Made by a program: the position numbers and the translations under genes. Below, in pieces: positions 1 to 64,000 of a stretch of DNA of 64,000 bases. Source of the DNA: an uncultured delta proteobacterium (GTDB lineage: Bacteria > Desulfobacterota > Binatia > UBA9968); the NCBI GenBank assembly GCA_963771465.1, contig CAVYTU010000008.1, positions 256,001 through 320,000 on the forward strand. The letters run 5' to 3'. Below the pieces are notes generated by a model. That model saw nothing but the letters and a program-made list of their open reading frames with translations. It was not told where the DNA came from and did not search any database. Within the stretch, counting starts at the first letter, position 1; each line of letters opens with the position of its first letter.

Positions 1-1187
1 AAGTCGAGACTGCTGAAAATCCGCAGCCCTTCTTTATTAAGCACGGCGGTGGAATAGTTTTCATCGAGCTCGCGGCGCAGATAATCGACGTAAAACGGCC
101 CTTCGTTAGTGACCTTCACTAACATGCGTTGCGGCAGTTTTTCTTTCAACGCGGCGTCGTACTGCTTGCGGGTAATAATTTTGTCGTCGAGCAACTTGGC
201 GAGCACGACGTTGCGCCGTTTGGTCGCACCTTCGGTGCTTTTGTAGGGCGACAAACGGTTCGGCGCGCGGATTAGGCCGGCCAGGAGGGCGGTCTCGCCG
301 ACGGTGATATCGCTGAGCGGTTTGGAAAAATAGAATTGCGCCCCCTCCCACACGCCAAAAACTCCCTGTGAGCCTCTTTGACCCAGGTAAATTTCGTTGA
401 GGTAGTTCTCCAAAATCGTTTGTTTAGGATATTTCCGCTCGGCGATCAGCGCCATCGCCGCTTCGGGAATCTTGCGGCTCAACGTTCGTTCGTCGGTGAG
501 GAAAAAATTCTTCATCAACTGCTGGGTCAAGGTGCTGCCGCCCTGCTGAAAGCTAAAGCTCCACAGGTTCACCCACATGGCACGCAGAATGCCGATCGGG
601 TCGATGCCGAAGTGTTGGTAAAATCGCTCGTCTTCGACGGCCAGAATGGCCTTGACTACGAGCGGCGGCACGTCGGCCAATTTTACCACCCGGCGCTCTT
701 GCCAGATGCGTTCATAGAGGCCGGTGATCAATTCGGGCTCAAGTTCGAGGGAAAACAGCTCTTTGCCTTCCGCAAGGTTCTCGATTTTGGCGATCGCGTT
801 GCCCTGCAAGGAAATGCGCACCGGCATGCCTTGAAATTTTTCCGTGGGTGAATCGAAGTCATGCAGGAAGATTTCGATGACGCCGGCTTTCGCCGCGATG
901 CGATACTCGCCCTTCATCTTGACCGCGACTTGCGTTTCGAAATAGCCGAGCCGATGAAGTTTTTCGGTGAGATCTTGGGCGCGAACGGTGGCGCCGATGT
1001 AGAGGAAGTAACTGTCAGAATAGATTTTCGACGGAAAAACCCATTTTCGACCTTCAAATTTCTCGCTCACTTTGTCCTCGAGCTGCTTTAAATACCAGGC
1101 ACCGAAGACGAGACCGGTAGAGGTAACGACGAGAAGCGCAACCAGTGAGATACTGAAAATTCGAAGTCTGGACTTAATCAATCCCAA
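1..1187 (-). CDS. mrcB: Penicillin-binding protein 1B (transglycosylase/transpeptidase), 5' part; runs off the window edge
   Basis: Manual translation: N-terminal TM, FEGRKWVFPSKIYSD, then GT51 motifs EDERFYQHFGID, GGSTLTQQL, RKIPE, YLNEIYLG. Start (TTG) is approximate; absent from the ORF track because it is truncated. Confidence 0.9.
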   Translation of the reverse strand, partial: MGLIKSRLRIFSISLVALLVVTSTGLVFGAWYLKQLEDKVSEKFEGRKWVFPSKIYSDSYFLYIGATVRAQDLTEKLHRLGYFETQVAVKMKGEYRIAAKAGVIEIFLHDFDSPTEKFQGMPVRISLQGNAIAKIENLAEGKELFSLELEPELITGLYERIWQERRVVKLADVPPLVVKAILAVEDERFYQHFGIDPIGILRAMWVNLWSFSFQQGGSTLTQQLMKNFFLTDERTLSRKIPEAAMALIAERKYPKQTILENYLNEIYLGQRGSQGVFGVWEGAQFYFSKPLSDITVGETALLAGLIRAPNRLSPYKSTEGATKRRNVVLAKLLDDKIITRKQYDAALKEKLPQRMLVKVTNEGPFYVDYLRRELDENYSTAVLNKEGLRIFSSLD

Positions 1188-1302
1188 CGCCTCAAATGAA
1201 ATACAATCTTCGCGCAGAACCTCGGCAAAAGCAACAAAACGAGGACGAAAGGGTTACCTTTCGTGCCTCGCTTTGCCGTAGCTGTCTCGAATCAAGGGTT
1301 AA

Positions 1303-2808
1303 CTATTTTTGCGGTTTTAGCGCCAAGAACAAAGTGCTTTCGCCGCGACGCACGAGGAATAACACACCGCGCCCCTTGCGCGCCGCCGCGACCGCCTTTT
1401 TATAATCGTCGAGACTCTTGATTGCCTTACGGTCGACTTCCATGATGAGGTCGCCACGACGTATCCCCGCCTCTTCCGCCACGCCGCCTGGTTCCACCCC
1501 GGTGACGACAACTCCGTCGGCCTTTTCCAAACCCAAATTTTCCGCCATCTGGGGGGTGAGCCGCTGGACGGTCATTCCTAACTCGCCTTTTTCCGGCACC
1601 GAGGCGACGATTTCTTCCTCCTTGAGCTCGCCGACGGCGACGTTCAAGGAGATTTCTTTGCGGTCGCGCAGTAGTTTCATCCTGACCTTCTTGTCAACCT
1701 GCGTGCGCGCTACGATGTTCGGCAGATCGCCCGAATCTTTGACCGGGCTGCCATCGAACTCGATGATCACGTCGCCAACTTTTACTCCGGCTTTGTCGGC
1801 GGGACCGTCTTTGGACACGTTAGCGACCAAGGCGCCATGTCCTCTTTCCATGCCGAGGCTTTCAGCGATCTCAGGCGTCACCTTTTGAATCAACACGCCA
1901 AGAAAACCGCGGGTGACTTTTCCTTTCCCCCGCAGTTGCGGCAGCAGCTCTTTGACCAGATTGATCGGGATCGCGAAGCCGATGCCGATATTGCCGCCGG
2001 TGCGGCTAAAGATCGCCGTGTTGATACCGATCACTTCACCGCGCAAATTGATTAGCGGTCCGCCGGAGTTGCCCGGATTGATCGACGCATCGGTTTGAAT
2101 GAAATTATCATACGGTCCCTGGGTGATATTATGGCGTCCTTTGGCGCTGACAATGCCCGAAGTGACGGAGCCGTCCAGGCCGAACGGATTGCCGATCGCC
2201 ATCACCCATTCGCCGACCTCGAGACGATCTGAGTCGCCAAAATTCGCGGCGGCAAGGCCCGTCTTTACATTGATTTTGATCACGGCAATATCGGTTTTTG
2301 GATCGCGGCCGACAACTTTGGCTTCGTAATCTTGCTCATCTCCCGAAAGCTTGACGACGATCTTGGTGGCGTTTTCCACGACATGATTGTTGGTTAGAAT
2401 CGAACCGTCGCCGTCGATGATAAAGCCTGATCCGAGACTTCTTTGGCGCTGGGGCCCGCGCGGCGCCGGTCCGCCAAAGAATCGTTTCCAAAAATCGTTG
2501 AACGGATCATCCTCGCCGCCACCAAAAGGGCTGCTGAATTCCTGGGAGCCGCGCCCCTCGCTGACTTGGGTCGTGGAAATGTTTACGACGATCGGTTTTA
2601 GTTTCTTCGCCAGATTGACAAAATCGGGCAACCCGCCCGTAAGCCGGGAGTCACCAACGCCGGCGTCGCCCATGAGATTTACAGCCCGACTCGGCGAGAG
2701 CCAGTCCAAACTGCCGCTGATGCCGAGGCCGATCACGAGAGAAACCAGGGCAACGATGGCAACCCCTTTCAAACTCACGTTACCGCTCCACTTCTTGAAC
2801 TCATCCAT
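1303..2808 (-). CDS. degP: DegP/HtrA (Do) serine protease with two PDZ domains
   Basis: TNNHVV, DIAVIKI, INPGNSGGPL motifs; N-terminal signal/TM; tandem PDZ domains. Confidence 0.95.
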   Translation of the reverse strand: MDEFKKWSGNVSLKGVAIVALVSLVIGLGISGSLDWLSPSRAVNLMGDAGVGDSRLTGGLPDFVNLAKKLKPIVVNISTTQVSEGRGSQEFSSPFGGGEDDPFNDFWKRFFGGPAPRGPQRQRSLGSGFIIDGDGSILTNNHVVENATKIVVKLSGDEQDYEAKVVGRDPKTDIAVIKINVKTGLAAANFGDSDRLEVGEWVMAIGNPFGLDGSVTSGIVSAKGRHNITQGPYDNFIQTDASINPGNSGGPLINLRGEVIGINTAIFSRTGGNIGIGFAIPINLVKELLPQLRGKGKVTRGFLGVLIQKVTPEIAESLGMERGHGALVANVSKDGPADKAGVKVGDVIIEFDGSPVKDSGDLPNIVARTQVDKKVRMKLLRDRKEISLNVAVGELKEEEIVASVPEKGELGMTVQRLTPQMAENLGLEKADGVVVTGVEPGGVAEEAGIRRGDLIMEVDRKAIKSLDDYKKAVAAARKGRGVLFLVRRGESTLFLALKPQK

Positions 2809-2818
2809 CCCAAGGCTC

Positions 2819-3256
2819 CTATCGTTTCTTGACGGCTTCGACGTATTTCATGCGCAGATCGAACAGAATATCTTGCATCAAACGGTCTTCGTTAGCATTC
2901 AAATTGCTGCGCGTCTTTTCGCGCAACATGGCAAGCAGATCGATCATCTGCTTGGCCGCCGGCACGTCAGATTCGACCTTTCCGCTGAGTGGGCTGGGAA
3001 CCTCGCCAAGATGCATCAAGACTTGCGTGCTTAGACTGATCACAAAAGTAGAAAAGTTGATTTCCGGCAACGCCTCGGACGAGGCTTCAGGAGTGTGGCT
3101 GTCCTGAGCTTCACTCGGCGCCGAAGCCGGCGCCGTTTCTGTCGGTGTCTCAGACGACTCCGGCCGTGCTTCGCCCGTTTCCGGTGAAAAACGGCGGCGG
3201 TCCTGAACGGTGAACCCTTTGCCTTCGGTTTTCCCTTCTTCGTTAGCCATTGCCAA
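2819..3256 (-). CDS. DUF1844 family protein
   Basis: FTVQDRRRF N-terminus; FSTFVISL..LGE..P, AKQMIDLL.ML.EKT..NL...E..L...LFDLRMKYV pattern. Confidence 0.85.
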   Translation of the reverse strand: MAMANEEGKTEGKGFTVQDRRRFSPETGEARPESSETPTETAPASAPSEAQDSHTPEASSEALPEINFSTFVISLSTQVLMHLGEVPSPLSGKVESDVPAAKQMIDLLAMLREKTRSNLNANEDRLMQDILFDLRMKYVEAVKKR

Positions 3257-3438
3257 TCTCCGCTATCGACCGGAAATAAATCAAGCCGCCGCACGCTTCC
3301 CAACCACAGCGACGATCTGGATTTCCTATGCAATTCATTTAATTATTAGTCGAGCCACGTACGAGATTTGTATGCGTAAGCAGCGGCGTTGAACAGCCCT
3401 TTTGGCGCAAAATACGCTGGAGAATCGTGCCTTAAACT

Positions 3439-4473
3439 CTAATCCCTGACCTTTACCTTGTCAAGGTAGCGACGCTCTCGGTCGGTCATCCATTGCGCGA
3501 TGATTGCAATTAACTTTTCAGGATCGAGACCGGTTAAGCAAGCGTGGTGTGGACAACTCGTCATCGTCACGTGCGAACAGGGCGAACAATCGATAGCGCG
3601 TCTGACAACGGCCACTTGTCTACCCCGCGGCGCCCACTGGTGCGGATCGCTCGGGCCGAACAATGCAATCGTCGGCACGCCGAGCACCGCGGCCAAGTGT
3701 GTGATGCCGCTATCGTTGCCCAGATAGATATCACCGGCGGCGAGCAAGGCGGCGGCCTGGGATAAATTTAAGCCGCTAGCAACCAGACCATGCCGACGGA
3801 GCTCGTCCACGCCGCCTCTTTCCTGCTCGACAGGACCCAGAAGTAAGATCATCACTCCACCCATACGCAAACGCCACCACTGGGCTACCGTAACGAAAAA
3901 CTGCTCCGGCCAATTTTTCGCGCGCGCGCCGCTGCCCGGCGCGACAACCAAAATTCGCCGCTGGGTTAGCGAATGTTTCGTCCAGAAATCCTGCTGCCAC
4001 AGGATCGCTTCCGCGCGAGTTGTGATCATCGGTTCACGGTCGCCAGCCGGCGGCGCAGCGATACAGCGCCGGTAATGATCGGCTTGATGCATGATCTCGC
4101 CAAGCGGACGAAATGGAAAAATCCTGGCTCGATCGTCGGTCGCGGCTTGCAGCTGCGTGACAAACTCCGGTTGCTGACTCCCCATCCACGAATAGACAGC
4201 GGCATAATCCCGGAAATAATTTTTTTGCGCGGCATCGAGTCCGCTGCCCGGGACAAACAGACGGCCGATCTCCGGACTCTCAATGGACCGAACCGTTACA
4301 CCGCAGGGTGCGATCTCGGCGAATGCGCGATGACAATAAAGAACAACTTGAGCGCTTTTCGTGAGCGCTTGCAGTGTCGGTAGGAAGCAAACGAAGTCGC
4401 CAAGCGCGCCGGGAAAAATCACACACACTTTGGAGCAATCCGTTTGGGCAACGGTCCGATCGAGCGATTTCAT
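3439..4473 (-). CDS. Glycosyltransferase family 9 (heptosyltransferase-like)
   Basis: PGALGDF, APGSG..KNWP, YLGNDSGITHLAAVLGVPTIALFGPS motifs; start trimmed to the ATG at 4473 to avoid overlap with cysK. Confidence 0.9.
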   Translation of the reverse strand: MKSLDRTVAQTDCSKVCVIFPGALGDFVCFLPTLQALTKSAQVVLYCHRAFAEIAPCGVTVRSIESPEIGRLFVPGSGLDAAQKNYFRDYAAVYSWMGSQQPEFVTQLQAATDDRARIFPFRPLGEIMHQADHYRRCIAAPPAGDREPMITTRAEAILWQQDFWTKHSLTQRRILVVAPGSGARAKNWPEQFFVTVAQWWRLRMGGVMILLLGPVEQERGGVDELRRHGLVASGLNLSQAAALLAAGDIYLGNDSGITHLAAVLGVPTIALFGPSDPHQWAPRGRQVAVVRRAIDCSPCSHVTMTSCPHHACLTGLDPEKLIAIIAQWMTDRERRYLDKVKVRD

Positions 4474-4561
4474 TGACAATACCAGAGCGAAACTATAGCA
4501 TTTGGCAAACGTCAATTCGAATTTCATACCTACCAAGAAAGTCGAGAATCTTGTGGCTAGC

Positions 4562-5506
4562 ATGAATGGTGCGCGATCCGTGCTCGATCTAATCGGCTCC
4601 ACTCCCGTCGTCAAACTCCGCGCTCTCGCCGACAAGAATGGCGCGGAAGTCTGGGCTAAACTCGAATCTCTCAACCCCGGCGGTTCGGTCAAAGACCGCA
4701 TCTGTCTGAACATGATCGAGACCGCGGAGCGTCAAGGGAAACTGAAACCGGGTGCCACTATCGTCGAGCCGACCAGCGGCAACACCGGCATTGGACTCGC
4801 TCTGATCGCGGCGGTCAAAGGCTATCAGCTGATCCTGACCATGCCCGATACCATGAGCGAAGAACGCCGTAGCTTGCTGTCAGCCTACGGCGCGCATTTG
4901 ATCTTAACGCCCGACACTAAAGGCATGGGCGGCGCGATTCATAAAGCCGAAGAGCTGCAACAAGAGCATAGCGATTATTTCATGCCGCAGCAGTTCAATA
5001 ACCCGGCGAATCCCGACGCGCATCGCAACACGACCGCGATTGAATTACTACAACAGTTCAAACGGATCGATGCTTTCGTTGCCGGCGTGGGCACCGGCGG
5101 AACCATCACCGGCGTCGGCGAAGTATTGAAGGACAAAATGAAAGGTGTCCGTATATGCGCCGTCGAACCAGCGGCATCGCCAGTGATCTCAGGGGGCGAG
5201 CCCGGCTATCACAAAATCCAAGGCATTGGCGCAGGTTTTATCCCCGCGGTCCTCAATCGTCAGCTTCTCGACGAAATCATTGCCGTGAGCGACGCCGAAG
5301 CGACTGCCTGCACGCGTCGCTTAGCGGCGGAAGAAGGGCTTCTGGTCGGCATCTCATCCGGCGCCGCCTGCTGCGCCGCGCTCAAAGTGGCAAAGACTTT
5401 GGGCAAGGGGCATGTCGTCGTAACGATTTTCCCGGATAAGGGTGAGCATTACTTGAGCACCGATCTGTTCGCCGACAAAAAATGGACGCAAAGTTCGAAA
5501 AACTAA
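4562..5506 (+). CDS. cysK: Cysteine synthase A
   Basis: [15 protein letters not shown] (PLP lysine), [22 protein letters not shown]. Confidence 0.95.
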
Positions 5507-6294
5507 CCCGCATCCTCTCGGAATCCGATCGCTTGCTCGTGGCATTTTCGGCCGGAGTCGATTCGACATTTCTGCTCAAGGCGGCGAATTTAGCGCTTGG
5601 TACGCGGGCCATTGCGCTCACGGCTTCGTCTGCGTCCGTACCCCCCGGCGAGATCGATGACGCCAAAGAGTTTGCCAAGAGTCTCGGTTGTCACCACATC
5701 GTTCGCGATTCGAATGAATTGGCAAATCCGTCATATCAAAAAAATCCGGTCAACCGCTGTTTTTTCTGTAAGGACGAACTTTATCGAATCTGCCGCGCAG
5801 AGGCGGAGAAGTTGGGTGTAGCGACCATCGTCGACGGCACCAACCTCGACGATCTTAAAGATCATCGTCCCGGCCTTAAGGCCGCCGACGAATGGCGTGT
5901 GCGCCATCCGTTAGTCGAGGCGGAGATGACCAAGGTCGACATTCGCCGTTACAGCCATGAACTGGGGCTACCAACCTGGGACAAACCGTCGAGTCCGTGC
6001 CTTTCGTCGCGCTTCCCTTACGGCACCTCGATCAATCTGGAACGGCTGAAGCAAATTGGCTCATGCGAAATCTTTATGAAGGCGCTTGGTTTCCGCGAGT
6101 TTCGCGTGCGCTATCACGGCGACCTCGCGCGCATTGAAGTCGCTCAGAGCGACATCGATCGGATTTTTGACAAAACCACGCGCGATGCAATCGTGAAGAG
6201 ATTCAAAGAGGTTGGATTTAATTACGTGAGTTTGGACTTACAGGGATTTCGCACCGGCAGCTTAAACGAAGTCTTGCCGAAAAAAACCGTCTAA
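5482..6294 (+). CDS. larE: ATP-dependent sulfur transferase LarE
   Basis: PP-loop [38 protein letters not shown]. Confidence 0.92.
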
Positions 6295-6989
6295 GGCACC
6301 CGCCCATCGCGGATCATCATTTCCGCAAGCCGGACATCTTCTGGCAAGGTAATCTTAAAATTGCTCCGTTCACCTTCCAAGACATAAACCGGCCTGCCGA
6401 ATTGCTCGACGACCATCGCATCGTCAGTAGCTTCCAAGCCTCTGTTTGCCGCCGCTGCGTGCGCCGCAACGATCAGCTCCCGTTTAAAAACCTGTGGCGT
6501 TTGAATCTCCCATAACGAATTGCGGTCTGGCGTGCTTTGAATCAGTCCGCCGCTGCCGACGACTTTGATGGTATCGCGCACCGGCAATCCGGCGACAACC
6601 GCGCCCTTTTCCGCTGCCGCTTCCACTAAACGGTCGATCAGCGCCGCAGAGACAAAAGGGCGGGCGCCGTCGTGAATGACGATAATATCCGCAGCCGCGC
6701 TCACCTTTTCCAAACCCCGCCTTGCAGACTGTTGACGGGTCGACCCTCCGCTCTGCAACACCCATGGACGATTGATTAAGGCCGCATCCCCCCGCAGCAT
6801 CGCATCGCAGCGCTCCAATTCATTTTCAGCAACCACGAGGATGACTTCCTCGACCGCCTTGGCTGCAAACATCCGGTCCAGCGCGCGCAGAACTAATGGC
6901 CGGCCGGCGATTGACAGATACGTTTTAGAAACGTCAGCGCCAATACGTCGGCCCGCGCCAGCGGCAAGAACGATTGCGGTTACATGCAT
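6291..6989 (-). CDS. ispD: 2-C-methyl-D-erythritol 4-phosphate cytidylyltransferase
   Basis: LAAGAGRR, HDGARPF, QTPQVF, TDDA, NFKITLPED; downstream of carD as is typical. Confidence 0.95.
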   Translation of the reverse strand: MHVTAIVLAAGAGRRIGADVSKTYLSIAGRPLVLRALDRMFAAKAVEEVILVVAENELERCDAMLRGDAALINRPWVLQSGGSTRQQSARRGLEKVSAAADIIVIHDGARPFVSAALIDRLVEAAAEKGAVVAGLPVRDTIKVVGSGGLIQSTPDRNSLWEIQTPQVFKRELIVAAHAAAANRGLEATDDAMVVEQFGRPVYVLEGERSNFKITLPEDVRLAEMMIRDGRVP

Positions 6990-7007
6990 GGAAATGCAAC
7001 TCAAAAT

Positions 7008-7039
7008 AAAAGAGCCGAGAGATCGCTCTCGGCTCTTTT
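7008..7039. terminator. Intrinsic terminator hairpin (bidirectional shape) between carD and ispD
   Basis: AAAAGAGCCGAGAG-ATCG-CTCTCGGCTCTTTT perfect inverted repeat with A/T tails. Confidence 0.8.
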
Positions 7040-7063
7040 GGATCGTCGGTGAACAAGCCCTCT

Positions 7064-7546
7064 TTAGTGAGTAAAGATATGGCGCAGCTCTTCCATAATT
7101 TTTTCTTCTGAATGCGACCGCGCGATCGACAACTCCTTGACCAACAAGTTGCGCGCGGTGTCCAACATCTTTCGCTCGCCAAAGGACAACTCTTTATCGC
7201 CCTTGAGAACAAAGAGGTCGCGTAACACTTTGGCAATTTCCAGAATCGAGCCGGTCTTAATTTTTTCCGTGTATTCCCGGTAGCGGCGGTTCCAAGTTTG
7301 CTGGTCGGCCTCAACTTTCTTTTGCCGCAACACTTTGTAAACTTTGGTAACCATGGCCCGATCGATAATTTTTCTCAGGCCAACCGAATCCACGTTATCG
7401 ATAGGAATCATGATCTTCATATCGGTCTCGAGGATTCGCAGCATATAAAACTTTCGCTCTGTTCCCGAAATCGCGTGGCTACGGATTGCTTCAATCTCGC
7501 CCACACCGTGGGCCGGATAAACTACTTTCTCGCCTACTTTAAACAT
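7064..7546 (-). CDS. carD: CarD/CdnL family RNA-polymerase-binding regulator
   Basis: MFKVGEKVVYPAHGVG, TWNRRYREY, LSFGERKML; GAGGAGG RBS before the ATG at 7546. Confidence 0.95.
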   Translation of the reverse strand: MFKVGEKVVYPAHGVGEIEAIRSHAISGTERKFYMLRILETDMKIMIPIDNVDSVGLRKIIDRAMVTKVYKVLRQKKVEADQQTWNRRYREYTEKIKTGSILEIAKVLRDLFVLKGDKELSFGERKMLDTARNLLVKELSIARSHSEEKIMEELRHIFTH

Positions 7547-7944
7547 ACGAACCTCCTCGTAAACCGAAGCTTGCGTCGTTTTGTTCGAATTTTGGCCGAC
7601 AGTGACCGCACGAATTGTCAGGCCGGCTGCTGTCAAGAGTCTGAAGAGCTAAGGAACGATTTTGAAGTAGTGGTAAGTGAGCGAACTGAAGTTTTGCGTG
7701 GAGCAATTTTCTCATGCGGCTGTCTTTCAAACCGAAAACCCGAGCACCAAAAAAATTAGCGGCCATTTGGTGCAGACCGCTAATCCAACGTCAACCTACC
7801 AAATAACTTATACAACGGAGGCCGAGAGGCCGTCAAGAGCGGCGCGAATTTCGGGGAAAGAATAATTCTTTCAATGCTTTAGATATGAAATATCGAGGTT
7901 GCCAAGCAATCCCAATTCAGCCTATTTAGGGACGCTGAAAGACC

Positions 7945-8370
7945 CTAATCGATGATCTCTAAAGTCATCGCGAGAGCATCTTCGCCATCGTCTGAATAAT
8001 ACCCCTTGCGAATCCCAGTGATAGAAAACCCAACGGCCTCATAGAGCTTCTGAGCCGGTAGGTTAGACTTTCGAACCTCAAGCATCACACGAGTCGGTGC
8101 TTGGCCTTTCGCTTGGCTTAAAACTTGGCCCAAAAGAAAACGCGCAATACCCTGGCGGCGAAAGTCGACGTGAACTGCGATGTTATGAATGTCGAGCGCA
8201 CCTGGTAACAGCCAGTAAAGCACGTAGCCAACGATGCGGCCATGAACTTCAGCCAAAATCGACCGCGCGCAGGCGACCTGTAATTCTTGAAGAAAAAAGC
8301 CAGTGCTCCAAGGAAAGCGATAGGAGGTACGTTCGATCATCATGACGTCGTCGATATCCGCCATCGTCAT
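7945..8370 (-). CDS. rimI: Ribosomal protein S18 alanine N-acetyltransferase
   Basis: FPWS, NIAVH..FRRQGIA, LEVRKSN..AQKLY...GF...GIRKGYY..GEDALAM; start uncertain (8370 or 8400). Confidence 0.9.
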   Translation of the reverse strand: MTMADIDDVMMIERTSYRFPWSTGFFLQELQVACARSILAEVHGRIVGYVLYWLLPGALDIHNIAVHVDFRRQGIARFLLGQVLSQAKGQAPTRVMLEVRKSNLPAQKLYEAVGFSITGIRKGYYSDDGEDALAMTLEIID

Positions 8371-8400
8371 GGGCCGAAACCCGATGTTTTCTGCGGTCAC

Positions 8401-8438
8401 AAAAAAGCCGCGGCCATCTTCACTGGCCTGCGGCTTTT
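8401..8438 (-). terminator. Intrinsic terminator after the ferredoxin-fusion gene
   Basis: Minus strand AAAAGCCGCAGGCCA-GTGAAGA-TGGCCGCGGC followed by TTTTTT. Confidence 0.65.
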
Positions 8439-8497
8439 CCTGGTGAACTTTTTTTGCTTTTGGCTCGCTGTCGATCACAACTATTGCCAGACTATCA

Positions 8498-9820
8498 CTA
8501 CGCTTTGACGAGCAACACTTCGAGTAGCTTGTCGTGAAACTGGTGCGCGAAGCCCGTGATACGGTTATGGAAAGGAATGATCGTGGTAAATTCCGGTGGA
8601 AACGCCCCCACACTCGACGAAATCTTGCGCACTTTTTCGTCAACACACTTGCCCTTGACTACAAGCTCCCCGTCTCTGAGAGCCAAGTCATAATCATAGT
8701 CAGGCATTTCATCGGGCAACTGAGCGCGGCTCGCCACACCGATCTCGGGAATCCAGCGTGGGAATTCCATGCGAACCAGAAACGCAGCGCCACGATCCTC
8801 AACCGTGTAAACGTTGCCATAACGCCGTTCGCGTTCGAGCTTGTCGACAAAGCCATCAGAATAAAAACCATCCACCGGGATCGGCAACTCCCGCACCAAA
8901 CCCAAGTACTTTGCGAAAAAAGGTTCGGCCAGCAAACTAAGCGGCACACCGTACAATGACGGAGGGAAAGTCATCTCCTCCGCTGGCTTCGCTTTGAAAA
9001 TACCATCGCGCAGTCGCACAATGCCCTCGACCGCCGCTACGACAAATCCTATCAGAACCCAGATATTGGTGTCGCGGCTAAAGATCGCCTCAGGATTGGT
9101 CAGCACCGCCACTAGGACAATCGCCACAACCGGATAAAGGACAGCGTTGTGAATAATGTTGAGCGCCGTGCTGCCCGCCGCGGTAAACCACGGCGTCTGC
9201 ATCGCAGTCTCGAGTCTCTTTTTGATCCCATGCGGGAACGAGCCGATAATCGGCTGGAGCAAAATAACCGCAAGCCTGGGAAGACCTGTTATCCTACTCC
9301 TACCGGTTGAATATTGATTGGATACTTCCGTAAAACTTCCGGGCACTTCATGGGGAAACGTCTTCTTCGGTGCAGGTTCCTTTTTCGCGGGTATCGGTTT
9401 GGGCGCCACCAGTTGCGGCGGCGGTTTTGCCGCTGCAGGCGCTACCGAGGGCTTCGCTGCCGGCGCGGCAACAGGTACTGCCACAGCCACTTTAGCGGCC
9501 GCAACTGGCGCCTCTGCAGCCGCTAAAACTTCACCCTTGCGAAACCTCGACTGAAAACTGTCACCAAAGTCGGTCTCTTTGTGCAGCTCACGGGCTCGCG
9601 AAATCAAGACCTCTTCGCTCTCGATATTATTGGGGTCAGTGACGCAAACATCGACCGGACAGACCGCTGCGCAAGCTTCGTAGTCGTGGAACCCGACGCA
9701 TTCGGTGCACAAAAGCGGGTCGATGACATAAACCGGATCACCCGCGCTTATTGCGTTATTGGGGCACTCCGGCTCGCACGCGCCGCAATTAATGCAATCG
9801 CTGGTAATCATCGTAGCCAT
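8498..9820 (-). CDS. YfhL-type 2x[4Fe-4S] ferredoxin fused to an Ala/Pro linker, membrane helices and a C-terminal soluble domain
   Basis: CINCGACEPECP and CTECVG..EACAAVCPVD motifs; low-complexity linker; hydrophobic segments. Confidence 0.8.
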   Translation of the reverse strand: MATMITSDCINCGACEPECPNNAISAGDPVYVIDPLLCTECVGFHDYEACAAVCPVDVCVTDPNNIESEEVLISRARELHKETDFGDSFQSRFRKGEVLAAAEAPVAAAKVAVAVPVAAPAAKPSVAPAAAKPPPQLVAPKPIPAKKEPAPKKTFPHEVPGSFTEVSNQYSTGRSRITGLPRLAVILLQPIIGSFPHGIKKRLETAMQTPWFTAAGSTALNIIHNAVLYPVVAIVLVAVLTNPEAIFSRDTNIWVLIGFVVAAVEGIVRLRDGIFKAKPAEEMTFPPSLYGVPLSLLAEPFFAKYLGLVRELPIPVDGFYSDGFVDKLERERRYGNVYTVEDRGAAFLVRMEFPRWIPEIGVASRAQLPDEMPDYDYDLALRDGELVVKGKCVDEKVRKISSSVGAFPPEFTTIIPFHNRITGFAHQFHDKLLEVLLVKA

Positions 9821-9921
9821 GGATAAATGCTCCTCATCGATGTCACTTTTTTTTACGTGTTTCCCTCTGGGTTGTCAATAATTTACGCGATTAGTTGAAA
9901 GTCGCGGAACGTTCATGTTAG

Positions 9922-11010
9922 CTACTGCTTCGAGGGCGGCGTACCCAAGTGGTTAAGGGAGAGGTCTGCAAAACCTCGATGCAGCGGTTCGAATCCGCTC
10001 GCCGCCTCCAATTTGCACTTGATATCGTTAGAGATTCCCAGTCCGCGACCTCTTCTCACCAAAAAAATGTTCCGGTTTTGTTCCAAGTTCAGCGGCGAAA
10101 CCGCATTGATCGCCTGTTTCAATTCATTGGAAACGACTTGTTCTTTCGCCCGCGCTTCGTTCACTTGAGCTTCGAACCGTTCGGTCAGCTTCGCAACGGC
10201 CAGCGCTTTGTGTTCTTGGGCGAGGTGCGTGTAGCGGTTAGTCATATTGATGGTCTTGTGGCCTAGCAGTTCCTTCACCGTGACCAAATCCACGCCGGCC
10301 ATGACCAAATGCGAGGCAAAGGTATGTCTCAGGTCGTGGAAGCGGAAATCTTCAATTTCCGCCGCTTTGCAGACCTTTTTGAAAGCATCATAGACGGTTA
10401 CCTTGCCGATCTTGTCGCCCCACGGCCACATAAACAGGTAATCGCCGTACCGGTTCTCCGTCAGCCAGTTCAACGCGTCCCTGGTCGGCTGGTTGATCGC
10501 AATGCTCTTAGGCCGAAGGGTTTTGCTTTGCACGATGGATATCACGGCGCGCTCGAAGTTGACGTTCTCCCACTTCATCGCCAACAACTCGCCTTGTCTC
10601 ATGCCGGTGTTGAGCGCCAACGTCGCCAAGGGTAAGAGCCACGGCGAAGTCACCTGCTTTTCACATTCTTGAAGCAACCGTTGAATTTCAGCGCCGCTTA
10701 GAAACCGGGTGCGCTCGCTGGTGATCGTGAAGCGTTTAACCGCGGTTGCCGGGTTCGTCTTGGTCAGATCCAACTCGACCGCTTTCTTGAACATATGCAT
10801 GATGACGGTAAGGCGCCGGTTCACGGTTGCGAGATTGAGCGTTCTCCCCTGCTCCGCTTTCCACTTTTCAATCTGCCAAGTGGTGATATCTGCCAACGGC
10901 GTGTCACCGAACACTGACGCAAATTCTTCAACGATATACTTTTCCGTTCCCCATCCGCGTTTATAGCCGCCGGCAAACTCTTTGTATTTTTCCGCCAGCT
11001 TCGTGTTAGT
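9922..11010 (-). mobile_element. Phage-type tyrosine integrase, N-terminally truncated; its C-terminus reads through tRNA-Cys on the antisense strand
   Basis: TGMRQGEL, FRFHDLRHTFAS, LLGHKT..MT.RYTH catalytic motifs; adjacent to the tRNA 3' end; 5' boundary approximate. Confidence 0.88.
9935..10010 (+). tRNA. tRNA-Cys (GCA)
   Basis: Acceptor GGCGGCG/CGCCGCC-T-CCA, anticodon arm GAGGT-CTGCAAA-ACCTC, T-loop GTTCGAATC. Confidence 0.97.
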
Positions 11011-11255
11011 CGGCATTGTCTGGCATGCACGGGTGATCTCTGGGAATCGCTCCGTGAAAGCGTTACCGCGCCGGGACCAGAGCACAACATTGCCCCGGCT
11101 GCCTTTAGCAACGAGGATCGGTAGCCATCAAGTTTGGCCTCATAGCTCCAGGCGGCGCCGTTGGGCAGCTCACGCACGGCTGAGGCAAGCATTGGCTCAA
11201 TGAATGCCGGCTTCAGTGGGAGCGCTGTAGCAACTTCTTTCGTGAGCACAACCAA
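10995..11255 (-). pseudogene. ATP-dependent DNA ligase (LigD ligase domain) N-terminal fragment, frameshifted and fused to the integrase
   Basis: FIEPMLAS...W.YEAKLDGYR (motif I KxDG), frameshift, then V.LWSRRGNAFTERFPEI; stops before the DGE motif. Confidence 0.8.
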
Positions 11256-11732
11256 TTAACCTTAACGGGCAGGAACTATCGCCGCAAGCGGGTCAAGCTG
11301 ACTCTGGCGTACTGCTACTCTCAACCCGCCAATGTGATTGAACCGTAGCGTCGTACTGTTCAATCCTCTGATATGCGTGGCGAGTTTGCCGAGCTATACC
11401 GCGGGCTGATACCTGGATAACCCGCCGCATGAGCAGCGTTTGCCCCCGAAATGATTGCAAGGTGAAGCGAGTTAATGGATATTGCAGTCTGATATGACTC
11501 CAATTTTTATGAGGTCCAGGATAACCCGCCGGAAGAGCGAATGTTGAGGCTGGATTTCGTTCTCTTGCGCACAAACCAAATTAGGTCGATTAGCCGCGAT
11601 ATCTCCTCAGTGTCGGCGTCAACGATCACAGTCATGGGTTTAGGATTGGGTCTTTTGGGCATTGTCGGTTGAGCTTCTTTTCATCGTAGAAATGGCCGCC
11701 GATCGGTTCGTCGGTCTTCTTCTCATGAGCGG

Positions 11733-12122
11733 CTAAAATTTTTCAATCAGCCAGGTTACAGCGGACTTTGAATCGTAAAAGGCGGCAACCTTGCAGCCCC
11801 GGTTCGATAGAGAGGCGGCTAGCAGTGTGAGTGGAATGCGCTGCTTCATCTGGGGGGTCGAGACCAAAGCAATTTTGGGATTGATGGGCAATAGGTCGGG
11901 AGTGATTGCACTCACGAAGGCTTTGATGTCCATGGGGTCTAGATCGTAGGTGGCATCGACGAGATCGATCAGCACCTTGGAATCGGAAAGCGACGCGGTT
12001 ATCTTCCCTACTTTGCTAAACATCTGCTTGAATCCATCGATGATGTCGACGAACCCGCGGACGATCAGAATGACGTGATCGCCGCGCTCGGGCCAGTGAT
12101 ATAATTTTACCTGGTAGTTCAT
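11733..12122 (-). CDS. Hypothetical STAS/SpoIIAA-like small protein
   Basis: KVLIDL, KIALVS, VAAFYDSKSAVTWL pattern; GAGGAG RBS. Confidence 0.6.
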   Translation of the reverse strand: MNYQVKLYHWPERGDHVILIVRGFVDIIDGFKQMFSKVGKITASLSDSKVLIDLVDATYDLDPMDIKAFVSAITPDLLPINPKIALVSTPQMKQRIPLTLLAASLSNRGCKVAAFYDSKSAVTWLIEKF

Positions 12123-12222
12123 GATTTACTCCTCGCTACCAGATAGATAACGCTCCGCGCGGTTTTGGTCTTGACACTAAACGACAGTCAATTGACACCT
12201 GGAACCAATCGGCGCTAAGGAA

Positions 12223-12462
12223 GTGGCGAAGGAACTCGCACGTGCACGCAAACCCATGATTTCCTTGGCCATGACCAAGGGGCTCGTCGAAGCGATCGCC
12301 GGCAGAGGCGTCAGTCCGGAGCCGATCCTGCGCGAGTTCGGACTCGATCCTTCCAACTTGATCGATCCTGAAGGCTTTATTGCCACCGCAAAAGTGGCAC
12401 TGCTCTTGGAGGAAGCCGCGCGCGCCACCGGCGATGACTTTTTCAGACTGCATTTCGGTGCA
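12223..12462 (+). pseudogene. AraC-family regulator N-terminal (ligand-binding) fragment
   Basis: GV.PEPILREFGLD...L.DPEGFI....LLEEAARATGDDFF.LHFG; no HTH follows. Confidence 0.65.
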
Positions 12463-12688
12463 GGCTTGCGGCGAGCACCCTCTTCTTATGAGGGTTCACC
12501 TTGACGATGGTCCAGACCGGAAGCAAACTGTTGCCGAGTTTTTTGCCGAAGCTTCCGTGCCGCCGCAGCTTTTGGCGATTCGAGGACATGATGCGCTATG
12601 TCTAAAAACGGGTAAGAAGTTTAATTTAGAAAGCGATGACCAACTGTTTCTCGTGCCGACAACCTTCGTCGAAAAGCGATTGAGTTGA
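12460..12688 (+). pseudogene. Fragment of a small hypothetical protein (CGEHPL..HLDDGPDRKQ..ALCLKTG)
   Basis: Protein-like reading frame abutting the AraC fragment, with no clear start. Confidence 0.35.
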
Positions 12689-12767
12689 CACCGGGCTTGA
12701 GATATCGCCCCGATCAGAATATAGGCGATATAGATGAAAACGGCGAAATCAAATTCTCTGGCACTCA

Positions 12768-12950
12768 TTGATAGGTGAACGCATGTTCGACTCGGCGGGA
12801 CAAATCAGCGATCGACTATTATTTCTCAGACGACTCCGCGAACTAACCGCAGAGGGGATCGAGCAACAGTTTGCCGATCAACAGCAAGCGTGGAAGCTAC
12901 TGCTCGAAGAAGAAAAACCGAGCGACCATCGAAAGAATCGCGACGTGTAA
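12768..12950 (+). CDS. Small hypothetical protein
   Basis: 60 aa ORF with helical composition; no motif recognised. Confidence 0.3.
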   Translation: MIGERMFDSAGQISDRLLFLRRLRELTAEGIEQQFADQQQAWKLLLEEEKPSDHRKNRDV

Positions 12951-13076
12951 GATCCCGGGAGTTTTCGAGACGGAATTGAATTCTAACGCGTCGCAGGCCT
13001 TGCAACGCCATCGTACTAATTGAACTAAATTCTCCGTCCGTCAAAGGTCGTCACTATCAGCGGCTTACGATACCCG

Positions 13077-13116
13077 CTGCGCAGTTTATGGGGTCCTGTT
13101 GAGCGCCTTGTTAAGT
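13077..13116 (-). other. Truncated attC-like site (left arm only)
   Basis: Minus strand ACTTAAC (R'' RYYYAAC)-AAGGCG-CTCAAC...ACCCCATAAA-CTGCGCAG; no matching right arm. Confidence 0.45.
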
Positions 13117-13589
13117 GGCATTTTCTTGACTAACGGATAATCACCAATGATGCGACCTACATGCTTCGGAGCACCATTAGAAACATAGCCGTTACGCTCG
13201 TAAAATGCTTTGGCTGAGATAGTGCTCACCACGTCTATATGATCTTTACCAGAAGCGATCGCGTGGGTCTCTAGCGCCTGAAGCATCCCTTTGCCAATAC
13301 CTCGATGTAATACCTCGGGAAGAACATAATTGAGCATGATTTCACAGCCAGAAATGCTCGCAAAACCGACGACAAGACCTTTACCATTCATCGCCACGAC
13401 GCAATAGGTTCGGTCCGATTCGATCCATCGCTGGACATTGGTGAGCGTCTTATTCTCAAGCCATTGAGCTAGAATCTCTTTATCGTTCTCATAGTATGGG
13501 GCACAGATTTCCGTGATCGAGCGCACCAATACGGAGCATGCTGCTTCAGCGTCCTTTGGAGTTGCCTCTCGAATGGTAGTATCGCCCAA
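13086..13589 (-). CDS. GNAT family N-acetyltransferase, integron-cassette-like
   Basis: IREATPKDA, YVLPEVLHRGIGKGMLQALE, AKAFYERNGY; C-terminus PLNKALNRT overlaps an attC-like arm. Confidence 0.88.
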   Translation of the reverse strand: MGDTTIREATPKDAEAACSVLVRSITEICAPYYENDKEILAQWLENKTLTNVQRWIESDRTYCVVAMNGKGLVVGFASISGCEIMLNYVLPEVLHRGIGKGMLQALETHAIASGKDHIDVVSTISAKAFYERNGYVSNGAPKHVGRIIGDYPLVKKMPLNKALNRTP

Positions 13590-13865
13590 GTTACTGATGC
13601 CTCATAATTATTAAGTAAGCCGCCGTAGCAGTCGACAAATCCGGTCGCCTATCTCCGACTGGACCGCAGCATATTTTGTCCGCACGATTAGAGTCAAACT
13701 TTATAATCGATGTAGGATTGAACTGTAAAGTGCTTCAGCTCAATGGAGTGCGATCCTGCGGCCAAACTAGTCTTTTCCCCTCAACAAATCTGATTCGTCT
13801 TCTAGTCATTAATCCGTTTCGGAAATACGGTCCGCGTGATAAGTCTACTCAGGAAAAGGCGGGCA

Positions 13866-14852
13866 ATGAAGAAAACGGCGCTCCTATCCATCCTGATCGT
13901 CGCGGTGCAGCTTACTATTGGAGTTGTAGCCGAAGCGCAGCAGCCAACAAAAATCCCTCGGATTGGATACCTGGCTCCTGCTTCGCTATCTGCCCTCGCG
14001 GCCCGCACCGAGGCATTCCGGCAAGGCCTGCGCGAGCTTGGGTACGTGGAGGGGAAAAATGTCATTATTGAGTGGCGATCTGCGGAGGGAAAACTCGATC
14101 GGCTGCCCGCTCTCGCGGCCGAGCTAGTGCGTCTCAAGGTGGACGTCATTGTGACAACTGGCCCGACAGCGACTCGTCCTGCCAAGGAAGCAACTTTATC
14201 GATTCCCATTGTCATGGCGCAGGATATCGATCCTGTTGGAACCGGTTTCGTCGCCAGCCTGGCAAGACCGGGTGGGAACATTACTGGATTGTCCAGCCTT
14301 GCTCCGGAGATAAGCGGAAAACAACTCGAGCTTCTGAAGGAAACCGTTCCTAAACTATCGCGTGCGGCGGTCCTCTGGGCATCATCCAACCCGGCCAACG
14401 CGGGAATGTTAAGAGAAATGGAACGCGCCGCAGCGGCGTTCGGAGTAAAGCTTCAATCTCTAGACGTATTAGCTCGCAAGGATTTTCAGATTGCATTCAG
14501 AGCAGCAACCAAGGAGCGCGCTGACGCGGTCCTCGTGTTGCAAAACGGTGTCGCTGCTGCGCACCGAACAGAGATTGCAGAACTTGCGATAAAGAGCCGG
14601 CTTCCGGCGATATATCCCAGGTTGGAATTTGTGGAAGACGGCGGGCTAATGAGCTACGGGGCGAGCTTTACCGATATGGACCGGCGCGCCGCTACTTATG
14701 TGGACAAGATTCTGAAAGGCCGTAAGCCCGCCGATCTCCCTGTAGAGCAGCCGATGAAGTTCGAGTTCATCATAAATCTCAAAGCGGCGAAACAGATCGG
14801 CCTTACGATTCCACAGTGGACGCTGATGAAGGCGGACAAGGTAATCAAGTAA
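13866..14852 (+). CDS. ABC transporter substrate-binding protein (ABC_sub_bind type), orphan
   Basis: RIGYL, FRQGLRELGYVEGKN, SLARPGGNITG, GGLMSYG, KPADLPVEQP.KFE..INLK.AK. Confidence 0.92.
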   Translation: MKKTALLSILIVAVQLTIGVVAEAQQPTKIPRIGYLAPASLSALAARTEAFRQGLRELGYVEGKNVIIEWRSAEGKLDRLPALAAELVRLKVDVIVTTGPTATRPAKEATLSIPIVMAQDIDPVGTGFVASLARPGGNITGLSSLAPEISGKQLELLKETVPKLSRAAVLWASSNPANAGMLREMERAAAAFGVKLQSLDVLARKDFQIAFRAATKERADAVLVLQNGVAAAHRTEIAELAIKSRLPAIYPRLEFVEDGGLMSYGASFTDMDRRAATYVDKILKGRKPADLPVEQPMKFEFIINLKAAKQIGLTIPQWTLMKADKVIK

Positions 14853-14932
14853 CCGCGCGGCGCTACAATCACAAAAAGGCACGGTAACCACGGTGACAAA
14901 TCTGATTAAGCATTTAGATTAGCGCCTGCGCG

Positions 14933-15193
14933 TTAAGGGCCGGCTCCGAGCAACGGATCGAGCTTGCCGCTAACATCCAATCGGCGCATGTCGTCGTAAC
15001 CGCCGATCGGCTGACCGTCGATGAATATCTGCGGCACCGTCCAGCGTTGCGACAGGCGCTCCATTTCGGCTCGCTTGGCCGGATCGTCGGTCACGTCGAT
15101 CTCTTCGAACTGCACATTTTTGGCGCGCAAAAAGGCCTTTGCGCCAGTGCAATATGGACAATAGCTCGTCGTGTAGATGACCACATGGGCCAT
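14933..15193 (-). CDS. grxC: Glutaredoxin 3
   Basis: CPYC, TVPQIFIDGQPIGGYDD. Confidence 0.93.
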   Translation of the reverse strand: MAHVVIYTTSYCPYCTGAKAFLRAKNVQFEEIDVTDDPAKRAEMERLSQRWTVPQIFIDGQPIGGYDDMRRLDVSGKLDPLLGAGP

Positions 15194-15279
15194 GTTGGCT
15201 CTTCCTTACTAATTATCCATCCGCGATCATTTTAGCCGGTTTGCTTGAAAGCCACTAGCGATTTTGCAATTACTGTGAC

Positions 15280-15876
15280 GTGAAATTAGTTGGCCTAACC
15301 GGCGGCATCGCGTCTGGAAAGTCCACCGTCGCAAAGATGCTCGAGCGTCTCGGCGCGGCGATCGTCGATGCCGACGTGCTCTCCCGGGAAGTCGTCGAGC
15401 CCGGCCAAGCCGCCTGGGTTGATATCGTTGCCGCCTTCGGAAACGGGGTTTTGCAATCGGATCAAACCCTCGACCGGCAAAAACTGCGCACGATCATTTT
15501 CAATAATCCGGCCGCGCGAAAACAACTCGAAGCGATCATCCACCCGCGCGTGCGCGCCCTGGCCGAGCAGAGAATACGCGAGCGCAGCGAAGCCGGCTAC
15601 GCCGTAGTCATCTATGTCGTACCGCTGCTCTTCGAGGGCAATCTGCAAGACGGTCTTCGCCCGGTCATTCTTGTCGCCTGTGATGTCAACGTCCAACGTC
15701 AGCGCTTAGTCGAGCGCGATCAACTTGATCGAACCGCCGCGCAAAAGCATATCGAAGCGCAAATGAGCTTGGAAGAGAAACGGCGCTTGGCTGACTATGT
15801 GATCGAAAATAACGGCAGCCTCGATGACCTCGAACGGCAAGTTGGTGAAGTCTTAGCAAAAATCCAAACTACTTAA
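15280..15876 (+). CDS. coaE: Dephospho-CoA kinase
   Basis: GLTGGIASGKSTV, DAD, LEAIIHPRV, ADYVIENNG. Confidence 0.95.
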   Translation: MKLVGLTGGIASGKSTVAKMLERLGAAIVDADVLSREVVEPGQAAWVDIVAAFGNGVLQSDQTLDRQKLRTIIFNNPAARKQLEAIIHPRVRALAEQRIRERSEAGYAVVIYVVPLLFEGNLQDGLRPVILVACDVNVQRQRLVERDQLDRTAAQKHIEAQMSLEEKRRLADYVIENNGSLDDLERQVGEVLAKIQTT

Positions 15877-16429
15877 CTCGCTCCTGATAGGAGCCGTCGG
15901 TTGGATCGACCCGCACCTTGTCGCCCACCTGGACGAATGGCGGCACCTGAACCACAACGCCGGTTTCTAACTTCGCCGGCTTATACGACGCGCTCGCAGT
16001 GGCGCCCTTCATCGAAGGTTCGGTATCGACGACTTCCAAATCCACCGTCGACGGCGGATTGATGCCGACTGGTTTGCCGTCATGAAACTCGATGCCGACG
16101 ATTGAGTTGGGCAACAAGAAAGCAAGCAGGTCGCCGATATCGCTGGCGCTCAACGCGAGTTGCTCGTAATTCTCGGTGTCCATGAAAGTATGCATGTCGC
16201 CTTCGGCGTAAAGATACTGCATCTGGCGGTTGTCCAAAATCGCCTGGTCGACGCGATCTTCCGAGCGGAATTTGTATTCAGTGCCGATCCCGGTGCGCAG
16301 GTTTTTCATCTTGGTCTGCATGAAGCCGCGCTTGTTGCCTGGCGTTAAGTGATGCACGGCGGTGACCCGAAATAGGTCGCCGGCGTGGATGATGATCATA
16401 CCTGGTCTAAGTTGAGTTGCCTGAACCAT
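15869..16429 (-). CDS. efp: Translation elongation factor P
   Basis: QYLY, FMDTENYEQ, KPAKLETG..VQVPPFV; tip loop TPGNKRG. Confidence 0.95.
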   Translation of the reverse strand: MVQATQLRPGMIIIHAGDLFRVTAVHHLTPGNKRGFMQTKMKNLRTGIGTEYKFRSEDRVDQAILDNRQMQYLYAEGDMHTFMDTENYEQLALSASDIGDLLAFLLPNSIVGIEFHDGKPVGINPPSTVDLEVVDTEPSMKGATASASYKPAKLETGVVVQVPPFVQVGDKVRVDPTDGSYQERVK

Positions 16430-16525
16430 CTAGCCGTACCTTCCTACGAAAAGTGTAAGATTGTTAGCAGTTTATCTGTCTTGCTTCAATCCAGGCGATT
16501 CGCCGCGCAACGTGTCGCAAGCCAG

Positions 16526-17785
16526 TTACGCGTAAAGACCGCGCCAAAGCATCGCCCGGCTGACGCGCTCGATACCGATCATCAGCGCCGCCTGGCGCAT
16601 GTCGACATTCTGTTTGCGGCTCATGTCGAGCACTTCGTAAAATGCTTTGATCAAAATATCCCGCAATTTTTTATTGACCTCATCCTCATTCCAGAAAAAA
16701 TTTTGCAGATCTTGCACCCACTCAAAGTAAGACACCACCACGCCGCCGGCATTGGCCAAAATATCGGGGATCAGAAAAATTCCCTTATCCCGGATAATAG
16801 CGTCGGCCTCCGGCGTCGTTGGACCGTTAGCGCCTTCGGCGAGAATACGGCACTGCACGCGCGGCGCATTGGCGGCGCTGATCTGCATCTCCAGTGCCGC
16901 AGGAATCAACACATCACACTTAAGCTCCAATACTTCGGTATTGCTGATCTTATCGCCGTAAGGACAACCCTCCAGACTGTGATTCTTGTCAGCGACTTCA
17001 AGCAGCTTGTCGACCGGCAAGCCATTGATATCGACGAAGCCGCCGGTGCGGTCCGACACACCGATCACCTTGACGCCGATATTGGCCAGCTCTTTTACCG
17101 CGATGGAACCGACATTGCCGAATCCCTGCACCACGGCGGTGCACTTGGATAGATCGATGGCCAAATGTTTCGCGGCTTCGATAATCATGTACACGACGCC
17201 GCGTCCGGTTGCTTCGCGTCGGCCGAGCGTGCCACCGATCGCGACCGGTTTGCCGGTGACGATTTCCGGCACGGCGTGTCCCTTATGCTGCGAGTAGGTG
17301 TCCATGATCCATGCCATCACCTGCTCATTGGTGCCCATGTCAGGCGCGGGAATGTCGACCTCCGGTCCGATAAAATTTAGCAACTCCGCGGTGAAGCGCC
17401 GGGTCATCGATTGCAGCTCGTTGCGCGACAGCTCCGCGGGGTCGCAGGCGATGCCGCCTTTGGCGCCGCCCAACGGCAGGCCGACCAATGAACATTTCCA
17501 AGTCATCCACATGGCGAGAGCCGAAACCTCGCCGAGATTGACCGCGGGATGATAGCGAATTCCGCCTTTGAACGGACCGAGCACGTCGTTGTGCTGCACG
17601 CGGTAGCCGGTAAATACATGCACCCGGCCATCGTCCATGCGGGTCGGCACGCTGACGATCATCGCCCGATCCGGCCGGCGTAACCGCGCCGCTAAGTTCG
17701 GATCGACGCTGAGTTTTTTCGCCGCGACATCGAACTGCTGGACCGCCATGTCGCTGGTAGCGCTGCGCCATTCATCGGTCGCCAT
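16526..17785 (-). CDS. gdhA: Glutamate (Glu/Leu/Phe/Val) dehydrogenase
   Basis: GPFKGGIRYHP, GGAKGG, DIPAPDMGT, QGFGNVG, EGANGP, ANAGGVVVSYFEW. Confidence 0.95.
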   Translation of the reverse strand: MATDEWRSATSDMAVQQFDVAAKKLSVDPNLAARLRRPDRAMIVSVPTRMDDGRVHVFTGYRVQHNDVLGPFKGGIRYHPAVNLGEVSALAMWMTWKCSLVGLPLGGAKGGIACDPAELSRNELQSMTRRFTAELLNFIGPEVDIPAPDMGTNEQVMAWIMDTYSQHKGHAVPEIVTGKPVAIGGTLGRREATGRGVVYMIIEAAKHLAIDLSKCTAVVQGFGNVGSIAVKELANIGVKVIGVSDRTGGFVDINGLPVDKLLEVADKNHSLEGCPYGDKISNTEVLELKCDVLIPAALEMQISAANAPRVQCRILAEGANGPTTPEADAIIRDKGIFLIPDILANAGGVVVSYFEWVQDLQNFFWNEDEVNKKLRDILIKAFYEVLDMSRKQNVDMRQAALMIGIERVSRAMLWRGLYA

Positions 17786-17808
17786 GAAGCCCCCTGCTAA
17801 TTTTTAAT

Positions 17809-17836
17809 TTTAGATTTTCGATTCTGGATTTGGGAT
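17809..17836. repeat. Degenerate 7-bp tandem repeat (TTTAGAT TTTCGAT TCTGGAT TTGGGAT)
   Basis: Four heptamer units in the gdhA-hinT intergenic region. Confidence 0.6.
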
Positions 17837-17936
17837 TCTTGCGCCGTTGCGAGAGCTGTCGCGCAGTTTCGACAGTGGTCATTACGCTGGAGCCGTCAAA
17901 CAGATTACGTTCCGCGTGATCAACCCGAAATCGCTC

Positions 17937-18281
17937 TCACCCTGGCGGCCAGCCCAACTGCCGCCCACCCAACAGGTGATAGTGTATGTGTAAGACACTT
18001 TGGCCGGCATCGGCGCCGGAATTGACCACCACACGATAACCGCTCTCCGCAATACCCTGCTCGCGGGCAAGCTTTGCCGCGACTTGAAAGATGTCGCCGA
18101 TCAGCGCGCGGTCGGCCGCGGCAATATCCGACACACTGGCCACATGTTTCCGCGGTATGATGAGAATATGCACCGGCGCCCTCGGCGCGATGTCACTGAA
18201 AGCCACGACGGCGTCGTCTTGATAGACTAGATTCGCCTTAACGCTGCCATCAACGATGCCGCAAAATAAACAGTCGCTCAT
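17937..18281 (-). CDS. hinT: Histidine triad nucleotide-binding protein
   Basis: DCLFC, AGQSVLHIHYHLLGGR, WPPG. Confidence 0.93.
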   Translation of the reverse strand: MSDCLFCGIVDGSVKANLVYQDDAVVAFSDIAPRAPVHILIIPRKHVASVSDIAAADRALIGDIFQVAAKLAREQGIAESGYRVVVNSGADAGQSVLHIHYHLLGGRQLGWPPG

Positions 18282-18317
18282 GATTCGATCCTCGAAATTT
18301 TTAAGCGCCAAACTCTC

Positions 18318-18692
18318 TCACTCGTCGTCCGTCGCGCCGGGCAGACGCGCGTAGATTTGGCCGTCGTCGATCACGATGGGCAGGCTTTGCAACGACAGGC
18401 CCACGCAGGGGCCCCAGACACACTCTCCCGACGGCGGTTCGAAAACCGCGCCATGGGTGGCGCACATGATGTAGCGATTATCCGAGCTGAAGAACTGATT
18501 GTTGACCCAGTCGAGCGTTATACCGGTGTGAGGACAACGATTGACGTAGGCGAAATGATTGCCCTGGTAGTTCACCAGCAGCGCTTCGAAATCACGCCCG
18601 CCGCGCCGCATGGTGAACTTCTTGGTCGTGCCGTGTTCGAGTTCGCCCAGTGTGGCAACTCGCTTACCCGCCGGTTTTTTCGTGGCCGTCAT
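18318..18692 (-). CDS. Rieske [2Fe-2S] ferredoxin
   Basis: NRCPH...CATHGAVF..GEC..GPC. Confidence 0.9.
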   Translation of the reverse strand: MTATKKPAGKRVATLGELEHGTTKKFTMRRGGRDFEALLVNYQGNHFAYVNRCPHTGITLDWVNNQFFSSDNRYIMCATHGAVFEPPSGECVWGPCVGLSLQSLPIVIDDGQIYARLPGATDDE

Positions 18693-18706
18693 AATCTATT
18701 TTTACC

Positions 18707-19186
18707 CTATTCTCCCATGGGCCTCAAATCGCCCTGCGGGCAGCCGACCAAAACGTCGCCGTGGTCCACGCGCACCGGCAAGCGATACAACGATTCGCCT
18801 TTGCACGGCCCGGCGATACATTCGCCGGTGGCGAACTCGTAAAGCGCACCGTGAGTATAACATTGCAGGTAACGGCCGTCGTCGCTGAGGAACTCATCAC
18901 GGACGAAGTCGAGCGGTGTCGGCATATGGCGGCAGCGGTTCACGTATGCGTGATAGTTGCCTTGATCGTTAACCAGAAACGCGTCGAGCCGGTATTGTTG
19001 ACAGATCAGCCAGAATTTTTTCACCGCGCCCGGTTTGATCTCGCCAACCCGAGCGACGATACGGCCACCCTCGCGGCTCTCGTCCCGCATGCGCTTCTTG
19101 TCGCGCCAGAACAGCCAGCGGTGAATCGCTAGCGCGATCAAATAGAGCGCTAAGAAGATCAGCGAGAGATAGATCGTAACGGCCAT
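18707..19186 (-). CDS. Rieske [2Fe-2S] protein with N-terminal membrane anchor
   Basis: Hydrophobic N-terminus; NRCRH...CYTHGALY..GECIAGPC. Confidence 0.9.
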   Translation of the reverse strand: MAVTIYLSLIFLALYLIALAIHRWLFWRDKKRMRDESREGGRIVARVGEIKPGAVKKFWLICQQYRLDAFLVNDQGNYHAYVNRCRHMPTPLDFVRDEFLSDDGRYLQCYTHGALYEFATGECIAGPCKGESLYRLPVRVDHGDVLVGCPQGDLRPMGE

Positions 19187-19204
19187 GTCTGGACGGCGAG
19201 CGAG

Positions 19205-19528
19205 TCAGTCGGAATCCTTGTCAACGCTAGTCCGGATGCGTTTGACGTCTTGGGCCGTTTGTCTCCCGGAAATGCCCATGACATTCATCAGCTCGGTGGT
19301 CATCTCCGCCGTCACTTGATCCTGGATACTACCTTTGCCGTCGGGATCGGCGTGCAAAAATTTCACGAGTTTCTCTTTGGCGACTCCGGTGTGTTCCAAA
19401 CCGTCGAGAAATTGGCCAAAGCTTACCTTGCCGCGCAACTCGTCGACGCGCGCGAGCAGCTTCTTGCAATCGGCACAGACGCGGCCAAATAATCTGGCGC
19501 GGTCGCCGCAGTAAACGCATTGACGCAT
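19205..19528 (-). CDS. Hypothetical protein with N-terminal CxxC-x9-CxxC
   Basis: CVYC...CADC; operon-like spacing with its neighbours. Confidence 0.7.
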   Translation of the reverse strand: MRQCVYCGDRARLFGRVCADCKKLLARVDELRGKVSFGQFLDGLEHTGVAKEKLVKFLHADPDGKGSIQDQVTAEMTTELMNVMGISGRQTAQDVKRIRTSVDKDSD

Positions 19529-19560
19529 CGAATTTTAATCTGATCGCTACAGAACCAACA

Positions 19561-20364
19561 CTATTTACGCTCGGCCACTGCGGCCGCCCATAAACTCTGC
19601 AAACCGTCGGTCAAGTGGCTATTGGCGGCGACGACACCTTTATGCTTGGCCGGCAGACGATTGAAGCGCATGGGATTGCCATCCCCATCGACGACTTTGC
19701 CGCCGGCCTCCTCGACCATCAAAACGCCAGCGCAAATATCCCACTCGTGAATATTTCGGAACGTCAGCGTACCATCCCCGTCGCCGCCGGCGACTTTGGC
19801 CAGCCGGTAAGCGATACTGCCGACTGGCCGAATCGCACAGCGATCAACGAACACTTGAAATCTTTTCTGCGGCTCGGACCGGCTGACGAGCAGCGCCGCT
19901 CCGTCGATATTGTCGCGCGCTGTGACGCGGATCGGCGAGTCATTCAGAAAAGCTCCCTCGCCCGCCGCCGCTTTGTAGAAACGATCCTTCGCCGGATTGA
20001 AAACGATGGCAACCTTGGGTCGACCGTCGACGACGAAGCCTATTGAAATGGCAAACTGCGGCACGCCTTCGATAAACTCTTTGGTACCGTCGATCGGGTC
20101 GACCACCCACACTCGCGACAACGCCAAACGATCCGAATTATCGCTATCTTCTTCCGACAGCCAGCCGTCGTCGGGAAAGTTTTTTTGCACGCACTCGCGA
20201 ATGATCCGATTGGCTTCGAGATCGGCGCTGGTCACGGGATTGTTTTTGCTTTTCTCATGTACATCGAATTTGCCTCGAAACAATCCCATGACCGCCACGC
20301 CGGCATCGCGCGCCGCCCGTTCCGCCGCGCCAAGTTCCGCGTTGAATTTGAAATTATCAGTCAC
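19561..20364 (-). CDS. cysQ: 3'(2'),5'-bisphosphate nucleotidase CysQ / inositol monophosphatase family
   Basis: PVTSAD, LSEE, WVVDPIDGTKEF, EWDICAG; start approximate. Confidence 0.85.
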   Translation of the reverse strand: MTDNFKFNAELGAAERAARDAGVAVMGLFRGKFDVHEKSKNNPVTSADLEANRIIRECVQKNFPDDGWLSEEDSDNSDRLALSRVWVVDPIDGTKEFIEGVPQFAISIGFVVDGRPKVAIVFNPAKDRFYKAAAGEGAFLNDSPIRVTARDNIDGAALLVSRSEPQKRFQVFVDRCAIRPVGSIAYRLAKVAGGDGDGTLTFRNIHEWDICAGVLMVEEAGGKVVDGDGNPMRFNRLPAKHKGVVAANSHLTDGLQSLWAAAVAERK

Positions 20365-20462
20365 AATTAGACCTTGATCCGAAGCCGATGAAACAATTAA
20401 ACACCAGATCTCCGGCAGCGGCAACCGACGGAATTTGAAGGGTCGAGATGACCGAGCGGAAG

Positions 20463-21053
20463 TTACAAAGTGATGTCGTCAACGCTCTCGATAACACGAG
20501 CACCTGCGTCAAGCATTGTGGCCACCGCGCGCACCGCATCTCCCGGCACCAAGTCGACTCCGCGAACGGCGTCTTCTAGCAAAGTCACAGAGAAACCGCG
20601 CTTCAATCCGTCCAATACCGTCTGTTTGACGCAATAGTCGGTGGCCAATCCACCAACGCAAATACGTGTTACGTTAGACCGGCGCAGCAATTCCGCCAAA
20701 CCAACGCCGGATGAATCGACGCCGTCAAACCCCGAATAACCTTCCTCATCCGGAGCCATGCCGGCCGATACGATCACGGCGGCCGCCGGCAAGGTCAGAT
20801 CAGCGCGAAACTCTGCACCCCTGGAGCCCTGAATGCAGTGAGGGGGCCAAAGCCCACCATACGCCTTGAAGTGGATCGTCTTCTCGGGATGCCAGTCCCG
20901 GGTCGCAAAAATCGGCAAACCAGCGTCGGCAAACCTCTCGATGTAACGATTGAGCGGCGCCACCACTCGATCGCCCTCCGCAACCGCCAACGCACCGCCA
21001 GGGCAAAAATCGTTTTGCACATCGACGATGATGAGCGCGGCTTTTTTCTCCAT
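20463..21053 (-). CDS. pncA: Nicotinamidase/pyrazinamidase
   Basis: VDVQNDFCPGGAL, RDWHP, WPPHC, GLATDYCV. Confidence 0.95.
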   Translation of the reverse strand: MEKKAALIIVDVQNDFCPGGALAVAEGDRVVAPLNRYIERFADAGLPIFATRDWHPEKTIHFKAYGGLWPPHCIQGSRGAEFRADLTLPAAAVIVSAGMAPDEEGYSGFDGVDSSGVGLAELLRRSNVTRICVGGLATDYCVKQTVLDGLKRGFSVTLLEDAVRGVDLVPGDAVRAVATMLDAGARVIESVDDITL

Positions 21054-21132
21054 CGATTTTGATTATAAAGGATGCTACGTTTCATGCAATCGGACATGCT
21101 TGCCGCCGGAGGGTCTTCCGGCAATTTGAAAA

Positions 21133-21855
21133 ATGAAATCTGAGATTCCGCGCCACACCAAGATTAAGGCGGTGTACTTCGACGCCGCCGGCACCTTGAT
21201 CAAACCGGCCAGGCGCGTGGGTGAGAGCTACGCGACGATCGCGGCGAAATACGGTAAATCCGTTGCGCCGGCCGATTTACTTGAACGTTTTCGAATTTGC
21301 TTTGACGCGGCACCGCGCCTCGCCTTTCCAAACGCAGCGCCGCACGAAATTGATCGGCTCGAGCAAGATTGGTGGAAAAATCTGGTCAAACAGGTGTTCG
21401 AGCCCTGGGGTTATTTTGAAAACTTCGATAACTATTTTAACGAGCTGTTTGCCTATTTTGCCGAACCCAGCGCGTGGGGGCTTTATCCGGAAGCCTTAGA
21501 CACGCTTGCCGCGTTGCGCCAACGCCGCGTCACTCTCGCGGTGATTTCAAATTTCGATTCCCGCCTGGTGCGAATTCTCGACGGTCTCGGCGCCGGGTCG
21601 TGGTTCGCCGATATCTTTGTCTCCAGCCGGGTCGGCTACGCCAAGCCGGATCGGCAAATTTTCGACGTAGCACTCGACCGCCACGGGTTGGCGCCGGGAA
21701 ACGCAATTCATGTCGGCGACAGCGAGACCAATGATCTCTTTGGCGCGCAAAACGCCGGCCTCAAAGGTTTGCTCATCGACCGCGGCCGGCAAACCGACGA
21801 AACCGCGCCGGAGCGAATCGCCAGCTTGCAGGAAATCGTCACGCACCTCTACTGA
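21133..21855 (+). CDS. HAD-IA family hydrolase (REG-2-like)
   Basis: FDAAGTL, ISNFDSRL, KPD..IF, HVGDS..ND..GA. Confidence 0.92.
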   Translation: MKSEIPRHTKIKAVYFDAAGTLIKPARRVGESYATIAAKYGKSVAPADLLERFRICFDAAPRLAFPNAAPHEIDRLEQDWWKNLVKQVFEPWGYFENFDNYFNELFAYFAEPSAWGLYPEALDTLAALRQRRVTLAVISNFDSRLVRILDGLGAGSWFADIFVSSRVGYAKPDRQIFDVALDRHGLAPGNAIHVGDSETNDLFGAQNAGLKGLLIDRGRQTDETAPERIASLQEIVTHLY

Positions 21856-21893
21856 GAACGAGCAAATCGGCACATTACTTTCAGGAGCACTCG

Positions 21894-22607
21894 ATGACTA
21901 CATCCAACTGGCAGCAAACGGAATCCGATGGCAGCACGATGCGTTTACACGTGAGCGTACCCAATGGCAACGCTCCATTCCCCGCCTTGGTCGTAATTCA
22001 GCATCAAAGCGGCGTGGACGAGTTCATCCAGGGAATGACCCGGAAATTGGCCGACTCAGGTTTCGTCGCCGCCGCGCCGGATCTCTATCATCGCGATGGA
22101 CCCAATTGCCCAGACGATATGCGCACGCGCAGCACGCGTCTCGGCGATCGCCGTGTGATCGCCGATGTCGGCGCGACGGTCGATTTTCTCAAGCAGTACC
22201 ACGGGGTGGACGCCCAACGGATCGGCATTATCGGTTTTTGCATGGGTGGACGGATCGTTTATCTGATGGCGGCGGCCAATCCCGCGTTCAAAGCCGCCGT
22301 AACGTTTTACCCTGGCAACACTGGACGCGCTTGGGGACGCGACATCCCCTCACCGCTGCAGCGCACGGCGGAAATCCATTGCCCGCTGCAAGGCCATTTT
22401 GGTGACGACGATAAGAATCCCTCGCCGGACGATCGGGTGAAACTCGACGGTGAACTGACCCAGCACGGCAAGCCACATGAGTTTTTTGCTTACGCCAACG
22501 CCGGCCACGCATTTATGGACAACACTAAGGAAAGCTACCGGCAAGCCGCTGCCGAGACCGCGTGGCCGCGCGCGTTGGAGTTTTTGCGCCGCCACCTGTC
22601 CGCTTGA
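21894..22607 (+). CDS. Dienelactone hydrolase family protein
   Basis: GFCMGG nucleophile elbow, APDLY, AGHAF. Confidence 0.92.
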   Translation: MTTSNWQQTESDGSTMRLHVSVPNGNAPFPALVVIQHQSGVDEFIQGMTRKLADSGFVAAAPDLYHRDGPNCPDDMRTRSTRLGDRRVIADVGATVDFLKQYHGVDAQRIGIIGFCMGGRIVYLMAAANPAFKAAVTFYPGNTGRAWGRDIPSPLQRTAEIHCPLQGHFGDDDKNPSPDDRVKLDGELTQHGKPHEFFAYANAGHAFMDNTKESYRQAAAETAWPRALEFLRRHLSA

Positions 22608-22775
22608 TCGGACCATCGTTGCCATCGCGAATGAGCGACTGCATAAAAAGAGAGTTTTCAAACTAAAACCGTGCCATCAGGCAGTAACCGCAGCTTCGGA
22701 CGCCACGATTGCGGGCAACTTGCATGAACCGTCGGCCCGACGTATTAGAATAGGGAAGCTCGATTTAAGCACCGA

Positions 22776-23447
22776 ATGCCAAACCCCATCGGAAAATTGA
22801 AACCGGCCAAGCCGAAAGAAGCTGTCGCGGCCGCCGTTTTGGAAGAGCGCGAACGCATTTCGCGCGAGCTCCACGACCGCGCATTGCAACTGCTCTCGAC
22901 CGCGCGCCTGCGGCTCGACATGTGCCAACGCCAGCTTGCCGACGATGCTACGACATTGAAGAAAGAATTGTCGGTCGTTGAAGAGAATCTCGACCGCGCG
23001 ATCACAGAAATCCGTAACTTACTCACCGAGAATCAGACCGACGGAGAATTGCAAGTAGGCTCGTTAGAACGCCGGCTCAAAGAGGAGTTGGATATTTTTC
23101 GCGCGCGCACTGGTTTCAAACTCGATTTCCAATGCGCCATCGACGCGCACAACCTGCCCGCACCGATCGAGCGCGAGTTGTATTTTACACTGCGCGAAGG
23201 CGTGCTCAATGCCGTGCGTCATTCGCGCGCGACCGAGTTGCATCTTTCGCTCTCTCAGACCGCCAAGAGTTGCGAGGCCAGATTGCGCGACAATGGCGTG
23301 GGTTTTACCGTCGCTGCGGCCGAGGGCAGCAATCACTACGGACTCAAAGGCATGAAGGAAAGAATGCGAAAAGTCGGCGGCGTACTAAACCTGCACACGG
23401 TGCCGGGGCAAGGCACAGAAATCCATATCTCCGTGCCGCTGGAGTAA
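22776..23447 (+). CDS. HisKA_3 (NarX-like) histidine kinase without a sensor domain
   Basis: EERERISRELHD, NAVRHS, DNGVGF, GLKGMKER, PGQGT. Confidence 0.88.
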   Translation: MPNPIGKLKPAKPKEAVAAAVLEERERISRELHDRALQLLSTARLRLDMCQRQLADDATTLKKELSVVEENLDRAITEIRNLLTENQTDGELQVGSLERRLKEELDIFRARTGFKLDFQCAIDAHNLPAPIERELYFTLREGVLNAVRHSRATELHLSLSQTAKSCEARLRDNGVGFTVAAAEGSNHYGLKGMKERMRKVGGVLNLHTVPGQGTEIHISVPLE

Positions 23448-23555
23448 CCCGAATTCCGCTATTGGAGTAACCGCCTGCGCCGAGTGAGGCGCGATCCTGT
23501 AGTGGTGAAGGCGGGATAAAAACCGCAATCGTGAAGTACGTGATCCGCACTTCCA

Positions 23556-24056
23556 TCAATCGGCGGCGAGCTTGCGAAAACTTTCACCGGTCACGCGATA
23601 GACGGTCCACTCATTCATTGGCGTGGCGCCAAGTTGCTTGTAAAAATTAATCGCCGGCTCGTTCCAATCCAACACCGACCACTCCAACCGGCCGCAGCGC
23701 CGCTCCTTGGCCAACCTAGCGACGTAGGCGAGCAGCGCCCGGCCAAAGCCGCGCCGGCGAAATGCTTCGTCGATGAAAAGATCCTCGATATAAATTCCCG
23801 GTTGACCGAGGAACGTCGAATAGCTATGAAAGAAAAGTACAAACCCCACCGGTTCGCGCTTGAAGTACCCGAGCGCCACTTCCGCTGTGCGCCGCCGGCC
23901 GAACAGAGTTTCGCGCAGGACCGCCTCCGTGGCAACGACCTCATGGGACAAGCGTTCATAGTCGGCGAGTTTTTTGATGAAAGAAAGAATCGCCGGCACG
24001 TCTTCTTTGATGGCGGGGCGAATTTGAAAACTTTGAATCTCGGTCGAATTTTTCAT
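23556..24056 (-). CDS. GNAT N-acetyltransferase (spermidine/spermine acetyltransferase-like)
   Basis: YSTFLG.PGIYIEDLF, RLEWSVLDWNEPAINFY. Confidence 0.92.
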   Translation of the reverse strand: MKNSTEIQSFQIRPAIKEDVPAILSFIKKLADYERLSHEVVATEAVLRETLFGRRRTAEVALGYFKREPVGFVLFFHSYSTFLGQPGIYIEDLFIDEAFRRRGFGRALLAYVARLAKERRCGRLEWSVLDWNEPAINFYKQLGATPMNEWTVYRVTGESFRKLAAD

Positions 24057-24132
24057 AGCGCTTTCCCCGTTGAATTGACTCGCGCAGTCGAAAGCCCGAT
24101 CGGCGCCATACTCAGGCAGTCAACTTTCGGGC

Positions 24133-26346
24133 TTACTTACCAGCATCGCGCAGCGCCCGCCAAACCCGCTCAGGCGTTAGCGGTAGATCCCTGATGCGCA
24201 CTCCGGTAGCCCGGTCGATGGCGTTACACACCGCCGGCGCGACCGAGAGAATCCCGCCTTCAGCCATACCGCGCACGCCGAACGGTCCCGGACCGTCGCC
24301 GTTTTCGACCAGCACCGTGTGAAACTCTTCCGGCACTTCGGAAAAAGTCGGAATCCGGTAATCGACTAAATTCGAATTGATCAATTGGCCATTGTCGTAA
24401 ATCAGTTGCTCAAAAAACGTGTGACCGATGCCCTGCATCGCCGCGCCTTCTTCCTGCGCCACGCAATGCTCCGGATGGATCGCTTTACCGACGTCGGCGA
24501 CGGAGATAAATTTTTTGAGCGTCACTGCGCCGGTGTCGCGATCAATGTCGACTTCCGCCGTGGCCATACCGACTTCCCAAAACACCGGCAACTCATTGTT
24601 GGTAATCTCCGGGCCGGCTTCACCGCGGCCGATCATCTCACCGCCGGAACCTTTGCCGAAGCGACGCTCGAAGGCCTCTCTAAACGTCAGCCGCGACTCG
24701 CCGCATACCAGCGCGCCGTCGACAACTTGCACTTGCTTGGGCTTCACGCCCATCGCTTGCGCGCCGATCTGAAGGAACTGCTGCTTCAAATCGCGCGCCG
24801 CTTTTTGCACCGCCGTCCCCATCAGCGTCGTCGAGCGGCTCGAACCGGTGGAGCTATCGTAGGGCGTAACTTTTGTATCCGCCCCGAGCACGCGGAACTG
24901 CTCCATCCGCAGAGTTAATTCTTCAGCGGCAATTTGCGTTAACGTCGTGCGCACCCCCTGGCCCATTTCAGTACTACCGGCGGCGATGTTGGCAACGCCG
25001 TCGGACTGTATGCGAATCAGCGCCACGGAAACCGGCGTGGCGCCGGCGTTGGTCAGCGCACAGCCCATACCGACTGCCGAGTTCTTCTTTCTCAGCGATT
25101 TTTTCCAGTGACTTTCGCGCACCAACATCTTAAGACTTGACGCTAGATCGGCATCGATGCCCTTCAAGCCCGGCCGCAGCTCCTGGCCTTTGGTGAGCAA
25201 ATTTTTCGCGCGCAGTTCGGCCGCGTCCATGCTGAGCTTGGCCGCGAGCATTTCGATCTGCGACTCGCCGGCGTAAATCACCTGCGGCGCGCCGATGGCG
25301 CGATAGGAGCCGGCGGAACCGGTGTTGGTATAAACTTGATAGGCGTTGGTGCGGATATTGGGAATCCAGTAGGGCCCCAACACGCGCGTCGCCGAGCGCG
25401 CCGTCACCTGCGGCCCGTTATCGTCATAGCCGCCGGTGTCGAGATAAATTTCCGCCTCTCGTGCGACCAGGGTACCGTCGTTTTTTGCCCCGGTCTTTAT
25501 CCGCACGCGCGCGCCGTGGCGCCGCACCGTAACCATCGACTCGCCGACCGAGTTGCAGATCCGCACCGGCCGCTTGGCTTTGCGCGCCAGCGCGACCACG
25601 AGCGGCTCGAACTTGGTGTAGGACTTGCTGCCGTATCCGCCGCCCAAGTAATTGATGATTAGGCGTACCTTCGCCGCCGGCACTTTAAAAATCTTGGCGA
25701 TGTCGCCGCGCACTTGAAACGGATGCTGCGCCGATGACCAGACTGTGATTTCACTTTCGTCATAATGCGCGATCGCCGAGTGCGGCTCCATCGCATAGTG
25801 ATACACCATGGGAAAGGTAAAATGATCTTCGGCGATCACATCGGCTTGCGCAAAACCTTCGTCGACGTTGCCGCGAGTGACCTTCTCATGGGTACCGATG
25901 TTGCCGGCCTTGTCGTCATGGACCAGCGGCGCGCCCGGCTTGATCGCCGCCTCGATGCCAACGGCCACCGGCAACTCCTCGTAGTCGACGTGAATCAGCG
26001 AGAGCGCTGCCTCCGCCGTCGCCAAATCCGCCGCCGCCACCGCCGCCACCGGCTCGCCGATGTAGCGCACTTTGTTCATGGCGATCACCGGCCGGCCGTT
26101 GTAGATCGGATGCAAATCGCCGATGTCCGCCGCGGTAAGCACCGCAACGACGCCCGGCAGCGCCTCAGCTTGAGTCGCATCGATGGCGCGAATGTGTGCA
26201 TGCGGATACGTGCTGCGCAAAATCTTGCCGTAAAGCATGCCGGGCACGGCGATGTCGCCGACGAATTTCGCTTGGCCGGTGACTTTCTCCCAGCCATCCA
26301 CGCGGGCGACGTTATGACCGACGTATTTGAATGCTCTTTTTGCCAT
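24133..26346 (-). CDS. Xanthine dehydrogenase family molybdopterin-binding subunit
   Basis: KVTGQAKF, YAMEPH, LGGGYGSK, YRAIGAPQ, EMGQG, GPGPFGVRGMAE. Confidence 0.93.
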   Translation of the reverse strand: MAKRAFKYVGHNVARVDGWEKVTGQAKFVGDIAVPGMLYGKILRSTYPHAHIRAIDATQAEALPGVVAVLTAADIGDLHPIYNGRPVIAMNKVRYIGEPVAAVAAADLATAEAALSLIHVDYEELPVAVGIEAAIKPGAPLVHDDKAGNIGTHEKVTRGNVDEGFAQADVIAEDHFTFPMVYHYAMEPHSAIAHYDESEITVWSSAQHPFQVRGDIAKIFKVPAAKVRLIINYLGGGYGSKSYTKFEPLVVALARKAKRPVRICNSVGESMVTVRRHGARVRIKTGAKNDGTLVAREAEIYLDTGGYDDNGPQVTARSATRVLGPYWIPNIRTNAYQVYTNTGSAGSYRAIGAPQVIYAGESQIEMLAAKLSMDAAELRAKNLLTKGQELRPGLKGIDADLASSLKMLVRESHWKKSLRKKNSAVGMGCALTNAGATPVSVALIRIQSDGVANIAAGSTEMGQGVRTTLTQIAAEELTLRMEQFRVLGADTKVTPYDSSTGSSRSTTLMGTAVQKAARDLKQQFLQIGAQAMGVKPKQVQVVDGALVCGESRLTFREAFERRFGKGSGGEMIGRGEAGPEITNNELPVFWEVGMATAEVDIDRDTGAVTLKKFISVADVGKAIHPEHCVAQEEGAAMQGIGHTFFEQLIYDNGQLINSNLVDYRIPTFSEVPEEFHTVLVENGDGPGPFGVRGMAEGGILSVAPAVCNAIDRATGVRIRDLPLTPERVWRALRDAGK

Positions 26347-26501
26347 CAACACTCCGGATCGATGAATGCCTTAGTTTTTAACAAAGCCCTTTCGCTAGTT
26401 CAACAAACAGCGGAAAAGATAGCCTGTGATTTCGCACGCAGGGTAAAATTTTCTTGCTTCCCGATTGGGATTCCCAAACTTGTTCCGCTATAACGATCCC
26501 C

Positions 26502-27197
26502 ATGCGTTTCAAATCTCCACTCCTCGCCGGCACGCTGATCCAACGCTACAAGCGCTTTCTCGCCGACGTTCGACTCCCGAGCGGCGAAGTCGTCACCGCC
26601 CACTGCACCAACACCGGCAGCATGATGGGGTGCAAAGAACCTGGCAGTGCGGTTTATATTTCACGCAGCGATAATCAGAACCGCAAGCTGCTCTATACTT
26701 GGGAATTGATCAGGGCCGACAACACTTGGGTCGGCATTAACACCCTGCACCCCAACAAACTCGTGCCCGAAGCGGTCCAAGCCGGCAGGATCGACGAACT
26801 GTGCGACTTTGACCATATTCGCCGCGAAGTCAAAGTCAGCGCGCACAGCCGGCTCGATCTCTGTCTCGAAGGTCGTAACGGCAGCTGCTTCGTCGAAATA
26901 AAAAATGTCACCCTCGCGGTCCATGGCGCCGCGGCGTTCCCCGACGCCGTCAGCGAGCGCGGCACAAGGCATCTGAAAGAACTCATCCGCCTCAAACGCC
27001 AAGGCCACCGCGCCGCCATCGTCTTCGTCATCCAGCGCGGCGACTGCGACAGCTTTCGCCCCGCCGATGAAATCGATCAGGAGTACGGCCGCTGGCTGCG
27101 CCGCGCGATCAACGCCGGAGTCGAGGCGCTGCCCTATCGCGCGAAAGTGACACCGAAAGAGATTTTGTTGACTGAGAAGATCCCTGTGAAGCTGTAG
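26502..27197 (+). CDS. sfsA: DNA/RNA nuclease SfsA
   Basis: RYKRFLADV, AHCTNTGSM, EIKNVTL, FPDAVSERG..HL.EL. Confidence 0.95.
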   Translation: MRFKSPLLAGTLIQRYKRFLADVRLPSGEVVTAHCTNTGSMMGCKEPGSAVYISRSDNQNRKLLYTWELIRADNTWVGINTLHPNKLVPEAVQAGRIDELCDFDHIRREVKVSAHSRLDLCLEGRNGSCFVEIKNVTLAVHGAAAFPDAVSERGTRHLKELIRLKRQGHRAAIVFVIQRGDCDSFRPADEIDQEYGRWLRRAINAGVEALPYRAKVTPKEILLTEKIPVKL

Positions 27198-27288
27198 ACT
27201 GAGAAGCTGATTGCCAGCGGCGCACGGCAAATGTTAAAAGCAGACCAGCTGGAACTTTTCCCAACCCAATTTTGCCCAAGGAGGATTT

Positions 27289-28257
27289 ATGATCACCGCC
27301 CAAGAACTCAAAGGCGCGCTCGCGATTATGCCGACGCCGGCTAAGGAAGGCGCCGAACGGCTGGATGCGACCAACACCGTCGATCTCGATGAAACCGCCC
27401 GGTTGGCAGAAAGCCTCGTCCGTGACGGCGCCAACGGTATCATGGCGCTTGGCACCATGGGCGAGTGCGCGACCACGTCGCAAGCGGACTACGAAGCCTA
27501 TGTCGATTGCCTGCTCAAAACCGTGCGCGGCCGAATTCCGACCTTTGTCGGCACGACGTCGCTGAGCGGCCATGAAATCGCCCGACGGATAAAATTCGTC
27601 AAAGAGCGCGGCGCCACCGGAACGCTGCTGGGAATTCCCATGTGGCAACCGGTGACGCTCGACATGGCGATCAAATTCTATGCCGACGTGGCAGAGACAT
27701 TTCCCGACTTTCCGATCATGGTTTACGCCAACCCGCGCGCCTTTCGTTTTGATTTCGGCGCTGACTTCTGGGGACCGGTCGTGCAGCAGGCGCCGACGGT
27801 CATGTCGGCGAAATTTTCCAGCAAAGCGATACTGAAACAAGTCGTCGATGCGGTCAAAGGCCGCGTGAACTTCGTGCCGCCCATCGGGCTCGCCTACGAG
27901 TTCGCGCAAATATCGCCGGCATCTCAAACTACTTGCTGGATTCCTTCCGTCGGCCCGCAGGTCGCAATCGCGCTGATGAAAGCGCTCGCCGACGGCAGTG
28001 CCGAACAAGCCAAAGCGGTCGCCGCCGACATCGCTTGGGCCAACGAACCCCATCATGCCATCACCGGCTCGCAAGAAATTTTCGCGTCTTACAATATTCA
28101 GCTGGAAAAAGTCTTGATGGCCGCATCCGGTTACTGCAAGACCGGCCCGATCCGTCCGCCCTATAATTATATGCCGGACGATTTCCGCAAGGCGGCAACT
28201 GAAGGCGGACAGCGCTACGCCAAGCTACGCGATAAGTATGCCAAGTTGGTCGGCTAG
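27289..28257 (+). CDS. DHDPS-superfamily aldolase, NahE-like (hydroxybenzylidenepyruvate hydratase-aldolase type)
   Basis: AIMPTPAK, TVDLDETARL, GTMGECAT, GIPMW, VYANP.AF.FDF, SAK. Confidence 0.8.
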   Translation: MITAQELKGALAIMPTPAKEGAERLDATNTVDLDETARLAESLVRDGANGIMALGTMGECATTSQADYEAYVDCLLKTVRGRIPTFVGTTSLSGHEIARRIKFVKERGATGTLLGIPMWQPVTLDMAIKFYADVAETFPDFPIMVYANPRAFRFDFGADFWGPVVQQAPTVMSAKFSSKAILKQVVDAVKGRVNFVPPIGLAYEFAQISPASQTTCWIPSVGPQVAIALMKALADGSAEQAKAVAADIAWANEPHHAITGSQEIFASYNIQLEKVLMAASGYCKTGPIRPPYNYMPDDFRKAATEGGQRYAKLRDKYAKLVG

Positions 28258-28358
28258 TTTGCGCTCTTGCATACGCCAACCGATTCACTGGCCGTTCGTT
28301 CAATTTTTGGGCGAGCGGCCAAATTTTTTATCAAAGCGTGTCAATCAGGAGAACAGAA

Positions 28359-29444
28359 ATGGCCGAGCCTAAAATCGCCACCGAATCGATCAGTCTAAAA
28401 AGCAGCTCTTACAAACAGTGGGTCAAAGCCGAAGGCATCCCGCTGGTCGAAAGCTTCTTCGTCGAAGATATCGCCACCACGCCGGTCGCACCTTGGCAAC
28501 GGACCGGCGGTTTGGGCGTGCGCCTTTGTTTGGAAGGCACCGGCGAAACCAACGACGCTTATATTTGCGAGATTCCCGCCGGTAAAGCGCTTGAACCCGA
28601 GAAACATATGTACGAAGAGCTGATTTACGTTATCAGCGGCCGCGGTGCGACGACCATCTGGAACGAAGGCGAACCGAAGCGGACATTTGAATGGCAGGAA
28701 GGTTCGCTGTTCTCGCCGCCGCTCAATTCTTGGCATCAACTTTTCAACGGCAACGGCAACCAGCCTGCGCGCTTTCTCGCCGTCACCTCGGCGCCGTGCA
28801 TGATCAATCTAATTCACAACACCGATTTCATATTCAATTGTCCTTACGCCTTCCGCGATCGTTTCAATTCCCAGGAAGACTACTTCGGCAATCCCGGAAC
28901 CTGGTACTCCGGCCGAACCTGGCAAACCAACTTCGTAGCCGACGTGAAGAACTTAAAGCTGCTCGAATGGAAAGAACGCGGCGGCGGCGGCTCGCAAGTG
29001 CGTTTGGAAATATCCGAGAATACTTTATGCGGCCACATCTCGCAGTTCGCCGTCGGCAGTTATAAGAAAGCCCACTTTCACGGCCCCGGCGCGCATGTGA
29101 TCATCCTCGCCGGCAACGGCTACTCGTTGCTCTGGCCGCGCGGCCAAGCGATCAAACGCTTCGATTGGAAACCCGGCAGTCTCGTGGTCCCGCCCGGCGG
29201 CTGGTTTCACCAGCATTTCAACTCCGGCGCCGAGCCCGTGCGCTATCTCGCACTGCGCTGGGGCAGCCAAAAATATCACGAGATGTGGGGCGAAGGCCGC
29301 GGCAAAGCCGACGTCGACGTCAAACTCGGCGGCAAGCAAATCGAATACGAAGACGAAGACCCGCTGGTGCGAAAAATGTTCGACGAAGCGTGCGCCAAGG
29401 CGGGCGTGAAGAATCTGATGGAGAAATATTATCAGGTCAAATAG
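28359..29444 (+). CDS. Bicupin protein (gentisate 1,2-dioxygenase-like fold)
   Basis: Two cupin domains: HMYEE..PLNSWHQLFN and HFHGPG..WFHQHFN. Confidence 0.8.
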   Translation: MAEPKIATESISLKSSSYKQWVKAEGIPLVESFFVEDIATTPVAPWQRTGGLGVRLCLEGTGETNDAYICEIPAGKALEPEKHMYEELIYVISGRGATTIWNEGEPKRTFEWQEGSLFSPPLNSWHQLFNGNGNQPARFLAVTSAPCMINLIHNTDFIFNCPYAFRDRFNSQEDYFGNPGTWYSGRTWQTNFVADVKNLKLLEWKERGGGGSQVRLEISENTLCGHISQFAVGSYKKAHFHGPGAHVIILAGNGYSLLWPRGQAIKRFDWKPGSLVVPPGGWFHQHFNSGAEPVRYLALRWGSQKYHEMWGEGRGKADVDVKLGGKQIEYEDEDPLVRKMFDEACAKAGVKNLMEKYYQVK

Positions 29445-29537
29445 CAATGGCATTGCCGACAAACGGTTCGACATTGACAGTCTAAATTAGCTGCTGGTAG
29501 CGTAACGAAATGCAAAACTGCCATCGGAGGTTTGACA

Positions 29538-30656
29538 ATGGCCGACCTCGCCGAACTCTTTCGCACCGGACCCAACACGCTCGGCGGACGCTACATGCGG
29601 ACATTGTGGCATCCTATTTATATCGCCGCCGAGTTAAAGCCTGGATGGGCGAAACCGATTCAAATCCTCGGCGAGAAGTTTACGCTCTATCGCGGTGAGA
29701 GCGGCGCGCCGCATCTGACTGCGTTTCGCTGTGTCCATCGCGGCCTGCAACTGTCCGTCGGCTGGATCGAAGGCGACTCGATTCGCTGCCGCTTTCACGG
29801 CTGGAAATATGACGGCACAGGACAATGCGTGGAAATTCCCACCGAAGATGAATCGGCGGCAAAAACCGTGCGGCTACGAACCTATGCCGTGCGGGAATAT
29901 TTGGGATTGATCTTCGCTTATGTCGGCGACGGCGAAGCGCCAACATTCCCCCGCTATGCCGATTTTGAATCAGGCGGTGAACTCTGGGTCGAAGCCTACA
30001 CGCGCGCCTGTAATTTCGTCATCAACATGGAAAATGATCCGGTGCATATTCCCTTCGCGCACCGCGAGTCCGAGCTGTTCGCCAATCGACCCGTTGAAAT
30101 TCCGATCAAAGTCGATGCCGAGGAAACCGACTGGGGCATCGACATCCGCTCGACGTTCGCCAACGGCTGGGTGCATACCAATCAACGCGGCTGGCCGAAC
30201 ATGACTTGCTTCAAATCGCCGCGACAACAACACCGCAGCCATCTAACCTGGCGCGTGCCCATCGACGACGACAATCACTGGAGCTTTCAGGTCGACATCA
30301 TGTACGACACCGCCGGCCCGGAGAAAATGAAACAGTACCGCCAGCGCCACGACGCGCGTGGCGGCAAGATCGGCCGCTCATACATTGAATTAGGCGAAGC
30401 GATTTTACGCGGCGAGCTGCGCATTCAAGACATCGACGGCGATGATAAAGCGAATATGATCTGGATCCAAGACTACGTCACACAAGTCGGGCAAGGACCG
30501 TTGTCGGAACGAAAAAGCGAGCGACTGATTAGAGCTGACGTGGGGCTGCTGCTCTACCGCAAACTCTGGGAACGTGAAGTCATGGCACACGCCGAAGGCC
30601 GACCACTAAAAAAGTGGCATCGCTCCGAAGCGGTCATCGACAGCGAAGATGAGTAG
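29538..30656 (+). CDS. Rieske non-heme iron oxygenase alpha subunit (phthalate/vanillate-type)
   Basis: CVH...CRFHGW Rieske centre; DPVHIPFAH and QD mononuclear-iron ligands. Confidence 0.88.
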   Translation: MADLAELFRTGPNTLGGRYMRTLWHPIYIAAELKPGWAKPIQILGEKFTLYRGESGAPHLTAFRCVHRGLQLSVGWIEGDSIRCRFHGWKYDGTGQCVEIPTEDESAAKTVRLRTYAVREYLGLIFAYVGDGEAPTFPRYADFESGGELWVEAYTRACNFVINMENDPVHIPFAHRESELFANRPVEIPIKVDAEETDWGIDIRSTFANGWVHTNQRGWPNMTCFKSPRQQHRSHLTWRVPIDDDNHWSFQVDIMYDTAGPEKMKQYRQRHDARGGKIGRSYIELGEAILRGELRIQDIDGDDKANMIWIQDYVTQVGQGPLSERKSERLIRADVGLLLYRKLWEREVMAHAEGRPLKKWHRSEAVIDSEDE

Positions 30657-30706
30657 AAATTTAGATTCGGAGTTGGCTGGCGCAATGCGAACAAACGACC
30701 GCTTGC

Positions 30707-31303
30707 CTATTTCTTAAATCCGCCGATCAGCGCGCGCTTGGGGTCGTCCCAAAAGCTCTGCACGTTGTCAAAGCCGACCTCTCTGAGCCAGTTTAATTGC
30801 TCGTCGAGCGACGGCCGCATGCGGTCGAAGTTTAGGAAACAGCCGCCCGGCTTGATCAGCGAAAACGCTTCACCATAAATCGACTTGATGGTTTCGTAGG
30901 CGCGCACGTTGTGGATCGCGATTGAGGACACCACGGCTTCGAAAGGACCACCAATTTTTTCGCTCCATCCCGGGTGGCTAAAGTCCGCTTGCACATGGCG
31001 GACTCGACCTTTGAGCCCAGCCATGCGCGCTTCACCGAGCTTGATCATTTCGTCCGAGCCGTCGTGACACACCGCCTTGGCATTGGAAAAATGGCCGAGG
31101 AGAAATTGGCACAGCGCGCCATATCCCGAGCCCAGATCTAACAGCGTGATCGGCGCATCCTTCGCATAGGGAATGACCTGCGTCATCAAACGGAACGGTT
31201 CTTCCCGCTGTGCTTCCTTGGGATCTTGTCCTTCAGCCCAACGATTTACATACTCCGCCGACGACCAATCATGGTGTTCCCATAAGTCTGCTATTTTTGC
31301 CAT
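30707..31303 (-). CDS. Class I SAM-dependent methyltransferase
   Basis: LDLGSGYG, VVSSIAIHN, KPGG.FLN.D. Confidence 0.88.
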   Translation of the reverse strand: MAKIADLWEHHDWSSAEYVNRWAEGQDPKEAQREEPFRLMTQVIPYAKDAPITLLDLGSGYGALCQFLLGHFSNAKAVCHDGSDEMIKLGEARMAGLKGRVRHVQADFSHPGWSEKIGGPFEAVVSSIAIHNVRAYETIKSIYGEAFSLIKPGGCFLNFDRMRPSLDEQLNWLREVGFDNVQSFWDDPKRALIGGFKK

Positions 31304-31438
31304 GGGTAAAAACTATCCGAAATCGCGCCTCAAAGTCAACGGCAAACTGCCTCGCCAAGTTATTGCAAAGCCATCGACTCATCGGATAACAATCTGACAG
31401 ACGTAATTCTCTTCAGCCATGAATAGTCGGAGGAACAA

Positions 31439-32223
31439 ATGAAATTGAAAGACCAAGTCGCACTGATCATCGGCGGCGCCCGCGGCATTGGTGAGACCAT
31501 TGCGCACACTTTTTCTAACGAAGGCGCCAGCATCGCGCTCGTCGATTTGGCAAAGATGAAGGCTGAGCTTAACGGGGTCGTTCAAGCTGTCAATCAAAAA
31601 GGTGGCAAAGCCTGCGCCATCACCGCCGATTGCAGCGACGACCGACAGGTGAACCACTTGGTTGACGAAACCGTGCGCCGTTTCGGCAAGATCGATGTCT
31701 TAATCAACAGCGCCGGCTTCCGCGGCCCGCTCGTGCCGTGACCGAAATCAGCGAAAAAGAATTTGACGACGTGATCTTGTACAACCTCAAGCTAGTGTTT
31801 CTTTGCTGCCGCGCGGTGTTGAAGCAAATGGTCAAACAGAAGAGCGGCAGCATCGTCAGTATCTCCGGCACCGCCGGCAGAGAAGGCATGGCCATGCGCG
31901 GTTCCCTCTGCGCCGCCAAGTGGGGTGTGGTCGGCTTGACCCAAACCATCGCCAAAGAATACGGTCCTCATGGCATCAGAGCCAACATCATCTGCCCCGG
32001 CGGCATGGACGAACCCGATCTGCGCGAGATGTACGCCGAGCGCGCCAAAAACTTGGGCATGACCTTCAAAGAATTAGAGAATCAAATCCTCGCCCTCACG
32101 CCGCTGCGCAAGTACGCAAAACACGAGGAAGTCGCCAACGCCGCGCTATTCCTCGCTTCGAGCGACTCATCGCACACCACCGGTGAATCGCTGAATGTTT
32201 CGGGCGGACGGTTGATGAGCTAA
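31439..32223 (+). CDS. SDR family oxidoreductase, split by a single frameshift near 31737 (error or pseudogene)
   Basis: GGARGIG and INSAG in the first ORF continue as VTEIS..LCAAKWG..TTGESLNVSGG in the second. Confidence 0.85.
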
Positions 32224-32258
32224 AAGCAACGTCTAAGATTTCAACGAACGGACCGACT

Positions 32259-32286
32259 TGTCATCCGGAGCGCCAGCGAAGGATCT
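32259..32286 (+). repeat. REP-like palindromic element half (TGTCATCCGGAGCGCCAGCGAAGGATCT)
   Basis: Resembles the GTCATCCTGAGCGNAGCGAAGGATCT intergenic repeat type; single copy here, recalled from memory. Confidence 0.35.
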
Positions 32287-32363
32287 GCTTTGTTGCGCCA
32301 CAAATCGTAAAATACAATCTTTGCCAATGGTTCAGTTTGTCTATCGACTGATTGTTTTTCGAT

Positions 32364-33578
32364 TTAAGTCGCGGACGATCTTGCGAATTGGGCCGGCGTC
32401 ACGCTGATCATTCCTAATTTGGCTTCCCGAAACAGCGCCAATCCCGACGCCAACAAGATCAAACTCATCACCAGCATAAACCCGTCGTAGCTGCCGGTGC
32501 GATCGAAAACCAGACTCGCGATCATCGGGCCGCCGGCGGAGCCGATTTGGTGGACGATGAAACTCATGCCGAGAATGACGCCGGCCATGCGCGGTCCGAC
32601 CAGTTCGTAGAATAAGACGTTCCCCACCGCGACGGTGCCGAAGGTCGGACCGATGGCGAGACCGACCACCGCCAAGTAAGCCCACTCATTGCTGATGTGG
32701 AGGGACATCAGTAACGTCCCAACACCGCGCGTCAGATAGCTGGCGCCGAGCATGCGCGCGCGCCCGTAGCGATCTGAGAGCGAGCCGAAAAGCAACGCTG
32801 AGATCACCGCAGCGCCGCCAAAAACGCTGACCGCTTTAGCTCCGGTCGCGGCGTCGAAGCCTTTACTCATGGTCAGCGCCACCAGATGGGCGATTTGAAA
32901 AAACGCCACGCCGCAGGAAAACCGCACGGCAAAAAGCAACAGCATCGAACGATTGCGCAGGTACGGCAGACACGCGCTCCACGCCATGCGCGTGTTCCGG
33001 CTCGCCTGTGAGCCGGCGGGATCGCGCGCGCCGAACCAAGCCAATGGCAAGGCGACAAAGAATAATACCGCGCTGGCAGCGAGCGCCGCCGTGCGCCAAT
33101 CGTAAGAACGAATCAAGAAATAAATCACCGGCGCGAATAAGAGCGGACTCATCGGCGGTGCGGTCTGAATCACCGCCACGGCGAGCCCGCGATTCGTCGC
33201 GAAATGCTTCGACACGAGCAATGACATGATCGCTAAACTGCACGCGCCCATCGCCAAACCGACCAGCACGCCGTAAGTCAGCGACAGTTGCCAAAGATTT
33301 TGCGACAAGCCCATACCGGCGAAACCCGCAGACATAAGCAAGATACCGATCAACACCACCGGCCGCGAGCCGCGATCGTCGGCCAACTTACCGAACATAA
33401 TCGCTCCCGCGCCCCAGCCCAACATCGCGATAACGTAGGGCAGCGTCGCCAGCGAGCGCGACAATCCGAACTCCTTTTCAATCGGCGGCAGGAACAAACT
33501 GAACGTGCTCATACCGATCGATGTCATTGTCGCTACGGCAGTGCAGAGCAGCAAGATCGGCGTGCGCGAAAGATTCAT
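32364..33578 (-). CDS. MFS transporter (OFA/MCT-like)
   Basis: GKLADDRGSR and GSLSDRYGR motif A; many hydrophobic segments. Confidence 0.9.
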   Translation of the reverse strand: MNLSRTPILLLCTAVATMTSIGMSTFSLFLPPIEKEFGLSRSLATLPYVIAMLGWGAGAIMFGKLADDRGSRPVVLIGILLMSAGFAGMGLSQNLWQLSLTYGVLVGLAMGACSLAIMSLLVSKHFATNRGLAVAVIQTAPPMSPLLFAPVIYFLIRSYDWRTAALAASAVLFFVALPLAWFGARDPAGSQASRNTRMAWSACLPYLRNRSMLLLFAVRFSCGVAFFQIAHLVALTMSKGFDAATGAKAVSVFGGAAVISALLFGSLSDRYGRARMLGASYLTRGVGTLLMSLHISNEWAYLAVVGLAIGPTFGTVAVGNVLFYELVGPRMAGVILGMSFIVHQIGSAGGPMIASLVFDRTGSYDGFMLVMSLILLASGLALFREAKLGMISVTPAQFARSSAT

Positions 33579-33792
33579 GCGACCGACTATGCCAGCGCCG
33601 CGGCTAGCGATCAACGCGATTACTCTGGGGAAACCAAATATTATCGCCCGTCGGTTCACGGCTGCTAAGTGATTCGCCAATTTGCATTGGCTTCTTAATG
33701 TCTGTTAACAGTGGCGCTAACATCGCCAATCGCGAGCGATTTTTCTCACCGTTTTAGTTTGCCGGCGCTGCTTTTGATTCGGAGGAAGAATC

Positions 33793-34845
33793 ATGATTCG
33801 AACTTCCGTTACGTTCCTGGTCGGTGCAGTTATCCTTCTGCCGTTCCAACCTTCACTGGGGTTCTGCCAGGCGTCTTTTTATCAAGGCAAGACGATTACC
33901 GTAGTCCAAATCGTTGGCGCGGGCGGTACCGGCGATGTGCGCCGCAGGGCGCTTTTTCCATTCTTACAGAAGTATATCCCGGGAAACCCGACGATCATTT
34001 CCGATTACATGCCAGGAGGCGGCGGCCGCAAAGCGGCAAATCATATTTACCGTGTCGCCAAACCGGACGGTTTGACCATCGGCGGTATGTCGGCGTCGTT
34101 GGTAACGAATGCAATTCTGGATACTGGCGGCGTGCAATACGACCTCGACAAATTCATTTATCTCGGATCGCCCGTCAGCATCTTTCATTATATTCTGCTT
34201 ACCTGGAAGGACGCGGGTTTGAGCAGCATGGACAAATTTCGCGCCGCGTCGGGCGTACGCATCGGCGGCCAGGAAGTCGGCCATGACGTTTATATCAGCG
34301 CGCGGGTGTTCGCTTACCTCGTGGGTCTAAAAGAACCTAAATTTGTCCTGGGTTACGGCGGCCCTGAGATGGACATCGCGTTAGAACGCGGCGAGATCGA
34401 CGCTCGCGCTGCGTCATCGGAAACTTTGACCACTCGCAACGCCAGTTGGGTCGAAAAAAAACAGGTAGACTTGCACGCCATCGTCGAGGTGCCGAAAGGT
34501 AATAGACCTGCCGCTTTTGCGCGCCTGCCCGAGCTGGAAGAATTTGCCGTTTCAGACCGTGAGCGCAAGCTCGTCACCATGTACCGAACTTTTCGCTTGG
34601 TCGGGACGCCCTATATTTTCCCTCCGGGGACGCCTAAGGAACAAGTACAAATTATTCGAGACGCGATGAGAAAAGCTTACCAGGACCCGGAGTTCCACAA
34701 ACAATTCAAAAAACTCTCGGGTTTCGATGCGTCACCGATCATGCCGGAAGAAATGGAGAAAGCGATTCGCGAACTGCCGCGTGATCGAGAGACCGTAGAA
34801 TTATTTAAAAAGCTTGCCGGCGGCGACCCGATGCCTCCGCGCTAA
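33793..34845 (+). CDS. Tripartite tricarboxylate transporter substrate-binding protein (Bug/TctC-like)
   Basis: FYQGKTIT, IPGNPT..MPGGGG..AAN..KPDGLTIG, ALERGEID, PPGTP. Confidence 0.88.
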   Translation: MIRTSVTFLVGAVILLPFQPSLGFCQASFYQGKTITVVQIVGAGGTGDVRRRALFPFLQKYIPGNPTIISDYMPGGGGRKAANHIYRVAKPDGLTIGGMSASLVTNAILDTGGVQYDLDKFIYLGSPVSIFHYILLTWKDAGLSSMDKFRAASGVRIGGQEVGHDVYISARVFAYLVGLKEPKFVLGYGGPEMDIALERGEIDARAASSETLTTRNASWVEKKQVDLHAIVEVPKGNRPAAFARLPELEEFAVSDRERKLVTMYRTFRLVGTPYIFPPGTPKEQVQIIRDAMRKAYQDPEFHKQFKKLSGFDASPIMPEEMEKAIRELPRDRETVELFKKLAGGDPMPPR

Positions 34846-34980
34846 ACCGGGCTGAAAGACACCGACAAGATTCACCTGAAGAGCAGCAGGTAATAAAAAC
34901 ACGGCCAGCCTGCGAGTAATCGCACCCTGACTCGCGGTGTCAATTTTTCACCGACGTAGTCCGCAATAAATTTTCCAACT

Positions 34981-35964
34981 CTAAAGGTATCCGCGCCCGA
35001 GCCAGAACCGCTCCGCTGCCGGATGGAGCGGAATGACCAGCGGACCGTCCGCCGTGTCGCGGCACATGGTTGCCAACGGCAGCGGCCCCGGTTCTTGCCA
35101 GCCGATTCGATCCTTTCGCGCTTCGAGCGCTGCGCAGATCGACGTCACAATGGCATCGGGAACGGCAGCGTGGGTGTAAACCGCGAAGCCACTGAAATCC
35201 AAAGTCGGCAAATCGGCGCCTAGTTTCGGGTAGCGCGCCTTGGGCATTATTGCGCGGCGCAGACCGAGCGCTTCGAGCTTGGTCAGCATGCCCTCATCGA
35301 GCGGCAGAATGCGCATGCCTGCATCCAGCGCCGCATTGGCCCAGCCGCGCACAGCTTCGTCGACGATCATGTCGATCTCACCGCGTTGCATCGCACCGAA
35401 GCGGTTGCTCTTCATCGGCAAGCCATCGTCGTAGCGCACCTCGCCGCCCCAAGAAACGATATCGTCGAGCGAAAAGCCCGCTGCCGCCAACACGGCGTTG
35501 ACGACGGGATGAAGCGCATGGTCGCGCTGACCGCGTAGCGAGATGCGCAACGGCACGCGGCGCTCGCGAATCTCGTGCAACGATTGCAGGCCGCTCTTTT
35601 CAGTCACGGCGAACGCCAGCTGGTCCGGAGACGGGATGATTGTGATGGCGCGCAACGGAATGGGAATTTTGTATGGCCCGGTGCCGCGCACCGCTAGCGC
35701 GAGATACATCGCCGGATTGCTGATCGCCAGCTGCATCTCGCCACGTGCGACTAGATCGATCGCCGCCGGCCCATCGCTGGCGATCATGTTCACCGCCCAC
35801 TGCTCCGCGCCCTGCACGCGCAAGCTCACCCGTGCCTGGCGGTTGGGCCAATCCGGTTGATCGACCATTTCCGACGCGACTTCGAGGACCAGACGGGATC
35901 GGATGGTGTCGCGTCCAACCGGGCGGGCGGCCGTCTCAATAGGTTTCTTGCTATCCATTGGCAA
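34981..35964 (-). CDS. TAXI family TRAP substrate-binding-like protein
   Basis: G.GPY..P.PLRAI, PLHPAAERFW; no signal peptide evident. Confidence 0.7.
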   Translation of the reverse strand: MPMDSKKPIETAARPVGRDTIRSRLVLEVASEMVDQPDWPNRQARVSLRVQGAEQWAVNMIASDGPAAIDLVARGEMQLAISNPAMYLALAVRGTGPYKIPIPLRAITIIPSPDQLAFAVTEKSGLQSLHEIRERRVPLRISLRGQRDHALHPVVNAVLAAAGFSLDDIVSWGGEVRYDDGLPMKSNRFGAMQRGEIDMIVDEAVRGWANAALDAGMRILPLDEGMLTKLEALGLRRAIMPKARYPKLGADLPTLDFSGFAVYTHAAVPDAIVTSICAALEARKDRIGWQEPGPLPLATMCRDTADGPLVIPLHPAAERFWLGRGYL

Positions 35965-35983
35965 AAATCACAATCTTCAGAAT

Positions 35984-37080
35984 TTAGTTAAACGTCAAAA
36001 TCCCACGACCCAAAATCCGTCCGTGTTCCAAGTCATCGACGGCCTCGTTGATTTGCTCGAGCTTGTAACGATTGGTGATCAACTCAGTGCAACTTCAATT
36101 TGTCTTGCGCGCAGCCAGCGCAGGAAAATTGGAAAATCGCGGTCCGGCTTGCAGTCGCCGCCGCTGGTGCGCGCGAAGGAACGATTGCCGATAAACAAAC
36201 TCGTATCCAAGAGCGCTTTGGTATCGGGCGGCGTAATGCCGACCAGCAATGCCTTGCCGCCCGGGTTGAAACCCGAGTATCCCGGCCGCACGGCGCGCAG
36301 AATCTGCTCCTGGGTCAACGGCAATCCGATCGCATCGATTGCGAAGTCAGCGCCGCCGCCGGTGAGCTCTTTGATCGCTTGCACGGCGTCGAGATTTTGC
36401 GCGTTGATCCCATGAGTCGCGCCGAATCGACGGGCGAATTCGAGTTTGCGGTCATTCACGTCGACCGCAATCACCGGATAGGCGTCGACGATCGCGGCGG
36501 CGGAGATCGCGCACAGGCCAATCCCGCCGGCGCCGAAAACGGCGACCGATTGACCCGGCCTTACTTTCAATGTGTTGATGATCGCGCCGGCGCCGGTCAT
36601 CACCGCGCAGCCGACAATCGATGTCACATCCGTCGGCAGATCTTTCGGCAGCGGCACGACGACGCGCTCCTGTGCGACAGCGTACTCAGCCCAGGTGGCG
36701 GCCGAGTGCATCACTTGCTTGCCTTTCCAGTTGGCCCAGTATTGGGCGCGATCGTTGAGCGCATGCAGTACCATCGGTTGGTTAGTTTTCGCGCTGTCTC
36801 GGTCGACCCAAGTCGTGATAACGTGATCGCCTTCCTTCACATGAGTGACGTCGCGTCCCTTAGCGGCGACAACGCCGGTGGACTCATGGCCTAAGAGCGC
36901 CGGCAAACTTTGTCCTTGGCGCGCCGGTCGCTGCATCGTGTGCAACTGCGAGTGACAGACGCCGCTGGAAAACAATTTCACCAACACTTGATCCGGCCCT
37001 GGATCGGCGAACTCGACTTCATCGACGATTAGCGGTCTCTTGGGCTCGACATAAATCGCCGCGCGGCCTGTCACGCTCAT
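35984..37080 (-). CDS. Zinc-binding alcohol dehydrogenase, frameshifted near the 3' end
   Basis: GVCHS, LGHE, GAGGIG; the C-terminus ELITNRYKLEQINEAVDDLEHGRILGRGILTFN* lies in another frame ending at 35984. Confidence 0.88.
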
Positions 37081-37271
37081 GCTCCCTCCGCATGATTGCT
37101 GAAATCATTTGGGATAAATCCAGCGAAACTCCCAAGACCCGAAAGTCTTATCACTCCGAGATGTTTTTCTAAAGCGGATCAGCGCGATTGTTGAATGACA
37201 AATTGCCCAGTCGTCGCGTCGGCAGGCGAGTGAGTCGAAGGCAACGAAGCATTTTTATTGGTGATCAGCAT

Positions 37272-37577
37272 TCAGCGCAACTCGTTGGCCTCGATCGCAG
37301 CCAGCGCCAGCTTTAGTTCTGTTAATTCCGATTTGAGTTTTTGCTGATCGGATACTAGCTTGACGTGCTCTTTACGAAGTTGACTAATTTCTTCCAACAC
37401 GATGATCAGTTTAGACTTGAGCCGATTGATCTCCACCTCCGGCCCTACCGTTCGATCGTCTAACTGGATGACACCGCGAAGCGAGTCATCCCGCGCCATT
37501 GCAGCGGACTCGGAAGCGTCCTGCTGTTGTTGACGCCCGCTATGCGAATCACTGTCGTTTGGACTTTTGTTCGCCAT
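37272..37577 (-). CDS. Hypothetical coiled-coil protein
   Basis: GGGGAGG RBS; heptad-like C-terminus. Confidence 0.55.
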   Translation of the reverse strand: MANKSPNDSDSHSGRQQQQDASESAAMARDDSLRGVIQLDDRTVGPEVEINRLKSKLIIVLEEISQLRKEHVKLVSDQQKLKSELTELKLALAAIEANELR

Positions 37578-38061
37578 CACAATGCCACCTCCCCTCTTTG
37601 CATCTCATATGAGCAAGGGTGAGGCCAGCTCCAGTGCCGAAAGTCGCAACCGAATCCTGCGCAACATCGTGATCAATTTGGCAGATGCTAGAACAACGCC
37701 GGTCGATCAAACTCAAGCATGGTCTAAACTCGATCGCCGCGAATACAATTTGTTCACCGTTCCAAAAGTGTACAGCCCATTGAGAGCAGTGATTTATCCC
37801 GAAGATCAGCGGCATCCGAGTGAAATTTTGATGCTGAAATAACTCGCACACAATCGAAGCGAGACGCCTATGCCAATGCTGCGCCTCGACTGCACGGACC
37901 CGCGCAGTCTGCCGACCAACTAACCAATGATCTCAGCCGCCTGTGCGGATTTTTGCCTTGACGTTAAGAAGAGCTTCGCGGTAATTTCACGCCAAGTTGT
38001 CGATGCGCCAATTTGCGCTGAAAGATTTAACTCGATTAGATCACTGAACAGGAGGGTTGCC

Positions 38062-39744
38062 ATGAGACAAGCTATTTCGTTACGGACGATGTTTGTTGTT
38101 GGCGTTATTCTCGCGGTCTTTTGCGCGCAACCGATTCACGCGCAAGACCGCGCCGGCACGTTGCAAGGAGTTGTCAAAGACGGCAAAGGCGCGACAGTGG
38201 CCGGCGCATTCGTGAAAATGCATAACGCTGACCGCCGACTCACCTTCATGGTCATCAGCCAAGAGCAAGGCCGCTACTCGGTCAATACGCTGCCGCGCGG
38301 CAAATACACCGTCCAGGCGATTGGCGGCGAGTTTCAAAGCGAGCCTTCGGCGCCGGCCGATGTGACGCCCGACACACCTGCCGCCGTGGACCTAGCACTG
38401 ACCGTTACGCGCGCGCCGCAGCTTGCGCCGGCGTGGCCTGGACGATTGCCCGGCGAACGAGGCGGCGAAGCGGATGAAGCGAGGCATGGACCGCCGCCGC
38501 TTCCCGAGGGCGAAGGCGGCGAGATCATTAAAGCGAAGTGTGTCTCCTGCCACGACGCTCAACGCGTGATTCGAGTGCGCGCCGACCGCAATCGCTGGAG
38601 TCAGATCATTCAAAACATGCGCGCTTACTCCCAAGGTTCGACACTTGCCAAAGATCTTACCGATCGCGAAGCTCAGCTGCTGCTCGACTACATGGGCACA
38701 AACTATGGGCCGAGCGCGCGCGCTGCGGCGCGGCCCAAACCCGATCCCAACAGCCGCTTACCCAGAGTCCTGATGACCGGTGATGCGATGAAATATATGG
38801 CTGTTGAGTACGAGTTGCCCAACAACCGCGCTGAACCGCACGAAGTCACCGTCGACGGCGACGGCAACGGCTGGGTCACGCAGCGCGTCGGCGGCAAGAT
38901 TGGCCGCCTCGACGGTAAAGCGCTGACCTACAGCGAATACGTTCCACCGCCCGGCCCTTCGCCGATGAACCGGCTTAACGCCATCAACCGCGGCGCCGAC
39001 AACAAACTTTGGTTTGTCGACGGCGGCCCCAATCGGCGCTGGTTGAACATCGATCCGAAGTCTCAGGAATTTGCCGTGTTCGAGTTGCCCAAGCTCAAGA
39101 ATGGTTCGGCCAGCGGCAATACCATGCGCGTCCATCCCAACGGCACGGTGTGGCTCAACTCGATCGCTGCGAACCAGGTCATTCGCTTGGATCCAAAAAC
39201 TCGCGCCTTTACTGTTTATGATGTTCCCGCCGGCGTAAAGCGCGGCCGCACGGCCAATCCGTACGGCATGGCATTTTCCGGCGACGGCAAAGTCTGGTTT
39301 ATCGAAAACGCCGTCAGTCAGATGGGACGGCTCGATCCCGCCACCGGCAAGATCGACGAGTTCCCGATCCCAGTGAAAGACCCGGTCGCACGTAAAGGCG
39401 GCATGGATTCCGCCGGCAACATCTGGGTCGGTCTCCATGGTGCTGGCAAGCTGATGAAAATCGATTACAAGACCACCGAGATGAACGTCTTCACACCGCC
39501 GACGGAAGACTCCGGTCCGTATTCCGTTCAGGGCGATACCAAGAGTCATCTAGTCTGGTTTAGCCAGCAACATGTCGATCAAATGGCGCGTTTCGATCCC
39601 AAGACGGAAACTTTCACAGAATATCCGCTGCCCAGCGCCGAGTCCGATCCGCGCCGCATCGAGGTCGATCCGAGCAATTCAAATCGCATTTGGTGGACCG
39701 GTAATTTGGCCGGCAGAATGGGTTACGTCGAATTGATCAAGTAA
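38062..39744 (+). CDS. Exported protein: carboxypeptidase-regulatory-like domain + monoheme cytochrome c + Vgb-like beta-propeller
   Basis: Signal peptide, GVVKDGKG..VAGA.V, CVSCH, repeated D.DGN.W..../PYG....G.VWF blades. Confidence 0.85.
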   Translation: MRQAISLRTMFVVGVILAVFCAQPIHAQDRAGTLQGVVKDGKGATVAGAFVKMHNADRRLTFMVISQEQGRYSVNTLPRGKYTVQAIGGEFQSEPSAPADVTPDTPAAVDLALTVTRAPQLAPAWPGRLPGERGGEADEARHGPPPLPEGEGGEIIKAKCVSCHDAQRVIRVRADRNRWSQIIQNMRAYSQGSTLAKDLTDREAQLLLDYMGTNYGPSARAAARPKPDPNSRLPRVLMTGDAMKYMAVEYELPNNRAEPHEVTVDGDGNGWVTQRVGGKIGRLDGKALTYSEYVPPPGPSPMNRLNAINRGADNKLWFVDGGPNRRWLNIDPKSQEFAVFELPKLKNGSASGNTMRVHPNGTVWLNSIAANQVIRLDPKTRAFTVYDVPAGVKRGRTANPYGMAFSGDGKVWFIENAVSQMGRLDPATGKIDEFPIPVKDPVARKGGMDSAGNIWVGLHGAGKLMKIDYKTTEMNVFTPPTEDSGPYSVQGDTKSHLVWFSQQHVDQMARFDPKTETFTEYPLPSAESDPRRIEVDPSNSNRIWWTGNLAGRMGYVELIK

Positions 39745-39853
39745 ACACAGGAATTGCGGCGGGCTGCCAGAAGCTAGCGTGAATTGGTTTCCGGTATCCT
39801 GCCGATTCATTCGTGCCAATCAAGTATAGAGAAGCGTCGCAATTCGAACCTCC

Positions 39854-40315
39854 ATGACCATCGCTCTGCTTATTCTTCATGGACTCCTCGCCGTCGCCTT
39901 GCTCGGCGCGATTACGCATCAAACCATCGCCGTCTGGCTCCCAGTGCGCGGCAGCGCAGAATCGTTCGTCGGACGCATGCGCTCGGTGTCGGCAACCTCT
40001 TATGTGGCGGCGATCGTCGTGCTTTACCTCGTCACAGCGCTTTTGGGCGGCATCATTTATCCAACTTATCGTGTTAACGTCAGTCCCATCCTGCTGCAGC
40101 TTGAGGTACACAAAGCCAACGGCGCATTCGAGCTCAAAGAACACTTCGCCGCAATCGCTCTCGGCATGTTGCCCGCCTATTGGTACTTCTGGCGCCAACC
40201 GCGGATCGACGAGCACGCGCGCACGCGTGCCGTCATCACCGCAATCCTGGCTTTTACGGTCTGGTGGAACTTTCTCGTCGGCCACGTGCTCAACAACATT
40301 CGGGGATTTGAATGA
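39854..40315 (+). CDS. Hypothetical membrane protein with His residues in TM segments
   Basis: About 4 TM segments; HG...THQ, FELKEH, GHVLNN. Confidence 0.75.
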   Translation: MTIALLILHGLLAVALLGAITHQTIAVWLPVRGSAESFVGRMRSVSATSYVAAIVVLYLVTALLGGIIYPTYRVNVSPILLQLEVHKANGAFELKEHFAAIALGMLPAYWYFWRQPRIDEHARTRAVITAILAFTVWWNFLVGHVLNNIRGFE

Positions 40316-40653
40316 TGATCGCCGTGCGCTCATCGGCCAACTTCGTCATCACTTTCGCCATCGCCTTTGCCGTCCTTTATGTGCTCGCAGTGGAAAACAA
40401 CTGGGCGCTGTTCACCTATCACGCGGCATTGGAGGAGTTCGCCTTCTTGGTCGAGAAACAGAAAGACGGCCCGGCGATGTATTGGTACGGCTGGTTGAGC
40501 ACCGCGGGTATCGGCGCGTTCGCGCTCGCCGCCGCGGCTTCCTGGGCGCCGGAGAGTTTGTCGAAACGGATTTGGCCCGGTTTGGCGTGGGCCGTGCCGC
40601 TGGCGACCATGTTCGCTTTCGTTTATATTCTGCGTGGGTTTTTCACTAAGTGA
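40312..40653 (+). CDS. Hypothetical membrane protein
   Basis: ATGA overlap with the upstream gene; GPAMYWYGW; 3 TM segments. Confidence 0.75.
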   Translation: MMIAVRSSANFVITFAIAFAVLYVLAVENNWALFTYHAALEEFAFLVEKQKDGPAMYWYGWLSTAGIGAFALAAAASWAPESLSKRIWPGLAWAVPLATMFAFVYILRGFFTK

Positions 40654-40705
40654 ATCTTGCGCGCACAGCGGCGCGGCGAATCCCGGAATCGACCTTGGAG
40701 GCTCC

Positions 40706-41116
40706 ATGAAGTCATTGGCAATTTTACTCGCGTTGGTGTTTGCGTTCACCTTTACAGTCACTGTAACGGTGGCGAATCGAGCTTGGGCTGGCGGCGAAGC
40801 CGGACTTGACGATCATTCGCATGACGACGGGCCGTACTATTTTGGATTTGTCAAAGATAACTCTCGCAAGGCGATTCGCGACGCCAAGGTGACGGCAGAA
40901 ATGAAAGGCCGGCCGTCCATCGTCACCCGTACCAATGCGGCCGGCTTCTATCGCATCCCTGGTTTTGGCAAAGACATCGCGCCGAACAACGTGAACGTCT
41001 CATGCGCGAAAGATGGCTACAAGCAGACCAAAGTGTTGGTAAAGACAGCCGCCACGAAAAAGCCGGTGACGGCCATCGAGATCGAATGCACCATGCAGAC
41101 GGTCGGGATCAAGTAG
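40706..41116 (+). CDS. Exported carboxypeptidase-regulatory-like domain protein
   Basis: Signal peptide, DDHSHDD, FGFVKD...I.DAKV, TNAAGFYRI, C.K.GY. Confidence 0.75.
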   Translation: MKSLAILLALVFAFTFTVTVTVANRAWAGGEAGLDDHSHDDGPYYFGFVKDNSRKAIRDAKVTAEMKGRPSIVTRTNAAGFYRIPGFGKDIAPNNVNVSCAKDGYKQTKVLVKTAATKKPVTAIEIECTMQTVGIK

Positions 41117-41154
41117 CATTGCAACATGCCGAGAATAACCCCTGTCTATCTGCC

Positions 41155-42201
41155 ATGCCGTCATCACGCGTCACTCCAGCGCAAGCGCAAATTCGGGCTA
41201 TCCTCATCTCAAGATACGCTTTCGTCTGCGCGCTCGTTCTAATTCTCTGCGCCGGCGATCGTGTCGACGTTGCGGCGCAAAACATTCCGCTCCGCTACGG
41301 CCAAGCGATCTCGGCGGCGAAAAGCATTTTCTCGCTGCCGATCTTTGTCGGCGAGCGCGAGGGCTTCTTTCGGCGCGAGGGATTGGACTTCAAAATTATC
41401 ATTCCGATCCCCGGCGGTTCGGACAAAATGATCGATGCGCTGCACGACGATACCGTGGACATCACCCACGTCGCCGTGCCGTTTTTGATCCGCGCCGCGC
41501 TCAACGGCTCTGACGCCGTTGCCATCGCTGCTGAATTTACCAATCCGATCTATAGTTTGGTCGCCAAGCCTGAAATAAAATCCTTCACCGATCTCAAAGG
41601 CAAGTTGCTCGGTCTCGCCGACGAAGCCGGCACGATCACAATCTCGACACGCAAACTACTCGCCTTGCACGGCGTGCGTGCCGGCGATTTTCGCGTCAAG
41701 ATCATCGAAGGCACGCCGACGCGCTGGAACTGCCTCAAACGCGGCGAATGCGACGCCGTGCCGCTCGGCCAGCCGCAGGACTTGATCGCGCAAAAGGAAG
41801 GATTTCGCGTGCTCGGTGTTTCCAACGACGCCGTGCCGGACTTTCTCTACACCGTCAGCGCCGTGCGGAAATCCTGGGCCGAAAAAAACCGCGACGCGGT
41901 GGTGCGCTACCTCCGCGGTCTCAGCGCGGCGTTCAAATTCATCCGCGACCCGGCGAACCGCAAAGCTGTCGTCAAAACCATCGTCGACACGACCGACACT
42001 CCCGCCGACATCGCGCAGCAAACCCTCGCACTATTCTTCGAGCCCGAACGCAACGTGCTGCCGAAGCAAGGCGAAATCAACCTCAAAGGGTTGCGCCAGG
42101 TGATCGCCTTCATGGGCGAAGCGGGATTGCTCAAACCGCCGCTGCCAGCGCCAGACCGCTTTGTCGAATTGAAATATTTACAGACTGCCGGCGTGAAGTA
42201 G
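41155..42201 (+). CDS. ABC substrate-binding protein (SsuA/NMT1-like)
   Basis: GFFRREGLD, IKSFTDLKGK, WAEKNRD.V.RYLR; start approximate. Confidence 0.85.
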   Translation: MPSSRVTPAQAQIRAILISRYAFVCALVLILCAGDRVDVAAQNIPLRYGQAISAAKSIFSLPIFVGEREGFFRREGLDFKIIIPIPGGSDKMIDALHDDTVDITHVAVPFLIRAALNGSDAVAIAAEFTNPIYSLVAKPEIKSFTDLKGKLLGLADEAGTITISTRKLLALHGVRAGDFRVKIIEGTPTRWNCLKRGECDAVPLGQPQDLIAQKEGFRVLGVSNDAVPDFLYTVSAVRKSWAEKNRDAVVRYLRGLSAAFKFIRDPANRKAVVKTIVDTTDTPADIAQQTLALFFEPERNVLPKQGEINLKGLRQVIAFMGEAGLLKPPLPAPDRFVELKYLQTAGVK

Positions 42202-42271
42202 GCGATTAGAGAGATCTGAATCGGCTACGAGCCATTCAGTTCACCTGTGGGAAATTGTATAGTCAAAGCTT

Positions 42272-43030
42272 ATGATTCCCTACCGCGACGAAAACGAAAC
42301 CCAGCGCCTGGCGCTAGTCACCGGCGCCATCATCGCATTGAACATTTTCTCATGGCTGTTCGTCCAAGGCGCCGGTTCTGATCTCGCGCTGGCCAAGTCA
42401 GTATGCAATCTCGGACTCATTCCCGGTGAATTGACTGCGACCCTGCCGCCGGGAAGCCGCTTTCCACTCGGCGAAGGCGTCGCCTGCGTCACCGACCCCG
42501 GCCGTCAAGCGTCGCATTTAATCACCTCGATGTTTCTTCATGGCGGCTGGATGCATCTCTTAGGCAACATGTGGTTCCTATGGATTTTCGGCAACAACGT
42601 CGAAGACTCCATGGGTCACCTGCGCTTCATCGCTTTCTACCTGCTAACAGGATTGGCTGCTGCATTCGGTCAAGTCGTCACCAATCCCAATTCCATCATT
42701 CCCATGGTCGGCGCCTCGGGAGCGATCAGCGGCGTCATGGGCGCCTATCTGGTGCTTTATCCGCGAGTGAAAGTTTACGCGCTGATACCGATTTTCATCT
42801 TTTTCACTTCCGTCGCGCTGCCCGCTTGGGCCATGCTTGGCTACTGGTTTGTCATCCAGCTCCTCAGCGGATTGGTTTCGCCCGGGGAAATGGGCGGCGT
42901 CGCCTTCTGGGCGCATACCGGCGGTTTCATCGCCGGCGTAGTCCTAATCAAACTCTTCGCCCGCCAAGAGTACATCAAAGCCCACCGCGCCCATCACTGG
43001 CGCCCGCAGCGTGTCATGGGCGAGTGGTGA
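42272..43030 (+). CDS. Rhomboid family intramembrane serine protease
   Basis: SMFLHGGWMHLLGNM, GASGAISG, VAFWAHTGGF. Confidence 0.95.
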   Translation: MIPYRDENETQRLALVTGAIIALNIFSWLFVQGAGSDLALAKSVCNLGLIPGELTATLPPGSRFPLGEGVACVTDPGRQASHLITSMFLHGGWMHLLGNMWFLWIFGNNVEDSMGHLRFIAFYLLTGLAAAFGQVVTNPNSIIPMVGASGAISGVMGAYLVLYPRVKVYALIPIFIFFTSVALPAWAMLGYWFVIQLLSGLVSPGEMGGVAFWAHTGGFIAGVVLIKLFARQEYIKAHRAHHWRPQRVMGEW

Positions 43031-43117
43031 GCGATCACGCGATTAGCACGCGTTGTCGCAACGACATAACATTCGTCCGATGAACGAGGCAGGATAGCAG
43101 GTTGATGATGAACACCC

Positions 43118-44125
43118 TTAGTTTTTAAAAACTTTGTCGATAAAACCGCTCTTGTCCAACTCACGCACGATGGACTCGTCGACCATGTCCTCGAAGCGTA
43201 GTTGCGCGCCGGGTTTGCGCGCGGTCGCTATCGCCTCGCGGATCTGAACTTCCACCCCGGGCCGGGTCACCAGCGGCACCGCGTCGTAAAGTTTAGCGCT
43301 CGCCGTGTAGGCCGCTTCCAGATAATCCTCATTGTTAGTCCTTGCGTATTTCGCCATGATCTTCTTGCTCTCGACTTTGCGCGTTTTAACGAAGTGCACC
43401 GCTTCGATATGCGCCATGATTACTTTTCTGACGGTTTCTCGATTCTTCTGCAAGTAAACCTTCGTCGTCGCCGCGCAGATGTAGGGAAACTCAAAGCGCT
43501 GTTTAAAATCCGCCGTGCTGATGAGAATCCTGAAGGGCATCCCTTTAGTCAGATGAATGATGCCTGGAGGCGACGGGAAACCCGCGATGCGACCGACGCG
43601 AAACGCCGCGGCACGCTCCGACGATCCGCCGACTTGCATGATCGGCACTTGCTTGTCGGGCTCCAATCCCAAGCCGCGCAGCAGTGCCCGCGCCGCCACG
43701 TCGGAGGCGCTGCCGAGACGGCTGATGCCGATACTTTTGCCCTTCAGTTCCTCCGCCGATTTTATCGATTCGTTGACGACCAACTCGTACGGCAAGGAAT
43801 TGAGATAGCAGGAGACCATGGCGATCTGTGCGCCGGCCAACACCGCGTTCGCGATCGCACCTCCCGACACGTTGGCAGCATGGACATCGCCAGCCAGGAG
43901 ACTCGTCAAACTGGTCGTCGTGCTGGGAATAAACAGCAGTTCGGCGTCTAGACCGTATTTCTTATAAAACCCCAAATCCTGCGCCAGAAACCACACCGCA
44001 TTGCTGGTCTCCAACGCACTGTGTGACAAGCGTATCTTCTCCTGGCCCAAAGCGTGGCCAAAAAGACCGGCCGTGACAAACAACAATAGACCGCTGAGAA
44101 GATTCATCGGCCGCGAAACTTTCAT
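43118..44125 (-). CDS. ABC substrate-binding protein (SsuA/NMT1-like)
   Basis: Signal peptide, G.YKKYGLD, LKGKSIGISRLGS, LDKSGFID. Confidence 0.88.
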   Translation of the reverse strand: MKVSRPMNLLSGLLLFVTAGLFGHALGQEKIRLSHSALETSNAVWFLAQDLGFYKKYGLDAELLFIPSTTTSLTSLLAGDVHAANVSGGAIANAVLAGAQIAMVSCYLNSLPYELVVNESIKSAEELKGKSIGISRLGSASDVAARALLRGLGLEPDKQVPIMQVGGSSERAAAFRVGRIAGFPSPPGIIHLTKGMPFRILISTADFKQRFEFPYICAATTKVYLQKNRETVRKVIMAHIEAVHFVKTRKVESKKIMAKYARTNNEDYLEAAYTASAKLYDAVPLVTRPGVEVQIREAIATARKPGAQLRFEDMVDESIVRELDKSGFIDKVFKN

Positions 44126-44203
44126 AGGTCCTCCTTTTGAGAGCTGCGCTGTGGACCGTAACCAAGATGGTTTGAGTGTTGTACTTAACTGGTAAAGAAT
44201 CCT

Positions 44204-44515
44204 CTAGCGCCACGCGGCATCGCTTGGAATAATATTCTTGCCGAAACGGCGTTCCGCCGGCGCCGCGATCCAGTCTTTGGTTTTCTCCGCGTAGTACTTG
44301 AAATGCGGCGACTCGCGATGCGCCGCTAGCGCTGCCTCGTCCCTGTAGACCTCGTAAAAATAGAAACGGTACGGATCATCGCGGTCCTGGATAACATCGA
44401 AGCGCAAACAGCCCGGCTCATCCTTTTCGGAATGCTCCGCGTCGTGGCGCACCACGTCCAAAAACTCCCCGACGTGTTCCGGTTTCACTTGAATCGTGAC
44501 ATGCAGAATCACCAT
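44204..44515 (-). CDS. Antibiotic biosynthesis monooxygenase / LsrG-like protein
   Basis: EPGCLRFDV, FYEVYRD..ALAAHRESPHF. Confidence 0.9.
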   Translation of the reverse strand: MVILHVTIQVKPEHVGEFLDVVRHDAEHSEKDEPGCLRFDVIQDRDDPYRFYFYEVYRDEAALAAHRESPHFKYYAEKTKDWIAAPAERRFGKNIIPSDAAWR

Positions 44516-44655
44516 GGCGCCTCCTTATTTAATTCGGATTATTCACAATCCAACAGGTTTCTTTGGATATTTAGGAACCGACACCAAGCTTCGGCCAATG
44601 ATTCCGTTAAACTAAGTCCGTCTCTGTGGCACATAGCAAACTATCGTTTAGCGAG

Positions 44656-45300
44656 ATGGACGCAAGAACACAAACAAATTTCTGGGACCGTCGTATCGTT
44701 CCCGCGGCCGCACTGACCGTCTACTTCATCGGTTGCTCGCTCCTTCTCCACCCGTATGACAACCTGCCCTTTGTAGACGATTGAGCCTACGCGTGGAGCG
44801 TCGAACAACTGCTGAAGACCAGAGAGCTACGTATTTCCGACTGGTCGGCTCACTATCCGCTTGCGCAGATTGCATGGGATATCTGTTCCGTTTGCCCTTC
44901 GGTTTTTCCTTTACCGCGCTGCGGGTCTCGACTGTGGTACTGTCCCTTTTGTCAGCCTCGCCAATATTGCGTTTTTCTTTACCCTTGGCATCTGCCGGAC
45001 CGCGCAAGGTATCTGTGGCTGGGGAGCGAGGATCGTTTCACGCGACGCTGTTCGTCGAACGGTTTTGCATAGTCTCTGGTGCTTGAAACGGTGCAGTCTG
45101 CCATTCGCGCATGGATCACACCGTTCTTAACCGGGCGCAAATTTACGGGCTGCGTCAATCTGCTGACGAGAGCCTTCGAGAGGTTTACGCGATCGCTTGG
45201 CTTTGAGCCGCCCGGCCTGTTCCGTCCCGAGCTTCCACCTATTCGGAAGCAAGGCGAGGCCTCCTACGGGTTGTTCGTGCTTCTTAGTCTCGTCGTTTAG
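44656..45300 (+). pseudogene. Membrane glycosyltransferase (GT39/ArnT-like) pseudogene
   Basis: ATG at 44656, ..NLPFVDD*AYAWSV (TGA at 44782 where Trp is expected), frameshift after AQIAW, then FGFSFTALRVST; degenerate afterwards; end approximate. Confidence 0.7.
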
Positions 45301-45328
45301 ACATGTCGATTTTTCGATTACTTATATA

Positions 45329-45341
45329 AATCAAAAGCTTG
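45329..45341 (+). promoter_or_regulatory. IHF binding-site consensus
   Basis: AATCAAAAGCTTG matches WATCAANNNNTTR exactly, with an AT-rich 5' flank. Confidence 0.6.
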
Positions 45342-45360
45342 CGTACCCAGCATCCATTTT

Positions 45361-45502
45361 ACAGCTCTAGAGGTTTGTGTAGACAGCTGTTTTCGCAGGC
45401 CTGGATAAGCTGTATCAAATTAGTAAATCAGCTCTCCACCTATTGCAATGCAGCTGGTTGGCTGATAGAAAGACAGCTCTTAAATAGAATGTTTAGAGCT
45501 GA
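45361..45502. promoter_or_regulatory. Phased array of seven 8-bp palindromic boxes (consensus ACAGCTST), period 22-23 bp
   Basis: AGCT cores start at 45363, 45385, 45408, 45430, 45452, 45475, 45497; spacers are unrelated. Confidence 0.85.
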
Positions 45503-45519
45503 CGGCGAAAGATCGTAGG

Positions 45520-46630
45520 ATGAAACTTACTTTTCCTGTCATAAGAGGAAGCATGGGTAGGCGAGAGTATTATTCGCTCCTGGTTCCGCTTTCAGAGATT
45601 CCTCATTTATTCAAATTTAACGATTGGGCAGGATGTACTCCGGAATTGCAGGCGCAAAGGGTGCTGAATAAGGCAAGGGTTCCGGATATCACGAACTACA
45701 TACTTGAAAATGATGATGGGTTTTTGTTTTCATCTATCACCGCTTCCTACTCTTGTCCCGTAAAGTTCACCTCTTCAGCAGAGTACGCCGACGTTGGCAC
45801 TTTAGAGATGGACTTCGAAAACCTGGAGCTTATTATCAACGATGGCCAGCATCGGTGCGCGGCGATTGCTGCGGCACTCAAAGAGAATCCTGCGCTTGGG
45901 AAGGAAAAAATCTCGGTGCTTCTCTTTGAGACGGAAAGTATGGAACGGCTTCAGCAGATGTTCTCAGATTTAAATCGATTCGTGCAGCAGACGTCAAAAT
46001 CGCTAGGGATGCTCTATGATCGTCGAGATAACCTTTCCGCGCTCACAATGGAGTTGGCCGAGCAGGTCGACGTATTCCGAGACATGGTGGAGAAAGAGAA
46101 AGTAACGATTCCGCGGAGGTCTCCCAAGCTTTTTACCATCTCGGCTTTATACGAAGCGAATGAAGAATTGCTGGGTAAAAAAATCGCTGAACAGGGATCA
46201 CCGGTGTACGGAGAGATTCTCAAGACGGCTGTCGATTACTGGACAGAGCTTTCGCAGATCATTGGTGACTGGCAAAAAGTCAAAAATGGCGAACTTAGCG
46301 CTTCCGAACTCCGCCAAGAGAAGATCAATACTCATGCGGTTGTTTTGCGTGCGCTCGGAGGGCGTTGGCAAAACGTTGCTCGAAAAATATCCTGAGAACT
46401 GGCGGGGAAAACTCAAACTTCTCGAAAGGCTTGATTGGCGGAAAACCGTAGATAGTAGCGCGAATCCTCTGTGGGATGCCGTGTGTATCACCGCGGGTTC
46501 AGTCGTCTCCAACAGACAGGCACGAGCAGCTACTTTCGCGGTCTTGTTACGAGAAATCGGCGAATCGCCAAACGGAAAAGTGACACACAAAGAATCTGCG
46601 GAGGTGACTAGTGCGCAGGCGACTGAATAA
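45520..46630 (+). CDS. dndB: DndB / DGQHR-domain protein, one frameshift near 46360
   Basis: TFPVIRG.MG.REYY, AQRVLNKARVP.I..YI, FSSITAS, INDGQHR, QQMFSDLNR, SPKLFT; C-terminus (LDWRK..NPLW...C) in the next frame. Confidence 0.88.
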
Positions 46631-48586
46631 TCGAAACCACCGTAAAAATTCTACCGTTGCCGATCGGCAGGGAGCTGCCGGGGGCGCTCTCAGCGTGGTT
46701 AGTGCCGATGCTGCGGAGGATCGATCTACAACTCGCCTGTGGCAGTTACTTCCAACTGCATGGAACTTAATCCGACCCTACTGGTCCTCGGAGGACCGCT
46801 GGGCGGCGTGGGGGCTGCTCGTCGTCGTGGTCGGACTCACCCTCGGGATGGTTCATATCAGTGTGCTCTTTAGTTATTGGAATAAAGCATTCTTCAGCGC
46901 CCTTGAGAATAGAGACCAAACCGCCTTTCTCCATCAACTGCTCCGCGTGTCGTGGCTAATCGGTATCTATCATCGTCTTCGCCGTCTATCAGCTTTACCT
47001 GAATCAGATGCTCGAGATCCGCTGGCGGCGCTGGCTTACCGAGCGATACCTTCGCGCTTGGCTGGCCGATGGAGCTTATTATCGGATGCAGCTCGACGCG
47101 CGTGACACCGACAATCCCGACCAACGCATCGCTGAAGACGTTCACCTGCTGGTTTCCCATACCCTCACTCTTCTTATGGGAGGATTGCGGGCGGTGGTGT
47201 CGATGGCTGCTTTTATGGGAATCCTCTGGTCGCTCTCCGGGACGTTCACGGTCCCGCTTGGCTGGTTCTCTCTCAGTTTGCCGGGCTACATGGTGTGGGC
47301 GGCCATGTTATACGCTATCGGCGGGACTTGGCTCACCGACCGGATCGGTCGCCCACTCGTGGGCCTAAATTTCGACAAGCAGCGTTGTGAAGCCGACTTC
47401 CGGTTCAGCCTAGTGCGCTTTCGCGAGAACGCCGAGGGAGTCGCGCTCTACCGCGGCGAGGCGGACGAGTTACGTTCTTTCCGCGAACGGTTCGAAGCGG
47501 TAGTGACCAATTGGTGGGGCATCATGCGCCGACATAAGCGGTTGACTTGCTTCACTTCAGGCTACGGCCAAGGGGCCTGGATTTTCCCGTCCGTCATGGC
47601 GGCGCCGCGTTACTTCCGAGGCGAGATTGCGCTCGGAGGGCTCATGCAGACGATCGGGGCTTTCAGCCAGCTACAGGATTCGCTAAGCTTTTTTATCGAC
47701 TCTTATAAAGTGATTGCTGAATGGTGCTCGGTGGTCGAGAGGCTCTCCGGGTTCGAACGCGCACTCGAGCACGTGCTGATTCAGGCGGCGAATGGCGGAG
47801 GCGTCCGCAGTCGATGAGCGGCCAGCGGCTCATTTAGCTGTAGAGGGTGTGGATCTCCATCTGCCTAGTGGTCAGCCGCTCATCGCCAATGTGAATCTCT
47901 CGCTCCAGAGCGGCGACACAGTACTCCTAGGGGGAGCTTCGGGATGCGGCAAGAGTACGCTGGTTCGTGCCATGGCGGGAATTTGGCCTTTTGGCCAGTG
48001 GCGAGATCCGCCGACCGCGTCGGCGCGCGGGTCCTCTTTCTTCCGCAGAGACCTTACCTGCCGATCGGTACACTTCGGGAAGTGGTGAGTTACCCGATGC
48101 CAACGGGTGGGTGTGATGACGCGATACTGCGTGAGGCGCTACTGGCCGTCGGGCTCCCTGGGTTCGCCGAACGGCTTAGCGAGGCTGGCCATTGGGCGCT
48201 CCAACTTTCCCCCGGCGAACAGCAGCGCATCGCCTTTGCCCGCGCGCTGGTACAGAAGCCCGAGTGGCTGTTCCTTGATGAGGCGACCTCGGCAGTCGAC
48301 GAGGCTACAGAGGCGCGTCTTGTATCGACTGGTGCGCGAGCGGCTTGCCGGCACGACTGTATTCAGCATCGGTCATCGGGCGACATTGCGTGCGTTCCAC
48401 GCTCGCCAGCTTTTGGTGCGGGCCAACGGGGCAGGGACCTTCCTCGATCGTAGAAGTGACCGCCGTGCCGGAATCGGCTCGAAGCAATTCCGCCACTTCC
48501 GATGCACGACAAAGTCGCTGCAATGGCTGGGTAATAATCGCGACCGAACTATAACGTCTAACGATCTCCGGTCGTTACCACGTTAA
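46611..48586 (+). pseudogene. YddA/SbmA-BacA-like fused ABC transporter with multiple frameshifts
   Basis: PYWSSE, IRWRRWLT, DNPDQRIAED, EADFRFSL.RFRENAE, GASGCGKST, LSPGEQQR, LDEATSA spread across at least 5 frame segments. Confidence 0.85.
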
Positions 48587-48879
48587 TGAAATCCGTCGAG
48601 ATATGCGACGATAAGTGTATTTGAATGCTTAGGCGTGCGGCTGGCTCTAAATGTTACTGAGCACTTCTCAAGATCTTTCCCCGAGCATCTGATCGCGCAG
48701 TCACACTGATATTCAGGCAGGCGTTGGGTGCAGTTGTTTTGCCAAAGCACTGTGCTCGTACCTTGCGCGTGACAGTTTTCGCAAATATTCAAAAACTCTC
48801 TCCCGGCAATCCAGCTTTGAAACATTGACTGGAGGGTTTTACAATGTCCCCAGCCCATCAGCCAATCTGAAGTTGGAGG

Positions 48880-50592
48880 TCAAGGCGGAAGTTGGATGCC
48901 TGCCTTCGCGTACGATTCTTCAAGCTTTGCCAAACCTTCTCTATCTTCGGTGAGATCGTAGACAAAAATAGAGTATCCGATCTTGGCTATCGGCTGTCGC
49001 GTCCACAACCAGCGAAATAGCGGGTAATAAGCGGTCGAAACATCTTGCAAGTTGTAAACGCTGATTGCCAGAATTTTGCGCGGGGCTGTGGCCGGAACTT
49101 TGTCCGCGGGCGGCGGCCATTCTAAAGGCCACGCTCCGGGCACGTATTGATAACGAATGCCGTAATAGGATGGAGGAGCGGTACCGAAGTATGACAAATA
49201 GATCATCGGAAGATTGTTTTTATCGATATAGGCCTTGAGGCCTTCCAGGTCCTGGCCCCAGTCGAGATTCGAATCGCTCAGGTAGCGATAACCTTCTTCG
49301 GGTCCCCCAACGAGTTCATTGAAGTAAGCCAGCTGATGCGGTGCAACCCGGAGCGAAGAGATAGCCGTCAAGACCACTGGGATCCCGATAAGCACGGGTG
49401 CGAGCCAGGGGCGGTGGAGTCGGACCGTTGCAAGTCGCGACGCGAGGACGAACAAAAGGGGATACACAGGAAGAAGATGGCGCAGACCGATACTGATCTT
49501 CGACTGGGTCATAACGGTAAAGAAAATGACCACTGGCAAGAGAAGAACAATGGCGTCACGCCGCCTGAGAGGAGATCCGGCTCTATAAAATGCAAAGGAC
49601 GCAAATATTAGAGCAAGACTGCCGATTGGCGTCTTGATTAGAAAAGAGATTATGAAATAGCTCCACCAGCCCTGGTAGGAATATTCTCCCAAGAAAAAAG
49701 CCAGCAGGCCTGCTTGGGCCAAACTTAAAAACTCAAAAAGGCCGGATAGCCACGGCTGAAATCCCTGAAAAAAGTAAGCTGACGGAACCGTAAGGAAGGC
49801 AAGAAAAAGTATGAGAGAAAAGACCGCTGCTGCCTGAAAGAGCTTGTGCCGTAGCTCGTCTTCATTCTGTTTTAAGGGCAAGAGAGTATAAGGGTTCCGA
49901 TCGATTATAAGAGGTAGAGCAACGATCAAAGCGAGGGTGGGAATAAGGAGAATCGCTGAATATTTAGAGAGTAAGGCCATGCCTGTAGAAATGCCGGTGG
50001 CGACCAGAACCCACCATCGGGGTGAATTGAGATACTCCCAGAGAAGGTAGAGAGCCAAGAAAATAAATAGAGTGACGCCGATGTCGGTAGTTATGAGAGA
50101 GGAATGCGCGATGAGAATCGGCTCCAAAGACGCAAGCGCCATGGCCAGCATCGCTGCGCGATTACCCCAAAGTCGGTAGGCCCACCATCCGGTGAGCACT
50201 AAGAGGACGCCGCCGAGAAACAAATTAGGCAAGCGACTCAGAGCAAGGATTCGATCAGCCGGAACTGCGGATTTGTACAGGAAGTCACGCCCAATGAGAT
50301 AACCATATCGGTCGTGCCAGAGTTGTGGATCGGGATTGAAAGGGAGCCGATGGACTAGAAAGAGCGGGAGTGCGAAAAGCTCTTTGAGCAGCGGCGGGTT
50401 TTGCGGCTCGAGGCGAAAGTCTTTCTTTGTAAGATAGGAGTACCCTGCAGCGAGATGCATGGCCTCGTCAACCGTTTGAGAGTTGGCGCGAATGAAGAAA
50501 GTTCCCTGCACGAAAAAACCGAGCAGTATCAATACCGCTCCAATGAGCGCGGATTTAGTTGTGAATGAAATCAAAGTACTCGTGCATGCCAT
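48880..50592 (-). CDS. Membrane glycosyltransferase, GT39/PMT-ArnT-like (copy 1)
   Basis: TVDEAMHLAAGYSY, PPLLK, AHSSLITTD, SKYSA, DSNLDWGQD. Confidence 0.88.
   Translation of the reverse strand: MACTSTLISFTTKSALIGAVLILLGFFVQGTFFIRANSQTVDEAMHLAAGYSYLTKKDFRLEPQNPPLLKELFALPLFLVHRLPFNPDPQLWHDRYGYLIGRDFLYKSAVPADRILALSRLPNLFLGGVLLVLTGWWAYRLWGNRAAMLAMALASLEPILIAHSSLITTDIGVTLFIFLALYLLWEYLNSPRWWVLVATGISTGMALLSKYSAILLIPTLALIVALPLIIDRNPYTLLPLKQNEDELRHKLFQAAAVFSLILFLAFLTVPSAYFFQGFQPWLSGLFEFLSLAQAGLLAFFLGEYSYQGWWSYFIISFLIKTPIGSLALIFASFAFYRAGSPLRRRDAIVLLLPVVIFFTVMTQSKISIGLRHLLPVYPLLFVLASRLATVRLHRPWLAPVLIGIPVVLTAISSLRVAPHQLAYFNELVGGPEEGYRYLSDSNLDWGQDLEGLKAYIDKNNLPMIYLSYFGTAPPSYYGIRYQYVPGAWPLEWPPPADKVPATAPRKILAISVYNLQDVSTAYYPLFRWLWTRQPIAKIGYSIFVYDLTEDREGLAKLEESYAKAGIQLPP
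48899..49475. repeat. ~577-bp near-identical direct repeat (second copy 50778-51354)
   Basis: By-eye alignment at offset 1879 shows about 4 substitutions. Confidence 0.9.
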
Positions 50593-50758
50593 GTGGGTAA
50601 ATGGGGCTCACGTCTCCGACTGGTCCGCCCATAGTACATTGATCAGTTGTGGAAAACTTGGTTCTGTTTGCCCCACTCGATTGAAAACGGCAACATGGCT
50701 CTGTCGAGCAGGTAATGTTTGCGTCAATGCTCGATCGCTAAAAACCAGCAACGAGAAC

Positions 50759-52444
50759 TCAGGGCGGCAGTGTAATCCCTGCCTTCGCGTACGATTCTTC
50801 AAGCTTTGCCAAACCTTCTCTATCTTCGGTGAGATCGTAGACAAAAATAGAGTATCCAATCTTGGCTATCGGCTGTCGCGTCCAGAGCCAGCGAAATAGC
50901 GGGTAATAAGCGGTCGAAACATCTTGCAAGTTGTAAACGCTGATTGCCAGAATTTTGCGCGGGGCTGTGGCCGGAACTTTGTCCGCGGGCGGCGGCCATT
51001 CTAAAGGCCACGCTCCGGGCACGTATTGATAACGAATGCCGTAATAGGATGGAGGAGCGGTACCGAAGTATGACAAATAGATCATCGGAAGATTGTTTTT
51101 ATCGATATAGGCCTTGAGGCCTTCCAGGTCCTGGCCCCAGTCGAGATTCGAATCGCTCAGGTAGCGATAACCTTCTTCGGGTCCCCCAACGAGTTCATTG
51201 AAGTAAGCCAGCTGATGCGGTGCAACCCGGAGCGAAGAGATAGCCGTCAAGACCACTGGGATCCCGATAAGCACGGGTGCGAGCCAGGGGCGGTGGAATC
51301 GGACCGTTGCAAGTCGCGACGCGAGGACGAACAAAAGGGGATACACAGGAAGAATATGACGCAGACCGATGTTCACTTTCGCTTGGCTCGTAGCAACGAA
51401 GATAAACACCACGGGTACTAATAGTAAAATCGCTTCGCGCCTGCCAAGTCGGGTGCCGACGCGGTAAAAAGCTAGCGACGCTGCGATCAGTATGAGACTG
51501 CCGATCGGTGTTTTAATGAGAAACGATACTATAAAATAGTTCCACCACCCTAGGTAAGAGGATTCTCCGAGGAAGAAGGCGAGCCGTCCCGCATGGGCCA
51601 AGCTCATAAACTGCTCCAAACCGGAGATCCAAGGAGTAAAGCCTTGAAATAAGTAGGCTGGAGGAATCGTTACGACGGCAAATGATAGAATCACAAAAAA
51701 CACGGCTGCTGCCTGAAAGAACTTGTGTCGTGGCTCATTTTTATTCCGTTCCAAGGGCAAGAGAGTATAAGTGTTGATTAAGAACAATAATGTAATGATC
51801 AGAGCAATTATCGGAATGAGAAGAAGCGCTGAAAATTTAGAGACAAGCGCCAAGCCTGTACAAATGCCCGTGAGCGCTAAAACCCACCATTTGGGTTGAT
51901 TTAAATACTCCCAAAGAAAATAGAGCGCGAGAAAAATGAAGAGGGCGACACCAAGATCGGTAGTAATGAGGGAGGAATGAGCGACGAGATTCGGTTCCAA
52001 AGACGTAAGCGCCATGGCTAGTATGGCGGCGCGGCTTCCCCATAGACTGTAGGCCCACCAACCCACCGCTAGTACCAACACGCCTCCGAGTAATAAATTA
52101 GGGAAGCGACTTACAGCAAGTATTCCATCCGCAGAAAGCGTGGATTTGTACAGGAAGTCCTGTCCGATGATGTAACCGTCCGCGCCACGCCACTGTTGTG
52201 GATTTGGATTGAAGGCGGGCCTGTAAATTATGAAAAGAGGAAGCGCTTGAAGTTCTTTTATGAGGGGGGGATGCTCAGGATCAAGACGAAAGTCTCTTCT
52301 GTCAAGATAAGAATACCCTGCTGCGATATGGATTCCCTCGTCGTAGGTTGGCGAGTTGGTCCAGATGAAAAAGGCGCCCTGCGCGAGGAATACGACGAGA
52401 AAAAGTGTTCCGGCGCCGGCAAATTTAATTGTATTCAGACGCAA
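50759..52444 (-). CDS. Membrane glycosyltransferase, GT39/PMT-ArnT-like (copy 2)
   Basis: PTYDEGIHIAAGYSY, EHPPLIK, DSNLDWGQD; start approximate. Confidence 0.88.
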   Translation of the reverse strand: MRLNTIKFAGAGTLFLVVFLAQGAFFIWTNSPTYDEGIHIAAGYSYLDRRDFRLDPEHPPLIKELQALPLFIIYRPAFNPNPQQWRGADGYIIGQDFLYKSTLSADGILAVSRFPNLLLGGVLVLAVGWWAYSLWGSRAAILAMALTSLEPNLVAHSSLITTDLGVALFIFLALYFLWEYLNQPKWWVLALTGICTGLALVSKFSALLLIPIIALIITLLFLINTYTLLPLERNKNEPRHKFFQAAAVFFVILSFAVVTIPPAYLFQGFTPWISGLEQFMSLAHAGRLAFFLGESSYLGWWNYFIVSFLIKTPIGSLILIAASLAFYRVGTRLGRREAILLLVPVVFIFVATSQAKVNIGLRHILPVYPLLFVLASRLATVRFHRPWLAPVLIGIPVVLTAISSLRVAPHQLAYFNELVGGPEEGYRYLSDSNLDWGQDLEGLKAYIDKNNLPMIYLSYFGTAPPSYYGIRYQYVPGAWPLEWPPPADKVPATAPRKILAISVYNLQDVSTAYYPLFRWLWTRQPIAKIGYSIFVYDLTEDREGLAKLEESYAKAGITLPP

Positions 52445-52466
52445 AGGATATACTTTGGAAGGCCAA

Positions 52467-53639
52467 TCAGTTGAACCCCGCCGTCTGCAAGAGCGTTTTA
52501 AGGACGCGGTCGGCAGCGAAGCACTCGCGCGCCACCTCAGCGGCATGGGCGGCCGCTCGCTCGTAATCCGACTCAATTATCTTGACTGCTTCAGCGGCTT
52601 CTTCGACAGTTTGAAACGCGTGTAATCCCGGCCCGAGAGGCAGAACTTCCCCGAAGCCGGTGTCGTGTTCCACAGCGGGTCTCCCGGCGGCCAAGTAACA
52701 GGCGGCGCGATCACTGAACCAGCCGGTTCGCAGTTTGATATTCATTTCTTTCGCCACCGTAAACTCAGCGCGGGAGTTGCATAGATAGTTTCGATATTGC
52801 CAAGGATCGAATGAGACCTCTTCGGGATTGACCAATTTCCAGCCGTGTCCGGAAAGCAAATCGGCGTCTCCCGGGACACTCTGAACGTTCATTGCAAGCT
52901 CGAATGAGGCTCCGGTTCGCGCCGGCAAGGCAAGAAACCCGAGCCATTCGCGGCGTTTTTGCCAGTGAAGAGTCTCGCCTCGATACTTTATGTCGCGACC
53001 CGACGTATTCCAGACACCGACGGTGGTATAGCAAGGTCCCGGCGGCATGGTATTTTTCCAGAGCTTCAGCACTACTGGTTGGCGCGTGGGATACCAGTCC
53101 ATGCCAGCTGTCGGGGTATCAGATCGAAGCGTGCCGATGTTTTCACCGAAAGTGAAAAGCTTGTCATAGCTCTTTAAGAGCTTACGCAGAATGTCATCGC
53201 CATTTACGAGTCTCAACTGTGTATAAGCAGGATCCGAATCGATGTAGATCGACTGTGCGCCTGCTCGCCTCTCGAGTGAGATATCGTTTACATCTCCCAG
53301 GTTGATCAACAGATCCGCCCCACGGAGAAGCTCCTCGGCTAATTTGGCTCCAGGCCCATACCTCACGCCCCGCTGGCTATCTATAAAACACCAGTGATCG
53401 CCAAAGCCGACGCGTTCCAGAAACTCCCCTGCCGTTTTGATTCCGTAATCGTACGAAGGGCCGTACTCTTTAGTGATAGGATTGTACGCCAGGCTGTAAT
53501 GAGCCGTGTCCTCATAGAACCACACGTCATAGCCTAACGATTTGAGGCCTAGGAGATAGTGCGCGGCCTGCCACGCATAGCCGCCGATCGGAAAGCGCAC
53601 CAGGTACCCGGCGAAAACGATTCTCAAATTACGGTTCAT
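52467..53639 (-). CDS. Putative GT-B glycosyltransferase (paralogue 4)
   Basis: GG..W...HYLLGL..LG.DVWFYED; EFTVAK..GWFSDR..CYLAAGRP....TGF. Confidence 0.8.
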   Translation of the reverse strand: MNRNLRIVFAGYLVRFPIGGYAWQAAHYLLGLKSLGYDVWFYEDTAHYSLAYNPITKEYGPSYDYGIKTAGEFLERVGFGDHWCFIDSQRGVRYGPGAKLAEELLRGADLLINLGDVNDISLERRAGAQSIYIDSDPAYTQLRLVNGDDILRKLLKSYDKLFTFGENIGTLRSDTPTAGMDWYPTRQPVVLKLWKNTMPPGPCYTTVGVWNTSGRDIKYRGETLHWQKRREWLGFLALPARTGASFELAMNVQSVPGDADLLSGHGWKLVNPEEVSFDPWQYRNYLCNSRAEFTVAKEMNIKLRTGWFSDRAACYLAAGRPAVEHDTGFGEVLPLGPGLHAFQTVEEAAEAVKIIESDYERAAAHAAEVARECFAADRVLKTLLQTAGFN

Positions 53640-54786
53640 ACCCGGCAAGTCGCATGAGTCGGCTTAACACTAGATCGGAATCGAGAAATTCTCGCGCGAA
53701 GGAGACTGCCGCTGCGGCGTGCCGCGCATAGTCGCTCTCGACATTGTTGATGGCTTCGGCCGCAGTATCAATATCGGTAAAAGTCAAAAACCCGCTTCCT
53801 GTCGGCAGATATTTTCCGATACCCGTATCTTGAACGATGACAGGTCTCCCTGCCGCCAGGTAACAAGCGCTCCGATCACTGAACCAGCCCGTCCGTCCCG
53901 CGGTATAGCCGCCCTTAACAACCGTAAATTCTCCTCTGGAGCCGAAGATGTATCTCCGATAGTCATCGGGAGTCGAGGCATGATCACTAGGCGAAACCAG
54001 ACGCCAGTCATGCTGCTCGAGTTCAAATCGAGCTTTTTCATTGGAATTAATGAGCAGGCAGATTTCCAAGGGGACAGAGACTCGCTGGGGAAGATCGATC
54101 AGACGTAAAAACTCGTCTGCTTTCTGTCCGTACCATACACCGCGCCATTGTACAGGTTTGAACCCGCGCCAGTCGGCGATCGTCGAATAGGCCAGCCCGG
54201 GAACTTGGTCAGTGATCCACTCACAGAGTACCACCGGAGGAAGGGTGCTCTCCCAGCGAATCCCGCAAGTAGGAAATGGGCAATCCGTTTTCCCAAGATT
54301 TAAGCCGGTCGTGACGTACACGTCATGGCCACGCAGATAGATGTCAAATCCCAGCTCTTGCCAGATCTGTGTATATCCTGGGTCCATGTCGAGATACATA
54401 CGCTTGCGCACTTTTGTTAGGATCGACTCTCGGCGCAAATTTCCGGACAGATTGATTAACAGGTCGATGTCGGGTGCAAGTCTCTCAAGCTGTGCAAGAG
54501 AGAGTCCCACAGAACCTGAGTCGTCGCGGTCGAATAAGGCAGCGTGATCGGCGAGGTCGAATCGGTCTATCAATGTGCGGAAATGGGTTGCGTTTACAGA
54601 ATGGGCAAAGCACACGCGCTGGCCGTCCTCGTCCACGCACTTCTCCGGAGCGATTTGCTCGATATAATAGGCATCAAATCCGAGCCGGCGTAAACCGAGA
54701 ACGTACTGCAGGAACGCCCATGTATTGCCGCCATAGCCCGGGCCCGCCCCGGCAACGCATCCGGCGATCATAATTCGTTTCGCCAT
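53629..54786 (-). CDS. Putative GT-B glycosyltransferase (paralogue 3)
   Basis: GGNTWAFLQYVLGL; DMDPGYTQ; GWFSDRSACYLAAGRPVIVQDTG. Confidence 0.8.
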   Translation of the reverse strand: MAKRIMIAGCVAGAGPGYGGNTWAFLQYVLGLRRLGFDAYYIEQIAPEKCVDEDGQRVCFAHSVNATHFRTLIDRFDLADHAALFDRDDSGSVGLSLAQLERLAPDIDLLINLSGNLRRESILTKVRKRMYLDMDPGYTQIWQELGFDIYLRGHDVYVTTGLNLGKTDCPFPTCGIRWESTLPPVVLCEWITDQVPGLAYSTIADWRGFKPVQWRGVWYGQKADEFLRLIDLPQRVSVPLEICLLINSNEKARFELEQHDWRLVSPSDHASTPDDYRRYIFGSRGEFTVVKGGYTAGRTGWFSDRSACYLAAGRPVIVQDTGIGKYLPTGSGFLTFTDIDTAAEAINNVESDYARHAAAAVSFAREFLDSDLVLSRLMRLAGYEP

Positions 54787-54850
54787 ACTAATTAGCGCTC
54801 AGTACCGACACTCGCCATTGATCGTGAGATTCAGCAGCAGGTCTAGCTAG

Positions 54851-56014
54851 CTAAATCCCCACCGCTTGTAAAAGCCTGCCAAGCACCTTCTCTGCTGAAA
54901 AGTACTCAGTGGCAATTTCTCGAGCAGCTTCACAGTGGCCGGCATAATCAGAATTGATTTTCTCCAGGGCCACCAGCACGTCGTCCATACTTGCAAACGA
55001 GAAAAGTCCTCGGCCTGTGGAAATGAACCGGCTAAAACCGGTGTCTTGGGTGATGACTGGCTTACCTGCAGCGAGATAACAGACGCTTCTGTCACTGAAC
55101 CAGCCACTCCTGGTTCGCACTACCAAATCCTTCGATACTGTAAACTCGCCGCGGGAGACGTAAATGTAATCGCGGTAGGTTTCCAAATCGCAAGACTTTT
55201 CGTAAGCGTCGACCAAAGACCATCCATTCTGTTGCAAGGGCTGAGTGGTCGTCCCGTTATCGGCATCCAGAGCGAGCTCAAACTTTTGTGAAGTTCGCCG
55301 CGGGATATGCTGAAACTGAATGAAATTGAGATGCTTAGACCAGTAGTATGTGTCGCCGTCAAAGACAATATCCTTTCCGGTATTCTTCCAGACAGTGATC
55401 GTCGTGAAGTTCTTCGCTTCCGGGTTGAATCGATATTCCCACAGGTCGAGCAAAACCGGAGGACGGGTCGCCGTCCACTTGAATCTATCTAAGGGCACGC
55501 GGCAGTCAGGGTAACCGTAATTCTCGCCATAGGTAAAGTGATGCGTATGGGCATCCATGGACTCCGCGGTACGTTTGTCGCCCTGCGCCTCCTTCATCTG
55601 TTCATAAACAGGATCAGTCTGTATATAAATCCGAATGGGGCAGCTCAGATGCTCCTCCCGGAGGCGAGTTGCGCCACAAAGATTAAGAATTGCATCAGCC
55701 TCTCTAAAGACGCGCTGCACTGCGCCTCGGCTGAGGCCGTGATAGGTATTATGACCCATGTCCCAGTAAGCCCACCGCTCTTGTAGGCCACATCGCTCCA
55801 TGAGCCGCTTGAGAAAGTCGACGTTGTAAGAGCAGTCGTCTGCTACGGACCGAAGGCGAGGATCATAAGGAGGAGCACCGGAGTCCTCGACATAATAGAC
55901 GTCATATCCCAGCCGTTTGAGACCAATCAGGTGATGCAATGTCTGCCAGGCCACGCCGGCCAGTGGAAGTCGCCCAGCCAGATGCAGGACTAAAATGGTC
56001 TTACGTCGCGTCAT
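54851..56014 (-). CDS. Putative GT-B glycosyltransferase (paralogue 2)
   Basis: ILVLHLAG.LPLAGV; SRGEFTVSKD..RSGWFSDRSVCYLAAGKPVITQDTGF. Confidence 0.8.
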   Translation of the reverse strand: MTRRKTILVLHLAGRLPLAGVAWQTLHHLIGLKRLGYDVYYVEDSGAPPYDPRLRSVADDCSYNVDFLKRLMERCGLQERWAYWDMGHNTYHGLSRGAVQRVFREADAILNLCGATRLREEHLSCPIRIYIQTDPVYEQMKEAQGDKRTAESMDAHTHHFTYGENYGYPDCRVPLDRFKWTATRPPVLLDLWEYRFNPEAKNFTTITVWKNTGKDIVFDGDTYYWSKHLNFIQFQHIPRRTSQKFELALDADNGTTTQPLQQNGWSLVDAYEKSCDLETYRDYIYVSRGEFTVSKDLVVRTRSGWFSDRSVCYLAAGKPVITQDTGFSRFISTGRGLFSFASMDDVLVALEKINSDYAGHCEAAREIATEYFSAEKVLGRLLQAVGI

Positions 56015-56179
56015 ACCTTGGCGTTTTCCAGACATCCAGCCCAAGGCGGCCAATGAAAGGTCAAACTGAGAGAGCGCACGTCCACTTCCTGCCAGACATG
56101 CTGCGGCATTCGACCCATCAGTCAGGACAACTATTTACCATGACTCGCTCGCCTCGAGTGCTTGGGATTGTGCCCGCCA

Positions 56180-56935
56180 TCAGTCACTCGCACAGTTTTG
56201 AAGGTCTGTTTTAGATTCGCTCCCGGCGATGCGAACCTCGTAATCGTGAAGGAGTTGCTTTTTATCAAGCTGCTCTCGCACCTGGGGCTTTTTGGCTGCC
56301 ACAACTCTGACGCTGAAGTGACGACCTTCGCTATGTGGACGATGGCCATCCGTGAGATGGGTTGTCACGAAGTCTTCTCGCAAAAGCTCGCGAAGACTTT
56401 CCACCGACAACACCGTGGGTTCATCGGGAGTGGGCGCGCCTCCGATATCAACGCTAACAAACAGCGCGCCGTTCGGCTTTAGAAGCCGCCAAATTTCTTT
56501 CAACGCCACTGCCGGGTTCGGCATGTGATCGAGCGCGTTTCTGCATATGACCAAGTCGGCGCAGTCATCCAGGAGCGGAAGATTTTCGGCGCCAAGCGAC
56601 AGATAAACTGTGCGGCTGCCTTCTTCCTCGGCTATCAGCAATCCGAGTTTCTGATAAACATAAAGAAGCGGATCGATGGCCACTTTCACGGCCGCCGGAA
56701 ACGCACTGAGATCGCCGGTGCAGCCGCAGCCAATACTCACGACGACCTTGTCCGCCAACCATGTCGCATCTCGTTCGAGACAAGTCAGTATTTCCTTCAG
56801 CAAGAGCTTAGAGTAAGCCGCGCGTTCAGCGTCATAGGACCCGCCAAATTGATCGCGTCCATATTTTTCGTGGTAAAGAAACCAGCCGATCTCATCTAAA
56901 TAGCGCCGGTCGGTCAAGTCGGGAATTTGCGACAT
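56180..56935 (-). CDS. Class I SAM-dependent methyltransferase
   Basis: SIGCGCTGD, AENLPL.D..ADLV.C.NALDH, LKPNG. Confidence 0.85.
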   Translation of the reverse strand: MSQIPDLTDRRYLDEIGWFLYHEKYGRDQFGGSYDAERAAYSKLLLKEILTCLERDATWLADKVVVSIGCGCTGDLSAFPAAVKVAIDPLLYVYQKLGLLIAEEEGSRTVYLSLGAENLPLLDDCADLVICRNALDHMPNPAVALKEIWRLLKPNGALFVSVDIGGAPTPDEPTVLSVESLRELLREDFVTTHLTDGHRPHSEGRHFSVRVVAAKKPQVREQLDKKQLLHDYEVRIAGSESKTDLQNCASD

Positions 56936-56951
56936 CTTAGGCTCCTTCTTT

Positions 56952-58112
56952 TCACGAAATGCCGGCATCCTGAAGCAGTTCGCCTAACACACGATCGGCG
57001 CTGAAATATTCCGCCGCAATCTGCCGGGCTGCCTGGCAGTGGTGCGCGTAATCCGCATCAATTGCTCGCGCCGCTTCAACCGCCTCGTTTAGCGTTGCGA
57101 AAGCGAAAAGCCCCTGTCCCGTCGGGATGAACTTGCTAAACCCGGTTTCTTGTGTGATCACTGGCTTCCCTGCAGCCAGATAACATACGCTGCGATCGCT
57201 AAACCAACCGCTTCGGGTGCGCGCGAACACATCTTTCGCGACTGTGAATTCTCCGCGCGAGCTGGATATGTATTTGTGATAGCTCTGCAGCTCCAAAGAG
57301 ATGTCGAGCGCATCGATCAGAGACCATCGCTTCTCCGCCAGCTGATCCCTGACGGGCTTATCGGCTTGTGCGGCGATCTCGAATTTCTGTGAAGTTTCCG
57401 AGGGGATATCTTGGAAATATAAAAAGTTGACATGTTTGGACCAGTAATATTTCTGCCCCTGAAACATAACGTCCTCGGCGTGTTCTAAAGTGGCTATAGT
57501 GGTGAATTTTTCCGCTAGCGGAGTATAACAATATGGCCACAGGTCAAGAACGACGGGAGGACGTGTTGGGCTCCAGTCGAATCCGCTTAAAGGAAGCGGG
57601 CAGTCACGATGCCCAAGATTTTCCGCATAGGTGAAATGGTGCGTGTGCGCGGTTAGCAACGCCGTTGTTTTCTTATTTCCCTGACTAAGCTCGATCTGCG
57701 GTCGTGCAGGATCTGTCTCCAAATAGATTCGAATCGGACAGTCGAGATGCTCTTCGCGCAACCAGGTCCCCCCGCAGAGATTAATCAACGCATCAGCTTC
57801 TCCGTAGAGCGCGCGAAGCCTTTCAAGGGACAGGCCGTACGAGATGTTGTGGAGCGAGTCCCAATAGGCCCAACGGTCGCCGAGATCAAACCGTTCCATC
57901 ATCCTACAGATGAAAGCCACATTGTATGAGTAATCCTCGAGATTTCTTTTGGCGAGCGGGTTATATGGAGGAGCGCCGGAATCTTCAATATAATAAACGT
58001 CGTAGCCCAAACGCTTCAAACCGACCAAATAATGCAATGCTTGAAATCCCACTCCGGCTAATGGGTATTGTCCGGCGAGGTGCAGCACCAGAATTTTCTT
58101 GCGCTCACGCAT
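56952..58112 (-). CDS. Putative GT-B glycosyltransferase (paralogue 1)
   Basis: ILVLHLAGQYPLAGV; SRGEFTVAKD..RSGWFSDRSVCYLAAGKPVITQETGF. Confidence 0.8.
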   Translation of the reverse strand: MRERKKILVLHLAGQYPLAGVGFQALHYLVGLKRLGYDVYYIEDSGAPPYNPLAKRNLEDYSYNVAFICRMMERFDLGDRWAYWDSLHNISYGLSLERLRALYGEADALINLCGGTWLREEHLDCPIRIYLETDPARPQIELSQGNKKTTALLTAHTHHFTYAENLGHRDCPLPLSGFDWSPTRPPVVLDLWPYCYTPLAEKFTTIATLEHAEDVMFQGQKYYWSKHVNFLYFQDIPSETSQKFEIAAQADKPVRDQLAEKRWSLIDALDISLELQSYHKYISSSRGEFTVAKDVFARTRSGWFSDRSVCYLAAGKPVITQETGFSKFIPTGQGLFAFATLNEAVEAARAIDADYAHHCQAARQIAAEYFSADRVLGELLQDAGIS

Positions 58113-58227
58113 TGCTTATTCCAGGGTGCATTTCTTTACGCGGCGGAGGCGCCATTTTCCCGTTGGTGCGCAGTGCTGGTCCCAACTTCTTTTTTTCGTT
58201 TTTTATTAAGTAAGATTGGGGGTTGGT

Positions 58228-58383
58228 TCACAGACGTTTCGCACGCGTTTCTATCGCCCGCAAGAGTTGAATGCGCGAAGACGGCGGACGGCCGCCGAAC
58301 GCGTGTACTTTTTCGCGTCGGTAGAGGAACCGGAGGACCTCATCTAGATAGCGCGGATCAGTCGGCTCAGATGTGTCCGGCAT
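58228..58383 (-). pseudogene. 51-aa internally deleted relic of the methyltransferase
   Basis: MPDTSEPTDPRYLDEVLRFLYRREKVHAFGG aligns with the MTase N-terminus MSQIPDLTDRRYLDEIGWFLYHEKYGRDQFGG; below the ORF-track length cutoff. Confidence 0.7.
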
Positions 58384-58413
58384 GTTGTATTCTCACACAG
58401 GTTCGCCGTCGAA

Positions 58414-60195
58414 TTATTTGATCATACGGAGTTTTCGCTCTTCTTCGTAGAGGCCAAACTGCGTCTGGTATAGAGACGCAAACGGACCACGACGGCGTAT
58501 AAGTTCTGTGAAAGTTCCCTCTTCGAGTATCTCGCCATGGTGTAAGACTAGGATCCGATCTACACGCCGGACGGTCGAAAGCCGGTGAGCAATGATCAAT
58601 GTTGTCTTACCCTCCATCAAGGTCTCCAGACTCGCCATGATGAGGCTCTCCGTCTCCGTATCTACAGAAGAGGTCGGTTCGTCCAAGATCAGCACGGGGG
58701 CATTGCGCAAAATAGCCCGTGCAATCGTCAGACGCTGTTTCTGTCCTTCCGATAGGGTAGCGCCCTGTTCCCCTACTACCGTTTCATATCGCTGGGGAAG
58801 CTCTGTGATGAAATCGTCAATGTGAGCAAGCCGCGCTGCGGACATAACTTCGTCAAGGGTCGCGTCGGGTCGGCCATAAGCGATGTTCTCGCGTACGGTG
58901 ATCGGAAAAATAAGAGGAGGCTGAAGTACCATGGCGATTTGGCGGCGTAAAGACTGAAGCTGGAACTCCCGCACGTCAACGCCGTCAAGAGTCACGCGAC
59001 CTCGTTGTGGATCGTAAAAGCGAGGCACTAAACTAACTAAAGTGGATTTCCCGGCCCCGCTCGCCCCCACAATCGCGACACTTTCGCCGGGCTGTATTTG
59101 CAGATTGATTTCTTTTAACACCGGGCGCTCGTTGGCATATTCAAAAACGACTCTTTGAAACGAAATTCGTCCTTTGGTTCGATCTTCGCCGAAAATTCTC
59201 GGGCCATCCTTGAGGTCTCGTTCGACCTCGAGTATTTCAAAGACACGGTTGAGTCCAACCCTAGCCTCTTGGACAAGTCCGTAAGTTTGGAGAATCCGAT
59301 TAATCGGCACATAGAGAGATACCAGATAAGAAACAAAAACGATGAGTTCTCCCATTGTCATCGATCCGCTAAAAACACGCTGGGCGCCCACCCAAAGCAC
59401 CAGCGCCATCCCAATCGCAATGACGACATCGACTCCCCATGAGTAAAAACTTTGCAGCGTATAAAGACGCAGATCCGCCGCCAGGCTCCGCTCGCTTACC
59501 TTCATAAATCTTCTTTGCTCGTCTTCTTCTTTCGTGAATGCTTGAATAATTCTTACGGCGGACATCGCCCTTTGCACCACGGAATAAACCTCGCTTTGCT
59601 GTCGTCGCGAGCGGGTTGCTGCAGACACGATCCGTCTGTTGAGAATAACGATGACCGCTATCAAAACGGGGACAATGCTGATTGCCAAAAGAGTCAGATA
59701 TCCATCGAGCCGCGCCATAATAAAAAACATTCCGCCCAACAGCAGGAGCGCGGATAGAACAGGGAAGATGCCGTTCATCGTTAGTGTCTGGATGGCAAGC
59801 GTATCCGCGGTCACCCGATAAAGCAGATCGCCGACTTGATTGCGATGATGAAAATTTAGTGAAAGTCGCTGTAGCTGGTTATAAAGATCGCCGCGCAAGT
59901 CATGGACCATCTTCTGGCCAATGCGAATCGTTGTATAACTATTGAGGACCGTAGCCCCACCCAAAAGAAAGTAGATCAATACGAGCCCGGTGGCCGCCCC
60001 GGCCAGAACCCAGCTGGAGGACCAATCGGTTAGCATCGACCAAGGAAGAGGCTTGCCGGTAAGCACGTGGTCTAGAACGATCTTGATCGGCCAGGGCTTC
60101 AGCAACTCCAACGCGCTAATCAAAGCAACCTGACACAACGCAAAGAGGAAGATGAAGCGGTAAGGGTATAGGTAAGAACGAACCGTGCGTTTCAT
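58414..60195 (-). CDS. MsbA-like ABC exporter (TMD + NBD)
   Basis: LLKPWP.K...D, GASGAGKST, LSEGQKQR, LDEPTS, IAHRLST. Confidence 0.93.
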   Translation of the reverse strand: MKRTVRSYLYPYRFIFLFALCQVALISALELLKPWPIKIVLDHVLTGKPLPWSMLTDWSSSWVLAGAATGLVLIYFLLGGATVLNSYTTIRIGQKMVHDLRGDLYNQLQRLSLNFHHRNQVGDLLYRVTADTLAIQTLTMNGIFPVLSALLLLGGMFFIMARLDGYLTLLAISIVPVLIAVIVILNRRIVSAATRSRRQQSEVYSVVQRAMSAVRIIQAFTKEEDEQRRFMKVSERSLAADLRLYTLQSFYSWGVDVVIAIGMALVLWVGAQRVFSGSMTMGELIVFVSYLVSLYVPINRILQTYGLVQEARVGLNRVFEILEVERDLKDGPRIFGEDRTKGRISFQRVVFEYANERPVLKEINLQIQPGESVAIVGASGAGKSTLVSLVPRFYDPQRGRVTLDGVDVREFQLQSLRRQIAMVLQPPLIFPITVRENIAYGRPDATLDEVMSAARLAHIDDFITELPQRYETVVGEQGATLSEGQKQRLTIARAILRNAPVLILDEPTSSVDTETESLIMASLETLMEGKTTLIIAHRLSTVRRVDRILVLHHGEILEEGTFTELIRRRGPFASLYQTQFGLYEEERKLRMIK

Positions 60196-60211
60196 GAGCG
60201 GGATATCCTCA

Positions 60212-62812
60212 TCAAGCTTCTTCCGCGGATTTCTGGACCGGCACGAAGTCGAGCTTGTGCGCGAGCGCTTCAAGAACATGGTAGAGCAGATGGCCCAAGC
60301 GGAATTTCTGGTAGAGAATAGCGCTGCCGTGCGCCCAGCCGATAAATGCAGCAGCCGCGGCTACCGTGGGCACTCCTAGAAAAGCCGCGAACGCCGCCAC
60401 CGCAAGGTAGGAACACAGGAACGCGACCGAGATCCTGGACATTCGCAAGGCGCAGCGAACGCGAAGCAGTCGTTTAGAACCCGTATGATTTTCCGTAGCG
60501 GTTTTTATTTGAGCCTTGGCCCAAGGTCCCTGGCAGATTTCCAAGTCCCAATCACTCCAGCCCTGGTCCATGGCGATGAGATATTTTCGCGGCAGCAGAA
60601 AGTCCATCACCGAGTGGAGCAGGCTTTCTTTTTCCTGTCCCTGCTCGTTCCAATACGAGAGACAGAAGGCGCGCTCCTGCCAACAAATCTGCGGCTCTTG
60701 CGTGGGACCGTTTAAATCGACGGGCTTCACCTCCCGAAGTCTGCGCAGGCGCCAGCGGTAGCGTTCAAAGGTTCGGATCAAAGGTCCCAGGTAGATCAGG
60801 AGCGCTATCAGGAGCGTCGCGCGCCCGCCGCGAAATCGTGGCGCTACTCGGGCATTCACCGCAGAAGCGACACATTGGTAGAGAGTGAGAAACAATGGAC
60901 AAGTCCCCAGCCAGAAGACACCACCGAAAGCAAATGCACAGGCGAGAAGTAGCAGCGAAATCAAGTTCCACTCGAGCGTCAATGGCAGGCAAGACACGAT
61001 CGAGGGAGACGGCTGATAAAGTGTTTGGAAGAGGCCCCGACCGAATACGCCGGAATAGATTCTCGGCTGACTATTCAAAAGATAAGTCGAGAGGTCGCCA
61101 TAAATTCGCCCGAACCAACGCGATTGACCGAGCACGTTAAAGCGTGAGGGATGTTTAAAGAACAACAGCGTCTCGGCCTTGCCGTAGCCGCGCTGCTGCT
61201 TTAGGTAATCGCGAACTGTGTTACGGCGAAAGTGCCAGACCACTGCGGCCGGACTAAAGCCGATCTTGTAACCTTTGTTCTGAAGCCGCCAGCACAGATC
61301 GACATCATCGCCGGCGGCGCGAAAAATCGGATCAAATCCGTTGATCGCATCCAAAGCTTCGCGGCGAAACGCCATATTACAGCCCGGGATATGCTCAGCG
61401 ACTTCATCGTCCAACAAAACGTGAGCTGGCGCTCCCGGCGAGACCGCGACGCAAGATGCGACGAATGAATCGTCTGGCGGCGACAGATTCGGCCCGCCGA
61501 CGGCGGCAAACTCCGATGTCTGAAACCGGGCCACGAGATGGGTGAGCCAATCCTCATCGGCGACGCAATCGGCGTCCGTAAACGCGATAATTTCGCCGCG
61601 GGCGGCATCGATACCGACGTTGCGCGCGGCGCTCAAACCCTGATTTTCTTGGTTAATAAGGCGGATGTAATCATAGCTTTCGGCAATTTGCCGCGTACCA
61701 TCGGTCGAGCCGTCATTGACGACAACAACTTCGTAATTGGGGTAATTGAGTTTCTCCAGCGAAGCGAGACAATCATTGATCGTTCGCTGGCCATTATACA
61801 CGCAGACAATGACCGAAACCTTAGGATAGGCGCGAAGCGGCGGCGGCAGCGCACCGTCATAGTATTGTTGCACTGAAAAAAATGCGGGCTTCTTGCGACG
61901 GCTGCGATCGACTAAGCCAAAGGCCCAGTCGTTAACCTGAAACCCGCCATCACCTGATAGCGGGAACGCGTACCAATCATCAGTCCAAGAAAAGATCACC
62001 GTGCCGGCTACGCCCGTCTCAAAACAGGCGCGAAGTTGCCAACCCAGAGTTTCCGCTTGAAAGGCGTTTCCCTGACGAATCGAATCGATACCGATCTCGG
62101 TAAGAACGAGCGGCCGATCGCCCGCCAAGTTGTGCAGGTGCGACAGGTAACGACGGAAGTCCTCCTCCCGATGCAGATAAACGTTGAAGGCCAGAAAGTC
62201 GGCAAAATCCGTTTCGAGGTATTCGGTGGAAGGAAAATTAGCGTAACTTACGAATGCTTGATTATCGACGCTCTTCACACAATCTACCAATTCACCAAGA
62301 AAAGTGCGTATTTTGTCGCCGCCGTACCAACGGACAATTTCCGGTGGAATTTCGTTACCGACTAAATAAGCAAACACAGCGGCGTGATAAGCGCATGAGG
62401 CAACTGCGCGCGCGACGCTTGCGCGAATATCCGCCTGAGTTCGACGGGAATCGAGGAAAGATATGTGCTGAGCCCAAGGAATACCGACGATGACTCTGAG
62501 ATCGTACGAGTAGGCCAGATCGAGGAGCCACTTTGGCGGCGGTGTGAAAGTTCGAATACAATTGACGCCAAGCTCGCTCATCGCCGCAAAATCTGTTTCG
62601 ACAAGATCAGAATCCGGGAACGGCACCCCTGCTTCAGTAGGAGCAAAGGGTCCGTAAGTAACTCCCTTCAAAAAATATTTTTGATCATTTTGAAAGAAAT
62701 ACCGGCCCCGCAGGGAAAGTCTGTCTCTTGAAGTTTTGCTTGGGCGAGAAAATTCTGCGACTGAAGGAATCGACATGTTTCTGGTGAGTTCCCCTTCTGT
62801 CAAATACATCAC
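60212..62812 (-). CDS. Fusion of a clan GH-A TIM-barrel domain + GT2 glycosyltransferase + membrane domain
   Basis: KGVTYGPF, VGNEIP, LTEIG; then KVSVIVC, NDGSTD, FTDADC, GDDVD, QQRGYG; C-terminal TMs. Confidence 0.88.
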   Translation of the reverse strand: MMYLTEGELTRNMSIPSVAEFSRPSKTSRDRLSLRGRYFFQNDQKYFLKGVTYGPFAPTEAGVPFPDSDLVETDFAAMSELGVNCIRTFTPPPKWLLDLAYSYDLRVIVGIPWAQHISFLDSRRTQADIRASVARAVASCAYHAAVFAYLVGNEIPPEIVRWYGGDKIRTFLGELVDCVKSVDNQAFVSYANFPSTEYLETDFADFLAFNVYLHREEDFRRYLSHLHNLAGDRPLVLTEIGIDSIRQGNAFQAETLGWQLRACFETGVAGTVIFSWTDDWYAFPLSGDGGFQVNDWAFGLVDRSRRKKPAFFSVQQYYDGALPPPLRAYPKVSVIVCVYNGQRTINDCLASLEKLNYPNYEVVVVNDGSTDGTRQIAESYDYIRLINQENQGLSAARNVGIDAARGEIIAFTDADCVADEDWLTHLVARFQTSEFAAVGGPNLSPPDDSFVASCVAVSPGAPAHVLLDDEVAEHIPGCNMAFRREALDAINGFDPIFRAAGDDVDLCWRLQNKGYKIGFSPAAVVWHFRRNTVRDYLKQQRGYGKAETLLFFKHPSRFNVLGQSRWFGRIYGDLSTYLLNSQPRIYSGVFGRGLFQTLYQPSPSIVSCLPLTLEWNLISLLLLACAFAFGGVFWLGTCPLFLTLYQCVASAVNARVAPRFRGGRATLLIALLIYLGPLIRTFERYRWRLRRLREVKPVDLNGPTQEPQICWQERAFCLSYWNEQGQEKESLLHSVMDFLLPRKYLIAMDQGWSDWDLEICQGPWAKAQIKTATENHTGSKRLLRVRCALRMSRISVAFLCSYLAVAAFAAFLGVPTVAAAAAFIGWAHGSAILYQKFRLGHLLYHVLEALAHKLDFVPVQKSAEEA

Positions 62813-62879
62813 ATCCCCCAGTCTGAAATGGGTAACGCGAAAAGGCGAATCTTTCGTGTTTGAATGTGGCTAAGACACC

Positions 62880-62894
62880 GCAACATTGATGCCA
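62880..62894 (-). promoter_or_regulatory. Putative sigma-54 (-24/-12) promoter of the glycan operon
   Basis: TGGCATCAATGTTGC matches TGGCAC-N5-TTGC at 9 of 10 defined positions; about 70 bp upstream of the first ORF, with an AT-rich tract upstream. Confidence 0.6.
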
Positions 62895-63242
62895 TGCTCA
62901 TGAATAATTATTTTTTGTTGATATTACGGGTGTTTGATTCGATCGAGACACCGTAGACAATGGATTTACTGGAGGATTTAACCTGCTCTGAGTGTGGAGA
63001 AATTCCTGCTCGCTGGCCGTATGACGTCGGGCCGATCGGCAGCGGAATGATAATAAGGACAGATTAAAGGAAAAGAGTGCGCGACTTTATTCTTGTGGCT
63101 CGGAAATTGAATCGGAAATAGGCTAGTGCCGCACGCCGATGGAATTTGATCCAACAAGACCGTAACTCACAATTTTCGTCGACGAACAGGCAAGGAACGG
63201 GGAACTTCAATCATCGCCGAGTGAAACGACCTTGACGATTTT

Positions 63243-64000
63243 TTATTTACTCACCGGTGGGCGAAACGTGGCGAAAACTTTGTCGGAATTTGTGATCCAC
63301 GATTCTAAAAACAACGATTCGTCCGGCTTGCGATTTAGCGCGGCCATCGCTCCCGCCAAGCAGAACCAATTAAGCAGCTCGTGATGGCCGCGCTCTTCGG
63401 CTTCCGTCAATTTTGTATTGCGCCAAATTTCCCACTCACCCATGCGCAGCGCTTCGTAGTATCGCCGGTCCGACTCGACATCAGGATACATGCGACCATG
63501 CTTTGCGGTGAGAAAAGAATGGGACCAGCTCGAGGACGCGATCAATGCAACCCGCCATGGACTGTCGACCAACGCCCGCGCAGTCGCCGCGCCGATCTGA
63601 AAACAGCGCCACGGCTGCGGACCCGGCGGATCTTCGCGGCCTTCGAAGCTTTTCCCTTTCGACGGCGTCGGCGGTATCCCTTCACTGGCGGTAAGAAAGC
63701 GCCCGTAAGCATTGGTGGTAAACGGCACCAGCGGATAGGAAAACCCGTTGCGGTCCCAGTCGAGAAATAAAACCGAATTGGCAAACGCGTGGCCCAGATT
63801 GGCGTGCAGCGGTTTGTATGCGTAGGCGATATCGAATCCTTCATTCAACAAGCATGACGCAAGATGTTTGCCGCCCTCGCGATGGCCGCGCACGGAAAAA
63901 ACTTTTTCCTTCGGCTCGTGCCACGAATTAACGCCGCGCTGGTTGTGGAGCCAAGGTTGGAATTCCGCGCCGTCGTAAGCCAACACGGAAAACGGCGGCA
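63243..64000 (-). CDS. LigB/MhpB-type extradiol ring-cleavage dioxygenase, 3' part
   Basis: LGHAF, RVALIASSSWSH, GHHELLNWFCLAGAM; runs off the window edge. Confidence 0.8.
   Translation of the reverse strand, partial: PPFSVLAYDGAEFQPWLHNQRGVNSWHEPKEKVFSVRGHREGGKHLASCLLNEGFDIAYAYKPLHANLGHAFANSVLFLDWDRNGFSYPLVPFTTNAYGRFLTASEGIPPTPSKGKSFEGREDPPGPQPWRCFQIGAATARALVDSPWRVALIASSSWSHSFLTAKHGRMYPDVESDRRYYEALRMGEWEIWRNTKLTEAEERGHHELLNWFCLAGAMAALNRKPDESLFLESWITNSDKVFATFRPPVSK

Follow-up and report, generated by a model that had tools for sequence, protein, structure and literature searches.

DndB is generally regarded as accessory to DNA phosphorothioation, and the "solitary" systems of reviews are dndBCDE loci without dndFGH. 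The repressor KorB occupies single 13-bp palindromic sites, slides along DNA as a clamp, and acts at a distance. Promoter-embedded centromeres (of the ParR, omega, and ParG types) and iterons consist of many short, helically phased repeats on which nucleoprotein complexes assemble cooperatively; such centromeres also autoregulate the adjacent operon, and iterons classically recur every 22 to 23 bp, some of them using IHF.

In Salmonella enterica, DndB (DptB) is described as a homodimer whose targets are palindromes in its own promoter, and deletion of dndB raised dndCD transcripts about 15-fold (PMC4507180). A DndB-like protein was separately reported to bind ATP and GTP in vitro (10.1101/2025.10.10.680097). 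Here we analyze an orphan dndB-like gene in a 64-kb stretch of DNA (the window) and the array of seven AGCT-cored boxes that precedes it. The Salmonella system and this locus are alike in the DndB family, in sites within the gene's own promoter, and in cores of 4 bp that form a palindrome. They differ in that the Salmonella operator consists of two TACG-N10-CGTA sites within -72 to +4, whereas the window has seven S-AGCT-S sites phased at 22 bp over about 140 bp, and in that the gene in the window is an orphan, with no dndCDE found.

With the ParB-family CTPase KorB, which works with KorA on plasmid RK2 and is presented as such in PMC11790492, the locus would share a ParB-superfamily nucleotide-binding protein as the repressor. 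Unlike the sites of KorB, the phased multisite array of the window sits on the promoter itself. The BrxR/CapW WYL-domain regulators and RptR, as their reports describe them (PMC9122601, PMC9122588, PMC11662680, and PMC12255303), resemble the family studied here in that a regulator heads varied defense genes. They differ in fold (wHTH-WYL in BrxR/CapW versus ParB/Srx in the window), in operator (a single inverted repeat versus a multibox phased array), and in cargo, which in the window is a transporter and not an evident defense gene.

Results

The AGCT array

AGCT cores start at positions 45363, 45385, 45408, 45430, 45452, 45475, and 45497 of the window, giving spacings of 22, 23, 22, 22, 23, and 22 bp. 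Box 7 ends at 45502, and the ATG of the dndB-like gene at 45520 follows 17 bp further on. The features of the locus are as follows (slots are counted from the first base of the -35 hexamer; boxes are given as hexamers, without strand).

45329..45341, plus strand, IHF-consensus site AATCAAAAGCTTG (consensus WATCAANNNNTTR), a perfect match with an A/T-rich block 5' of it
45362..45367, box 1, CAGCTC, slot -80
45384..45389, box 2, CAGCTG, slot -58
45407..45412, box 3, AAGCTG, slot -35
45429..45434, box 4, CAGCTC, slot -13, immediately 5' of the -35 hexamer
45443..45448, plus strand, -35 hexamer TTGCAA, homologous to the TTGACA of relatives
45451..45456, box 5, CAGCTG, slot +9, within the 17-bp promoter spacer
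45462..45490, plus strand, promoter-like match CTGATA-N17-TAGAAT (9/12), proposed earlier
45463..45471, plus strand, extended -10 element (TG at 45463-45464 and TAGAAA at 45466-45471; consensus TG-n-TAgAaA), 17 bp after the -35 hexamer
45474..45479, box 6, CAGCTC, slot +32, at the inferred transcription start
45496..45501, box 7, GAGCTG, slot +54, in the leader; reverse complement of box 6
45520..46630, plus strand, orphan DndB-family gene with DGQHR at residues 107-112; a single extra base near 46360 causes a frameshift
46611..48540, plus strand, BacA/SbmA-like ABC transporter gene (ABC_membrane_2 and ABC_tran), overlapping the stop of the dndB-like gene by 20 nt; broken here

The original prediction, made from the letters of the window, had given seven palindromic 8-mers and a distance of 17 bp between the last of them and the ATG. 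The 8-mers, their coordinates, and the distance are exact, and the AGCT cores stand, but box 2 (ACAGCTGT) alone is fully palindromic over 8 bp; the conserved unit is the hexamer S-AGCT-S. The 5' flank of box 3 is A, as it is in 6 of the 10 register-A rows. A further AGCT, at 45336 within the IHF-like site, is out of phase, 27 bp away from box 1.

AGCT occurs 208 times in the window. When all 4-mers were scanned for chains at all periods from 8 to 40 (tolerance, +1), the longest chain was the AGCT array, with seven members, and the runner-up had four. The pattern AGCTS-N15-17-SAGCTS-N15-17-SAGCTS had five matches in the window, every one within 45408-45501, and none in 100 dinucleotide-preserving shuffles. 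As had been anticipated, the array is invisible to a tandem-repeat finder: Tandem Repeats Finder at a minimum score of 30 reported nothing in 45200-45650, and the array has neither the repeats of at least about 20 nt with unique spacers that mark a CRISPR nor head-to-tail units at least about 70% alike. The Salmonella-type motif TACG-N10-CGTA (up to one mismatch) was absent between 44806 and 49774 and occurred 13 times in the whole window (15.85 expected).

The idea that the array arose by chance or is what remains of a decayed tandem repeat has only the small size of the core in its favor. We rejected it on the shuffles, the chain scan, and the comparative data, in which the boxes are conserved across phyla with unrelated spacers (see below), and its probability is close to nil.

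Register with the promoter

Among 13 register-A sequences the -35 column has the consensus TATTGAcA, with weaker versions in the window, in L012 (TTGCGA), and in L001 (TTGAAA). The conserved -10 element escapes a simple promoter scan because its last base is A rather than T. The CTGATA-N17-TAGAAT promoter proposed earlier does exist as a 9/12 match, but it is not conserved (its -10 place reads caggat in L012 and caaatt in L003 and L011), and the conserved promoter lies one unit upstream, with box 5 in its spacer. Judging from the position of the -10 element, transcription would start at about 45478. Relative to this start the array extends from about -115 to +25: four boxes precede the -35 hexamer, and the remaining three fall in the spacer, at the start site, and in the leader.

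Across clades, the boxes fall into two fixed registers relative to a TTGACA-type -35 hexamer: -79, -57, -35, -13, +9, +31/32, and +53/54 in the Binatia clade and -49, -27, -5, +17, and +39 in other clades. The operator option of the original prediction fits this fixed register. Because S-AGCT-S is kept while the spacers drift, and because the register with the promoter is fixed, we read the array as a multisite operator. Boxes upstream of the -35 hexamer cannot be transcribed, and the element therefore acts on DNA.

The alternative, in which the boxes pair in the 5' leader and control stability or translation as RNA, draws on several folding results. The fold of 45355-45522 has a z-score of -2.47 (2 of 200 shuffles fold as well), which, like the box-box stems, arises partly by construction because AGCU is self-complementary. 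Boxes 6 and 7 form CAGCUCU/AGAGCUG, and in 17 leaders from other clades the boxes flanking a TGAGCG-loop-CGCTCT hairpin covary (CAGCTC..GAGCTG in four loci and GAGTTC..GAACTC in four). The two promoter-distal boxes also tend to be mutual complements, which is compatible with an RNA stem. Such pairing explains at most the last two boxes, however, since, under the conserved promoter, four boxes in the window and two to three in other clades lie upstream of the -35 hexamer and are hence untranscribed. Rfam gave no match at E values up to 1 in 44000-47000 and only a tRNA in seven related loci. We consider an RNA element very unlikely.

The perfect IHF consensus 5' of the boxes, already recognized in the first reading, is one of two perfect WATCAANNNNTTR matches in the window. 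Of the 12 Binatia-type loci, 6 have a same-strand perfect match between -191 and -221 relative to the ATG, and the other clades have none there; about 347 kb of background sequence from the loci contains 3 matches.

The adjoining IHF-type site, the 22-bp period (the classical iteron spacing), and the placement of the protein within the ParB/Srx superfamily would all suit a partition centromere or an iteron-type replication origin, both of which had been put forward for the array. Pfam scans of 69 greedy-called open reading frames across the 64 kb nevertheless named no ParA-, ParM-, or Rep-type family, and no NTPase recurs as a neighbor in 40 loci. Unlike for centromeres and iterons, no partition NTPase or Rep gene was found with the array, which is chromosomal (the contexts are long chromosomal MAG contigs of up to 2.6 Mb) and conserves 6 bp of each 22-bp unit, with nothing like an iteron of 17 to 22 bp found. 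The proposed binder has a ParB/Srx fold, as opposed to the ribbon-helix-helix fold of those centromere proteins, and the one plasmid-borne copy has a separate pair of AAA ATPase and ribbon-helix-helix genes elsewhere on its plasmid. The fixed promoter register, too, favors transcription control, and we have set the centromere and origin options aside as highly improbable.

Conservation across relatives

Homologues without a phased array had been named as what would refute the original prediction, but most of those with upstream sequence carry one. Phased chains of 4 to 7 AGCT boxes at 21 to 23 bp precede the same gene in 28 of the 38 related loci with upstream sequence. One further locus has a chain of three, and three more have in-phase boxes with one gap of 44 to 45 bp, so that 32 of the 38 carry phased boxes of some kind. 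The array-bearing loci fall under about eight phylum labels, and a plasmid-borne orphan from Neorhizobium (49% identity) has seven in-phase boxes. The 370,959 bases of loci hold no chain of three or more outside the interval from -190 to -18 relative to the ATG.

Across 164 boxes, the flanking positions -1 and +4 hold C or G in 91 to 100% of cases, while the spacers hold at most 0.5 bit per position. The spacing is 22 bp in 110 instances, 23 bp in 22, and 21 bp in 3, with a mean of 22.14 bp (11.07 bp per turn). BLASTN homology to the window begins only at the ATG in six of nine Binatia-type loci, where the boxes are still present; in an Acidobacteria subclade, DNA homology is confined to the stretch from about -140 to the stop codon. 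The C/G flanks follow no consistent orientation (alternating in L018; all direct in L013, L016, and L036), and the boxes are the palindromic GAGCTC in L019, L021, L037, and L039. Six Verrucomicrobia-labeled relatives have no boxes, although the gene and the TTGACA promoter are kept.

As judged from these alignments, selection acts on the boxes alone and the spacers drift. The comparison supports a genuine cis-element, under selection and linked to the DndB-like gene next to it.

The DndB-like gene

The gene called as an orphan dndB at 45520 does belong to this family: its first part (45520-46395) matches PF14072 with an E value of 1.6e-88 and 297.5 bits (cutoff, 29.1), and its tail lies in the frame of 46160-46630. 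The frame breaks after residue 281, and over residues 1-281 the protein is 96% identical to that of L001. Intact relatives score from 327.5 (P0002, just below the equivalog cutoff of 328) to 348.4 against TIGR03233, and the PADLOC DndB match has an E value of 8e-104. The DGQHR motif of the ParB/Srx-type nucleotide-binding domain is intact in the window's protein, and N107, D108, G109, Q110, H111, and R112 are invariant in sets of 18 and of 29 aligned sequences, the window's included.

A search for relatives returned 3,549 proteins at E values of 0.001 or below, the best 120 of the 3,549 being 79 to 93% identical. Solved structures included no relative (best E, 0.029 by sequence and 0.33 by profile). 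Phage records gave 43 matches, all below 60% identity and none an orphan-type copy; one of them (H41/L049, a Salmonella contig) was included in the canonical control set.

With DndA, DndC, DndD, and DndE of L042-L044 as queries, tblastn gave no match in the window or among 41 loci, each covered for about 5 kb to either side where the contig allows, and Pfam scans found no dndC, dndD, or dndE family in the 64 kb. None of nine canonical-type dndB loci, eight of them with annotated dndC/dndD, carries the array, and the window's subfamily forms a clade separate from three canonical dndB outgroup rows. These results agree with the earlier suggestion that the array is unconnected to DNA sulfur modification, and they support its role as the mark of an orphan DndB subfamily that appears uncoupled from that modification.

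Neighboring genes

In relatives, the transporter gene is intact (612 to 677 aa) and overlaps the dndB-like gene by 1 to 23 nt, mostly 20 nt; the window's copy has a frameshift at 46971 and 14 other internal indel sites relative to L001. The idea that the array controls or partitions a neighboring glycan island found no support: the conserved partner is the overlapping ABC transporter gene, and the PMT genes lie on the opposite strand in convergent orientation. Downstream of the gene, close relatives have an OLD/AriA-like ATPase, an MBL-fold PDC-M48B protein, DUF3892, or nothing. The downstream genes vary and are often defense-like. No convincing flanking direct or inverted repeats of the kind that end mobile elements were found in 44000-49500, and the window's only tRNA is at 9935. 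For a 780-aa cargo protein there is no ESM Atlas entry and no solved-structure relative (best E, 0.23), and neither it nor the partners in L034 have a Pfam match at E values up to 5.

Taken over all loci, the genes that flank the array vary on both sides, and its sole constant partner is the DndB-like gene. This bears on whether the array could be the operator of another trans-acting factor, either a host protein that is widely conserved or a small HTH protein limited to one clade. A 6-bp site is generic, and the box-less Verrucomicrobia relatives indicate that the gene can exist without the array. In an alphaproteobacterial clade, moreover, a 100-aa protein (c8) with an HTH-like motif is co-encoded in L030, L037, and L039. 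Its match to KorA (PF16509) is below threshold (E, 0.0046; 17.6 bits against a cutoff of 26.7), and the ESM Atlas gave unnamed clusters, with HTH leads below 0.9 only. The likeness to KorA is thus limited to one clade of the window's family, in which a small HTH partner, with this weak match below the cutoff, lies 3' of the gene. Against another factor, no other gene is constant beside the array on either side, and the array, seen under about eight phylum labels, accompanies the DndB-like gene alone in 371 kb. A host factor would have to be near universal yet unused elsewhere in the sampled DNA, and c8 is confined to one clade. We regard this explanation as unlikely, if less so than the other rivals.

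DNA methylase genes adjoin the module on the Neorhizobium plasmid and, within one clade, in seven loci. They lend some weight to a sentinel role, in which the methylation or modification state of AGCT is read, or foreign AGCT DNA titrates the binder, and the promoter fires upon a change. Other neighbors are defense-like, and related ParB/DUF262 domains are described as sensing modified DNA in SspE and GmrSD (PMC12065111). In the window and in the Binatia clade, however, the module has no methylase gene next to it, and AGCT is frequent in host DNA too, with the 208 copies in 64 kb counted above. A sentinel seems to us distinctly unlikely.

Discussion

Our preferred reading, which we hold with only slightly more belief than doubt, is that the seven boxes are a multisite operator over the promoter of the orphan dndB-like gene, bound by the DndB-like protein for autoregulation. 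Each site would be an S-AGCT-S hexamer, repeated every 22 bp (sometimes 23 bp), or about two helical turns. Dimers of the DndB-like protein would bind the boxes cooperatively, and protein along the array would occlude RNA polymerase. The dndB-like gene would thereby be autoregulated together with a translationally coupled downstream gene, here the BacA/SbmA-like ABC transporter. Nucleotide binding probably modulates occupancy of the array, and in the Binatia clade the IHF-type site about 27 bp upstream may bend the DNA and aid complex formation.

We infer that the boxes are most likely bound by the DndB-like protein, with its ParB/Srx fold, at the promoter of its own gene. For this binder count the restriction of the array to the gene, which is its only constant partner, the precedent of Salmonella DndB, and the invariant DGQHR motif. 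Against it count the low information of a 6-bp site, the inconsistent flank orientation, and the six box-less Verrucomicrobia-labeled relatives, as well as the different Salmonella operator motif, c8 as a possible HTH-like binder, and the frameshift in the window's gene. The array itself, its conservation and confinement to this gene, its register with the promoter, and the orphan state of the gene are shown by the sequence comparisons; the identity of the binder, the direction of regulation, and the control by nucleotides are proposals.

A broader and more tentative reading, possible but well short of probable, is that the array and the orphan gene form a self-contained, horizontally mobile switch of about 1.2 kb. 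In it, a ParB/Srx-fold NTPase would polymerize on a parS-like phased AGCT platform and release the promoter upon a signal (such as a shift in the nucleotide pool, altered modification of AGCT, or incoming foreign DNA), turning on the downstream cargo. The cargo named for such a switch comprises the transporter, the OLD-like ATPase, the MBL nuclease, and the 780-aa protein with a methylase.

Among the papers listed for DndB/DGQHR proteins, operators, and ParB-like defense repressors, none describes a phased AGCT array. The recurrence of this arrangement in distant bacteria marks it as a real and apparently undescribed gene-control element. A large DndB subfamily has here departed from phosphorothioation and bears, in many phyla, a cis-element of its own that is highly unusual. 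The 4 to 7 palindrome-cored sites around the promoter predict a cooperative assembly, possibly one that untwists or wraps DNA, by a ParB/Srx-fold NTPase. The module also occurs in what the record titles give as isolates, namely, Bosea spartocytisi SSUT16 (L039) and a plasmid of Neorhizobium sp. SOG26 (L041), which makes experiments feasible. If the varied downstream genes are cargo, the family would represent a new class of regulators of defense-type genes and a compact natural switch; if the broader reading of a mobile switch is true, it would be a new class of defense island controller built on the ParB fold.

Conservation of the phased AGCT boxes

Seven AGCT tetranucleotides precede the ATG (45520) of the orphan dndB-like gene in the window, starting at 45363, 45385, 45408, 45430, 45452, 45475, and 45497 (spacing of 22, 23, 22, 22, 23, and 22 bp). 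On re-reading the window sequence, the 8-mers and start coordinates of the original prediction were correct, as was the 17-bp gap between the end of box 7 and the ATG. AGCT occurs 208 times in the 64 kb (GC content of 0.55). Of the chains formed in the window by any 4-mer at any period between 8 and 40 (tolerance of +1), this array was the longest (seven), with a runner-up of four. A three-box pattern with C/G flanks matched five times, all inside 45408 to 45501, and gave no match in 100 dinucleotide-preserving shuffles of the window. Tandem Repeats Finder reported no repeat over the array region, and Rfam yielded no match there at E values up to 1.

A protein search with the dndB-like product retrieved 3,549 proteins at an E value of 0.001 or below; the best 120 of these were 79 to 93% identical and mostly 358 to 369 amino acids long. 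We scanned one genome per species, resulting in 40 loci, of which 38 were usable (L007 and L035 came without upstream sequence). Most of these loci carry phased boxes, the check that the original prediction proposed: 28 of the 38 loci had an AGCT chain of 4 to 7 at 21 to 23 bp, L017 had a chain of only 3, and L010, L022, and L034 had boxes in phase, interrupted by one 44- to 45-bp gap. Boxes were missing from six loci (L025, L026, L028, L033, L038, and L040), all labeled Verrucomicrobia or its orders. Every chain of three or more fell at −190 to −18 of the dndB-like ATG, with none elsewhere in 370,959 bases of loci. Records with at least four boxes were labeled Candidatus Binatota, Acidobacteriota, Pseudomonadota, Nitrospirota, Chloroflexota, Gemmatimonadota, and Methylomirabilota, and one further record was labeled Thermodesulfobacteriota.

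Box statistics were compiled from 164 boxes in chains of four or more, in which the AGCT core was fixed by collection and the flanks were free. Position −1 was C/G in 91% of boxes in the Binatia group and 98% in the others, position +4 was C/G in 100% of both, and information at every spacer position was 0.5 bit or less. Since the C/G flanks are kept and the spacers carry little information, the conserved unit is S-AGCT-S (S, C or G). Mid-spacer positions in the Binatia group were somewhat A/T-rich (85% at +11 and 86% at +13). Of 135 steps between boxes, 110 were 22 bp, 22 were 23 bp, and 3 were 21 bp, giving a mean of 22.14 bp (11.07 bp per turn). The spacers varied among 13 Binatia-type sequences, in which AGCT columns and promoter were near-invariant. 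BLASTN homology to the window started only at the ATG in six of nine Binatia-type loci, the coding DNA of which was 76 to 82% identical to that of the window. An orphan copy on a plasmid of Neorhizobium sp. SOG26 (L041; 49% identity), adjoining TIR-domain and methylase genes, had seven in-phase boxes with one slot degenerate. Eight canonical dndB genes (followed by dndC and dndD) and one unannotated Arthrobacter locus had neither an AGCT array nor a periodic 4-mer chain above three. The array is robustly real and widely conserved.

Promoter register, IHF-like site, and leader hairpin

In nearly all loci, a TTGACA-type −35 element, followed 16 to 18 bp on by a −10 element, lies within the array. 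Counted from the first base of −35, boxes of the Binatia clade sit at −79, −57, −35, −13, +9, +31/32, and +53/54 (core consensus, CAGCT-N7-TATTGAcA-N3-AGCTG-N6-TG-n-TAgAaA), and those of other clades sit at −49, −27, −5, +17, +39, and sometimes +61 (AGCTcTTGACA...AGCTgnTAnnnT). The window counterparts of the Binatia-clade consensus are as follows.

Promoter elements in the window
45443-45448, + strand, −35 element TTGCAA
45463-45464, + strand, extended −10 TG
45466-45471, + strand, −10 element TAGAAA

Box 5 falls within the promoter spacer and box 6 on the putative transcription start. The promoter proposed originally, CTGATA-N17-TAGAAT, is a real 9-of-12 match, with a −10 that relatives do not share. 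Two to four boxes sit upstream of −35, so the array, taken as a whole, must act on DNA.

The perfect IHF consensus match noted earlier (WATCAANNNNTTR, 45329 to 45341) was also recovered. Six of 12 Binatia-type loci have a perfect match between −191 and −221, in the same orientation (background, 3 in about 347 kb), and by visual inspection several of the remaining ones have near-matches at the same place. The non-Binatia clades lack it, and the putative IHF site is a clade-specific accessory.

Non-Binatia loci, including box-less ones, have a conserved leader element about 20 to 80 nt upstream of the ATG, laid out as box, ~16 nt, TGAGCG-loop-CGCTCT, ~20 nt, box, and ribosome-binding site. It was found in L019, L021 to L024, L027, L029, L032, L034, L037, L039, and L041 and in box-less L025, L026, L033, L038, and L040; the window's clade lacks it, and Rfam gave no match. 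L021 and L024 show a compensatory hairpin change (GAACG/CGTTC), and L041 has an in-phase AGCT inside the loop. A second layer may exist in the form of an RNA stem or a symmetric DNA site: the boxes flanking the hairpin change together (CAGCTC..GAGCTG or GAGTTC..GAACTC, the latter retained in Verrucomicrobia loci), and the last two boxes of an array are usually mutual complements (in most Binatia-type rows, CAGCTC followed by GAGCTG). For the window array, the z-score of the RNA fold (−2.47) is largely a product of construction because AGCU self-pairs.

The operon in the window is broken

ORF 45520-46395 encodes DndB (PF14072; E = 1.6e-88), with the last 60-odd profile positions in another frame (46160 to 46630). 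Compared with 17 relatives, the protein leaves the family alignment after residue 281, and one extra base shows up near 46360 when L001, the most similar locus (96% identity over residues 1 to 281), is taken as the reference. DGQHR is invariant across the orphan subfamily. A BacA/SbmA-like ABC transporter gene (46611 to 48540; ABC_membrane_2 and ABC_tran) follows; it starts with a GTG at 46611 and shares 20 nt with the dndB-like gene up to its stop. This gene is whole in relatives (612 to 677 amino acids) and broken in the window: besides the frameshift at 46971, comparison with L001 showed 14 more indel sites inside the gene, with single-base indels and a scrambled stretch at 47807 to 47869. 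Substitutions relative to L001 were mostly at third codon positions (45/64 in the dndB-like gene and 135/216 in the ABC gene), so the breaks are recent or assembly errors, and the transporter gene either became a pseudogene very recently or was misassembled locally. Assembly error is plausible because an adh_short short-chain dehydrogenase gene in the window is also split by a frameshift (31439 to 31741 and 31738 to 32223, covering profile positions 1 to 87 and 94 to 187). The operon is also broken in the related long-read-style MAG loci L012 and L014. In 35 of 37 loci tabulated, the dndB-like gene had a lower GC content than its flanks (43 to 50% versus 55 to 64% in the window).

Convergent to the operon are two tandem PMT-family glycosyltransferase paralogues (48880 to 50592 and 50759 to 52576); L009 and L012 each have a single gene to which both align, and a PMT-family gene neighbors the module (array plus dndB-like gene) in eight related loci. 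Elsewhere in the window, a phage-integrase-family ORF (9922 to 11085, − strand) shares its 3′ end with a tRNA-Cys (9935 to 10010, + strand) and is followed by four small ORFs (11293 to 12768) with no Pfam match; 9922 to 12768 is probably an integrated element.

Changing neighbors behind a constant module

The 64 kb contain no dndC, dndD, or dndE, in keeping with the predicted independence from sulfur modification, and tblastn gave no DndA/C/D/E match in 41 loci or the window. The genes following the module differ.

Immediate downstream neighbors of the dndB-like gene
ABC transporter: 12 Binatia-type loci and the window
Protein of ~780 to 880 amino acids, then a convergent DNA methylase gene: seven loci
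HTH-like protein of 100 to 117 amino acids: L030 (6107-6460), L037 (6122-6424), and L039 (6116-6424)
OLD/AriA-like ATPase: L024
MBL-fold protein (PDC-M48B match, E = 1e-90): L022
DUF3892: L027
PDC-M33A-like protein: L034

At least nine loci lack a close same-strand partner (gap of >100 bp or next ORF on the opposite strand). A quick maximum-likelihood tree separated 32 orphan rows from an outgroup of three canonical dndB rows by a branch with an SH-aLRT of 100, although this branch is long and long-branch caution applies. Cargo type tracks clades, and box loss falls on the single Verrucomicrobia clade of the tree (three rows: L025, L033, and L040). The Acidobacteria-labeled L022, L023, L024, and L027 have close dndB-like genes (end branches of 0.04 to 0.06), and the neighbor beyond about position 6100 is the MBL-fold protein, none, the ATPase, and DUF3892, respectively. 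Their DNA homology runs from about −140 to the stop codon, where it ends in five of six pairs (L023-L027 continues for about 300 bp). It appears that cargo has been swapped behind a module that stays the same.

The conserved ~780- to 880-amino-acid protein (L013, L015, L016, L018, L020, L031, and L036) matched nothing in Pfam, NCBIfam, PADLOC, or PDB. Its gene always precedes the methylase gene, which is of the N6/N4 type, and the pair occurs under five phylum labels. Its DxGxG- and GxxGxG-like motifs presumably resemble those of GHKL ATPases. In the Rhizobiales isolate L037, a tRNA gene (4137 to 4208) precedes the module by about 800 bp, and in the related Bosea locus L039 a Shedu SduA_C-domain gene (6620 to 7825) follows the second gene of the module at a distance of about 500 bp; these surroundings look like an island-type setting.

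Candidate autoregulation

Only the array and the dndB-like gene are constant across loci, with no other constant neighbor, and for this reason autoregulation by the encoded protein would be the simplest reading. The 100- to 117-amino-acid HTH partner, which lies between a 4-nt overlap and a 2-nt gap from the dndB-like gene, could instead be the binder in its own clade. It has an invariant stretch, GDRQHDIAAWFGVNGGRIAEIA, and a subthreshold match to KorA (PF16509); KorA partners the ParB-family repressor KorB.

For autoregulation, a precedent is Salmonella DndB, described as a homodimer footprinting two TACG-N10-CGTA palindromes in its own promoter, with a dndB deletion raising dndCD transcripts about 15-fold (PMC4507180); a DndB-like protein is described as binding ATP and GTP in vitro (10.1101/2025.10.10.680097). 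By analogy with these proteins, and given the invariant DGQHR, DndB-like dimers would sit on the palindrome-cored boxes, contact each other cooperatively over 22 bp, and occlude the promoter from about −115 to +25, with occupancy modulated by nucleotide. The 11.07 bp per turn exceeds that of relaxed B-DNA, which, on general DNA geometry, would suggest DNA untwisting or left-handed wrapping. C/G flank orientation differs among loci, so we favor neither a head-to-head nor a head-to-tail lattice. The autoregulation reading is weakened by the shortness of the site, by the Verrucomicrobia relatives without boxes, and by the Salmonella operator, whose motif is unlike the AGCT boxes and, with up to one mismatch allowed, absent between 44806 and 49774.

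The centromere and iteron options of the original prediction were not supported: the array shares only its geometry with promoter-embedded centromeres and iteron arrays and, compared with the defining features of each, belongs to neither. Nor does the window locus belong to the Dnd systems or carry a Salmonella-type operator. Passages of a comparative Dnd paper treat DndB solely as part of Dnd systems. Our literature search found no description of a phased AGCT array. As far as comparison of loci indicates, the array works like an autoregulatory operator array, and this hypothesis is directly testable.
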